A stretch of DNA of 64,000 nucleotides from Hemiscyllium ocellatum (GCF_020745735.1 NC_083409.1:12647259-12711258), one strand, 5' to 3'. Positions 1 to 64,000 are shown, counted from the first letter of the stretch. A program made the numbers and translations. Notes: generated from the letters alone by a model not told the origin.

Positions 1-233
1 CTGCTCACAAAGGATGCTATCAGTTCCCCTCATTATCAAGACCCCTCTTTTCTTTATGCTCCCCCAATCTGAGTGGTCTCCTGGACCATGGTGCAGTGGT
101 TTCCTTCGTTCATTCATAGGAAATGGACATCTCTGGCCAAGCCAGCAATGACTGCCCGTAGGAGTCATCGAATCATAGAATCCATACCGTGTGAAACAGG
201 CCATTCAGACCAATCCAGGCTGCATCGGCCTGT

Positions 234-491
234 TCACTTTTGGTCACACCCTCCTGTCCCTGACCACTGGCCATAATTTGAAGTATTTAACCTACAAGGT
301 GTGACTGTCTCCCCAAACACAGTGTCCAGGTAACTCTCCCCCTCCCTGATGTGTCGCAGTGTTTGAAGCTCAGATTCCAGCTCATCAACTCTGAGCTGGA
401 GTGCCTTGAGCAACCAACACTTGCTGTAGATGTGGTCACTCTGAGCTACAATGGGCTCCACCACCTTCCCCATCGTGCAATTACTACACAT
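234..491 (-). mobile_element. CR1 LINE ORF1 fragment
   Basis: CSNCTM..SKCWLLKALQLRVDELESELQTLRHIREGESYLDTVFGETVTP: zinc finger/leucine zipper of CR1-type ORF1, also seen at 12129-12527. Confidence 0.75.
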
Positions 492-759
492 CGCCCGGCC
501 CTGTATGTGGGAATTATTTGAGGAGATTTTAATTTATATTTTAAAATTTGCTGCTGGTCTTTAGTTTTTAATCTGTAAAATATTTCCGTCCAGGAGACAG
601 AGAGGTGCCAGCACAGGAGGAGGCTGTTCAGCTCCTCGTGTCAATGCTAGCTGTTTACGAGCCTCAATGACAATGAACATCTCCATTGAATGTCTGTTGT
701 CAGGAAGTGATTGAGTCTGTTTTTAGAGACAGAATAACGGAATAATATGAACTGGTCCG

Positions 760-1325
760 AGAGAATCAGCATGGATTGACAAAGGTTCAGACATCTTTAA
801 CTAACCGGGTTACACTTTGCTAGGAGCTCACTAATGTGGGATATAAGGGAATGTCGATGGCTATTGTCAATAGGGAATTCCAAAAGACATTTAAGAATGT
901 TCCACAAAAGAAACATTGATTCAGATCTTACACTCCACAACCATCTGATGAAGGACCAGCGCTCCAAACGCTAATGCTTCCAAACAAACCTGTTGCATTA
1001 GAAGCTGGTGTTCTGTGATTTTTAACATTTACACGACAGTCCAACACCGGCATCTCCAAATCATGGAATTGGATGGAATTTGAGAAATGCATTTGCCTTG
1101 GGTCAGGAATGGGTCTGTCTAGGAGACAGAGAGGAAGGATAATGTGCATGTGTTCCAATGAGCCAGATGTGAGTAGTGGTATTCCCAGGGATCTGTGCTG
1201 GGACCTCAGCTTTTCACGATATTTCTCAATGACTTGGATGAAGAAACAGAGGGCCATATATCCAAGATTATTGATCACACTGAGTGAGGCAGCTTGGAGG
1301 AGGTCACAGAGATAGGGAGGGTGGA
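760..1325 (+). mobile_element. Degenerate CR1 RT fragment split by a pLTR at 928-1078
   Basis: Degenerate SGIPxGSVLGPQLFTIFLNDL motif at ~1175-1240. Confidence 0.65.
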
Positions 1326-2269
1326 AGAACAGGGAGCAGATTGAGAACAAGGATGAGAATTTGAAAATCGAGGTGTTGCTGGACCAGGAGCTTATGTCAG
1401 TCAGTGAGGATTGTGATGGTCATGGTGGGGTGGGGAGGCGTGGGCAGGGGTATGGGGTGGACTTGGTGTGAGTTTGAACACAGACAGCAGAGTTTGGGAT
1501 GAGCTGATGTTTAAGGAAGCCAGTGGCTGTGATGTGGGCCTGGACAACATTGGAATGGTCACAAAAACATGGTTGAGATTTTCAGTGGCTGATAATTGTG
1601 ATGTGTAGGATTTGGGCCTCAAATCAGCCCCAAAGATGAGGCCAAAGTTGTGAAGAGTCTGGTTGAGCAGCAGATAGTACTCAGGGAGAGGGATGGAGCT
1701 TGTATCAGGAGCTGAAGAGGATGGCTTTGATTCTGCCAATGTGTTTCCCAGTGAGCCTGGCTCCTCAGTCCTGACTGCTCTTAGCTGCTGTGATTGTCAC
1801 TGATTGGACACTTATTATTAGAGATTCTGACCACAGTAGAAAGCCCCAGTGTAAAAAATAATAATAAACGCAAAGACTGTCAGATCGTAAGGTTGAAACT
1901 TCACCAAGAGAGGAAGTGAAAGAAGGAGCTCGGAGCAGCTGGGTGTTTGTTACTGAGACGGGAGAAAACTGTAAACTGTCTGCACTCCCTGGAATCTGAC
2001 AACACAGGAGGAGGCAATTCAGCCCATCATGCCTTTGAATGACCCAGTAAATCCCACTGCTCCCCTCTCTCTCCCCATAACCCAGCAAATCTTTCCTTTA
2101 CAGCTCAATCTCCAATTCTCTCTTATAGACCTCATGTCCACAGAGTGAGACTGCCCTGAACCTGGGCTTCAAATTGGCATCTCATTCATTCATTGGGAGA
2201 CAAACTGCCTGGGCTGGGAAATGGAGTTCAGGATCCTGAACATTCCCTCTCCCCTCCTGAGGAACACTT

Positions 2270-4420
2270 CATTTGGTTTTGCATATTCACTTGTGGGAAG
2301 TGGGCTTCACCGGCTGGGCCAACATTTTTTACCCTGTCCCTAGTTGCCCTGGAGAAGGCGGTGGGAACCTGACTTTTTGACTATAGTCCACAAGACGTAA
2401 GTTGACCCACAATGCTGTTGGGGAGAGAATGCCAGCATTTTAACCCAGCAAGTCTGAGGGATCAGCGACATATTTCCAAGTCCGGATGCTAAGCTTTTTC
2501 GAGGGGAACTTGCAGTCACAGTGTTCCCATGTATCTGCTGCTCTTGTTCTAAATGGAAGTGAACGTGGGTTTGGAGGGAAACCAAAAGAACTGCAGATGC
2601 TGTAAATCTGAGACAAAAATAGAAAGTGCTGGAAAAGCTCAGCAGGTCTGGCAGCATCTGTGAAGAGAAATCAGAGTTAATATTTCATGCTCAACCCGAA
2701 ATGTAAATTCTGATTTCTCTCCAAGATGCTGCCAGACCTGCTAAGCTTTTCCTGCAATTTCTATTTTTGTCCATGGGTTTGGAAGGTGCTATCTGAAGAT
2801 CAGTGATGAATTTCTGCAGTGCATCTTATCAATAATACACACTGCTGCTATGGAGCGTCAGTGACGGTGAGTTTGGATGTTTTGAGAATGCGATGCCAAT
2901 CAAGGAGTTTGCTTTGCTCTGGATGGTATCAAGCTTTTTGAGTGGATAAGAAAGACATAGGATACAATCGACATAGATAGGAAAGGTTTCAAGGGATATG
3001 TGTGAAATGCAGGCAAATAAGATGATTTCACTTCAGAAAACCTGGTCAGCATGTAGAAGTTTGGCTTAAGGGTTTGTTTCTGTGCTGTATGACTCTGTGA
3101 CACTATCAATCTATGAATGTTGTTGGAGCTGCACCTGTCCAGGCAAGTGGGGAGTATTTGCTCACACTTCTGATTGATGACAGGCTTTGGGGGATCAGGA
3201 GGTGAATTACTGGATGCAGTATTCCTAGCCTCTAACTTGCTCTTGTAACCACTGTGTTTCTTTGGTGAATCCAGTTGTGTTTCTGGTCAATGGCACCTCA
3301 AGAATGTTGATAGTGGGGATTCAGTGATGGTAATAGCATGGATTGTCAAGGGGCGATGTTAAGTTTGTCTCTTATTGGTGATGGTGATTGGCTGGCATTT
3401 GCATGGCACCAATGGGAAATGTCACTTCTCAGACAAAACCTGGATATTGTCCAGATATTGTTGCATTTGCATGTGGACTGCTTCAGTATCTGTGGAGTTG
3501 AGAAGAGTGCTGAGCATTATGCAATCTTTGGCAATCATCCCCATTTACAAGTTTGCCTTGAGTTGCAATATCTGTTCGGAGTCTGTCCTATTTAGCACGG
3601 TGATAGTACCACACAACACAATGGAGGGGATTCTCAATGTGAAGGTCAGACTTTGTTTCCACAAGGACTGTGTGCTGGTCACTCTTACCAATACTGTCAA
3701 GGATAGATGCACCTACAGCCACAAGATTGGTGAGGATGGGGTCAAGCATCTTTATCCATCTTTTTGGTTCCAGCTGCACAGCCAGTCCCTCAGCTACATC
3801 CATGAGGAACCAACCAGCTCGATCAGTAATGCTGCTGCCGAGCCACTCTCAGTGGTGGACATTGAAACCCCCCATCCAGAGTACACTCTCTGCTGTCATC
3901 ACCCTCAGTGCTTCCTCTAAATGTTGTTCAACATCCAGGAGAGACTGATTCATCAGCTGAGGGAGCAAGATACCTTGTAATCACCAGGAGGTTTCCACGC
4001 CCATGTTTAACCTGGTGTCATGAGGTCCAGAGCCAACTTTGAGACTTCCCAGGGTAACTCCCTTCTGGCTGTAGACCACTGTGTCATCAGCTCTGCTGGG
4101 TCTGCCTTTCTGGTGGGACAGGACACATGCAGGGACAGTGATGGCAGTGTCTGGGACATTGTCTGTATGGTTCTGTGAGTATGACAGTGTCAGGCTGTTG
4201 CTTGAGTCATCTGTGAGACAGCTCTCCTGAATTTGGCACTAGCTCCCAGATGTCAGTAAGGAGGATGGAGCAGGGTAGACAGGGCTGTTTCTGTCATTGT
4301 CTTTTCGGTGTCTAGATCGATGCCTGTGGTCCGTCCGGTCTCATTTCTTTGTTGGAACATTGTCATAATTGATACAACTGAGAGCCTTGCGCGGCCATTT
4401 CAGAGGGCACTAGAGAGTCA
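2270..4420 (-). mobile_element. Degenerate non-LTR retrotransposon (APE endonuclease and RT end), clade not assigned
   Basis: Minus strand resembles HRxDRP..GGTVVY..NLLVIT.Y..PSADESV..LEEALRV..VLWxGxFNVHH (APE domain), with RT C-terminal and tail sequence toward 2270. Confidence 0.65.
2579..2773. mobile_element. Penelope-derived fold-back insertion
   Basis: Inverted pLTR arms; TSD TGGGTTTGGA(G/A)GG at 2566-2578 and 2774-2786. Confidence 0.75.
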
Positions 4421-5269
4421 ACCACATTGCTAGAGGACAGTGCCGTGTACCCCGGCAGTACATTCCGACCTCCCCCACTTCCCCATTTTGTATATGGAAG
4501 GCGGAAGCCTGCCAGCAGGATATTCAACCGCAGGAGCTATCACAGCCCGTGTGCAATTCTGTCCCCACATTAAATCCACACAAATCCTGAATTCACATAA
4601 CTCCTTCGATGTCCAAACATTCCAAGAATGTTCACAAAGTTGCAGTAAGAGGGATGGGGGAGGGGGTGGAGGAACATAAGAACTAGGAGCAGGAGCAGGC
4701 AATTCAGCCCCTCGAGCCCACTCCACCATTTAATACAATCATGGCTGATCACATCTCAGACTCAACTCCACTTTCCTGCCCACTCTCCATCATCCTTTAA
4801 CCCATTACCCATTAAATATCTGTCCATCTCCTCCTTGGTGTGAGACAGGGAAGGGACCACTCCATTTCAGAAAAGACTGACCATGGAAGGGGAAGGAGAG
4901 GGGAAGGGATTGGAACATGTTGTGAATGGACAGGATGGGTCAGTGGTCAGAGCCTGTCCTGTGCCTCCAACTCACACTGATGATCTGAGGATCTCCTCTC
5001 TCTGCTAGGCCTTCATGGAATGAGGTTTGTGTCCAAATCAGTCCCCAGTGAGAATAGGCCAACAGCACAGAACAGCACAGAACTGCCCTTCATTTGACCA
5101 GAATCTGTCCATCTTCGTGAGAGAGGCCAAACCCTGGTCAACGTGGAAATAGGGTCTTACTCAAGGAGAAGACAGGGGTCAAAGGTTAACATCCATTAGT
5201 GGGGCAAAGCAGAGGGAGATTTATCCTGCATTCAACTGTCACCACCCAGGACACTGTCAGAAAGAGAGA

Positions 5270-5299
5270 GCAGTGAGACAGAGAGAGATGGAGGGAAAA

Positions 5300-5346
<47 letters not shown>

Positions 5347-5960
5347 AAGAAAGAAAGAAAGTGAGAGAGAGAGATAGAGGGACGAGCATCTGATACGGTG
5401 TAAGATATGTGAGGGGACCGAGAGAGGTAGAGGGAGGTAGAAATGGTGAGGTTGAGGGATAGAGAGAGAAAAACAAGATGTGAGACAGTGTGACTGAGAG
5501 GGATGGAGAGAGACAAAGAGACAAGGAGAGAGAGAGAGAAAGAGACAGGATGGGTGTGAGACTAAGCATGAAGAGAGTTGAGAGGGAGGGTAGGGTTGAT
5601 TGTGAGAGAAAGAGAGATGAGTATGGGTAGATTTATAATGACAGAGAGAGGGGGAGAGAGACTGTAAATTGGAAGATAGAGAGGGAGGGAGAGAGAAAGA
5701 GGGAGGAATAGAGAGTGACAGGTAACAATTGGAGGCTGAGTGAGAGAGGGAGCGAGTAACAGAGACAGTGAGAGATGGCGAAACAGATGATAAGATGTAG
5801 TCAGAAAGCATCGTGAGTTGGAGAACGTGGCTATGAGACAGAGCGCGTGTGTGTGTGTGAGAGAGAGAGGGAGAGAACATGAAAGAGATTAACATTAGGA
5901 GAGAGAGATAGAGGTAGAGAGAAAGAAATGGCAGATGTGAGTCAGAGAGAGAGGGACAAG
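5270..5960. repeat. (TG)18 microsatellite (5302-5337) within a long GA-rich tract
   Basis: Directly visible; explains the spurious Ser/Leu-rich ORFs at 5186-6129. Confidence 0.95.
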
Positions 5961-7043
5961 TCCTGGTCACCACACTCTGGGAAGAATGTGATGGTACCTG
6001 AGAGGGTACAGGGGAGATTTTCCAGGATGCTGCCTGAATGTGAGCTTTGAGCAGTGAAGGCTCAAAAGGGACCTGATAGAGAGGGATAAGATTATTCAGG
6101 ACAGTGATAGGGTGGGTAGGATGGCACATTTTACATCAGTAAAGGACTTCATAATCTGGTACAGAGATTGAAGGTAACACAGACATGGACACGTAGAAAC
6201 TTGGAGCAGCAGTAGGCCATTCGGCCCTTTGATTCTGCTCTGTCATTCAGTATGATCATGGCTGTATCAAGTTTTGAATGTCATCATTTTTTTGAGGGTC
6301 GGTGTGGACTAGTCGGGCCAAATGGCCTGTTTCCACACTGTAGGCATTCTAAGATCTATGTCTGATCCTCTCTCTCAAAGCCATATTCCTGCCTTCTCCC
6401 CATTCTCTTCAAGCTGTTAAAATGCAAAACAATTATCTCTCTCTTTTACTTGAATGTATTCAGTTCCTTGTCCTCCACAGCCTTCAGTGGTAGAGAATTC
6501 CACAGGTTGACCACCCTCTGAGTGAAGAAATGTTTCCTCATCTCAGTCCGAAATGGTCAACCCTGTATCCCCCTGAGCCTGTGTCCCCTGGTTCCAGACT
6601 CCCAACCAGGGGAAACCTCCTCCCTGCCCAGCCCAGTTACAATTTTATATGTTTTAATCAGATCCCCTCTCATCGTTCTGAACACGAGTGACTCCATGGC
6701 CAGGCGAGTTGGAGAGTGGGAGGAGAGTTGAGAAGAAATGTTTTCACCCAGAGGGTGGTGAGAGTCTGAACCTCACTGCCTGAAAGGCTGGTTGAGTCAG
6801 AAACTCTCGTGACAATTGGAGCAGTGTTTAGATATTCCCTTGTGTTGCTGTAGCCTCCAGGGTAATGGGCCAAGAGCTGGAGGATGGGATTAGTGTCATC
6901 AGATCTTTGTTTACCAGCACAGACACAATGGGCCAAATGGCCTCATTCAGTGCTGTTCACATCAATGACTCTGAGACAGAGAGAGTGAGATAGAAAGAGA
7001 GAGAAGAGGAAGTGTGAGGATGTGGCTCTCTCTGCCTGATGCC

Positions 7044-7097
7044 ATTTACATACTGAGGAACACCCAGTCAGACTCTCACAGGCTGCAGCTTTATAAA
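7044..7097 (+). promoter_or_regulatory. Ig VL promoter: octamer-like ATTTACAT (7044-7051) and TATAAA (7092-7097)
   Basis: One mismatch to the Ig octamer ATTTGCAT, 40 nt upstream of a TATA box and ~110 nt upstream of the leader ATG; typical light-chain V promoter layout. Confidence 0.75.
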
Positions 7098-7157
7098 GCA
7101 GAGCCCAGTGAAGGGAGAGTTTATCAGGAACCAGGCACAGGGACAGGAGCACACACC

Positions 7158-7206
7158 ATGATTTCACACATCCAGCTGATCTGGCTCCTGGCATTCTGTG
7201 TCGCAG
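7158..7206 (+). CDS. IGKV: Ig kappa-type light chain exon 1 (leader)
   Basis: ATG at 7158 encodes MISHIQLIWLLAFCVA+G, a hydrophobic signal peptide; phase-1 donor G|GTACAA at 7207; intron 7207-7392 ends in a pyrimidine tract and CAG. Confidence 0.93.
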
Positions 7207-7392
7207 GTACAAATCTCTCTCCTTCCACCTTGAATCTTTCGCTGTTCTCCATTTCACTCCAATTCCACTGACTTGTGATTGATGGGAAAATGCTGAAACC
7301 AGAGGAATGCTCAGTGTCTCCAACAATCTCTCATTTGACCGGCTCTTTCTGTGACAGTTCTGACTTCACTGTGTTTCTCTCTGACCCCTCAG

Positions 7393-7716
7393 GTATCAAT
7401 GGGGACATCATCATGACCCAGTCTCCCCCGGTGCTGTCAGTGGGACTGGGCCAGACCGCAACACTCACCTGTACGGCCAGTCAATATGTTAGCAACTATG
7501 TTAACTGGTACCAGCAGCGAAAAGGTCAGAAACCCTCTCTCCTGATCTACAGTGCAGCAACTCGATACACAGGAGTCTCGGAGCGATTCACCGGCAGTGG
7601 ATCAGGGACCAGTTACACCCTGACAATCAGCAACGTTCAGAATGAAGATGTCGCTGATTATTACTGTCAGCAGTATTACAGCTGGTCGTTCGGTAAAGGA
7701 ACCAAGCTCAGACTGA
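7393..7716 (+). CDS. IGKV: Ig kappa-type light chain exon 2: leader end plus pre-joined V-J
   Basis: (G)[73 protein letters not shown]. All V-set hallmarks (both Cys, Trp, DxAxYYC) run straight into FGxG of J. Canonical phase-1 donor A|GTAAGT at 7717. Confidence 0.97.
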
Positions 7717-8567
7717 GTAAGTAAACCTCAATCCTCTGTTATTAACCCTGTCAATACTGAAACACACTTTCTAAAATACAGTTACTGATTTGTTGAAGGT
7801 GTTAGTGGGGAGCTGCAGTGAATGAAATGGTTGATTGAGGAGCACTGTGTCTAACAGGGTGTCCAGCTGTATTTCTTTACTTTCATGCCCTCTTTAAAAA
7901 AAGCAAGATATAAGTCAGTCAGTTTTACTCACCGTGTGGAGGAGCTCTGTCCATTTGCAGCCTGTGGTCCCATTCCTGCAGCATGGAGTGAAATCAGTGA
8001 GTAGCCTCCTGCCAGTCTCAGTGTGACGGACACGGGCAGAGTTTGATGTGAGCTCTGGTTCCCTGTCCCAGTCTCTGATCTCACTGACCTCAGCAGCAGC
8101 TGCAGCAGCAGCAGCACAGTGAGACACCGAGCTCCCACCTCCCTCAGCTTTAACTCTGCTCAATCACACAATCACAGAATTGTTACAGTGCACAAGGAGG
8201 CCATTCCGTCCATCCTGTCTGGACTAGCTCTCCGAATGAGCAATTCACTGAGTGTCATTCTCCTGCCTTCTCCCTGTCACCCTGCACATTGTTCCTTTTC
8301 AGATAACAGTCTCATTCCCTTCGGAATGTTTCAATTGAAGCTGCCTCCACCACACTCTCAGGCAGTGCATTCCACACCTTAACCACCCACTGGCTGAAAA
8401 TGTTTTCCCTCATCTCACTTTTCTTACTTTTCCAATTACTTTCAATCTGTGGCCTCTCGGTCTCAATCCTTTCACAAGTGGAATCATTTTCTCCCTATTT
8501 ACTCTGTTCCAGGCCCCTCCTGATTTTGAATTTCTGGAACAATTCTCCTCGCTGCCTTCTCCAAAGA

Positions 8568-8769
8568 CTTGAAGGTGCCGGTGTTGGACTGGGGTGGACA
8601 AAGTTAAAAATCACACAACACCAGGTTATAGTCCAACAGGGGGTTTATTTGGAAGCACTAGCTTTCGGAGCGCCCCTCCTTCATCAAATGGTTGTCAGCG
8701 GCGTTCCGAAAGCTAGTGCTTCCACATTAACCTGTTGGACTATAACCTGATGTTGTGTGATCTGTAACT
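8568..8769. mobile_element. Penelope-derived fold-back insertion (second pLTR family; related sequence at 928-1078)
   Basis: Roughly 70-bp inverted arms; TSD TTCTCCAAAGA at 8557-8567 and 8770-8780. Confidence 0.75.
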
Positions 8770-9660
8770 TTCTCCAAAGAAGACAGTCCCAAATTCTCCA
8801 ATGTATCTTCATAACTGATATTCCTCATCCCTGGAATGATCTTTGTGCATATGTTTACCAGCTCTACAAAACATTCACCTCCTTCCTGCATTATTCACAT
8901 TATTTATGTCCCTCATGATTTTATAAACCTCTATAAGGTCACTCCTCAGCCTCCGGCACTTCAGGGTAAAAGGTCTCAGCTTTTCCAGCCTCTAATGGTC
9001 ACGGAGTCACACAGCGTGGAAACAGATCTTTCAGTCTAACTTCTCCATGCTAACTAGATATCCAAAACTGACTTCAACCCATTTGCCAGCATTTAGCCCA
9101 CATCCCTCTAAACCCTTCCTATTCATGTACCCATCCAAACATCTTTTAAATGTTATAATTGTATCCGTCTCCAGCACTTTCTCTGACAGCTCGATCCGTA
9201 CACACACCACCCTCTGTGTGACAAGTTACCCCTCAGGTCCCTTTTGGATCTTTTGCCTCTCATCTTAAACCTATACCCTCTAGTTTTGGATTCCCTTTCC
9301 CAAGGCAAAGACCTGGGATATACACCCTGTCCATGCCCGTCATGATTTTATAAACATCTATAAGGCCACCCCTCAGTCTCCGATCCTGCAGGAAAAATAA
9401 CCCGTCTATTGAGCCTCTTCCGACAGCTCAAACCCTCCAGTTCCAGGCAACATCCATGTAAATCTTTTCTGCAGAATTTTAAGTTTAACAGCATCCTTCC
9501 TATCACAGGATGATCAGAATTGTTCACATTATTCCCAAAGTAGCCTCACCAATTTCCTGTACAGCTGCAAATGATGTCCCAACTCTGATACTTAGTGCAG
9601 TGACCAATAAAGGCAAGTGTACCCAACATCTTCTTCATCTCCCTGTCTCCCTGTGACTTC

Positions 9661-9831
9661 NNNNNNNNNNNNNNNNNNNNNNNNNNNNNNNNNNNNNNNN
9701 NNNNNNNNNNNNNNNNNNNNNNNNNNNNNNNNNNNNNNNNNNNNNNNNNNNNNNNNNNNNNNNNNNNNNNNNNNNNNNNNNNNNNNNNNNNNNNNNNNNN
9801 NNNNNNNNNNNNNNNNNNNNNNNNNNNNNNN
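9661..9831. other. Assembly gap (171 N)
   Basis: Run of n inside a CR1 copy. Confidence 1.
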
Positions 9832-9944
9832 TGTTGAGCAACACCCCACAGGGCCCCACCATTAACAGTATAACTCCTGCCCTGGTTTGATTTTCCAAAA
9901 TGCAACATCTCACATTTATCTAAATTGAACTCCATTTGTCACAC

Positions 9945-10156
9945 GTTTAGATCAGAGCGGTGCTGGAAAAGCACAGCAGGTCAGGCAACATCCGAGGAGC
10001 AGGAAAATCGACGTTTCGGGCAAAAGTCCTTCATCAGGATTCCTCTAGCCGAAACATCAATTTTTCTGCTCCTCGGATGCTGCCTGACATGCTGTGCTTT
10101 TCCAGCACCACTCTGATCTAAACTCTGGTTTCCAGCATCTGCAGTCTGCACTTTTG
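9945..10156. mobile_element. Penelope-derived fold-back insertion in CR1
   Basis: Inverted arms; TSD TCCATTTG(T/C)CACAC at 9931-9944 and 10157-10170. Confidence 0.8.
10006..10041 (-). ncRNA. Minimal hammerhead ribozyme motif in a fold-back insertion
   Basis: AATC-CTGATGA-A-GGAC(TTTT)GCCC-GAAA-C-GTC-GATT: 4-bp stem I, intact core, one mismatch in stem II. Confidence 0.65.
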
Positions 10157-12779
10157 TCCATTTGCCACACCTCTGCCCATTTCCCCAAATGATCAAGGTC
10201 CCACTGTACTCTCAGATAAGCTTCTTCACTATCCACTGTACCACCAATTTTGGTGTCATTTACAAACTCGCCATAATTCCTATATTCACATCCAAATCAT
10301 TTATTTAAATGATGAAAAGCCATGGACCCAGCACCAATCCTTGTGGCACACAGCTGACATCTGATCTCCAGTCTGAAAAGCAACCCCTTACCACCACTCT
10401 CTGTCTCCTATCTTGAAGCCATTTTTTTACCCAAATGGCTAGCTCCCCCTGGATCCCATGTGGCCTAACCTTCCTAATCAGTCTATCATGTGGAACCTTG
10501 TCAAATGCTGAAGTCCATATAGACAGTGTCTACTGTTCTGCCTACCCCAATCTTCTCTTCAAACAACCTCAATCACGTTAGTGAGACATGATTACCATGC
10601 ACAAAACTGCATTGATTGTCCAAATGCATGCAAATCCTGTTCCTCAGAATTCACTCCAATAACTTACCCAGCAATGACATCAGTCCCACTGGTTTATAGT
10701 TCCCTGGCTTTTCCTTAAACAATGGCTAACATTAGCCAACCTCTCTGGTTCTCCAGAACCTCACTCATGGCGGTCAATCAGAAACATACCTCAGCAAGGG
10801 ATCCAGCCATCTCTTTCCTAGCTTTCCACAATGTCCTGGGATACACCTGATCAGGTCCTGGAGATTTATCTACCGTCTTGCACTTTAAGAAATCCTCTTC
10901 TGTAATGTCTTTCTCCATGATAAATACTGACCTGGAATATTCATTTAAGACCTAAACCATTTCCTGTGGATCCACCCAGAGGTACATTGTTCATCTTCAT
11001 GGGGCCCTATTCTCTCTCTAGTTACTCTTTTGCCCTTTTCTTATTTACCATAATTCTACCACTTTTGCCCTTGAGTAAGTTCAGGAATTGTTTGCCCTCC
11101 TTCAAATGTATCTCGAATATACCTGGTCCACATCCTCTACTATTCTTTTCAGGACTTTCCTGCCAACCTTTGATCCCACTTTATTTGGATCCGTTACATC
11201 CATATCCTACAGAAGCTGGCATTTTCCCCAGTGAAGATGTTTGACCCTGAAAAGGCCTTTGTTCTTTTCTACCATCACCTTCAACTTTGTGATACAATGA
11301 TCACTCTTCCTTAAGTGTCCTCTCACAGACACTTGATCCACTTGGGCCTCCTCATTCCCAAGATCCAGATCTAGCAGAGCCTCCTTTCTGGACTGGAAAC
11401 ATGCAGCTGGAGAAAATTCACATGAACACACTCTCACGACCCTGGCCCCTCTCTGTCCTTCACACTGCTACTACCCCAGTCTATATTCAGAAATTAAAGA
11501 CATTCCCCCCCCCCCCCCAACCCCATTTATAATGACTATTACATTTGCAGGTCTCTGTAAATTCCTTGCAAATGTATTCCTCTAAATCTTTCCCACTGGC
11601 TGGTGACTTATTGACTGCACTGATGATTCTGTAGATCTTGGTGCTCCTCTCTGGTATTACTTCCTGACTCCCACAGCCCTGCCAAGTTAGTTTAAACCCT
11701 CTCCAACAGCACGAGTAGATCACCTCAAAGGAGCTCAGTGCCAGCTCTGTTCAGGAGCAACGCTGTCTGGTCTATCCAGGTCCCATCTCCCCCAGACGCA
11801 GTCCCAATGTCACAAGAATCTAAAACCCTCCCTCCTGGATCCTCTTTCCAGCCCCACAGTCACTTGTGTTATCCTCCTGCTCCTCTTGTCACTTGCCTGG
11901 GGCACTGGGAGTAATCTGAAGATTCCTACTTTTGAGTTCCTGATGTTAATTCCCTTCTGAGCTCCCTAAATTCTGACAGCAGGACTACATCCCCTTTCTC
12001 CCTCTGTCACTGGGACCGATGTGGACCACGACTGCTGCCTGTTCCCCCTCTCCCCTCAGGGTGCTCTGCAGTCGCTCAGTGACATCCTTCACCCTGGCAC
12101 CAGGGAGACAACACACCATCCTGGCTTCTCATCTGCAGCTGCAGAAACACCTATCGATGCCCTCACTCTCGAATCTCCTTTCATGATCAGTCTTCCAGTC
12201 TTCCTTATACCCCCCTCCCCCCAATACAGCTGAGCCCCCAGTGGTGCCATGGGTTTGGCTCTGGATGCACTCCCCAGATGAACCATCATTCTCATCAGGA
12301 TTCCAAACTGAATCCTGGTTGGAGAGTGGGATACATTCAGGGGATTCCTGTACTAGCTGCCTGGTCCTTTTGGACTGGCTGCTGCTCCCCCATTCCCTGT
12401 CTCCCTGCATACTCTGAAGCTGCAGAGTGACCACATCTAGAAATGTGCTCTCCACGGAGCTCTCAGCCTCACGGACGCTCCTCACTGACACCAGCTGCTG
12501 CTCAAGCTCCGAAATCCGGAGCTCCAACTGCTGTCACTGACCACACTTCCTGCACTCATGGTATTCCAGGAACTGGGAAGCATTCTGAAATTCCCACATG
12601 GATGCACACTTTCTCCACTCTTTGGTTGTCTCTGGGCAAAGTTCTAATGACAAACAGCTCCAGCAGGGCTCACAGTCCAGTGGGTTCAGTGTTCCAGGAT
12701 TTTGGGAAAACTCTCCAGAAGTCTTTACGAAATAGGAGCAGAAATCAGCCAATCAGCCCATTGAATCTGCTCTGCCATT

Positions 12780-15600
12780 TGATCTTGGCAGATATGCTTC
12801 TCACCCCCATTCTCCTGCCTGCTCCACAGGAACGTTCGATCCCCTTAACAATCACAAACCTATCTATCTCTGTCTTTAATACACTCAGTGACTTGGCCTC
12901 CACTGCCCTCTGTAACAATGAGTTCCACAGATTCACCACCCTCTGGCTGAAGAAAGTCCTCCTCATCTCAGCTCTAAAGGGTCGGCCCTTCATTCTGAGG
13001 CTGCACCTTGGTTACCGAGTCTCTCCTGTTTTTGGAAACATCTTCTCTGCATCCACTCTACGCATGTCTATCAGTATTCTGTAAATTTCAATAAGGTCCC
13101 TCATTCTTCTAAACTCCAGTAAGTACAGACCCAGAGTCCTCAACCACGCCTCATATGACAAGCCTTTCATCCCCAGGATCATTCTTGTAAACCCCTTCAA
13201 TGCCAGCACGTTGTTTCTTAGAATATGGGTCCCAAATCTGCTCACAATATTCCAAATGTGGTTTGACTAGAGCCTTACACAGCCTCAGCAGTACATCTCT
13301 GCTCTTGTATTCTGGCCCTACTGAAATGAATGCGAACATTTCATTTGCCTTCCCAAGCACAAACTGGACCTGCCTGTTAACCTGAAGGGAAACCTGAATG
13401 AGGTTTGTGCTTTAGATTTCCAAAGACTTTCCTCATTTAGAAAACAGTCTTTGCATTTGTTCTTCCTCCCAAAGTGCATACCCTCACACTGTCACACATT
13501 GTATTCTATCTGCCAACTCTTTGCCCACTCTCCGAGCCTATCCAGGAGCTTTTACAGCCTTCCCACTTCCTTAACACTACCTGTCCCTTCACCTACCTCA
13601 TGTCACCTGCAAACTTAGCAACAATGTCTTCACTTCCTTCATCCGGATTGTTAATGTATAACGTGAATAGTTATGGTCCTAACATTGACACCTGCAGAAC
13701 TCTACTCGTCACCAGCGGCCATTGTTCCTCATGCTCTGCTTTATGCCAACCTGCCAGTCCTCAGTCCATGCCAGTACATTGCCCCTAATACTGTGGGCGC
13801 TTATCTTATGTCAAATGCCTTCTGGAAATCCAAAAAGATTACTTCCTCGGACTCTCTTTTGTCTGATTGGTTCATTGCCTCCTCAAAGAATTCTAACAGA
13901 TTTGCCAGGCATGACGTCTCCTTGATGAAGCCATTGCACTTCCAAGTCCTCTGCAATTTCATCCTTAAATTGAAGTCTAAAACCTTACCAACAACTGAGT
14001 CCTGGCTAACTGGCCGATAATGTCCCATCTTCTACCTCCCTCCATTCTTAAACAGGGGTGGTATGTGAGCCATTTTCCTGTCCCTTGCCCCTACCAAATC
14101 CGTCCCCATCTCACCTCCACACCCTGACTCCATTGATTCCTGAAAGATCATCTCCAATACCTCCACAATCTCCTCAGTGATCTCCTTCAGAACACACTGG
14201 TGTAGTTCATCCAGTCTGGGTGAGTTATCCACATTCAGACCTTCCAGCTTCCCCAGTACCTCCTCCTTAGTGATGGCCACTCTCCGAGCCTATCCGGCCC
14301 CTCCGACCCCTGACAGTCTTGAATTACTGGGACACTGCTGGTGTTTTCCATGGTGCAGACTGATGCAAAGTATCTATTCAATTCCTCTGCTATTCCTAAT
14401 TTTCCTGTTATTCTTTCTCCAGCCTCATTTTCCAGTGATCCATAGTCTATTTTTGACTCCCTCTTCCTTTTTATACACCTGATAAAACTCCTGCAATCTT
14501 CTTTTATATGACTGGCTAGATAACTCCCACATTTCACATTCTCCACCCTTAATGCTTTTTCAGTTATCCCCTGCAGGTTTTTAAAGGCTTCCTAATCCTC
14601 CGGCTTCCCACTATTCTCCACCATATTGTATGCCTTTTCTTTTGCTTCTATGCTGTCCTTGACCTCCCCCATCAGCCATGGTTGCCTTGTCCTCCCCTTG
14701 GTATGTTTCTTCTTTTTTGGGATGAGTTCCTGATCTGCTTCCTGAATTACGCCCAGAAACTCTGCTGTTTGCTGCCCCACCATCTTACCTGCTCGGCTCC
14801 CCTTCCAACCAACTCTGGCCAGCTCCTTCCTCATGTCTTTGGAGTTACCTTTACTCAACTGAAATACTGTTCAATCTGATTGCAGCTTCTCCCTCTCAAA
14901 CTACAGGGGGAATTCTATCATATTATTGTCACTTATCCACAGGGATACTTTCATCTTAACCTCACTCATCATGTTTGCCTCAATACACATCACTGAATCC
15001 AGACCTGCCTGTTCCATCATGGCTCAACCACAAGCTGCTCCAAAATCCATCTCGTCGACATTCCATGAAACCTTTCCTTGAGATACACTACCCAGCCCAC
15101 CGATCCATTGAAGTCTGCCCTGACATTTTCTGTCTCCTGACTGATTTCCTTCCCCACACCCTGATTACTGCTTGGAGATCTGGACATAACTTGCATCAGA
15201 TTCTTTATTTATTGCAGTTCCTCAGCTCTACCCACTCACATTCTACACCTTCTAACTCTACATCACTTCTTGCTATTGATTTAATTTCATTTCTCACTAA
15301 CAAGGCAACTCTTCCCCCTCTGCCCATCTGCCTGTCCTTTTGATAGGACATGTAACCTTGGATATTTAGTTCCCAGCCCGAATTCCCTTACAGCCATGTC
15401 CCTGTGATACCCACAACATCGTACCTGCCAGTTTCAATCTGCACTACCAGCCCATTGTGTATATTGTGTGCATTTAAGTACAACACCCTCAGTCCTGCAT
15501 TGACTGCCCTCATTCCCATCATTGTCCCCTTATCTGCTGTGCTTTATGTTCGATTCCTGATCCTTTCTGTCCTTTTACATCTTCTAGAAACTTGAATAAC
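12780..15600 (-). mobile_element. CR1 LINE ORF2 remnant
   Basis: YRPVS..VVGKVL, CLANLLEFFEE..VIFLDFQKAFD, LVKPHLEYCEQIW; many stops. Confidence 0.9.
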
Positions 15601-16099
15601 CTTTCCTGAGCCCTCCTCCACTTTAACTAGCTTAAATTCCTTAGAAACTCAATTTACCTCAATGTGTGGCATCACTATTACTCCCTTACTCGGAATGCTT
15701 TGTGCATTTAGATACAACCTCTTTAAGTTTGTACTATTATTGATTTTCCCTGCACTTTCATGGTTCCTTTGATGTTCAAAACTTCCATCCCTTTTATTTT
15801 TTGGTAACAATCAATCCCATCACTAACCAGCAATCCTACCTTCTCCTTTACCTTCCATTTTCTCATTTTCCATCCAACTGAACCAAATTCCTTTCTCTTT
15901 GGGTTGAGTTCAGGACAATATTTATCGTTGAGCCAACATCATTATTGCTTTTTGATCTCATTGCTTCTAGTGGGATCTTGCTGTGCAGAAACTGGCTGCC
16001 ACGTTACTGACATTGCAACAGTGACTGCTTGTCAACCAAAAATGCCTGAAAATGTCTTTGGGAGAGCCTGAAGTGTTAAGGGCTGGATTGAAATACAAT

Positions 16100-16780
16100 T
16101 AGAGTCAGAGGAATGGACAGCACAGAATCAGACCCTTCGGTCCAACTCGTTCATGCTGACCAAATATCCAAAATTAATCTAGTCCCATTTGCCAGCATTT
16201 GGCCCATATCCCTCTAAACTCTTCCTATTAATATACCCATGCCTTTTAAATGTTGTAATTGTCCCAGCCTTCACCACCTCCTCTGGCAGCTCATTCCATA
16301 CATTTAACACCCTCTGAATGAAAACGTTGTCCCTTAGGTCCCTTTTAAATCTTTCCCCTGTCACCGTCAGCCTATGCCCTCCAGTTCTGGACTCCCCTGC
16401 TCTGGAGAAAAGATCTTCTCTATTCACCCTATCTATGCCGCTCATGATTTTATAAACCTCTATACGGTCACCCATCAACCTGCAATGATCCAGGGAAAAC
16501 AGCCTCAGCCTATTCAGCCTCTCCCTTTTGCTCAAATCCTCCGACCTTGGCAACATCTTTGTAAATCTTTTCTGAACCATTTTAAGGTTCACAACATTTT
16601 TCCTGTAGCAGGGAGACCAGAATTGCACACAGTATTCCAAAAGTGCCCTAACCAATGTCCTGTACAGCCGCAACAGCTCCCAACTCCAATAATCATTGCA
16701 CTGACCAATAAAGGAAAGCAAACCAAATGACTTTGTCACTCCCCTACCTACCTGCAACTTCATCTTCAAGGAACTATTCT
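16100..16780 (-). mobile_element. CR1 LINE 3' fragment
   Basis: LYRTLVRALLEYCVQFWSP..VQKRFTKM..ERLNRLRLFSL..WNELPEEVV. Confidence 0.9.
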
Positions 16781-16829
16781 TCATTTTTTGGATGAACTGA
16801 GAGTCTTTCAGTTGTGAAAGATGCCATTC

Positions 16830-17030
16830 CATGGCACTATTGGATGAAGAGCAGGCAGTTCCCCCTGGTGTCCCTGGTCAATATTTATCCCCCAGTCAAA
16901 ATCACTCAGAATGTATCTCTCTGCTAATTATCACATGGTGTTTGGGATCTCGCTGTGCACAGTCTGCTAGAAAGATCCAGTGGGACATCCTGAGCTGGGG
17001 GCAGGTGCTACACAAATGCAAGTCTTTCTT
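16830..17030 (+). mobile_element. DeuSINE/SacSINE1-like fragment
   Basis: GTGTCCCTGGTCAATATTTATCCC..ATTATCACAT..GGGATCTCGCTGTGC..AAATGCAAGTCTTTCTT resembles the Deu domain and tail as I recall them; related pieces at ~15950-16060 and ~23300-23420. Confidence 0.5.
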
Positions 17031-17844
17031 TAAGGGTTGGAGTCTCCTGATCCGGATCCTCATCCATTGTCTGCGCACTCTCACCTTCCGGGGTCATGAG
17101 GTCATTAGGAGCAGTGACCCTATCTGACCCTAGGACACTGAGACTATTCGCAGCCTCACCCTTGACCTCAGCCCAGCAGTGTGCAGCAAGGTTTGAAATA
17201 TAATCTAGAACCTTCTACACAGACACCCAACGTGACTCTTTCCCGAAGTGTGTGGATCCGAGTCTGCGCCAATGTTCTCGGACAAAGTTCTCCTGATCTG
17301 TGGGTGATCGGAGGTTTGTTAAAGAGATATTGAGCTCCATCCCACTTTCCAGCTCTTGCTCCATAGCTCTGGAGGTTTCGCTGTTTCAAGTGAATATCTA
17401 AGTGTTTTTTCAATGTGATGAGGGTTTCTGCCTCTCCCACCCTTTCAGACAGTGAGTCCCACATCCCACCAACCTCTGGGTGAAAACAAATACCCTCAAC
17501 TCCCCTCTAATCCTGCCCCCAACTGATTTCAATCTCTCCCCAGGGTTATTGCCCTCTGTGCTGGTGGAAATCAGTCCTTCCTACCCACTCTGTCCAAGCC
17601 CCTCATTATTTACACACCACCATCAAATCTCCCCTCAGCCTCCTGCGATCCAAAGAAAACAGTCCCAGCCAATCCAATCATTCCGCAAAGCTCAAAGCCC
17701 CCATTCCAGATAAACTACTCCTCTGTCCTGTAATGTGGTGACCAGAACCATACACTGTTCCCTCACTGTGCTCTAACTGGGGTTTTATACAGTTCCAGAA
17801 TAAACAAACTTCTTGCTTTCACAGTCAACCAAAAATGAGATAAG

Positions 17845-18175
17845 GGAGGTGATGGTCTAATGGTGTTATTGCTGAGCTGTTAATCCAGAGATCCAGGTAA
17901 TGTTCTGGGGACCAGGGTTAGAATCCAGCAGATGGTGGCATTCAAATTCAATCAAGAAAATCTGCAATTAAGAGTCTAATGATGACCATGAAACAATTGT
18001 TGATTGTCAGGAAAAAGCATCTGATTCCCTAATGTCCTTTAGGGAAGGAAACTACCATCCTTACCATGTGACCCCAGACCCACAGCAATGTGGGTGACTC
18101 TAAACTGCCCTTTGGGTGATTAGGGATGGGCAATAAATGCTGCCGATCCAGCAATGCCCTCATTCCATCAAGGGA
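17845..18175 (+). mobile_element. tRNA-head SINE sharing its tail with the 2.3-4.4 kb LINE family
   Basis: A/B-box-like head (TGGTCTAATGG..GGGTTAGAATCC) and GGGATGGGCAATAAATGCTG tail repeated elsewhere (e.g. ~19118). Confidence 0.55.
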
Positions 18176-19311
18176 AAAAGAAAAACAGTTTATCCCATGT
18201 GTCTTCTGAACCACCTCACTGACCTGCATTCATTAGTCACCATGGCCACATCTTCCAGCTCCACACCCATCTGACTTCCAGCTTCAAACTGACGAGAGAC
18301 ATTCCTTCATTATCTGAGAAACAGATCGAAAAATCAAACACAGGAGCAGCAGTAGGCCATTCGGCCCTTCAGGCCTGCTCCACCATTCAGTATGATCATG
18401 GCTGATCATCCAACACAGTCCCCTGTTATGCTTTCTCCCCACATTCTTTGATCCCTTTAATCCTAAGAACTATATCTAATTCCTTCTTTAATACACATTG
18501 CATCTAATTCCCTTTTGCTGGAAAAATGGATGACAATTATTGGGTTGTTGTCTGTTGACCAGTATGGACGCAATTGGCTGATGAGCCTTTTCGGTCTCTA
18601 TGAATCTTTGACCCTATTATTATATATTATGAATAACTGGGTACCAAGGACTGACCCCTGTGACACCCTAAGTTGTAATTACCTGCCATTCAGAAAAAGA
18701 CTCCTTCTTTCTGTGCTGTCGGCCAACCAGTACCCAATCCATGTCAGGACATGGCCCCAATCCTCTTGTTCATTTGGTCTAGATCTGGAAGTCCCACCTT
18801 TACTCTTTGTAGGAACAGATTCTGAATGATCTCTGACTCGTCCATCGAGGGCTCCCACTGCCTTGACACTGATTTCCCATCATGTCACTGCTTCCAGTCC
18901 ACTTTTACCAAAGCACCACACAGTTTAGTTAAATGAAAACTTTTACACTTACTGCACTTCCATCCATAGTCTCAATCTCACTGAGTTTTGAGCACTGTCG
19001 CTGAAATGCTCCCCCAGTGATAACCCTTCCAGTTGCTCACAGTCATTCCATAAACAATGGTCTAAAACTGTCCCTTTTTCTCAGCTGCTTCACCATCACC
19101 TTCTCAGGGGCAATTAGGGATGGGCAATAAATGCTGGCCCTGCCAGTGACCCTCACATTCCCAAGAAGCAATTTGAACAATGCCTGTTCATTTGTCAGGT
19201 TTATTCTGTATTGACCAAAAATGTTCAAAAAGATTGTATTGCCAGTGAATATTGTGAAGGTTGAATTCCCTTCGAATGACAGGGATTAAAATTGCTCCTC
19301 TTATCTTTCAG

Positions 19312-19640
19312 GCCGTGACAACTCTCAGCCCAAGCTGACCCTGCTGCCTCCCTCCCTGGAGCAGGTCAATGCCAAGGGCACTGCCACCCTGGTGTGCCTT
19401 GCCAATCACTTCTATCCCGATGAGCTGGAGGTGCAGTGGAAGAAGGACGGTGCAGTCATTTCGGACGGGGTTCAGACCAGCAACTACCTGCGAGCTTCGG
19501 ACAGCACCTACAGTGTCAGCAGCCTGCTGACCCTCTCTGGGTCTGACTGGGAGTCCAACGCTCGCTTCTCCTGTGCCCTCACCCACGTGACCCTCCCCTC
19601 TCCCCTCAGCAAGAGCATCAGGAGATCAGAATGTGTGTAG
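19312..19640 (+). CDS. IGKC: Ig kappa-type light chain constant exon (shark NS4/type III-like)
   Basis: Acceptor TTATCTTTCAG ends at 19311; the phase-1 join A|GC gives S-RDNSQPKLTLLPPSLEQVNAKGTATLVCLANHFYPDELEVQWKKDG..YSVSSLLTLSGSDWESNARFSCALTHVTLPSPLSKSIRRSECV*. C1-set Cys/Trp and penultimate inter-chain Cys present; in frame with the V-J exon. Confidence 0.97.
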
Positions 19641-20170
19641 AGTGTTGGAGACAGTCCACAGAGGAGGCACAACTTTAAATAGAACAGGGCTGAGCTGGCA
19701 GGACAAAGGTCATTGTCAGCACTGAATTTCAACTCTCTTCCTTCTCAGGACTGGCTCAGAGAACCTTCTGAGGTTTGGATGTTAAAGCAGGTCATTGTGA
19801 CAGTGTCAAGAGAGCTTTACGCTGTGTCAAACTCCATGCTGTACCTTGTCCTGGGAGTGTTTGATGGGGACATGGTTGACTTGTGATGCCAAGTAAAATC
19901 TCTTGAAGTTGCTGAAGACTGTCAGCTGTACAAAACAATGTGGACCTCAGAATTCTCTGCTTCAGTAAACCAGATCTCCTTCCTGCTTAGCTGTCAGTTC
20001 CAATTTAAGGTTTGGTCACTGTTTAAAGGGACAGGATTATCGTGTTATTGAGAAAATCTCCACAAGTGTTTTTCTCAAGCTCCAATGTGGCTGTGAATTT
20101 GTGCAGCTTCCTCTGTCTGGGCTGTTAATTGCAGTTGTTTTTTTTCTGTCAATGTAAATCTGGAAAAGGG

Positions 20171-20176
20171 AATAAA
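20171..20176 (+). other. Candidate polyadenylation signal of the kappa transcript
   Basis: AATAAA ~530 nt after the stop codon; the same hexamer is kept in the inverted paralogous 3' UTR (TTTATT 30876-30881). Confidence 0.6.
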
Positions 20177-20651
20177 GGTGAAGATTCAGTCTCTGTCTGG
20201 TGAATGCTTTGGAAATAGATGACCTCCCCCCACCTCAGTTGATTGGCTGCATTTCAGCAGGTCATTGTCAAGATTGGCTGGTTGGCCTGTCAATCAATTA
20301 CAATCATCAATCATTAATCATTCCAAAAATAACAGAAACTGAAAGCTGTTAGGACTCAATAAGTACAATCTGATGCATTCCCTCTTCACTTTGTTGGTCC
20401 AGGCCCAGCTGATGGGATCGTACTGTGCAATCTCTGCTACATGTTGGTAAGCTGCTGAAACAATCTCCTGCCATTCACCAACATTGTCGGCCTTATGTGT
20501 CTCTCTGAGCGTGATTGTTTAATTTAATGTTGCCTGTAGGTCTCTGAGTGTGGGTGTGTTACTCAGTGAGACACCCACAGACAGCACTGAGCAACAACAC
20601 CCACATTCGGAGACTCCTGCAGGGAGCATGGAGTGTGAGCAGTGCTGCTCT

Positions 20652-20786
20652 CTCTCTCAGTGTGAGTGTGTTACTTAGTGCAGCCTGTAGGTGTCTCTCT
20701 CAGTGTGAGTGTGTTACTTAGTGCTGCCTGTAGGTGTCTCTCTCAGTGTGAGTGTGTTACTCTGTGCTGCCTGTAGGTGTCTCTCT
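20652..20786. repeat. 43-bp minisatellite, about 3 copies
   Basis: Unit CTCTCTCAGTGTGAGTGTGTTACTTAGTGC(A/T)GCCTGTAGGTGT at 20652, 20695 and 20738; degenerate copy near 20530. Confidence 0.95.
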
Positions 20787-20879
20787 GAGGTCTGTGTCTC
20801 CGAGCGATAGATTGAGAATGGGCTTTGTGCTGGGGATTGAAGATTAGGCTTTAATCTTCTCAAATCATGAATGAAAAAC

Positions 20880-22060
20880 AGTTCAGGCTTGTGCCCGAAA
20901 CATCGAATTTCCTGTTCCTTGGATGCTGCCTGACCTGCTGCGCTTTAACCAGCCACACATTTACTACAAAGTCACAGATTCCCATATCTAACTGGACCAC
21001 ACCTCCTCCCATTCAGTATCCTGCAAGAACTCCATCCCATTCTTCCAATTCCTCTGCCTCCGCCCCATCTGCTCAGATGAGGAGACCTTCCACTGACCAT
21101 AGATGTCCACCTATTACGAACAACGTGCTTTTCCTCCTTCTGTCATCCAACGCACTCCTCCCTTTCCCACTCCACTGCTCTAAATCCAGCCCCCTCCAAA
21201 CACAATTAAAACAGAGTCCCCATTGTCCTCACCTATGAGCCCACCAATCTCCGTATCCAAAACATCATCCTTAAACACTTCTGCTAACTCCAACTAGACC
21301 ACACCACCAAATACATCTTCCTCTCCCCACCACTGAATGCCTTCCATAAGGACCATTCTCTTTGACAATTCTTGGTTTGCGTCACTCTCCCACCTACCCT
21401 CCCGAATCCCAGGTACCTTCCCTGCTACTCAAAACGATGCAAAGCCTGCTGGTACTCTAATCCCTCACCTCCATCCAGGGCCCCAAGCAGTCCTCCAGGT
21501 GAGACAGAGATTCACCTGCCTCTCCTCCAACCTAATTCACTGCACCAGGTGCTCCCGATGTAGTCTTCTCTACATCGGGAAGACCAAACATAAACTTAGG
21601 GAATGGTTCACCGAGCATCTTAGCTGGGACCGGAGGGGCTGACTTGACTCCCAGTCACTATCTATTTTAATTCCCCTTCCCACTCCCTTTCTGAAATGAC
21701 CATCCTTGGCCTCCTCCATTGGCACAACAAACCAAACTGCAAATTGGAGGAACAACACCCCATATTACGCCTGGGCGGCTGACAGCCCAGAGGACTCAAC
21801 ATTGAGTTCTTCAATTTCATATAACCACCCTTCCCACTCCCCTGTCTCCCTTCCAAATCTCTCTCCCTCCCTTCCACTCCTTCCTGCCAGCTACCGCATT
21901 CATTCCTCCCATTGACCAACCAGGTCATAACCTCTACCTGTCATCACCAATCCCCACTTCATCATCCTGTTCCTGCCACCCCCTTTATCTTAGCTCTCCC
22001 TACACCCCCCCCCCCCGCCCCCCATTCTTGAAAAAGAGTTACACACCGAAATGTCAACTA
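20880..22060 (+). mobile_element. Penelope-like element fragment (GIY-YIG)
   Basis: LIHCTRCSRCSLLYIGKTKHKLREWFTEHL with pLTR-type ends. Confidence 0.8.
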
Positions 22061-22061
22061 A

Positions 22062-22684
22062 GGCGGCACGGTGGCTCAGTGGTTAGCACTGCTGCCTCAC
22101 AGCACCAGGCACCTGGGTTCAATTCCCGCCAGTCTATGTGGAGTTTGCACATTCTCCCTGTATCTGCATGGGTTTCCTCCGAGTGCTCCAGTTTCCTCCC
22201 ATAATCCAAAAATGTGCAGGTCAGGTGAATTGGCTGTGCTAAACTGCCCACAGTGTTAGTCAGGGGTAAATGTTGGGTAGAGGAATGGGTTTGGGTGGGT
22301 TGCTCTTCGGAGAGGTGGTGGAGACTTGTTGGGCTGAAGGGCCTGTTTCCACACTGTAGAGAAGGGGGCAGCATGGTGGCTCAGTGGTTAGCACTGCTGC
22401 CTCACAGCACCAGGGGCCCAGGTTTGATTCCAGCCTTGGACGACTGTCTGTGTGGATTTTGCACATTCTCCCTGTGTCTGCATGGGTTTTCTCTGGGTGC
22501 TCTGGTTTCCTCCCACAGTCCAAAGATGTGCAGATCAGGTGAATTGGCCAAGATAAATTGCCCATCGTGTTAGGTGCATTATCCAGAGGGGAAATGGGTC
22601 TGTGTGGGTTACTGTTTGGGGTCAGTGTGGACTGGTTGGGCTGAAGGGCCTGTTTCCATACTGTCGGGAATCTAATCTAATCTA
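22062..22684 (+). mobile_element. Two tandem HE1-type (V-SINE) elements
   Basis: tRNA-derived head GGCGGCACGGTGGCTCAGTGGTTAGCACTGCTGCCTCACAG at 22062 and again at ~22365; (CTAAT)n tail. Confidence 0.9.
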
Positions 22685-25069
22685 CTCCGCTGCCTGGCTT
22701 GCTGTGTTCCTCCAGCCTCCTCCCTGTCTACATTGAATGTAAACAGCAGGAAAGGGCTGAACAATCAAGTATCAGGGCCATAAACAAATGGGACATGAAA
22801 CAGATAGATGCATTGAGGTGGTCATTCACAAAGAGAAAACCAAACTGGAAATGAAACATTCAGACACAGTGGATCGAATTTAATATCAGAAAATGTGAGA
22901 CTATGCACTTTGGTCAGAATAATCTAAAGGCCGACTATTATTTAAATTGTGAGAGATTCCAACAAAGTGCAGGACAGAGTGATCTGGGTGTTCTTGTGCA
23001 TGGGACACTGAAAGTTAGTGCAGGTACAGCAAGGAATTGAGAAGGCAAATGGAATTTTCACCTTTATTGCTGGGGGTTGGAATTTAAAAGTAGAGAAGTC
23101 TTGTTAAAACTGTACAGTGTGTTAGTGAGCCTGCATTTGGATTATTGTGTGCAATTTTGGTCCCTGTATTTAAGAAAAGATGGACAGCCATTGGAGTCTC
23201 CCTCCTGCTCCTATTTCTCATGTCTTTGTGTGCTCCAGTGTCCTTCCCTCACAGCAGAGCTGGTTGGAGCCTGCCTGCAGTAACAGCCTCCAGTCTCTGG
23301 GTGGTGCTGCCAAATGATCTGCCTTGCCCAGGCTGTCACAGTTCCCACGTTACAACAATATCAGAAGTATTCCATTGGCTGCAAAACATTTTCAAACATC
23401 TTATGTTCAAGGACAGTATAACAGAAACATAATTCTCTCTCTCTTTATATTTTATCTCCATGCCTTCCCATCTATTACCTAACAACATTCTACACTTGAG
23501 TCAAGTCCAGAATTAATCATGAATCTCTGGGAGAGCTTAATCTATGACAACACTGGGATTAATGACCACTTCCTCAGTGGGCTTTGTGGGCGAAGGTCAA
23601 TAGCAGTCTCATTGTGACTTGATCTGAGTTGGTCTGAGTCAGTCAGTGTTATTGTTCTGGGTAGAGACAGTACAGACCAACCTCAGACACTGTGATCTGA
23701 TTGAGATGAAGGGTTAGCTGTGCAGGGCTTTCACACCTGGCTCACACACATAGTGAAGCAGGGATTCCCCATTTTGCGAGAGTAAATGGAACTAACAAAC
23801 TGGGTAGGCGTGACACCCCCACGCTGTCCCCAAGAGAGTGGGGACAGGAACAGTAATGTTCTCAGAGAGAAAGGATGGTAAAAATGGTACCCCACAGAGA
23901 GAGAGAGAGAGGACAGGAAGCATGACACTCCCCAGAGACAGGCAAACAGTATCTGTCTGCTCCCCACTTTCTTGTTGTGACATATGTCGTTGGGAAATGG
24001 GTTTGGTTTATATTTTCTCAATTGTATTTAGGTTTGATGAGGTGATTTGGTAACAATGATTCCAATTCCATATTTTGTGTGGCAGCAGATCTACTGAAGG
24101 TCATCCTTTCATTTGGAGGTTGCCCAGGTTTCTGTCCAGGCTGATGCAGTATGGTCTACCAGTGCTGCCCCTATTGGGCTAAACCATCACACACGAGGGA
24201 ATCTGACAGACACCTTCTCTTTGTGCTGGCAAAGGGAAAGATTTGTTTATACTGTAATTGCGGCCAAAGAAATTAGTTAGTGGATGTAATTCCAGCTGAA
24301 TATAATGTTCTGATATTCATGATGGGATTAATCACGACAGTTCCCACTTGCCTTTACACTGATGCTGGAACAGGAAGTCACCATGCAGTGATCTCCTGGC
24401 TCACACTGAGAAACCAAGTTGATGGTATAACTGCAGAGAGCAAGACAATGGCTTGGACTCACCGAACAACCAGAGGCTTCACCCAACAACTGGGTCACAG
24501 GCAAATGGAGTGTAGTGTAAACGCTCAGTATCTCAGGGAACAAGCACAACTACTGAGTTACAAAACTGAACAGGACTTTTTATGAAAATTGGCATTCCAA
24601 AAACAATACATGTAAAAATTGAGTGCAATCTCATTACAAAGACTACATCATTTTCATTGAAAGCTGGACGATAATGAGATGAGAATTCAAACAACCACCC
24701 ACTCCATCACACGGTGTTCTCATCATAACACATTTGAAAGCCTCTTAAAACATGGAAGGAGAGGGAAACATTGCAAACTATATTACCATGAGTGAGGATC
24801 CATTAAAAACTAGGATCATGAGGTTAAATGCTCCCAGCCATAAACAACACTGATGCATTCACATCATTAGTTTGTTAAATGATGTTAAAAAGTTTGCCAA
24901 CCACTTTCATGAAGAAGGAATATTTAAATCTCAAGAGGCATTGATGACTTTTTTTCAGGATTATAGCAAGGAAGCAGCAGCTGACATATGAACTTCAACA
25001 AACTAATGATAACAGGGACTGAATACAGAGCAGGCCCCTGAGAGAGAGAGAAAAATCAACAGCAGAGAT

Positions 25070-28000
25070 CTGTCCAGTGCTGGGAGCATTTTAGACAAGA
25101 CACCTTGTTGCCAGCAAGTTACTGCAGCTTGAAAACTCCAGTACGGTCAGAAGGAGAAAAAGGACAATGTGCAGATTGTTGAACAGGCCCCTACACCTGG
25201 GCCTGAGGCAGGAGCCCAAGCTCCAACACACTGGCCTCACTTCACACCAACCTTCACACAGTGCGGGGTCATGAACTCCGGCCATCAATCCCTCTGGGAC
25301 CGGGATGGAGTGAGGGAAAAGGGACAATTGTAGAAGAGTCAATAAGGAGTAAAGCAAGATGGAGAGGGTGTGTTGGAAAGGGGTTAGAGGAGGAAATATA
25401 CTTTGTGCCACTCAGTACAGACATCATCTACGTGTATCACAGAATGAACAAACAAAAGTCACACCGAAGTACTTTTCTTATCATAGGGGACATTTTCCTT
25501 GTAGTGTGGTAAGTACCCTGCTTCTGAAGCTGTACACTCTCTCTATGGGTCTCTCCAGATTGAGCCTGATCGCTCCAAGCAAGGCCCCAGTTTATTTTTC
25601 CTGATCAGGGACAGTGAAGCAGCTGCCCTCTAGTGGCGAGAGAGCGCTTGCACGGCTGCTGAGGATTATGGGTAAAGTCCCCTTCCATTCGCGCCCACAC
25701 ACACCAGCAGCCACTTCAGCTGCTTTATTGAAAACCACAAGCTTTCAAGGCGCTGTTCTTTCAACGGTGGAACTGGACGCACGGTCATACGAATTAGGGA
25801 CAAATGAAGGAGATTCATCCTCTTCAGCCTGCTCCCCATGGCTGACCTGATTATTCACCTTCTTACCTTACTCTGACAGATTTTTGATCAGCAATGACTG
25901 TCTACTTCTTCACTACAAGAATTCAGACGTTTCAATTTCAATTCCAAAGACCTATGACCTTTGTAAGAAATCAAAACCCTGCTCATCTAGGTCTTAAATG
26001 AGGGAACTTATTTTAGTTTTATATTCTCCCTGAAAAGGAAGCATTCTTTTCACATCCACGCTGTATTCTATGCTCTTGTTGATATGACATCTGCTTTAAT
26101 CAGCTGCTCTCCCATGAGAACAGCTGCCTATCCTGCCACCTTCAATGACTGATGCACAGAAACATCCAGGTCCTACTGCCCCTACACCCACCCATACTTG
26201 TACCCTTTAGTTTGTTTTGTCTCTCCACCTTTTCCTTCCAAAATGAATCAGTGACATCTCTTTCTATTAAATTCTACCTGCGACCATTTGTTCATTCCAT
26301 TATCTATACCCTTTTTGAAGTTCCACACTATCTTTTTCATGAGTCGCAGTAGATCCAAGTTTCATACCATCAGCAAATTTTGAAACCATGCCTTGTGCAC
26401 TCAGATTTAAATATTTTAAATAATTTTTAGAATGAACTATTTTATAAACTATTTTAAATCAAGCCTCAAATTTATTGCCCATCTCCAGTTGCTCGGACTG
26501 AGTTCTGAGCCAGATCATGGGGCCGTTAAGAATGAATCGCGTCACTGTGTGGGACTGGAGTCACAGACCGGGTGATGACTGGGTCCCCTTGTCCAAACTA
26601 CATTCATGAACATGACATTGAGTTTCTTGGGTTTTTTTGTTCAGACCCCAGCGCCTTCCTTCCCAGATGTTACACGGCTCACCAATGCCCTCTCCAGGAC
26701 AATTAGGGAAGTGCAACAAATAGCAGCCATTTTTGTGCCCGCCCATCCCAGGAGAAATCAAAATAAATGAGATACACTTCAAATGATCAAACTGGTGAGG
26801 CTTGAATTCATCTCTTTGAAAAACTGGAGCCTCGGCGAGAAATACAGCCATGACATGGGTGAACCTGGTTTGTCAGACTGAAAGGTGGAGTGTCCTTTGG
26901 ATTGAAACTGGGATCAGACACAAAATGAATTACACTCAAATAGCGAATAAACATCTATCAAAGCGGGTCACCAAAGTGCAAAGAGCAGCAATTTATCTGG
27001 GAGACCTCAACAGGTATCAGTGGGTGTAAGTGCTTTCGGCAGGCAAGTGTCAGATATTGTAGAACACACCAGAAACACAGTCACACAGAAAGGGAAGCTA
27101 TTGGGATAGAGCAGGGAAACAGGAATAACTGAATTTCTCCACTGAGAGCTGGAAGAGGTTTTCTCGGTTGTAACTCCTCTGAGAATGATAAAGCTTGAAG
27201 GGCTGTTTATTTTATAGACAATACTGCAGCGCGCAAGAAAGGATGGGGAGTGACAGATCTCCTCTAAATTGGAAACAATATCAGAAATAAAGGTCAATGT
27301 GATTTTGGATTGAATATTGAGAGTAAGGAGATGGAGGGGAGAGTGACCATGGCAGCTGTCCTGAAGAATGGTTTGGTCATGGCTAGAATGGTGCACAGTT
27401 AGAGGCTGCTTTGAGGGACAATACATAGTGGGACATGGACAGGGGATCTAGGGTCACCAGAGATGTGCAGGATAGCAAATGGAAAATGCCATGGAAAATG
27501 CAGGATTACAGGGATAGGTCGGGTAGGTGTGGGTCGGAGTGGGGTGACCTTCAAAGGGTCTGTATGAGCTTGCTGGACTGTGTGGCCTGCTTCCACTCTG
27601 TAGGAATTCCTCGATTCTGTGATTCTATGAAGGCCAGAACAGGATCTCAACAGTGGAGGGAGGGTATTCTGATGTTCAAAAATTCTCAAACAAATAAACA
27701 CAGTAAATGTAGATTTATCGTCACTGCAGACAAACTGAAAGGCAAAATGACTTATTCTCCAGTCATATACCAGGTACAGAAAATAGATCAGGAAAAATAT
27801 TTTGATGCAATTATTGGAACTTAATGATGAATGATGATAAACAGAGTGCTCCATTCAAAAAAAGACAGAATTGCTTTTTAGAATTTCAACAGGCCTGAAG
27901 CAAAAGAGGAAATCAGGATCAAAGTCATTTGAGAATATAATACTTGAGTGAGACAAAGCTCTTCTTGTGAAAGCATTTCATTTTGCCTTGCTTTCTCTCC

Positions 28001-28156
28001 ATGGATGCTGCCTGACCCGCTGGGATCTCCAGAGTTTTGCTGTGCGATTTCTTACAAAATGTCTTGTTGTGTGAAAGACAAAAGCTTTGACAAAATGTCT
28101 CTTTTTTTCAGCAACACTTGAATTTGGATCAGTTTGGAGAGAAAGCAGGGCCATGG
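25070..28156 (+). repeat. Left arm of diverged inverted segmental duplication
   Basis: Blocks at ~25070-25520, 26460-26790, 27000-27400, 27640-27900 and 28030-28156 match the reverse complement of 35900-33420 in collinear order. Confidence 0.85.
25622..25638. promoter_or_regulatory. Candidate CTCF site
   Basis: GCTGCCCTCTAGTGGCG (reverse complement CGCCACTAGAGGGCAGC) closely matches the CTCF core consensus and lies outside recognisable repeats. Confidence 0.55.
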
Positions 28157-28459
28157 AATCATCTTTCCCTGCAGGGAGGGAGGGAGTGTGTGTGGAATCT
28201 CCCATGGGCAGGGTTCTCCTGGCTGCCACCACATCAGGAAGGCTGGAGCTTGATGATCGAGCTGAATGGACAGGGCTCACTCTCACAGTCCTCAGGGCCA
28301 TGGAGCCTCTTGTGATGGGAGCATCTGCTTGGTGTCGAGGGCAGACAATGACATTGCAGTGGGATTGGAAATGGGGCAACTCGACAATGGATGCTGCACA
28401 ATGGCTGCACTGACTCTTCCTCTCTGCCTGATCCTTCCCCACACAAAGGAGAAGTTGCA

Positions 28460-29220
28460 TTAGGAACCTGTTCTAAAGGGCTACAACCCACTGCAGCACT
28501 CCCGAACTGCAAAGAGAAGAACACTTCTACAAAGACTTTGCCAAGAACAGATATTCCCGCAACTTCATCCACAGATGCATAACAGACAAACAACGCGATG
28601 AGGGTATGCCACGACCTAACTCACTAGCCACACTACCTTATATAAAAACATCGCAGTACTCCAACCACTCATAAACTGCCCAGAAACTGACAGCGACGCT
28701 CAGACAACCCACGAGAACAAAAGGCCCATACCTACCGTGTGAAAGACAGATGTAATTTACAAGAATCCATGCAACGTTTGCACAAAACACCTCGGACAAA
28801 CAGGCAGACAACTAGCCATGCACGTCCATGAACACCAATGAGCCACTAAACCCCATGAGCAGCTGTCCCGAGTAGCTATACACACAGATGACAAGGACCA
28901 CAAATTCAACTGGACCAACACTATGATCATAGGACAAGCTCAACAGAGGACAGCCAGAGAATTTCTAGAGGCATGACACTTATCCATGGGATCCATCAAT
29001 AAACACATTGACCTCGACCCAGTATACCAACCACTGCAACGAACATCAGGAACCAATAACTGTAAACAGCAGGAATGGAACCAAATAAGTTCCAGAAGAC
29101 ACAGCACAACAGCACTTCACAGGAAGCTCCAAAGCTCTGAAGATGTCACCGAGACAGGGGACAAAATGTTTACAAATCAACTTCCCAGCTCGGTGAGCAT
29201 ACCCACATCTACAGCAAAGG
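28460..29220 (+). mobile_element. Penelope-like element fragment, same family as the 37 kb copy
   Basis: Homologous to 37510-37930 (GQTGRQLA, TAREFLEA, SINKHIDLDP); degenerate hammerhead-like core at ~29134-29172. Confidence 0.8.
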
Positions 29221-29749
29221 GGGGGGGTTTTCCTGTCCTACAGTGCGCTCCAAATCCTTACCTACCCTCCTCATTGTCATACCCTCCTGCCCCTTCCTAC
29301 ACATGGAATGGGACAGCCTGGTCCTGAGGATTATAACATCCTTCTGGGACAAGGTCTCCAGGTATCTCTGCACGTCCCTGATGTGTCACCAATACTTTCA
29401 ACTCAACCTCCAGTCCAAACACTCTGTGTGGGAGTTGTTGTAGATTTATACATTCACTACAGATGTATTTAACCTGAGTCACTTTAACTCAATAAAGAAA
29501 TGTTGATCCCATTTACAAATGAAAGATACCCATTCCTCTATTAAACCAGTAATTGTCTTCAGTATCTGAATTAAAGTTTTAGTGCTTTCCATTTATTGAC
29601 CTTCCCGAATGGGGGTGTCCCGAAGCAGTACAAGACGACATGAGGATATAGACGGGCTGGGAGGGTCAGATGGGCTGATCAGTAACAAGTGGAATTCATT
29701 CAGATAAATGTGAGTCAGTGGACTGAGCTCCCCCTGACCATGTGAGTGA

Positions 29750-30290
29750 GGTGAGGGCAGAGTGACAGCACTTGACATCAAGGCCTGAGCAATGCAGCAG
29801 TTTTTCACCTGCTATTCCAAGGAAGGGATCAACATCGGGATCCCTCCAAGCAACTCCTGGGAGTTCTGTCATCCCAAAGGGACACGTCCTCCTCTTCAGT
29901 TCCCACAACCAGCAGCAAGTCAGCCACACACTGTGCAAACTGTTTGGGGGAGCTGACCTGAACTCTCACAGCCCTGTGCCATGCTCTGCTGGAAGATGGA
30001 GGGACTATTGGGGAGTCCTTGGGGCAGACAGCTCCATCAATATTGTTGGTCTTTAAACAAGATGGTGAACCTGTCCTGGTCCTCAGCCCTCCCTGACCCG
30101 ATATGGACCAGAACATGTTCAAAATGACCAACTGTGTAATGCCCCACTGCCAGTCCGACAGCAATGAGCCAATCTGCTCTGAACACTCCCTGAGTGAGCT
30201 CACTCCATTATGTTCAGATACACTGCTATTGAGTGCCCAGGGAGCCCACCCTTCCACTCTCTGGTTTTGATAACCCTCCCATCACAGAGT
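29750..30290 (-). pseudogene. Retroviral-type reverse transcriptase relic
   Basis: Across frameshifts: LNMFWSI..DQDRFTILFKDQQY*WSCLPQGLPNSPSIFQQSM (LPQG motif, 30036-29980) and QCVADLLL (degenerate QYVDDLLL, 29933-29910). Confidence 0.8.
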
Positions 30291-30375
30291 CCCCCCGTGA
30301 ACCCCTTCAGTTCGTTCTCCACTGGAGGGGGCTGGTCTCAGTGGTTTTGATGGATGCATCTGTGGGTGAGATATA

Positions 30376-30687
30376 ATGATATATAACTCAATATGTTCCC
30401 TATTCCCCACCCACACACGTATGGACACAGGCTCTTCTCCATTCATCGTACACCATCAGACACAGGTATTCAGGATGGGTACTGCCCCTTCAGAGCACCA
30501 CCATGGTGGATGGAGGGTTATGGAGAGAAAGGTTCCCTCCCCACTCTGGGTTTGGACCTTCCCCATCTACACTCTGAGTTCAGCTCACTCTCAACATGAT
30601 TCTTCAATCTTTCTGAACTCCAACACACCTTCCTTCTTTCCTCCATTTATTGGGGATGATTTTCTCAGGGCCCTGCATTCCTGCTGA
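30376..30687 (+). pseudogene. Retropepsin-like (retroviral aspartic protease) relic
   Basis: MDTGSS active-site-like motif (DTG 30424-30432) and PPFIGDDFLRAL resembling the C-terminal GxDxL motif 76 codons later. Confidence 0.5.
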
Positions 30688-30832
30688 AAGTGCCCCTTCT
30701 GTCCCTAACTGTAGTATTGCCCTCCTGCTCCCGGGACCCCATTGCCCTCTCTATTCTCCCCCTCGTGTTCCGTGCCTTGAGGGTGGAGGTTAACACTTCA
30801 CACACCCTTTCCCTGAGGCTTCAGCTCAGGCC

Positions 30833-31630
30833 ATTTCCAAAGCACACACGAGACAGAGACTGAATCTTCTTCATCTTTATTCACTTTTCCAGATTGACAT
30901 TGACAGAAAACAGTCAGCAATTATCAGCCCAGACAGAGGAAGCTGCACAAATTCACAGCCACAATGGAGCTTGAGGAAAACACTTGTGGAGATTTTCTCA
31001 ATAACCTGAGAATCCTGTCCCTTTAAACAGTGACTAAACCTTAAACTGGAACTGGTGGCTGAGCAGGAAGGAGATCTGGTTTACTGAAGCAGAGACTTCT
31101 GAGGTTCACATTGTTTTTACACAGCGGACAGTTTTCAATATCTTTGAAAGGTTATGCTTGTTATTACAACTCAACACTGTCCCCAACAAACAGTCTCCTG
31201 GACAGGGACAGAATAGGGTTAGATACAGAGTAAAGCTCTTTCCGTACTGTTCCCACCAAAGACACCCAGGACAGGGACACGATAAGAAACAGAATAAAGC
31301 TGTCTCCACACTGTCCTCGTCAAACACTCCCAGGACAGGGACAGCACTGGTTGGGAACAGAGTGAATCTCTCTCTATAGTGTCACGATAACCTGCCTTAA
31401 CCCATGAACCTCAGAGTCTCCCAGAGGCCAGTCTCAAGAAGGAAGAGAGTTGAAATTCAGTGCTGACAATGACCTTTGTCCTGCCAGCTCAGCCCTGTTC
31501 TATTTAAAGTTGTGTCTCCTCTGTGGACTGTCTCCAACACTCTACACACATTCTGATCTCCTGATGCTCTTGCTGAGTGGGGAGGGGAGCGTCACGTGGG
31601 TGAGGGCACAGGAGAAGTGAGCATTGGACT
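30833..31630 (-). pseudogene. IGKC: Inverted 5'-truncated kappa C fragment plus 3' UTR
   Basis: Reverse complement aligns to ~19552-20215. Coding remnant 31630-31542 reads SNAHFSCALTHVTLPSPLSKSIRRSECV*; homology stops abruptly at 31630. Confidence 0.93.
31175..31378. repeat. Three copies of a ~64-70 bp repeat in the paralogous kappa 3' UTR
   Basis: Units at 31175, ~31245 and 31309 (CACTGTCCCC..AAACACTCCCAGGACAGG.ACAG..GAGTAAAGCTC); a single copy at ~19803-19872. Confidence 0.85.
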
Positions 31631-31802
31631 GGCAGAAGTATCAGTTTGAATATTTGTATCGTACACCTAACAAACCCAATGTATTTTTAAATTCCTTTTT
31701 GATTGTGGACACTGAAGTCCCCCACCCAGAGTACATTCTGTGCCCTCATCACCCTCAGAGCTTCCGCTAATTGCTGTTCAACATGGAGGAGAGACTGACT
31801 TT

Positions 31803-31996
31803 CTGACAGAGCGGCATTCCCTCAGTACGAACCCTCTGACAGTGTGGCACTGTCTCAGTACTGACCCATCATTAGTGCAACACTCCATCAGTACTGACCC
31901 TCCAATAGTGTGGCACTCCCTCAGTACTGTCCTTCTGACAGTGCTGCACTCCCTCAGTACTGACCCCCTGACAGTGCTGCACTCCCTCAGCGCTGC
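31803..31996. repeat. 33-bp tandem repeat, 5-6 copies
   Basis: Unit approximately CACTCCCTCAGTACTGACCCTCTGACAGTGC(T/G)G, embedded in SINE-like sequence. Confidence 0.9.
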
Positions 31997-33419
31997 ACTG
32001 CACTCTCAGCCTGGATAATTTGCTTCAGTGATAGAATCACGTAGTGATGGAATCTGTACAATGTTGAAGCAGGCCATTCGCCCCAATGTGTTCACACCAA
32101 TCCTCCGAAGAACATTCCACCCAGATCCAAACCACTGCACTATCCCTGTAACCCTGCATTTCCCAATGGCTCATCCACCCAGTCTGCAACATTGTGAGTG
32201 TGAAGGGACAGTGCTCCCCACTGAGACCAGGCTGACACCTCCCGGTCCAATAGCCTGCCTTGCTTCCCAATCCCAGCCCACACTTGGAGGAATGAGCTAT
32301 TCGAGATGTTTCCCAGCCAGAGATAGTGCCTTCAGGAGAGAGATGGAGAGTAGATGATAGGGGCAGGGGGCAGTGGGGTCTGTTGTCTTGAGGTGGGGTG
32401 TAGGACACATTGAAGCAGGCGATGGCCGGTGCTGAGCCCTTTCCTCGGAAGGAGTTTGTAAGTTGATGGGTGAAAGAGGGAGGGGCACTAGAGTAAATCC
32501 TTTGTTGCTGCTGAAACTCTTGCTGCCTGCTCAGTCACGTCCGAGAGACACACAGACACATCAGACACACAGGAGGCAGCTTTCTGTGGATGTTCTCCTG
32601 GGGCAGGTCTCATCAGTCATGGAGCTATGGTCAGTAACAGTGTAAGCTGTGCGGCCAAGAGGTGGGCACTGTGGAGTGTGGAGTGTTTTATTCCCCCCCC
32701 CCCCCCCCCGCCGACTCTACTTTGATTCACTCCCTGCCCTCCCCTTCACTGTTTGATCACGAAGCATTGGCCTTTGCTGTGAAGGACACTGCTTGTCACT
32801 GGCCACTCGGGTATTTCCTTTCTTCCTGGAGGTGGAAAATGAATAAAGACTTCTGCACTTGTCATTTTTCACTGTGTCTCACACTTGCACACATACAGTG
32901 TGGGTGCTGGGGAAAAATTATGCACCACCATTGTTAGGCAGCTGTGTGGGGTTATAGAAAAGAAAAAAAAATAAAAACTGTGCTGCCCTGAAAGCCTGAG
33001 TCTGCATCTCAGCTCGGAAGGATATCAGCTAATTCATCAAAATTGGTCCTGCCCCTCCGCAGCTTAGTCAGGCTGCCTGTGCCTTTCCATCACTCCCAGG
33101 TTTTCCCTTGTGCCATAGCTCATTCTCCTGAGAGTTGACCATACTCAGGCCCAGCACATGGTCTTGTCCGACGGTCAGATCCTCTTCAAGAAACTCATGG
33201 CTCACCACTGCCCTCTCCTGGGCAATTGGAGAAGGGTAATAAATAGCAGACAGGTCAATACATTCCCCATCCCAAGAGAAATCAAAATAAAGGATATAGA
33301 ATTCAAATGATCAAACTGGTGGAAGATGGAGTGGATCCGTGATTAAATTTCACCTGATAATTGCTGTATTAAGTTCAAGGTGAACTTAAGGTGGTCTCTG
33401 CTGAATTCAGATCAGTTTT

Positions 33420-35900
33420 CATGGTTAACTTTCTCTCCAAACTGATTCTAATTTGAGTGTTGCTGAAAAACAAAACATTTTCTTGGAGCTTTTTGTCTTG
33501 CATGCATCAGGACAATTTGCAAGAAATGCCACAGCAAAGGGAAACAATATTTAAACTGGTGTGTTCATCGTGACAACACCTCAATCTGTCAGCACTTTCC
33601 TCTCATGCAATATAAATGTTGTTTTTTTCTCTTTCGATTGGATTTTTGCAATTGCCCTGATGAGGGAAAAACAAAAAGCTTCCACAATATTCTCAAATAA
33701 TTATTTGATCGTAATTTACTCTTTTGCTTCAGACCTGTTCAATTTCCAAGGAGTAATTCTGTCCCATTTTGAATGGAGGTCTCAGTTCATCAGCATTCAC
33801 TAAATTCCAATCTCTGCATCAAAATATTTTTCCTGACCTCCTTCCTGTACCTGGTGTTTGACTACAGACTGTGTCATCACAGCGCCTGAGACCCGGGTTC
33901 AATTCCCGACTCAGGCGACTGACTGTGTGGAGTTTGCACGTTCTCCCCGTGTCTGCGTGGGTTTCCTCCGGGTGCTCCGGTTTCCTCCCACAGTCCAAAG
34001 ATGTGCGGGTCAGGTGAGTTGGCCATGCTAAATTGCCCGTAGTGTTAGGTAGGGGTCTGGGTGGGTTGCGCTTCAGAGGGTCGGTGTGGACTTGTTGGGC
34101 CGAAGGGCCTGTTTCCACACTGTAAGTCTAATCTAATCTAATCTAATCTAATTTTGCCTTTCAGTTTGCCATCATTGACAGAAAATCTACATTTACTGTG
34201 TTGATTTCATTAAGGAATTTTGAATATCAGAATTCCCTCCCTCCCCCCTCGAGATCCTGTTCTGGTGTTTCCTTGTAACCTAGATCCCCTATCCCTGGAC
34301 CATTCTGCATTGCACCTCATAGAAACCCCTAACTGTCCACCATATTCCAGATGTGACCTAACCATTCTTCAGTACAGCTGTCCTGGCCACTCTCCCCTCC
34401 ATCTCCTCACTCTCAATATTCATTCCAAAATCCCAGTGGAATTTCCCATGTCTTATTCTGAAAATTTTCCCAATTTTAAGCATTTATGTCACTGGCCATC
34501 CTTTCTTACCCACTGCAGTACATTGTTTACAATATGAGCTGCACTTCAGCATTTATTGTTCTGAGTCATTACAAGCAGGAAAGCTTCTTGCCAACTCTCA
34601 GTAGAGAAACTCAGTTAATCCCATTGCCCTGCTCTATCCCAATCGCTTTAATTGTATTTCTGGTGTATTCAACAACATCTGCATTACAGTCTTACACCCA
34701 CTAATGGCTTTCTGTCATCTCTTGCGTTCTTCCTGATTATCTTTTTTTGCAGTTTAGTGATATTGTCTTTGTACCCGTTTGTTAGACCTTTGCAATTCAT
34801 ATTGTGCCTGATCCCAGTGCCAGTCGTTGGGGCACTCCACCTTGTAATCTGAAAAAAGCAGGCTCCAGTCTTTCAAAGAGATTAATTCAAGCCTCCCCCA
34901 GGTTATTATTTGAATTGTCCCTCATTTATTTTGATTTCTCCTGGGATGGGGCAAGCGTTGATGTGTCTGCTATTGTTTGCCCTTCCCTAATTGTCCTGGA
35001 GAGGGCGGTGGTGAGCAATTTAATATCTGGGAAGGACGGCGCTGGCATGTGTCCAAGTAAAAACCATGAAACTCAATGTCATTTTATGTATGTTCTTTAG
35101 GCAAGGGAATCCAGTCATCACCCAGACTGTGACTCCAGTCCCACAGTGATATGACTCATTCTTCACGGCCCCATGATCTGGCTCAGCAAAGAACTCAGTC
35201 TGAACTGCTGGAGATGGGCAATAAATATGAGGCTTGCCAATGACATTAACACCCTGAGAAGGAATAATGCTGCTCTTTGCTGTCTGCCTTTTATCCTCTG
35301 AGCCACCACACTCTCGCTGGTAAGGGTCTCTAATCCTCTCACATTAATATATTAAATGATGGCAATATGTGAAGAGCTTTTATTTTGAATTGTCAGTTCT
35401 CTTTTCCCATGCCTCTCTCCTCTTCAGGGGGAGGGAGGAAAAACAGCTTTTGTACTAGGATACTTATCACAGCCCAATGAAAATGTCTCCTGTGATATGA
35501 TTATCTTCACAGTGTGCTGTTTTGTTCATTCTGTGATACACGTAGACAATATCAGTATTGAGAGGGACAAAGTATATTTCCTTCTCTAACCCCTTTCCAA
35601 CACACTCTCTCCATCTTGCTTTACTCCTTATTGACTCTTCTACAATTGTCCCTGTTCCCTCACTCCGTCCCGGTCCCAGAGGGATTGATGGCCGGAGTTC
35701 ATGACCCCGCACTGTGTGAAGGTTGGTGTGAAGTGAGGCCAGTGTGTTGGAGCTTGGGCTCCTGCCTCAGGCCCAGGTGTAGGGGCCTGTTCGACAATCT
35801 GCACATTGTCCTTTTTCTCTTTCTGAATGAACTGAATCAAGTTGCAGTAAGGATCTGGCAACAAGGTGTCTTGTCTAAAATGTTCCCAGCATTGGATACA
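33420..35900 (-). repeat. Right arm of inverted segmental duplication
   Basis: Counterpart of 25070-28156; carries an extra HE1 SINE, lacks ~25520-26450, and is cut at ~35900 by a CR1. Confidence 0.85.
33877..34150 (+). mobile_element. HE1-type SINE, 5'-truncated
   Basis: Same body as the 22062 copy, with a (CTAAT)n tail. Confidence 0.88.
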
Positions 35901-36975
35901 GAATTGGCTGTGTTGGAGGAGACAGAGGGCAGTGATGGGAGGATGGTTTTCAGAATGGAGGGCTAGTGGTGTTTTACAGGGTTCAGTGGTGGGAACTCTG
36001 CTGTTCATGGTCTGCATAAATGATTTGGAGGAAGGTGTAGCTGGTCTAATTAAAAAGTTAACAGTTGATACAAAGATTGGTAGAGTTACAGATAATGAGA
36101 AGGATTGTCAGAGGATACAGCAGGATAGAGATCAGTTGGATGCATGGACAGAAAAATGGCAGATGTAGTTTAATCCAGACAAATGTGAGGTGATGCATTT
36201 TGAAAGGTGATGTACAGGTGGGAATTATACAGTGAATGGCAGAATCCTTTGGGGTATTGATATGCAGAGGGATCTGGGTGTGTATGTTCACAGATCACTG
36301 AAGGTGGCAGCACAGGGAGGTAAGGTTGTGAAAAAGGCTTATGGCCTGCTTGCCTTCATTGGAAGGGGCATTGAGTATAAGGACAGACAAGTTATGCTGC
36401 AGCTTTATAGAACTTTAGTTAGGCCACACTTGGAATAGTGCACACAGTTCTGGTCACCACACTATCAGAAGGATGTGGATGTTTTGAAGACGGTGCAGAA
36501 AATGTTTACCAGGATATTGTCTGGTATGGGGGGGATTTTAGTTCTGAAGAAAGGTTGGAGAGACTGGGTTTGTTTTCACCAGAATGAGGGAAAATGAGGT
36601 GTGACCTGATAGAAGTTTATTAAGTTTTGAATGGCATAGGTAGAGTGGAAAATATGAAGCTTTTTCCCAGGATGGAGGGGTCACTTACTCGGGGACAGAG
36701 GTTCAAGGTGCGGGGGGAGGGGGGAATTTAAAAGAGATGTGCGAGGCAAGTATTTCACACAAATGAAGTTGAGTACCTGGAACACACTGCCAGAGGAGGT
36801 GGTGGAAGCAGACACAATAGAAGTATTCAAGAAATACCTGCACTAATGCATGAATAGAAAGGGAATAGAGGGATATGAATCCTGTAGGTGAATACAGTTT
36901 CAGTGAGGAAGGGCAAAATGTGTCAGCAGAGGCTGGGCGGGCCGAAGGGCCTGTTCCTGTGCTGTATTGTGCCTT
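35900..36975 (+). mobile_element. CR1 LINE RT/3' fragment
   Basis: SGVLQGSVVGTLLFMVCINDL..DTKIG..LYRTLVRPHLE; 3' tail GGGCCGAAGGGCCTGT. Confidence 0.9.
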
Positions 36976-37123
36976 GTTCTTTGATCCCTGCTGTTGAATT
37001 GGATTCTCGGGAGCCAGCTCCGTATGAAGAGCCTGTTCTCATTCTTTTGTTGGAGTTCATGGGGCAGCTGCTGCTTCCTTGCTACGTCACTGATCAAACC
37101 AACAATATGGAAAGCCTCTTGAT

Positions 37124-37948
37124 TTTCAAAGCTTGGGAGAAGATTTGTAGCTCGGGTGCTCGTTGTTGTGGTTCTGTTTGCTGAGCTGGGATTTTGTGTT
37201 GCAGACGTTTCGCCCCCTATCGCGGAGTCATCATCAGTGCTTGGGAGCCTCCTGTGAAGCGCTTCTGTGATGTTTCCTCCAGCATTTATTGTGGTTTGAA
37301 TCTGCTGCTTCCGGTTGTCAGTTCCAGCTGTCCGTTGCAGTGGTTGGTATATTGCGTCCAGGTCGATGAGCTTATGGGTTGAATCTGTGGATGAGTGCCA
37401 TGCCTCAAGGAATTCCCTGGCTGTTCTCTATTTGGCTTGTCCTATAATAGTAGTGTTGTCCCAGTCAAAATAATGTTGCTTGTCATCTGCGTGTGTGGCT
37501 CCTAAGGATAGCTGGTCCTACTACATAGGACAAACAGGAAGACAGCTAACGATCCGCATCCATGAACACCAACTAGCCACGAAACGACACGACCAGCTAT
37601 CCTTAGTAGCCGCACATGCAGATGACAAGCAACATGAATTCGACTGGGACAACACTACTATTATAGGACAAGCCAAACAGAGAACAGCCAGGGAATTCCT
37701 AGAGGCATGGCACTCATCCACAGATTCAATCAATAAGCACATCGACCTGGACCCAATATACCGACAACTGCAGTGGACAGCTGGAACTGACAACCGGAAG
37801 CGGCAGATTCAAACTACTACAAATGCCAGAGGAAACATCACAGAAGCGCTTCACAGGAGGCTCCCAAGCACTGAGGATGTCACCTAGACAGGGACGAAAC
37901 GTCTGCAACACAAATTCCCAGAACAGAATCGGCGAACAGAAGCACAAC
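37124..37948 (+). mobile_element. Penelope-like element 3' fragment (GIY-YIG) with inverted pLTR
   Basis: YYIGQTGRQLTIRIHEHQLA..EFDWDNTTII..REFLEAWHS; 37130-37500 is an inverted copy of the 3' end; TSD AGCCTCTTGAT at 37113-37123 and 37949-37959. Confidence 0.9.
37868..37906 (+). ncRNA. Minimal hammerhead ribozyme motif in Penelope pLTR
   Basis: GCA-CTGAGGA-T-GTCACC(TAGACA)GGGAC-GAAA-C-GTC-TGC: intact core, stem I GCA/TGC, palindromic ACGT helix III. An inverted copy with an intact core lies at 37201-37240. Confidence 0.7.
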
Positions 37949-38549
37949 AGCCTCTTGATATTTTAAATACACTGTCTGCAAGAAAATGCTTGGCAGAGGT
38001 TTTAACATTGTTTAATAAGACAAAGATGTAAATACACCAGTTTGTTTACAGCTATGAGCGTTTAACATCATGGTCCTTGTTTTAATGTACCCTCCCTCAT
38101 GGCAATACATTTTACAATGTTTCTCTCCCCTTACATGTTGTGAAGAGGTTTGCAAACGTGTTTTGATGAGGACAGTGAATCTTCAACACCGTTTGGTGGA
38201 GTGGGTGTCTGTTTGAATTCTCACTTGTGATAATACAGTTTTAAATGCGTCAGGGTTACTTTCCCCGCTGTCTGGGGGTGTCGCTGTCACTAACCCCACT
38301 CCACCCTTCCCTCTTGGGGTAATACTATTTTTCACATCATTTTGGACACATTTGGAGGGGAGCGACTTACCAGGGCCATTCAGTGGGGTGCAGGTCTCTG
38401 GCACAGTGTCTGACCCTGTTACACAGAAGGAAAGGAGACAAAGGAGGAGAGCGTTAGTCATTGGGGACTCAATAGTTCGAAGGTCAGATAGAACGTTTGT
38501 TGGGGATGAATGAGACTCATGTTTGGCGTGTTGGACCCAGGTGCCAAGG

Positions 38550-39956
38550 CTGAAAATGTGTTGCTGGAAAAGCGCAGCAGGTCAGGCAGCATTCAAGGAG
38601 CAGGAGAATCGCTGTTTCGGGCAAGAGCCCTACTTCGGGAATGAGGAAAGTGTGTCCAGCAGGCTAAGATAAAAGGTAAGGAGGGACTTTGGGGAGGGGC
38701 GTTTGGAAACGCAATAGGTGGAAGGAGGTTAAGGTGAGGGTGATAGGCCAGAGTAGGGGTGAGGGCGGAGAAGTCAGGAAGAAGATTGCAGGATAGGAAG
38801 GCGGTACTGAGTTCGAGGGTTGGGACTGAGACAAGGTGGGGGGAGGGGAAATGAGGAAACTGGAGAAGGAGGCCATCTGGATTGAACGGTATTCCTTCTT
38901 CAAAGACCGCAATTTCCTGCCAGACGTGATCGACGATGTTCTCCACTGGATGTCCTCCACTTCCCGCTCCTCCGGGCTTGAGCCCCGCCCCTCCAATCAC
39001 ACAGGACAGAACCCCACTGGTCCTCACCTACCAACCCACCAACCTCCGTATACAGCGTATCATCTGCCGTCATTTCCGCCACCTCCAAATGGACCCCACT
39101 ACCAGGGATACATTTCCCTCCCCTCCTCTCCCCTTCAGCATTCCAAAAAGACCACTCCCTCCGTGACTCCCTCGTCAGGTCCACACCCCCCACCAACCCA
39201 ACCGCCACTCCCGGCACCTTCCCCTGCAACCGCAAGAAATGCAAAACTTGCACCAACACCTCCCCCCTTACTTCCCTCCAAGGCCCCAAGGGATCCTTCC
39301 ATATCCTCCACAAATTCACCTGCACCTCCACACACATCATTTACTGTATCCGCTGCACCCGATGAGGCCTCCTCTATATTGGGGAGACAGGCCACCTACT
39401 TGCGGAACGTTTCAGAGAACACCTCTGGGACACCCAGACCAACCAACCCAACCACCCCGTGGCTCAACACTTCAACTCCCCCTCCCACTCCACCAAGGAC
39501 ATCTAGGTCCTTGGACTCCTCCATCGCCAGACCATAGCAACACGACGGCTGGAGGAAGAGTACCTCATCCTCTGCCTAGGAACCCTCCAACCACAAGGGA
39601 TGAACTCAGATTTCTCCAGTTTCCTCATTTCCCCTGCCCCCACTTTGTCTCAGACCCAACCCTCGAACTCAGCACCACCTTCCTAACCTGCAATCTTCTT
39701 CCTGACCTCTCTGCCCCCACCCCTACTCTGGCCTATCACCCTCACCTTAACCTCCTTCCACCTATCGCGTTTCCAATGCCCCTCCCCCAAGTCCCTCCTC
39801 CCTACCTTTTATCTTAGCCTGCTTGGCACACTTTCCTCATTCCTGAAGAAGGGCTTATGCCTGAAATGTCGATTCTCCTGCTCCGTGGATGCTGCCTGAC
39901 CTGCTGCGCTTTTCCAGCAACACATTCTCCAGCATCTGCAGTCCTCACTTTCTCCT
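38550..39956 (+). mobile_element. Penelope-like element (second family) with inverted pLTR, inserted in CR1 ORF1
   Basis: GTFPCNRKKCKTC..FTCTSTHIIYCIRCTR*GLLYIGETG..ERFREH (GIY-YIG); 38560-38875 inverted pLTR; TSD CCAGGTGCCA(A/G)GG at 38537 and 39957. Confidence 0.88.
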
Positions 39957-41581
39957 CCAGGTGCCAGGGTCCATGATGTTTTGGATCTTGTCTTTGGGGT
40001 CCTGAAGGGAGAGCGTGACCAGACTCAAGTCGTGATCCAACGACATAGGTAGAAAGAGGGATTGGGATGTAAAGCATGATTTCAGGGAGCTAGGGTGGAA
40101 GCTGAGAGCTATACAAAAGAGTTGTTATCTCTGGTTTGTTACCTGTGCCACGTTATAGCAAGGCAAGGAATAGGGAGAGAGATCAGCGGAATGTGTGGCT
40201 GCAGGGATGGTGCAGGAGAGAGGGTTTCAGGTGTATGAATAATTGGGGCACATTCTGGGGAAGGTAGGACCTCTACAAACAGGATGGTCTTCACTTGAAC
40301 CAGAAGGGTACTAATATCTTGGGTGGGAAATTTGCTGGTACTATTCTGGTGGGTTTAAACTACCACAGCAGGTGGATGGGAACCTGAGGTGTCATTCCAG
40401 TGCACGGGAGAATGAGAGAAGTGAGGGCATGGACAGGATTTCACGGTCACAGGAATGTGCTGGCAGACAACGAAGTGATTTGAAATGTGTCTACTTCAAC
40501 GCTAGAAGTATCTGAAATAAGGTAGGTGAGCTTGCAGCATGGATAGGTACCTGGGATTTCAAGGTTGTGGCCATTTCGGAGACATGGATAGAGCAGAGTC
40601 AGGAATGGATGTTGCAGGTTCCAGGTTTTTGATCTTTCATTAAGAACAGGGAAAAAAGTAAAAGAGGGGAAGGTGTGACCTTGTTAGTCAAGGACGGTAT
40701 AACGTTGGCTGAAAGAATTTTTGACAAGGACTCATCTACTGAGGTGGTATGGGCTGAGGTAAGAAACAGGATGAGAAGGCACACTGCTGGGAGTTCTTTA
40801 CAGGCCTCCACAGAGTTCCAGCGATGTGGAGGAGAGAATCGACAAAATAATTCTGGGTAAGAGCAAAAGGAACAGAGTGCTCATTATGGGGGACTTTAAT
40901 GTCCCCAACATTGACTGGAAATGCTAGAACTCTAATATATCAGATGGATCAGTTTCTGTCCAAATTGTACAGGAGGGTTTCCTGACACAGTATGTCGAAG
41001 GGCCGACAAAAAGAGAGGCCACAGTGGGTCTGGTGCTTGATAATGAACCAGGCCTGGTGTTTGATTTAGTGGTAGGAAGACACTTTGGTGAGAGTGACCA
41101 TAATTCAGTTCCATTTAGTTTAGTGATGGAAACGGATAGGTACATGCCACAGGGCAACAGTTATAGATGGGGGAAGGGTAATTATAATGCGATTAAGCAA
41201 GACTTAGGCTACATAGAATGGGGTAGCAAGATGCAGGGGATGGGGACAATCAAAATGTGGAGCTAGTTTAAGGAATAGATATTGCGTGTCCTTGATAGGT
41301 ATGTCCCTGTGTGGCAGGGGGGAACTGATAAGGTAAGGGATCCGTGATTTACTAAAGACATTGCATCTCTTGTTAAGTGGAAGAAGGAGGCTTCTGTGAC
41401 AATGAGATGAGATGATTCAGATGAGGTGATGGAGAGTTACAGATTAGCTAGGAATGAGTTAAAGAGAGAATTAAGAAGAGCAAAGAAAGGACATGAACAG
41501 TCTTTAGCAGGTAGAATAAAGGAGAACCCGAAAGCTTTCTATAGACATGTGAAGAATAAAAGGATGATTAGGGTAGGAATA

Positions 41582-42136
41582 CGCAAAAGTGATTAGATTA
41601 GACTTACAGTGTGGAAACAGGCCCTTCGGCCCAACAAGTCCACACCGACCCGCCGAAGCGCAACTCACCCATACCCCTACATTACCCCTTACCTAACACT
41701 ATGGGCAATTTAGCATGGCCAATTCACCTGACCCGCACATCTTTGTGACTGTGGGAGGAAACCGGAGCACCCGGAGGAAACCCACGCAGACACGGGGAGA
41801 ACGTGCAAACTCCACACAGTCAGTCGCCTGAGTCGGGAATTGAACGCGGGTCTACAGGCGCTGTGAGGCAGCAGTGCTAACCACTGTGCCACCGTGCCGC
41901 CCTATGCGCCCTATGCCGCCCGTGAGGAGTGCAGATGCTGGAAACCAGTGTTTAGATCAGAGTGGTACTGGAAAAGCACAGCAGGTCAGGCAGCATCCGA
42001 GGAGCAGGAAAATCGATGTTTCGGGCAAAAGCCCTTCATCAGGAATAGATGAAGGGCTTTTGCCCGAAACGGCATTTTCCTTGCTCCTCGATGCAGCCTG
42101 ACCTGCTGTGCCTTCCAGGACCACTCTGACCTAAAC
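41582..42136. mobile_element. Composite insertion: HE1 SINE (-) plus Penelope fold-back
   Basis: SINE ~41591-41903 and hairpin ~41927-42136, together flanked by TAGGGTAGGAATA at 41569-41581 and 42137-42149. Confidence 0.8.
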
Positions 42137-43979
42137 TAGGGTAGGAATAGGGCCAATCAAAGACAGCAGTGGGAAGTTGTGTGTGCACCCTGTGGAGATC
42201 GGAGAGGTGCTAAATGAATATTCCTCATCTGTTTTCACTCAAGAAAAGGAGAATATTGTCGAAGAGAAGAATGAGATATTAGACTAGAAAGGATTGAGGT
42301 TAGTAAAGAAGAGATGTTATCAATTCTGATAGGAGTAAAAGTAGACAAGTTCCCTGGGCTAGATGGGATAAATTTTTGGATTCCCTGGGAGCCTTTGGCT
42401 TTGATCTTTGAGTTGTCATTGTCTGCAGGTTTAGTACCAGAGGACTGGAGGATTGCAAATGATATGCCCTTGTTCAAGAATGGCAGTAGAAATGACCCAA
42501 GTAATTATAGACCAGATAGCCTTACAACTATTGGAGGAAAAGTTTTGAAAAGGATTATAAGAGATAAGATTTATAATCATCCCGCAAGCAACAATTTGAT
42601 TGCAGATAGTCAACATCGTTTCGTCAAGGGCAGGTCTTGTCTCACAAACCTCGCTGACATTTTTGAGAAGGTGACCAAGCATGTGGATGAGAGTAGGGCA
42701 GTTCACGTAGCGTACATGGACTTCAGTAAAGCCTTTGATAAGGTTCCACGAGGTAGGCTGTTGGAGAAAATGCAAGGCATGGGATTGAGGGTGATTCAGC
42801 AGTTTGGAGTAGTAACTTGCTTTCTGTAAAAAGGCAGCGAGTGGTGGTTGATGGAGAATATTCAGCCTGAAGTTCGGTGACTAGTGGTGTTCCATAAGGA
42901 TCTGTTTTGGGACCTGTTTGTCATTCTTATAAATGACTTGGATGCAGGCAGTGGTCGATTTGTTAGTAATATTGCAGATGACACTGAAGTCAGCGGAGTA
43001 GTGGATAGTGTGGAAGAATGTTGCAGGTTGCAAGGGGACTTGGATAATTGGGCTGAGAGGTGGAAAATGGAATTCAATGCAGATAAATGTGAGGTGATTC
43101 ACTTTCGGAAGAATAACAGGAAAGCAGAATACTGGGTCAATGGAAAGATTCTTGGTAGTGTGGATATGCAGAGGAATCTTGGAGTGCATGTACATAGATC
43201 CCTGAAAGTTACCACCCAGGTTGATAGTTCTGTTAGGAAGGCACAAGGTGCGTTAGGTTTTATTGGTAGAGGGATTGAGTTCCAGAGCCATGATGTCATG
43301 CTGCCACTGTACAAAACGCTAGTGTGACCTCACTTGGAATATTGTGTACAGTTCTGATCGCCCCATTACAGGAAGGATGTGGAAGCATTGGAAAAGGTGT
43401 AGAGGAGATTTACCAGAATGTGCCTGGTCTGGAGGGAAGGTCTTAGGAGGAAAGGCTGAGGGACTTGGGTCCATTCTCATTGGAGAGAAGAAAGCTAAGA
43501 AGGATTTAACAGAGACATACAAGATGATCAAGGTAGGGTGGACAGTTAGAGTCTTTTTCTAACCATGATAATGTTGGCTTGTACAAGCGGGCGTAGCTGC
43601 AAATTGAGGGGTGATAGATTTAACACAGATGTCTGAGGCAGGTTCTTTACTCATAGAGTGGTAAAGGCGTGGAATGCCCTACCTGCCAATGTAGTTAACT
43701 CAGCCACATTAGGGGCATTTAAACAGTCCTTTAGTAAGCATATGGATGCTGTTGGTATAGTGTAGGGGGATGAGCTTAGATTAGTTCACTGGTTGGCATA
43801 ACATCGAGGGCCGAAGGGCCTGTTCTGTGCTGTACTGTTCTATGTTCTATGTTCTGCAAATGTGGCTAATTTTGGTTAAGTACAGTTTTGCATACTTTGC
43901 TTAGTTCAGCTCTTTTGACCACTGTTCATTATTGCAGGGTCACACTGTCTAGAGTGTTCCTGCATTCTGTTGTGTACTA

Positions 43980-45200
43980 TTGTGTTCTGGGAGTCATGCT
44001 CGGGAAAGTATGTGAACACATTGGAGAGAGTCCAGAAGTGATTTACACGAATATTCCAGGGATGAGGTACTTCAATTGGGAAGAAAGATGGAAGATGTTG
44101 AGACTGTTTTCCTTGGAGAGTTGAAGGCTGAGAGGAGATTTGATTGAAGCTTTCAAAATCATGGAGGGTCTGGACAGAGTGACTAGGGAGAAAGTGTTAC
44201 CGCTCCTAAAAGGATAAAGCATGAGGGTGCACAGACTCAAGGTTATTCACAAAGAAACAAAATTAACACAAGAAGAAAATCTTCTCACACAGCAAGCAAT
44301 TAGCATCTGGAATGCACAGCCTGGAGCTGTGGTGGAAACAGGTTCACGTGGAGTACTGGACGGTTGGTTAAACAGAAACAATGTCTGGGGTCATTGGGAA
44401 GAGGCAGGAAATTGGCAGAGTCATAACACTCATTCAGAGAGCTAGTACATGCTCGATGGACCAAAGGACATCTCCTACACCGTCACAACTTCATGATTCT
44501 GTTGTTAATTTCACTTTTAACCCTTTAGTGCTATCCAATGTTATTTCCAATTATGTCACAGAATACAGGGTGGTCAGGACCAAAGTATGAAAATTGACAA
44601 TAGTGACATTGCCAATGAAAAGTAAGAAAGGTGAGCACAGTGACTAAGGAATTACACTGTATCATTATCTACTGAGGAGGAAGATGCCAGCTGGCTGTTC
44701 CATGGATATTAATGTTGGCTCAGTGATGGGCACTCTTCAAAATTAACAACAGCAACGTAGAATATAATGTTACTAAATGATGACAAACCCTCAGGATTAG
44801 GTGGTTTCTATCATCAAATTTTGAAGGAAGCTGGTCAGAACATTTCTGATGCTCTGACTTTATAATCTTCCAAAGTTCTCTCCATTTTTTAGCATTCATT
44901 TAAATGGGAAAATTGTTCATGTCATTCCACTGTTTAAGAAAAGTGAGAGATTACAACGAAGGAATTATAGACCTGTTAGCACAACATCTGTTGCTAGAGA
45001 ATTACTACAGTGGTTAAGTAAGGTTAAGGTGACTGTAAACCTTGAAAATGTTCAGCTAATCAGAGACAGGCAGTACAGATTTGTCAATTATAGGTCATGC
45101 CTGATGGAACTTGCCTGATTCTTTTTGAAGGGTTCACTAAAGTAGTGGAGGAGGGAATTGAGCTTAAACATCTCAGTCCAAGGACATCACTGCAGGAGTT
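43980..45200 (+). mobile_element. Older CR1-like fragments
   Basis: LERVQK*FTR..RLFSLE and degenerate PLFKK..NYRPVS motifs. Confidence 0.6.
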
Positions 45201-45239
45201 CCTCAGGGTAGTGAGTCAGGATCAACCACCAAGAAACTT

Positions 45240-47830
45240 TTCTGATTCGGTATGTGGATGTACCAAATAGAGATGGTGATCTAGGCTTGGGAAATAAGGC
45301 AGGACAAGTGACTGAGGTGTCAGTGGGGGAGCACTTTGGGGCCAGCAATCATAATTCTATTAGTGTTAAAATAATGATGGAAAAGGATAGACCAGATCTA
45401 AAAGTTGAAGTTTTAAATTGAAGGAAGGCTAACTTTGACAGTATTAGGCTAGAAAGGTAAAGGACAGCTGGGAAAAGGGAAGCCAGAGACAGTGCATTCC
45501 TGTTCGGGTGAAAGGTAAGGCTGAAAGGTGTAGGGAATGTTGGATAACTCAAGAAATTGAGGCTTTGGTTAAGAAAAAGTAGGAAGCTGGTATAGACAGC
45601 AGAGATCGAGAGAATCCTTTCAAAAGTATAAGGCAATAGGAGTATATTTAAGAGGGAAATCAGGAGTGCGAAAAGGGGACATGAGATAGCTCTGTCAAAT
45701 AGGATTGAGAAGAATCCAAAGAGTTTTTTTTATAAATACATTAAGGACAAAAGGATGAGAACTGGGGAGAGAATAGGGCCCCTCAAAGATCAGCAAGGCA
45801 GCCTATGTGTAGAACCACAGGAGATGGGGGAGATAGAAAATGAGTACTTTGCATCAGTGTACTGTGGAGAAGGAAATGGAAGAATGTGGGGAAACAGATG
45901 GTGACATCTTGGAAAATGTTCATATTTCAGAGGAGGAAGTGCTGAAAGTCTCGAAATACATAAATGTGGATAAATCCTAAGGTCCTGATTAGGTGTACCC
46001 TAGAATTCTGTGGGAGGCTAGGCAAGTGATTGCTGGGCCCTTTGCTAAGATATTTGTATGATCGATAGTCACAGGTGAGGTACCAGAAGCCTGGAGGTTG
46101 GCTAATGTGATGCCCCTGTTTAAGAAAAGGGGTAAGGAAAAGCCATGGAACTATAGACTAGAGAGCCCGACGTCGGTGGTGGGCAAGTTATTGGAGGGAA
46201 TCCAGAGGGACAGGATTTACAAGCATTTGGAAAGGCAAGGACTGATTAGGGATAGTCTGTATGGTTTTGTCCATGGAAATCATGCCTCACGAACTTGATT
46301 GGGGTTTTTGAAGAAGTCACAAAGAAAATTGATGAGGACAAAACAGTGCAAGTGATCCAAATGGACTTCAGTAAGGTGTTCGACAAGGTTCCTCATGGGA
46401 GATTGGTTAGCAAGGTTAGATCTCACAGAATACAGGGAGAACTGGATATTTGGATATAGAACTGGCTCAAAGGTAGAAGACAGACACTGGTGGTGGAGGG
46501 TTGTTTTTCAGACTGGAGGCCTGTGACCAGTAGAGTGCCACAAGGATCGGTGCTGGGTCCACTACTTTTCATAATTTATATAAATGATTTGGATGTGAAC
46601 GTAAGAGATATAGTTAATAAGTTTGCAGATGACACCAAAATTGGAAGCGTGGTGGACAGCGAAGAAGGTTACAACAGAGTACAATGGGATCTTGATCAGA
46701 TAGCCAATGGGCTGAGGAGTTGCAGATGGAGTTTAATTTAGATAAATGTGTGGTGCTGCATTTTGGAAAAGCAAATCAGAGCAAGACTTGTACACTTAAC
46801 GGTAAGGTCCTACAGAGAGCTGCTGAATAAAGAGGCCTTGGAGTGCAGGTTCATAGTTTCTTGAAAGTAGAGTTGCAGGTAGATAGGATAGTGAAGGAGG
46901 TGTTTGGTATACTTTCCTTTACTGGTCAGAGTATTGAGTACGGAGAGTTGGGAGGTCATGTTGCGGCTGTACAGGACATTGGTTAGACCACTTTTGGAAT
47001 ATTGCGTACAATTCTGGTCTCCTTCCTATCAGAAGGATGTTGTGAAACTTGAAAGGGTTCAGAAAAGATTTACAAGGCTGTTGCCTGGGTTGAAAGATTT
47101 GAGCTGCAGGGAGAGGCTGATTTGGCTGAGGCTGTTTTCCCTGGAGCGTCGGAGGCTGAGGGCTGACCTTATAGAGGTTTATAAAATTATAAGGGGCATG
47201 AATAGGGTGAATCGACAAAGTCTTTTCCCTGGGGTCAGGAAATCCAGAATTAGAGGGCACAGGTTTAGGGTGAGAGGGGAAAGATATAAAATGGACTTAA
47301 GAGGCAACTTTTTCACGCAGAAGATGGTGCATGTATGAAATAAGCTGCCAGAGAAAGTAATTAGATTAGATTACTTACAGTGTGGAAACAAGCCCTTCGG
47401 CCCAACAAGTCCACACCGACGCGCCGAAGCGCACCCTCCCAGACCCATTTCCCTCCATTTACCCCTGCACCTAACACTACGGGAAATTTAGCGTGGCCAA
47501 TTCACTTAACCTGCACATTTTTGGACTGTGGGAGGAAACCGGAGCACCCAGAGGAAACCCACGCAGACACGGGGAGAATGTGCAATCTCCACACAGTCAG
47601 TCGCCTAAGGCGGGAATTGAACCCGGGTCTCTGGTGCTGTGAGACAGCAGTGCTAACCACTGCTGGTACACCAGTGGTGGAAGCTGGTACAATTACAGCA
47701 TTTAAAAGGCATCTGGACGGGTAAAAGAATAGGAAGGGTTTAGAGGGATATGGGCCAAGTGCTGGCAAATGGGACTAGATTAGGTTAGGATATCCTGCCA
47801 GCATGACAAGTTGGACTGAAGGGTCTCTAT
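45240..47830 (+). mobile_element. CR1 LINE ORF2 remnant
   Basis: ANVMPLFKK, VPQGSVLGPLLFIIYINDL..FADDTK, LYRTLVRPLLEYCVQFWSP. Confidence 0.92.
47362..47662 (-). mobile_element. HE1-type SINE inserted in the CR1 3' region
   Basis: Reverse complement of the HE1 body with an (ATTAG)n tail. Confidence 0.88.
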
Positions 47831-48929
47831 GATCTTCACTGCTACATCTTCAATCACAAGGTTGACCACGCTGCAATAAATCACCTAGATACTCCAAATC
47901 CATGGCCTCACCATCCAGAACGCCAAGGGCAGCAGAGGTGGAAATGTATCAGTGTTCTTCTACTGTGGTGAGATACAGATCTTGTAACTCCATCTCCAAC
48001 AGCAGTGTGTGTACCCATGCAATGTACACTCCATATACCCCATTCTCCAGGGCTATTAGGGACAGGCAGTAAATGGTACCCAGACACCACAAACATGCGA
48101 GGGGAAAACAGATTACGGGTTTTTACATGCCACATGACCTGAGGTAGGGTAAGGCAGGAGAGGAGAAATTAACTGCTGGGTGAACTGACTCAGCTGCTGG
48201 GAGATGGACAACTCATGCAGCCTGTCTCTTATTGTGGCTGTGCTACCTATTTATTTCACCATTGAAGACAGTCCCCTCAGCTGTCGAGGCCCTAAGCTCT
48301 GAAACTGCCTTTCTGTCTCTTTTTCATCCTTCATGCTGCTCCTTAAAACCTATCCCTTCAATAAAGCTTTGGGTCATCTTGTTTCGTAATGCCTTATATG
48401 GCCTGTGGTGATTTTATTTTGTCCGATAACACTCCCACAAAGTGTCTGATCTAAACAGGATTGTCTGGAAGTATCCATGAAGTTTAGTCAGCATTTGTGG
48501 GGAAAGATACAGATAACATTTCAGGGGCTGATGTTCTTTCAAACTCAATTTACTTTTTCTGAAAAGGGAAATGCTGTTTGAAGCTTTTAATTTTGTTCTG
48601 ATCAGGACAGAATTGCAAGAATACCAAATCTCAAAGGATTATGTTGATTTTGTGGCAGGTCTAGGTCCTTGCGTTCTGGTTTTCTTTGTTTTGTTTTTGC
48701 ATGTGCCTTCACGTTTTTTGATGTTGGACTGAGTCCCCTGTGAGATAATGCACCTTTCCAGAGGAAAGATTCCTCTGTGGGTCAGCCTGGTCCTTTGTGG
48801 GTGGACTTGACCTTTGGAAAGACTGAACACCTGTGTGTGTGCTGGGAGGTGAGCATTTGCTGCTTCCTGGATTGGACCCTGGATTGGATGGGTCACTACT
48901 TCCTTGGGAAGAGCTCATTCATTCATCAG

Positions 48930-49470
48930 CGCTGCTGGAGGCGGGGCCAGTGACGTCACGCCACCCACCACGTGGTATTTGCTCACGTGATCACAGGGAC
49001 CACCTCCTGCTGGTCTTACGCCTCAACGTGGCGCAAATGAATCGATTGGTCCTTATTCGGTAAAAAAAAGTTGAACAGACTGAAGTGAAACCGATTATTC
49101 AAGCTGTACTTATATTTAAAATAGTAGTTCATAATAATTGGAGTGCGACCGATTCCATTGCCTTGCACGAATTCCTCCTTTTCCCTCAGTGGGGGAGGGT
49201 ATTCTCTGTGTCCGTGTATTGTTTGGGAGGTGGACCCGCCGATGCCGGCTCCGGGGTTGACCGGGACAGCGGGGGAATGACGTTTTAGAGAAAGCCGTGA
49301 GGTTACCCGCTGCGGTGTCATTGCGCAGGCGCGGTACGATAGGACGCGGTGTCATTGCGCAGGCGTGGGATTACCGGCCTGGGTCGTGCGCAGGCGCGCC
49401 GCTGCTGGCCAATGTGTCGTTGCGCAGGCGCAGCATGACCGGCCACGGTGCACGAGTCTTTGGATCGCGG
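48930..49470. promoter_or_regulatory. CpG-island, housekeeping-type promoter
   Basis: Only clearly CpG-rich tract in the window: GC box GGCGGGGC ~48939, CRE TGACGTCA 48951, CACGTG 48969 and 48984, and four TGCGCAGGCG(C/T) NRF1-type motifs at 49322, 49356, 49387 and 49421. Confidence 0.75.
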
Positions 49471-50298
49471 GGAATTCAAAATGGAACGGCTCAGTGTCAG
49501 AGAGAACAGCCCAGTGAGGCTTGGAGCTCCTCTCAGAGTCAAATCTAACACCAAGACTGTCCAGACTGGCTTCACCTACTGTTGTAATGGAGACTGGATT
49601 CAAAGCAATTACTTTAATCTACAGTTGGAGGAAATCCCTGCTCATCTGTGATTACGGAAAACAAAAATGTAGTGGATGTGTGTGTCCTGCTGGTGCAGCA
49701 TTATTGTTCACACCGAGTTACCTTTGAGTAGGTGGCAGTGGGCTGTCTTGAACCACTGCAGTGTGTGAGCTGTAGGTAGATCCGCAGTGCCCTTGGGTGG
49801 AGTTCCTGGATTTTGAACCAGTGATAGTGAAGGAGTGTCAGTATATTTCTAAGTTAGGATGGTGAGTGGCTTGAAGAGGAATTTGCAGGTAGTAGTTTTC
49901 CCATATATCTGACTTTGTTCTTTTAGATGGAAGGTTTTATTTTTGAAGCAGCTGTTCAATAACTGTCATAGTTGAGGAGGGAATAAAGGTTAAATTCATT
50001 GGCTACAAACACATCCATAGAATTGGGACTAAATGAGACCAGCCCCTGAGCTGCCAGCTGGATACCAGAGGAGAGGTGTTTTAGGAGGATTGTGTGGTAG
50101 ATGGAGATGTGTGTAGATTGAGATGGAGAAAAATACAATTTACTTCGGTCATCGTGTTGGATATGACTTGGATAAGAGTCATTTAAAAATTGTGGCAAAT
50201 TACGAACTTGATTGTAAGGATTTACATATCGAATTTGGGAAAGATGAGCACAGATTTGAGGCAACAACATATGTTATATGAAAATTAGCAGGCACTGA

Positions 50299-51961
50299 TG
50301 TTAAAGTACAGATTTGAGATGGCCCAGGGAATCCCTTGTGACCTCAGACCTGTAAGCCTCTCTTGGTTTGTCCTGGCGATCGTACTGAGTCTGGCATAGC
50401 CTGGAATAAAACCATCTTACAGACAGTTTAGTTTAATTTTAGTCTTCCCCTTTATTTACCAATAACATCACTGTTACAACATAACACTGGTACTTATTAG
50501 CTAAACTAGTTAAGGTTCTAAACCTGAGGAGAGTAGTGACCAGCTCTCTCCTGTCACAAACAGGGTTCCTTGATACAAAATTTTACAAAAACACTGCATT
50601 TGATTAGATTTAAACACTTCATTAGACAGACAACATTGGAAAGGCAATTATTCATAAGGAAGAGAAGTTAATTGACAGGTCTGTGTGCGCCTAATTGATC
50701 ACTCCTACAGCCCGTAGCCATCCATCAGGTGGGAAAAACAGATTCAGCCGAGTCAGGCACCTGTTGGTGAGACAAGTCCTTTCTATAAGGAGGCACCAGT
50801 CAAAACTAAGTGGGAGAGGTCATAAGGTAACCTCGCATGTCAGGTCTCATGTTTCACAAAATGGCTTCTTAGCTAGGGAAGGCAAACTTTGACTGTTAAA
50901 AACTGGCTTCCTCATAGATTGTGTCAGAATCTCTTCAATGTTGGGTTAGAATAATTTTTAAACTAGGAGCAGACTCTTGCTTTTTATCTTAAGAAAACAA
51001 TCATTCTGAACCTGAGGCTGAATTGTTTCTGTAAGGTTGTATTTCAAATGATTCATTTGTCTCGAATTAGACATATTTTTCTTTTCAGGGTTCTGATTCA
51101 AATTCAAAGAGGATATCAATCTGGCTTGTTAGAATTGACAGTGGGGCAGTCATGGTCTGTAAGAACAGTAAGTAAGTTAAAGCTTTGTCAGCATTACCTT
51201 TTACAGAATTTGCATTTTGTACGATGGTTTCTCAAAATAATCATAAAGTCCCAAAATACAATTAAGTTCAAAACAAGGGTTATAGAGATAACACCGGAAT
51301 AGGATACTGATTGTGGATAATCAGCCATGGCCATAATAAATGGTGGTGCCAGCTCGAATGGCCGAATGGCCTACTCCTGCACCTGTTTTCCATATTGAAT
51401 CCACAACAGGTAAGCGTGCATTCAAACCAAACCACAGTTAATTTTCTATTTGCTTTGGCAATCTCAGCGTTATAATGTTGTTGTTCTCTCATTCTCTCTC
51501 TCTCTAGTGTCTTTTTGAACACCCAGGTTAGGGACTGTAACAGAATAATGTTTTTCCCTTTCTGTCTACCGAGCCTGCAAGGGTAATAAGAATCCAGTAT
51601 AATTGCTATGACCTGACCATTAATTACAAGGCTTTTGACATGCTTGCAGGATGATACCAAGTCAGAGATCAGAATTAAACACTGTCATTAATTTCACAAG
51701 TGAACACACGTGAATGTTATCACTCTGTGTCCTGTTTACACAGATTCATTCCTGTTAAGGCACATGTTCTTAATTACTTTGGAGCATCCTGTTACCACTT
51801 GGTGAGAACAGGTGTTTTTATCTTCTGCACATCCTGGGTTCCCCCTTTTGTGGCCTGGTGCCTCCCTGGCTTTCCTGTTTATTTTCTACGGTGCAACAAA
51901 TATGTTTTATAATTCAACATTAACATTTAGTCGAAATGTTTTAAGGCTATAAATTTTCTCA
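50299..51961 (-). repeat. ERV 3' LTR (1663 bp)
   Basis: Starts TG immediately after the PPT, ends CA at 50299; AATAAA on - at 50456-50451; contains a LINE 3'-tail fragment at ~51318-51400. Confidence 0.85.
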
Positions 51962-51973
51962 TTCCCTCCTTTT
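51962..51973 (-). other. Polypurine tract
   Basis: AAAAGGAGGGAA on - directly abutting the TG of the 3' LTR. Confidence 0.85.
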
Positions 51974-52000
51974 GTCATTTCATGACAACTACATAGCTCA

Positions 52001-54600
52001 TTATACAAATATAATGAGTCCATTTAGTCTTTGTATTCTCAATAATTTGTGCTTCCTCTTGCGAGTCATTGTCCGGAGGATCAGAGCGGAAAGATACTGG
52101 ATTTCATTGGAGTCGTTCAGACGTGGAGCTACAGGGGTAGGCAAGGGTCGATTAACAAGATTGCTTTTTGCCTTAGCCAAAGAGGAATGTATGGTCCATT
52201 CCATGCACAAGTGGACAACACTGTATATTCCTCGGATGAGACTGAGGACTATCAGTACGTTCCACGTGATCCATCCACACAGCGACCAAAGCCAGCAAGG
52301 AACACTCCATCCATATGGATCGGACAATGGTTGGGCAGGTATCTTCCCTGCACCTTGACCCGTTTTGTTGATAACATCTATGTTGTCCAAAATGTCTTTA
52401 GAGAAATCATTGATGTAGATGCAACATTGCGGGCCAATAACAGAACAAGCACCTCCTCCTTTAGCAAGGAGGAAATGTAGCACTAGCCAATTCTGAAGTG
52501 TTACCATCCAGGTCTCCTGTACCTCTTTGTTCACCAGCTTCAAAGCGTGGGCAGTTGAGTTGGCAAGTTTTCCGATGTCGTACGCAAGGTCAGTTGTCTG
52601 ATCTCGGGCCTTCTCAACATCCCAGCCAGGAGTAAGGCCTCCCAGCAATTTGCATCACCAGGTTTATTGATGGAAAGTTGTGTAAGTCCTGTTTGTATTT
52701 CCTTATTTCCTCTACATTTTGTTCCATACTGCTTCACATGTTGGTAGGCGTTCATTCATCACCTACCTCAGGTACTTCATGGTGGAGGGTAACAAATGGT
52801 AAATTTTGTACTAGGGCACAACATTGGTACCAGTCATTGGGTAGATATGGGTAGCCTTTGTTTTCACATCGCCAATGAAGGCTAAAAGGAGTTCCAAAGG
52901 CGCACTTCTGTGAGTGAATGACGAGTCCACTCAGGGCGAGAGCTGACTCTTGTAAACAGCGGGTGCTATCAAACGTTTGGATGTCCAAGTGTATTAATGA
53001 ATGAAGAGCAGGAGTATCACCAGTGTCTTTGATAACATTCTTACACAGTGCTGGCTTCACATTCCCCATGTCGTGAGTGGCAGAAGTTCTTTCAACGCAC
53101 CATTCTAGTGCACTTCACACAGCGACGTGCTTCTTCTACCGAATGGGTTTTGCCAGCATAAGTGAGGGGTTGCATAAGTGTGAGAGTCCTATTTGTACAC
53201 TGGACATCAGAATGATGGAAGAGTGAGCAAATAACACACGGATCAAGGGTTTAGCTTGAATCAAGAAACCATTGGTAACAGATGGGAGATTGGGAGTACA
53301 TAGTATTTTTGATCTTTCTTCAGCTTTCCAGCATGTCTTCTGAATTACAGTAGCTATTGAATACAGGAACTGTATACAGAGGAACCTCGATTATCCAAGT
53401 GAGATGGGCCGGCACTATTTCATTCAGATAATTGATTGATTATTTGGTTAATTGATTTCCTCTGGGTCTGTGAAGTCTGATCCCCGATCAGGAGACTCAG
53501 CAAAAGCACATTGCTTGCGAGAACCTGTCTGCCCCCAATCCCGCCACCCTCAACCCTGCCCACACCCCCACCCCAAACCCAAACCCATCGTCTGTCCAAT
53601 CCCAGCCCGCCCCCCTCACCCGGTCCCACCCCCATCCATCCCCACCTACCATCCGAACCCCCGACTGCGTGCTCACCCCCCCCTCCCCCACCCCCCACTG
53701 TGGGGCAGCCGGACTGTACACCAATAGTAAGACTGCTGCTGCCTTTGTGGGATAAGTCTCCAAATAGCGCGCGCAACATTTTGACAGGTTCTGCCTCTGC
53801 CCTGTACAGGGCAACGTTGGAGTGATAATCTGGGGATGGGGGGTGGGGTTGGCATTCACCCAATGTGTAGAAGTCCAGGGAGATTGTTGGGGGAGGGAGA
53901 GAAAAGGCAGGAGGTCAGCCATTTGGAGATGGTGCCTGGACTGTTCAGGACTGTCCTCGGCAGCATTTCAGTGAGCTGAGTTTGCTTTTGCTCATTTGTA
54001 CCTGTAAACAGAAGACGTGATCAGGATTGAAATTGCTCTTTGATGTAATGTTTCTATCGGGACCTTAAGATCACCTTCGGATAATCCGATATTTGGATTA
54101 ACGAGGAACCTATGTAAAGGTATTTCTGTCACTGGTGGTAGGTCAGATAGGAGAAGATGCCATTGAGAAGGCATAGGTTGTCTGTCTCATGGTGAAAGGT
54201 GCCTGAGGGTTTGGTGATTTTGGTGTTATGTGCTCAATACTGCAATCCGTACGGTTCGTTTTGAGGGGAACAGACAAACATTTCAAAGTAACAGTTTTCG
54301 GTTGATGGAGTGGCTGAGGTTATGGAATTGTGCCATCTCATGATGGCTGGCTTGGAAGTGTTGCGAGGATAATGACAAGGTCGAGAGTGATATTTGGATA
54401 CAAAATGTGAGCAGTTTAACTGAGTTTTTCAGCTGGGCAGCTGCATTCATAACTTCCAATGTATTAGTACAGGTTTCATATATACAGTACCTTGGAGTTT
54501 TAGCCAGTCTAAGATAACATAGGTCGGTTACATCTGGACATATGTACTTGGGTTGGGTTTTCATCGGATACCTGTATCAGTGCTAACACAGGACTGTGAG
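52001..54600 (-). pseudogene. env: ERV env remnant (gamma-type TM), interrupted by a DNA transposon
   Basis: SU end WRCENKGYPYLPNDWYQCCALVQ; immunosuppressive-domain-like TLQNWLVLHFLLAKGGG; CX6CC (CSVIGPQCC); hydrophobic anchor WLWSLCGWITWNVLIVLSLI. Confidence 0.9.
53377..54114. mobile_element. Non-autonomous Tc1/mariner-pogo (Tigger-like) element inside env
   Basis: TA dinucleotides at 53375-76 and 54115-16; TIR CAGAGGAACCTCGATTATCC vs reverse-complemented right end CATAGGTTCCTCGTTAATCC (15/20 identical). Confidence 0.7.
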
Positions 54601-54619
54601 GGGGATACAAGCTTGCAAT

Positions 54620-56610
54620 GTCCTTTGTTGACCCATGTTGAACATCCTTCTACCTTTACTGCAGTTTCAGTTGTCAGAAAAGCTTGATAAGGCCCAGTTT
54701 TTGATGATTAAAGTCTTTCAATCATACGTAGTCACCAGGGTTGATATTTTTAAACATTGGAGCTCGCTCTTCATCCTTCCCTGGTACTTGATAGGCTACT
54801 TTGACCAGTTGATGATACGACTGCAATGCTTTGGTCAACTTAATCAGGTACATGTGCATTTCTTCTGCCATGATATGCCCATCAACAGGGTGTTGGGGAC
54901 TTAATGGTGCGGACCAGGGAGTCCTCAGGAGCTTTCCATATATCAGTTCAGCCGCTGAGAATCCCGTCTTTTTCTATGTCATGGTTTCCTCATATTAAAC
55001 AGAGCTTTTGGGAATACTTGAAGCCAATTATGACCAGTTTCTTTCACCAACTTGCTGAGCTGACCTTTTTAACTTACAATTGGCTCTTTCTACAATTCCC
55101 GCTGCTTGGAGATGGTTGGCACAATGGAATTTCTGACTTGTATTCAAACTCTTACATTGTGGGTTGGTTAGCTCCGCACAGAAGTGGGAGCCATTATCAG
55201 AAAAGACCGTTAATGGTATTCCAAATCTGGGTATGATTTCCCTTAACAGAATTTTACAAGTAGTTGTTGCTGTGCAGTCAGTGCAGGGATAAACTCCAAT
55301 CCATTTATTAAATACATTGATTATCACTCAGCAATACTTATAACAATGGCATCTTGGTGACTGTCTAAAATTTCACTGGATCGTGTCAAAAGGTGCACTT
55401 GGCAAGGGAATTTCACCTGGGGGACACTTCACTCCTTTCCTGAGATTAATGTTTTGACAAATTTGGCAATTTGAAGCTGTTTGTTTTGATTTTTCTTGCA
55501 GGTGGGGATTCCACCAAGTTTGGAGAATTCTGTCCACCATTCCCCCCTCAATTCCATGTGCATGTGTTTGAACATGATCAACTAGAATAGGCAGAAGTGA
55601 ATCGGGCAGACATGTCTATTCTACCAGCGTAACCCAAAGCTTATTGCAGCTATTTACATAACAACCATGGTTCATCCATTTTTGTTTTCATTAATCAGTG
55701 GTGTCCCCCTGTTGGATCCAAAGTTCTTCTAGGTCCGGCAGGGTCGGGGTGTGAGAAGAGGAAATCGGAGAGTCTCCCTTTGGTTTCTGATTCGTCATTT
55801 GAGTAACCAGGTCTTTTTGCTCAAAAGCTGTTTTCTCAGCAGCTGTGTCAGCGGCATTGGTGCTTTTAGTGACATCGGCAGCATCAGAGGAGTGAGCCGA
55901 ACATTTGACAATTGCCGATTGAAAGGGAAGTTGATTAGCACTGAGGAGATTAGCAACATAGGCAGCATTGAGGCTCGGGGTTCCTGATGAGATAAGGAAG
56001 CTGTGCTGCTGCCAAAGTTCCTCATGGGCACATCCAAAGGGAATCAGTATCGATATGAGCTGACTTTCCTTCAGCAAGTATGCAGGCACGGGTGAGAGCA
56101 AGGAGTTCATCTTGCTGGGCGGGGCAGGGTGGATCGACGGGATAATCTTCTGTTGGATGGGACAAAGTGACAATCGTGTATCCTGACATGTGTTTGCCTT
56201 CTGGAGATAAAGAAGAAGAACCATCGAATGGAGCGTGGTTAATGTTACAGCAGTATTTAAAGGGGAGAAGTGGATTCTAAAGTAATGAAATCACATAGCA
56301 ACTTAGATGAGCCACAGTTCGGTGTTGAGTATGTTTAGAAGTAAGTAAGGATACCACGGAATGCGAGATACAGACTTCTACATTTTGATGTAAAGTTATA
56401 TTAGAGGCAGCCAATACCATAGGATGGATGGTGGGGAGAATCTGGGTGCAAGAAGGCATACCCTGTGCAACAGGGTCAAGCTTAGTGGAGTGATAGGCAG
56501 CAGGGCACCAAGAGGAGCCATGTTGCTGGGTAAGAACCGCTATAGCACAGGTGTCAAGGATGGAAAAGGGTTTTGTGCAATAAAAGGGCAAACCTGCTGA
56601 GGTCCCTGGG
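54620..56610 (-). pseudogene. pol: ERV pol remnant: RT connection, RNase H, integrase
   Basis: GLPFYCTKPF..AIAVLTQQHG..AAYHSTKLDPVAQGMP (connection); ELWQQHSFLISSGTP..IVKCSAH..NAADTAA (RNase H); LLREIIPRFGIPLTVFSDNGSHF..GIVERAN (integrase D..E). Confidence 0.9.
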
Positions 56611-56669
56611 GAGGGTGACCAAGAGGTTGCCAGCTGCTTCCACTCCGGCGATCAACCGGGGGCTGCTTT

Positions 56670-57770
56670 GGGAAAGGGCAGTTCTTGGACCAATGTCCAG
56701 GTTGATTACGGTTGACACAAATGTGTGATTGTTGGGGGACACGAGGGGCTGGGGGAGGTAGTGAAGACTAGTGAGAGGATGTATAAGGGGTAAGGGGCAC
56801 CGTGGACTGTTGGGGAGGATACAGAGGAGGACCCCAAGATCCATTGGGATGTTGTGAATCCACGGTACCAGTAAAATGCCACAGACGGTAAATACTAATT
56901 AGGAGTCAGCGTTGGAATTGCCAGCCTGTACATTGATCTAATCCTGCTCATCGAAATTTTAAATTGTATTCTGGTTGTTTTAAAGTCGAACTGAAATACT
57001 TCTCTTGGAAAAACTAACAAGGTTTCGGTTCTTTCAGCAAGGCATCATATCCTTTCACCATCTGGTTAAAGAGTACAAGCTGGTTTTAAAAGCAGCAGTT
57101 AGATTTGATCAAAATCAGTGGCCTTAAGTTCCCTTATCAGTGCAATTGTAGCACTCCTAACACACAGGGACAAATGATTCATTGGGGAAAGGCATGGCCC
57201 TTAGCACGTTCATCCTCAGAGTGGGGAGGGGAGTTCAGGCGATGTTTTGTTTTATGCAGTGTGTTCGCCTTGGCCGTACTGTGGGTGTGTTTTGAGGGGG
57301 AACCCGGAGGAAGTCGGCTGACAGGACGGGAGGCGTAAAATATTTCCTCCTCTGTATCAGTGTCCCATTCCTTATCCGCGGATGGATCAGGATTCTTTAG
57401 TAATGGGTCTTTGGGAGAGGTGGGGTATAAGGAACTGTCTTTGTCGTCAGTCTGGTCCTGCGCGGCTACAGCTGCAGTCTGTTGTTTATTCACCGGGTTT
57501 CCCTTTTCTTTGGGGCCCCTGACATTTCAGCGTAGGTTCTGAATCTTTACTTTGTTTTATTTTCTCCATCGCCAATTCCAAATCATGTGCTTCACATTTG
57601 CATTTTAGTTCTGTCCAATCTAGTTCAGATCCTTCCTCAGTTAATGGACTAATTCCCCTCGTAATACAGTTTTGTCTCCATGATGATTGCATGGCTTTTT
57701 CCCATTTTTCCCTATCTACCTTTTCCCACGCTGATATGGCTTCTTTCTGTTTACTTCCCTTTTTTCCCAA
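56670..57770 (-). pseudogene. gag: ERV gag remnant (matrix, partial capsid, zinc knuckle)
   Basis: MGKKGSK N-myristoylation-type start at 57770; degenerate CCHC knuckle C-V-N-R-N-Q-P-G-H-W-S-K-N-C at 56719-56678 (second Cys replaced by Arg). Confidence 0.75.
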
Positions 57771-58059
57771 ATCCCTTGTTCACTTTTAATGTGCACCCAT
57801 ATTTATCCTATTTATTTTAAATCTTCACAGAACTGCTGATCTACAGGGGCTCCAACCCCACAAAACACAGGGGCCTCTAACCCCACAAGATTCTGTTTTT
57901 AGTACGTATTTAAACAATCTCATTTTGGGTTCTGTCCGGGTACCATGAGAATGAAATGGGGGAAGCAGCACACAAAGAAGCAGGCCAAGAGCAATTGAGA
58001 CCGACCCTTGGGTGAAGCTCCTCTTTTCCGGTTTCATTCAAACACATCCCCTTGTTGGA

Positions 58060-58077
58060 ACCCTGCTCGCAGCGTCA
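58060..58077 (-). other. Primer-binding site, tRNA-Ser-like
   Basis: TGACGCTGCGAGCAGGGT, 3 nt inside the 5' LTR; resembles the complement of vertebrate tRNA-Ser 3' ends as I recall them (...ACCCTGCTCGC(T/A)GCGCCA) with 1-2 mismatches. Confidence 0.65.
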
Positions 58078-58080
58078 AAT

Positions 58081-58716
58081 TGATAAAGTACAGATTTGAG
58101 ATTGCCCAGGGAATCCCTTGTGAACTCAACCTGTAAGCCCCTTGGTTCATCCCGGAGATCGTACTTTTGGAAGTCTGGAATAAAACATTAACCTCTTCCA
58201 GTTTAATTTTAGTCATCCCCTTAATTTACTAATAGCATCACTGTTCCAACATAACACTGACACCTATAAGCCAGGTTGACTGGATTCTAAAAACCCAGGA
58301 GAGTAGGATATCGCTCTTCCTTCAAGAGCCCTGGCAGGTTACTCTGTTGTACTACCACAGACAGGCTACCGTTATACGAATGTTTACATACGCTGTACTG
58401 TCAAGAATAGGCTTTCTTTGGACAAAAAGTTAACAAAAGCACTGCTTGTTCTAAATGAGGCAGATAACAGTGAAGGACAATAATTTGGGAGAGAAGTTAA
58501 TTGATACCAAGTTATTAATTTCACAAAGGGTCAGCTGTGAATGTTATCACTTGGTGTCCTCTTCATGCAGATTCTCTGATGCTCAGGAAAATGTTCTTAA
58601 TTGCCTTACCCTCCAGCGCCTCTATTTTCTGGTGGACAGTAAATGTGTTCTATAATTCAACATTACATTTTAGTCTAAAAGTTTCAGGACAAGTTTTAAG
58701 GCTATAGACTTTCTCA
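58081..58716 (-). repeat. ERV 5' LTR (636 bp)
   Basis: TG...CA termini on -. Shares sequence with ~50299-50670 and ~51685-51961. Followed after 3 nt by the PBS. Confidence 0.85.
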
Positions 58717-59382
58717 AACAAAACTTGAGAGAGCTTGCCCAAGTCTGGTAAGGAGGACCGATTGGCAAACTTGAATAAAGACAAGAATGAAGAACACATT
58801 AATGGACTGATGTGTTCAGAGAGAAGGCATCCAAGGCAGCACTGGAGACAGACACCAAAATTAACGCTGATGTGTCTGTGTGTTCTTCCAGTACACAAAG
58901 GGAGGACTTTTCACTAAGTATCCACAAGAACTCCAACTCCTCTGTTGGGTTTACTGAACAGGGAAAAGCACCAACTCGAGACTCAATTTAAAGTACCATT
59001 CCTCGAGCCTCAATCTGAGGAATTTCATGAGGAGCACATGGACATTAAAGGAGAGGAACCCAAGGACAATCGTGAGGATAGTGAAGACTTTAACGGAGAT
59101 GATCTGAAGAGCAGTGATTCAAAGGCCAATTCTTTGGTTGATATGATACTCTCTTCCTTTGTCAAGGATGCAATTGAACAATTGCAAGAAATCACAAAGT
59201 CTGTAGCTGAAAAGGTTTGGCTCACTAATCAATGATTCCAGTTCAAATTGGATATTGAATCCTGGCCCAGGTCACCTTCCAAGGATCTAGAGGAGGAACA
59301 CAAGACTGATATCCCATTGGACACATTTGAAAGTGATGATGATAAGGAGGAAGTATTATCTTCAGATCTTTGTCCTCGACCT
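58717..59382 (+). pseudogene. CEP350: CEP350-like pseudo-exon A
   Basis: TPLLGLLNREKHQLETQFK..SLVDMILSSFVKDAIEQLQEITK..LTNQ*..DDDKEEVLSSDLCPRP|GTAAGT recalls human CEP350 TPLLDLLTREKNQLEAQLK..FVKDTVNQLQQIKK..EKEEISSPDMCPRP (from memory). In-frame TGA at 59233 and upstream frameshifts. Confidence 0.85.
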
Positions 59383-60366
59383 GTAAGTACCATGTTTTAA
59401 CATACTTATAGGATTATCATTATTTCCCAGACAATATGTCAAAATACAACTCCACTTTTTTCAGCAACCTGTTGCAGGTCATCATTTTTAGAAATTATCC
59501 TGAGTGTTCCCCTTTCCCAAGGACCCTTTACCAAAAGACTATTGTGAGGAATATCTTGATAAATTGTGAAATAAATTTGTGGGTGATAAAATCAAGCAGT
59601 GGGGAATATTCTTAAAATTTCTGGTGTCTCGGTGTTCTACTTTGCCCATCAATTCTCGAAGTATGTGTGAGTAGCCTGATTATTTCTCAAGGGATTTAGT
59701 GACCATTTCCACTGTGTAATTATAGAGTTCAGAACTGAAAGATTGCTATTGAAATTCAAACCCTTTTCCTCCTGCACTTTTCTGACCTTCGGTTCAAGGA
59801 AGGCAGTGTTTTTAAAGAGGATCTTTGAAACTAAGTTTTGAATCATGCTTTTCAATCTCTGGCTTTTTTAGTGCACACACTGTTTTTCTAGCGTAGTGTT
59901 CTGAAGCAAAGTCTAGAGACTGAATGACCATCTGATTAGAAGAACAGAAGTGTTTATGGTTTGCACATATTAACATTCATTTGGACTAGTAGCATTTTTC
60001 ATGAAAGTGTTTGACAGGTTCTCATACTGTCCATTTCTTTCTGAGCATTCAGTGTAGGAAATCACAAAGAGGAGATTGGGTCACTTTGATTTGACACAGC
60101 AACATCCTGACTAAACTGACACATGCTCTTCTGATTTGTCAATATTTGTGTTTACCTATAAAATGAATTCCATCCTGTGTCTAAGTCATCAGACATACTC
60201 TGAGATATAAAAAGAAGGTTCTCGTTTGTTTGTCTGCTGTTTTTATGCTTTGATTTCAAAGTTTATTAAAACCATGTATTGTTCATTAATGTTTTGAAAT
60301 GAATTTCATCACTTTTGTTTCTGACCTTCAGTTTATAGATTGACCAACAGTTTGTGTACTTTGCAA

Positions 60367-60748
60367 AAAGGCGGCCTGATGTTTGGCTCACATGGGCAGG
60401 AAGAAGTGGCCAAACACCTGGCAGAGTTGGAATTGAGTCGTGAGATGCTCGATGACCTGGTAGATGACCAAGATTGATTTGATGAGGACTTTGGGCTGCG
60501 CTTTAGCAAAGTGCAGCAGCCAGTGCAGGAGGCCCAGTCTATGAAGGATATGCCTCTCAAAATCCAAAGGGAACCTCATTTTGCTGTACATCATGATGCT
60601 TTAGAGGTTGAGATGATGGTTCATGCAGCGGCTGAGGAAGTTGCAGGATCTTGGCCACGATCCAGGAAATCTACAAATACTCCCAGACTATCTTGAGAAT
60701 AATAAATGGAAAGATGTAGAGAGTGTGAGCAAAAGAGTTTCTTGTGAA
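60367..60748 (+). pseudogene. CEP350: CEP350-like pseudo-exon B
   Basis: FGSHGQEEVAKHLAELELSREMLDDLVDDQD*FDEDFGL..VHAAAEEV / DLGHD..DVESVSKRV|GTGAG. TGA at 60475 where a Trp is expected, one frameshift, and the acceptor is unclear or mutated. Confidence 0.88.
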
Positions 60749-62110
60749 GTGAGATCCAGCTTTTGCATTTGAACACAAACTTATTTTTTCTCAGATAAAC
60801 AAGAAAGCTATGGGTTAATAGTGCTCCACAGCAGCTCTGATTGATGATATGTATAACAGCATGTTAAAAGACATTCTGATGACTGCATTGAATTCAATTT
60901 ACCATTTGCCCCTTCTCTAAAAGTCCAAACCACTTTCTCCTCCACTGTTTGTACTCTCCCATTATTAATTTAGCATCATCATCATCATCCTGTTCTTCAT
61001 TAAATCCCATCTGTCACAACTTTGCCCACTCTGAGAATCTATATTTTCTGTTTCTATTTACATAATATATGGTGTCTCTTCCAGTCACTCATTTTTTTTT
61101 AATTCTTCTGTATCATCTCTGTTTTTCCATTGGTTGATAATACACTATATAGTTATTAATCATCTTCTTAAAACTCTCCAGAATCTTATCTTCCACAGGT
61201 CACTCCATAATTTTCAGATGAAGAAAGCCTTAAAGGTTGCACTTTTCAGTCTGAATTTGTGCTGTGTTGAGGTTCCCAAAATTGACCAAAATATTCTAAG
61301 ATCTTATGCAACTTAATGTGGCTTAAATTGTTTGTGTGCAGTTGGAAGAGCCAGGTTTCTTTTAATGGCCATATCTATCACTTTAAATGGCCTGTATGTT
61401 TGAATACTTTGTGGCATTTTTCTCTGATCTGATTAGGATCTTACAATTTCAGGTGTAATTCCTTTTCTTATCCACTCAATGTATTACTTCATCTCACTCT
61501 TAACTTCAGGAACTGAAGTTAAGATGAACTCATCTGTTAAACTGAGAATGATTTGACCTTCCTGAAATGCTGGGTCCGCTGTATGAATCCACGTCAGCCC
61601 CAATGTTTATGGTGAGACTTCCCACAGCGCTGATCTAGAGTTGTCTGCCTACAGTTTATTATAAAGGTGGAACATTTTTGGAATTTGACTGAGCAGAAGC
61701 CTCTTAGAAGATGCTGTTGGCAAAGTGCTGAACCATGTAATGCAATGAATCGTTAGGTGAATAATTAATCATTTCTCAGTCTACGTCTGAGGCAAAGTAA
61801 AATGTCAAACCTTCTCGGAGTGTTGCATATTCCCTTTAAGTTGTTTTGAATATGCTTTTGGATCTCACTGATTTTGTTCACTTCAATTATCATTACATTT
61901 TCAAGCATTCCGTAGATTTTTGTTCAATAGAACATGCTTTGAGTTTCATCCAATTTTACATCATTCAGAATGGGGGAAAGAGTCCAAAGGCTCAAGTGTC
62001 AAAGGCTTCACTGAGCAGTTTTGGGCAAGGGTAATGGATTGTGGGTTGTTTTGTCTGTGTATTTAGGGTGTGTGCAACAACTGCCATTTCTCCTGGGCTT
62101 CTATCCACAG

Positions 62111-62233
62111 ATCTTCATTTCTAATGAGGCTATGAAGTTGTTTGGATTCTACCAAGAGCAATATCAGAAGACAGACTGTCAGAAGATGAAGACATTTGAC
62201 AGGAGAAAACGTGATTGTATGGACCATATTTTG
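62111..62233 (+). pseudogene. CEP350: CEP350-like exon C (C-terminal conserved region)
   Basis: CAG|IFISNEAMKLFGFYQEQYQKTDCQKMKTFDRRKRDCMDHIL|GTAAGT; 41 codons, recalls human SFIASEVLKLF..KTDWQKMMKFGRKKRDRVDHIL. Confidence 0.88.
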
Positions 62234-62769
62234 GTAAGTGCTTCAGTTTAGCAACTGTTCAGTTTTATATTGTACCACTGCATCACGATTATGAACACTG
62301 CGTCCTACATCTGAATTTTCTGTTATTTCAAATGATAAAGGCTTTATCTTCAACTTTGTGGTTGAATTGAAAACTTGTCCTCACTGTAGTAATTCGCTGA
62401 AAATCAAGGCCTACTTTTTCTTAGTTGCCACAAAAGTTTTTTAAAAATTCAGAAGTACTTTGAATTCAGTGCAGTTGGCAAAGTAGTGTCATGTGTACTT
62501 CTTTAAATCCCAATGTTTGATTTCACTTTCTCTCGATGTTTCTTTGTCGTATGGTGAATTTGTGAAGAAGACCGAAGCTGAACTCAGTAAAGATCTTGAT
62601 GTTGCCAGCTCAACCTCCACCAAACCGCAGATTAAAACTCTGTACTCCACTGCTACTGAGAAGCTAAACTGCTGTCTCTGCAGAAGTACTTTCAGTAATG
62701 GATGTTAATTGTGTGACCTTATGAAGGGATGCCTCTTGTATTTCTCTTTTATACCCTAGTGGGACCCCT

Positions 62770-63640
62770 TTTGTCCATATTAGTTGGTGATTAAATGTTT
62801 CTTGAGTGAAGGAGAGCAGTACTTTTGCAGTGACTTTACAGCAGGGAAATGTGCCTTTTGGCCCAACAGACTCGTGCAGTTATTTAGTCTCCATGCGAGT
62901 CTACTCCCACTTTGTCTCCTCCCATCAGTGCGTCCTTCTGTATGTTTCTCCCAGAGGTACTTATCCAATTTCCCCTGAAACACATTCATGCTATTCAACT
63001 GAAGCATTCCAGGTACTAGCAAGTTCCATGTTGTCACCTTTCTCAGGGAAGAATGTTTTGTTTTGAATGTCTGATTTGATCCATTAATGTTAACTTCCTG
63101 TTCGGGTCAGCTACGCAAGTGAAAACATTTCTCCCTCCATGTAGTTCAAGCACCTTCATTTTTAAAGTTCTCTATCAAATCTAATTTTCAAAATTCTCTG
63201 TCCAATCACTAGCTTATACAGTTGATGGTCGGTTCCTGGGTGTGTTGCTGCACAAAGAGACCTCAGGATGCAGGTGTATAGTTCCTTGAAAGTGGAGTTG
63301 CAGGGAGAGAGTGTGGTGAAGAAGGCATTTGGCATGCTTGCCTTCATCGGTCAGAACATTGCCTGTAGTGGTTGAAGTGTTACGTTGCAGCTGTACAGGA
63401 CATTGGTGAGGCCTCGTCTAGAATACTGCATACAGTTCTGATCGCCTTTCTATAGGAAGGATGTTAAACTTGAGAGGTTGCAGAAAAGATTTACAAGGAT
63501 GTTGCCGGGGCTGAGTTACAGGGAGAGGCTGAATAGGCTGAAGCATTTTTCCCATCAAGCATTGGAGACTGAAGCGTGTTTGTAGAGGTTTATACAATGA
63601 AGAAAGGGCATGGATAGTGTAAATAGTCAAGATCTTTTTT
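62770..63640. mobile_element. CR1 3' fragments (62770-63150 on -, 63230-63640 on +)
   Basis: WNLL..FQGKLDKYL on -; LYRTLVRPRLEYC on +. Confidence 0.75.
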
Positions 63641-64000
63641 TTCTCTCATCGTCTGCATAGGGAGTGATTTGTGATCCTCAAATCCCACTGTCGGTGCCAT
63701 TGTTTCAGGGTCTTTTTGGACAGCCTCCGCCAGTGCTTCAAGTACAAAGGTAAACAGTAGCAGTAACAGAGGACATTCCTGTCAGCTGCTCATCCCCACA
63801 TGAAAATTGCTCGATTTAACCCCATTCTTTATATAACACTGCCAATCACCTGGTGAAGGCCCTTCCTAGACAAAAACAATCTAGAACAGCAAAGAGATTC
63901 GACCATTCTACCTGATCAAAAGCCTTTTCTGCCTCCAGGGAGACCACCAAACCCGGAATCATTCTTTGCTGACATAGTTGTACTGTGTTCAATACCTGCC

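What the first reader, a model, noticed from the sequence alone, without database searches (positions are those of the whole stretch)
7158..19640. Intact, apparently germline-joined V-J kappa light-chain gene
Seen: V runs in frame into J ([14 protein letters not shown]) with no heptamer, nonamer or intervening DNA; leader, splice sites, C exon and polyA signal are intact. Known: cartilaginous fish have multicluster Ig loci, and some light-chain clusters, including nurse shark NS4 kappa, are pre-joined in the germline, attributed to RAG activity in germ cells. Inference: an inherited, ready-made antibody light chain.
Basis: partly seen in the sequence, partly recalled or inferred. Interest (0 to 1): 0.75.

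Follow-up and report, generated by a model that had tools for sequence, protein, structure and literature searches.

The report
Germline-joined shark kappa light-chain gene
This is an intact shark antibody light-chain gene whose V and J pieces are already fused in the assembled genome; such genes were described in nurse sharks in 2000, so it is a clean new example of a known oddity and not a new kind of thing.

Summary
A 233-codon kappa (type III/NS4-like) light-chain gene runs from the ATG at 7158 to the stop at 19638-19640. It has a leader exon, a 186-nt leader intron, one fused V-J exon, an 11.6-kb transposon-filled J-C intron and one C exon, with canonical splice sites.

Two split paralogues from Chiloscyllium punctatum contigs align to the window up to 7683 and again from 7687. 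What the window lacks is exactly their interval of V 12-spacer signal, 502 or 681 bp, and J 23-spacer signal. The joint looks like an ordinary RAG coding joint: 4-5 nt lost from V, 5-6 from J, no added bases needed, in frame, with a short 7-residue CDR3.

The N gap (9661-9831) lies inside one LINE fragment in the J-C intron. Its flanks are collinear in three other copies of that element and in a positionally matching paralogue, so it touches no coding sequence. Its true length is probably about 40 nt.

Inheritance of the joint is strongly inferred but was not shown by reads: the public contigs were too short to bridge it. Expression of this particular gene is untested.

The kind is known (Lee et al. 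2000, nurse shark NS4). The scan has already noted at least eight other joined kappa genes in this genome.

The parts
7044..7051 (+). Octamer-like promoter motif ATTTACAT, one mismatch from ATTTGCAT
   Evidence: The motif and the surrounding 140 nt upstream of the ATG are almost identical in split paralogues L001 and L002 and in joined L003.
7091..7098 (+). TATA-like box TTTATAAA
   Evidence: It is conserved in L001, L002 and L003.
7158..7206 (+). Leader exon (MISHIQLIWLLAFCVA + 1 nt). It carries Leu where every aligned kappa chain with a true leader has Pro; the difference is T7186.
   Evidence: In one search, C at 7186 is the majority letter in runs X3, X9 and X16.
7207..7392 (+). Leader intron, 186 nt, GT..AG
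   Evidence: RNA-type contigs of run X16 skip 186 nt here with GT..AG ends (table 5); these are transcripts of the gene family.
7393..7716 (+). Fused V-J exon. V-derived sequence runs to 7686/7687 and J-derived sequence from 7687/7688. The last J base is A, in phase 1.
   Evidence: The Pfam V-set match has E 7e-19.
7684..7688 (+). The V-J coding joint. There are 21 nt between the Cys and Phe codons, against 31 nt (24 V + 7 J) untrimmed in the split paralogues.
   Evidence: L001 and L002 align up to 7683 and again from 7687. Protein read-throughs of six split V genes each show 8 codons after Cys before the heptamer.
7717..19311 (+). J-C intron, 11,595 nt, filled with LINE fragments and palindromic short elements
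   Evidence: It is partly collinear with the J-C introns of L001, L002 and L003.
9661..9831 (.). Assembly gap inside a minus-strand LINE fragment within the J-C intron. It is not in coding sequence.
   Evidence: The flanks are collinear in three other copies of the element and in L002. The implied true length is about 40 nt.
19312..19640 (+). Kappa constant exon (S-RDNSQPK...SECV) with stop TAG at 19638-19640
   Evidence: The Pfam C1-set match has E 7e-22. It differs at two residues each from the C. punctatum kappa C regions P0004 and P0005.
19641..20176 (+). 3' UTR up to the AATAAA at 20171-20176
   Evidence: Homology with L003 ends at 20176, and homology with the inverted fragment at 30833-31630 ends at 20216.

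Best explanation
This is a germline-joined immunoglobulin kappa (type III/NS4-type) light-chain minicluster of an orectolobiform, bamboo-shark-like genome.

Origin (inferred from the anatomy): an ancestral split cluster had the layout V, 12-spacer signal, about 0.5-0.7 kb, 23-spacer signal, J. It underwent ordinary RAG-type V-to-J recombination in a germ-line cell. The signal-flanked interval was deleted. The coding ends lost 4-5 nt (V) and 5-6 nt (J) and were ligated without added bases. The result is an in-frame joint with a fixed 7-residue CDR3 (QQYYSWS).

Function (inferred, not shown): the gene keeps the family's octamer-like and TATA motifs, both intron splice sites, the C exon and a polyA signal. 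It should therefore be transcribed and spliced like its split sisters and yield a 233-residue kappa precursor without needing RAG. By analogy with the nurse shark joined NS4 genes, this would happen mainly early in life. Somatic hypermutation would be the only remaining source of diversity.
For: Family and structure:
- V-set and C1-set domains are present, and the spliced reading frame is intact at 233 codons.
- The best protein hits are shark 'immunoglobulin kappa light chain' entries. C. punctatum scores 81-84% in V, and a nurse shark light-chain V-C entry and Heterodontus kappa score 75-77%.

The excised interval:
- The split paralogues L001 and L002 carry V|CACAGTG-12-nonamer, then 502 or 681 bp in all between the V and J coding ends (both signals included), then nonamer-23-CACTGTG|J. 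The nonamers are ACAAAAACC (L001) and the variant ATTAAAAAC (L002) at V, and GGTTTTTGT (L001) and GATTTTTGT (L002) at J.
- The window is 90-93% identical to them on both sides (L002's downstream match is about 87%) and lacks exactly that interval.
- Homology with L001 runs 1.1 kb upstream of the ATG, so this is not a retrocopy.

Signs of a working gene:
- The promoter motifs match those of the split genes.
- Framework dN/dS is 0.2-0.3 and CDR dN/dS is about 1 against the paralogues.
- Family transcripts in run X16 use the same leader splice and the same J donor, joined to a C exon that starts like this one.

Support for inheritance:
- Another joined kappa gene sits on a 1.65-Mb C. punctatum contig (L003).
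- The scan has noted at least eight other joined kappa genes in this same genome, some out of frame and decayed (unchecked notes).
- Lee et al. 2000 (PMC2193156) describe the same class. It has little sign of TdT activity, deletion at the J flank, the same octamer as split genes, and J ending in A.
Against: - No read or contig was shown to bridge the joint in an independent individual or a non-lymphoid tissue. The Logan contigs were 60-270 nt and none of the listed records spans 7683/7687.
- No transcript or database protein carries this exact V-J. The best identity in V was 84%, and an exact look-up found nothing.
- No ortholog with the same joint was found in C. punctatum proteins, so the join could not be dated.
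- The V tree is unresolved, with no well-supported branch.
- The leader has Leu at a position that is Pro in every aligned kappa chain with a true leader. The CDR3 is unusually short. Either could matter for function.
Confidence: 0.88

Rival explanations
1. The joint is a somatic V-J rearrangement from a lymphocyte that was captured in the assembly. On this reading the inherited locus is split.
For: The read-level test was inconclusive. The tissue used for the assembly is unknown to me. The joint looks like any lymphocyte coding joint.
Against: - In a polyclonal tissue each B-cell clone's joint would be carried by a tiny fraction of reads, too few to become the consensus of a contig (inference).
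- The scan noted at least eight other joined kappa genes in the same genome, including out-of-frame, decayed ones.
- An independent C. punctatum assembly has a joined kappa gene (L003). Its annotation also predicts three kappa chains with no signal read-through (P0003-P0005).
- The joint has no N addition. Lee et al. reported this for germline joints, in contrast to somatic joints.
Confidence: 0.05
2. The gene is germline-joined but is a silent relic. On this reading it is inherited and intact by chance, is not used, and awaits decay like the out-of-frame joined copies elsewhere in the genome.
For: - No transcript specific to this gene was found.
- Lee et al. detected no significant joined NS4 message in adult nurse shark.
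- The leader has a Pro-to-Leu change, and the CDR3 is short at 7 residues.
- Other joined kappa copies in this genome are noted as dead.
Against: - The reading frame, canonical Cys/Trp/Cys and FGXG residues, both splice pairs, promoter motifs and polyA signal are all intact.
- Framework dN/dS of 0.2-0.3 against paralogues fits constraint. This is a pairwise value and cannot be assigned to one lineage.
- Nurse shark pups do express the joined NS4 genes R4 and R18.
Confidence: 0.3
3. The gene is an ancestral V-J exon that was never split, a survivor from before the RAG transposon entered the V gene.
For: There are no signals and no intervening DNA.
Against: - The gene sits inside the modern kappa family. 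It is about 90% identical at nucleotide level to split clusters, including introns and 1.1 kb of upstream flank.
- The homology breaks fall within 4-6 nt of where the paralogues' heptamers sit. That is the footprint of excision with end trimming.
- Lee et al. reached the same direction, split to joined, by phylogeny.
Confidence: 0.01
4. The linkage is a scaffolding error at the N gap. On this reading the V-J exon and the C exon belong to different clusters.
For: A gap of estimated length lies between them. The genome holds many similar kappa clusters.
Against: - Both gap flanks are adjacent parts of one LINE fragment, in the same orientation.
- They are collinear in three other copies of the element (47232-46723 and 36637-36157 in the window, and 9602-10111 in L001).
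- They are also collinear in the positionally matching intron of the contiguous contig L002 (12764 matches 9648; 12819 matches 9834).
- Every comparison implies about 40 missing bases.
- Long J-C introns are normal in this lineage. L001 has more than 7.4 kb, and the C. punctatum gene models span 9.1-11.7 kb.
Confidence: 0.04

Closest known systems
Nurse shark (Ginglymostoma cirratum) germline-joined NS4/kappa genes R4, R7, R18, RE18, R6, R19 (Lee, Fitch, Flajnik, Hsu 2000, J Exp Med; PMC2193156)
   Same: - Same isotype (kappa/type III) and same minicluster layout of leader, V-J and C.
- V-J is fused with no signals.
- The joint shows end deletion and no clear N region.
- The octamer and other regulatory motifs match those of the split sisters.
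- J ends in A before the donor.
- Joined and split genes are mixed within one family.
   Different: - The species is different; the nearest sequences are from Chiloscyllium.
- The joint sequence and CDR3 differ, at 7 residues here.
- The J-C intron is much longer (11.6 kb) and full of transposons.
- Population spread and expression in pups were shown for the nurse shark genes and not for this one.
Chiloscyllium punctatum joined kappa gene on BEZZ01000502.1 (protein chiPu_0011747 = P0026; locus L003)
   Same: - Leader, fused V-J exon and C exon with no signals.
- It aligns continuously with the window across the joint (7001-8532, 78%).
- The AATAAA sits at the same offset after the stop.
   Different: It is a divergent paralogue with an 11-residue CDR3 (MQDYSVPQTLS) and a 4.4-kb gene span. 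It is either an independent join or a very old split from this gene.
Split kappa clusters of C. punctatum (BEZZ01006054.1 = L001; BEZZ01005289.1 = L002)
   Same: They are 87-93% identical in the promoter, leader, leader intron, V, J and the start of the J-C intron. L002 carries the same LINE fragment at the same intron position.
   Different: They keep the V 12-spacer signal, 502 or 681 bp between the coding ends, and the J 23-spacer signal. L002 appears dead: Cys23 is replaced by Tyr and the J donor is altered.
Fully joined light-chain families (type II/lambda in all cartilaginous fish studied; type I/sigma-2 in skates) and the nurse shark joined sigma-2 gene that pairs with IgM1gj in neonates
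   Same: These are inherited, pre-assembled light-chain V regions expressed without rearrangement (review PMC5192425).
   Different: They are different isotypes. In those families every member is joined, whereas here joined and split genes coexist.

Membership tests
Cartilaginous-fish Ig kappa (type III / NS4) light-chain minicluster | V-set domain with canonical Cys23, Trp35 and Cys88 and a kappa-like framework | tested here: met
   Pfam V-set E 7e-19. The invariant columns C26, W38 and C91 are shared with 17 shark kappa chains.
Cartilaginous-fish Ig kappa (type III / NS4) light-chain minicluster | A single C1-set constant exon downstream on the same strand, closest to shark kappa C | tested here: met
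   Pfam C1-set E 7e-22. The exon differs at two residues each from the C regions of P0004 and P0005, annotated 'kappa light chain-like'. The J donor and C acceptor are both in phase 1.
Cartilaginous-fish Ig kappa (type III / NS4) light-chain minicluster | Kappa-type signal arrangement in the family: 12-spacer at V and 23-spacer at J | tested here: met
   This was seen in the split paralogues L001 and L002, not in the window itself.
Germline-joined Ig gene (sensu Lee et al. 2000) | V and J contiguous and lacking exactly the signal-bounded interval of split relatives | tested here: met
   Homology with L001 and L002 stops at 7683 and resumes at 7687. The missing interval is 502 or 681 bp, signals included. 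There is no nonamer in 6000-21000.
Germline-joined Ig gene (sensu Lee et al. 2000) | The joint is present in germline or non-lymphoid DNA and shared between individuals | tested here: inconclusive
   Contigs of four public runs were laid on 6950-8050, and no listed record bridges the joint. Run X1 holds the gene-specific stretch 7487-7610 at 124/124. The remaining support is indirect: the consensus assembly, other joined genes and the literature.
Germline-joined Ig gene (sensu Lee et al. 2000) | Not a retrocopy: introns and the upstream promoter are retained | tested here: met
   The leader intron and J-C intron are present. Homology with a split cluster runs 1.1 kb upstream of the ATG.
Functional (expressed) joined light chain | A transcript or protein carrying this exact joint | tested here: inconclusive
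   RNA-type runs hold only 10-31% of the V-J exon's words, which is conserved family sequence. Run X16 shows family transcripts using the same splice sites. No database protein exceeds 84% identity in V, and an exact look-up was blank.

The most novel reading that the evidence does not exclude
This lineage may carry far more germline-joined kappa clusters than the roughly 10% reported for nurse shark. The scan has notes on at least eight, spread over about 9 Mb of this chromosome. The in-frame ones, such as this gene with its fixed, unusually short CDR3, could together form a RAG-independent, innate-like light-chain set. Such a set might be used in embryos and neonates, paired with germline-joined heavy chains.
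Probability: 0.2. Interest if true: 0.5.

Novelty: new member of a known kind. Interest (0 to 1): 0.25.

Why it matters
Germline-joined antibody genes show that the V(D)J recombinase has acted in germ cells. They give an animal fixed, inherited antibody chains. This locus is a clean, intact example with its split sister genes available for comparison, so the excision footprint can be read base by base.

It adds a data point for a genome-wide census of joined versus split kappa clusters in bamboo-type sharks. I found no such census in the paper library. It does not change what is known.

Tried and rejected
Reads:
- Read laying on 6950-8050 with runs X1, X3, X9 and X16 returned only short unitigs, because the gene family is multi-copy. 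No listed record bridges the joint, so the key germline test stayed open.
- RNA holders carry only conserved family words.

Fetching related DNA:
- The look-up of encoding contigs for the C. punctatum chromosome-scale models P0003 and P0004 gave no DNA because the file is too large. The apparently joined state of P0003-P0005 therefore rests on their protein sequences alone.
- One look-up failed on queueing and was repeated.
- An exact look-up of the window's V-J open reading frame in public assemblies found nothing.

Other analyses that led nowhere:
- An ML tree of 27 shark kappa V regions (88 columns) had no well-supported branch. It cannot place the window's V or date the join. Rows P0067, P0111 and P0028 were left out for lacking the trimming motifs.
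- Rfam found nothing in the window.
- Pfam on the ten longest ORFs found only a reverse transcriptase.
- A findings search for split kappa clusters returned nothing, which means nothing.

Readings rejected: an ancestral gene that was never split, a retrocopy, and a scaffold mis-join. The reasons are under the rival explanations.
Full report
**What is there**

The window holds one immunoglobulin light-chain gene on the + strand.
- The leader exon is 7158-7206 (MISHIQLIWLLAFCVA plus one base).
- A 186-nt GT..AG intron follows at 7207-7392.
- A single V-J exon at 7393-7716 ends ...[19 protein letters not shown], followed by one A and the donor GTAAGT.
- An 11,595-nt intron runs from 7717 to 19311.
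- The constant exon is 19312-19640, after the acceptor CTTATCTTTCAG, and ends ...RRSECV-TAG.
- Spliced together this gives 702 nt, or 233 codons with one terminal stop.

Pfam calls the two domains V-set (E 7e-19) and C1-set (E 7e-22). The degenerate pattern for YYCQQYY occurs once, against zero expected. A six-frame motif scan and tblastn find no second V or J in the 64 kb. The finding's coordinates are exactly ATG to stop.

**The gap, tested first**

The Ns at 9661-9831 lie 1.9 kb inside the J-C intron, so no reading frame crosses them. Both flanks belong to one minus-strand LINE fragment.

I compared coordinates only. No gap letters were looked up or filled.
- The left and right flanks align to adjacent, same-orientation parts of three other copies of the element. 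These are window 47232-46876/46811-46723, window 36637-36398/36259-36157, and L001 9602-9960/10010-10111.
- The contiguous C. punctatum contig L002 carries the same element at the same position in its own J-C intron. It runs collinear across the place: L002 12764 matches window 9648, and L002 12819 matches window 9834.
- Every comparison implies about 40 missing bases, not 171.

The V-J exon and the C exon are therefore most likely truly linked. A long J-C intron is normal in this lineage. L001 still has no C exon 7.4 kb after its J, and C. punctatum kappa gene models span 9.1-11.7 kb.

**What family it belongs to**

A protein search returned shark kappa chains as the closest relatives.
- Chiloscyllium punctatum 'immunoglobulin kappa light chain-like' entries are 81-84% identical in V.
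- Cetorhinus, Hemiscyllium, Scyliorhinus, Heterodontus kappa and a nurse shark light-chain V-C entry (P0008) score 73-80%.
- Two C. punctatum models (P0003, P0004) begin with 39 residues identical to the open frame in the window's leader intron. The genome is therefore a close relative of bamboo sharks. I did not determine the species.

No database protein is this gene (best 84% in V).

**The footprint of the join**

Two split C. punctatum paralogues could be fetched as DNA.

| Locus | V end, heptamer-spacer-nonamer | Between V and J coding ends | Nonamer-spacer-heptamer, J start |
|---|---|---|---|
| L001 (BEZZ01006054.1) | ...TACCCTCGA, CACAGTG-12-ACAAAAACC | 502 bp | GGTTTTTGT-23-CACTGTG, GCTTCCGTTCGGT... 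|
| L002 (BEZZ01005289.1) | ...AGCTGGTCTTGG, CACAGTG-12-ATTAAAAAC | 681 bp | GATTTTTGT-23-CACTGTG, GGACACGTTCGGT... |

A 12-spacer at V and a 23-spacer at J is the kappa arrangement (established knowledge).

The window aligns with L001 from 1.1 kb upstream of the ATG to 7683 (91%) and again from 7687 (93%). It aligns likewise with L002 (90% and 87%). What is missing is exactly the signal-bounded interval.

All six split V genes whose models read through the heptamer have 8 codons (24 nt) after the Cys. The split J segments have 7 nt before the Phe codon.
- An untrimmed joint would therefore have 31 nt between Cys and Phe and would be out of frame.
- The window has 21 nt (CAGCAGTATTACAGCTGGTCG).
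- Read against L002, V lost 4-5 nt and J lost 5-6 nt, with one ambiguous C and no base that needs N or P addition.

This is an ordinary RAG-type coding joint. Lee et al. report the same pattern for nurse shark joined NS4 genes: deletion at the J flank and little sign of TdT.

Retention of both introns and of the upstream flank rules out a retrocopy. The close nesting among split genes rules out a gene that was never split.

**Is it in working order?**

- The 140 nt before the ATG, including ATTTACAT (7044) and TTTATAAA (7091), are nearly identical to those of the split genes.
- The only AATAAA after the stop is at 20171 (+530). The joined paralogue L003 has one at +527.
- Homology of both L003 and an inverted C-exon fragment elsewhere in the window ends within 45 nt of that signal.
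- Framework dN/dS against L001 and L003 is 0.20-0.29, and CDR1+2 is about 1. This is the usual pattern of working V genes, though a pairwise value cannot be assigned to one lineage.

Two oddities remain. The leader has Leu where every aligned kappa chain with a true leader has Pro (T7186; the majority letter in runs X3, X9 and X16 is C). The CDR3 is short, at 7 residues.

**Reads**

Runs of 'organism A' hold 55-72% of the words of the stretch. Other organisms hold 41-45% of the 1.1-kb stretch, and RNA-type runs 10-35%. I laid X1 and X3 (organism A, two studies), X9 (organism B) and X16 (RNA-type) on 6950-8050.

The contigs are unitigs of 60-270 nt, broken at every branch of this multi-copy family. 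None of the listed records bridges 7683/7687, so the decisive test is inconclusive.

What the lay does show:
- X1 carries the gene-specific stretch from CDR1 to the start of FR3, 7487-7610, at 124/124.
- Split paralogues with heptamers appear as loose ends at 7676 (X1) and 7667 (X9).
- In X16, family transcripts skip the leader intron (186 nt, GT..AG). They run from 7716 into CCGTGAGAACTCTCAGCCCAAG..., the start of a kappa C exon. This confirms both predicted splice sites for the family, not for this gene.

**Why I still read the joint as inherited**

- A particular lymphocyte's joint would be carried by far too few reads to become the consensus of a contig (inference).
- A joined kappa gene also sits on a 1.65-Mb contig of an independent C. 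punctatum assembly (L003).
- Three more C. punctatum models (P0003-P0005) show V running into J with no signal read-through, unlike P0009, P0016, P0017 and P0021.
- The scan's own notes list at least eight other joined kappa genes in this genome, several out of frame and decayed. I did not check these notes.
- The class is documented. About 10% of roughly 50 nurse shark NS4 genes are germline-joined, from at least five independent events. Four of six are in frame, they are widespread in the population, and they are expressed in pups but barely in adults (PMC2193156; review PMC5192425).

**Verdict**

It is a new member of a known kind.

An ML tree of V regions was unresolved, and no ortholog with the same joint was found, so the join is undated. 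Interest is low to moderate. The value of this locus lies in a clean excision footprint and in a possible genome-wide census of joined kappa genes. I found no such census for bamboo sharks in the paper library.

Noticed in passing
window 30833-31630 (minus strand): An inverted, truncated copy of the last third of a kappa C exon (...SNAHFSCALTHVTLPSPLSKSIRRSECV*) plus its 3' UTR. It is 85-88% identical to 19552-20216 and breaks off at about 31630. It looks like a remnant of another cluster about 11 kb downstream in the opposite orientation.
   Followed up: partly
window 9661-9831: The assembly gap is written as 171 N. Collinearity of its flanks in four related copies implies only about 40 missing bases.
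   Followed up: yes
window 7186: The leader has CTC (Leu) where every aligned shark kappa chain with a true leader, and the majority of contigs in runs X3, X9 and X16, have CCC (Pro). The effect on signal-peptide function is unknown.
   Followed up: partly
window ~8575-8765 and ~9945-10135; further copies near 2626-2756, 20916-20946, 38562-38601, 39880-39919, 41950-42136: Short palindromic (MITE-like) elements are scattered through the window and also occur in the C. punctatum loci. Rfam matches nothing here.
   Followed up: no
L002:10001-11270 (C. punctatum BEZZ01005289.1): This split kappa cluster looks dead. The first canonical Cys of V is Tyr (TLTYKSS), the V nonamer is degenerate (ATTAAAAAC), and the J donor reads GAGGAAGT instead of GAGTAAGT.
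   Followed up: no
window 42314-42826 (+), 12745-14858 (-), 16179-16832 (-): LINE reverse-transcriptase fragments (Pfam RVT_1, E 3.5e-13, at 42314-42826). Apart from the kappa gene, no other cellular gene stood out among the window's ten longest ORFs, only transposon debris.
   Followed up: partly
window 8093-8116: A short (GCA)n microsatellite followed by an isolated CACAGTG at 8115 in the J-C intron. No nonamer accompanies it, so it is not a recombination signal.
   Followed up: partly
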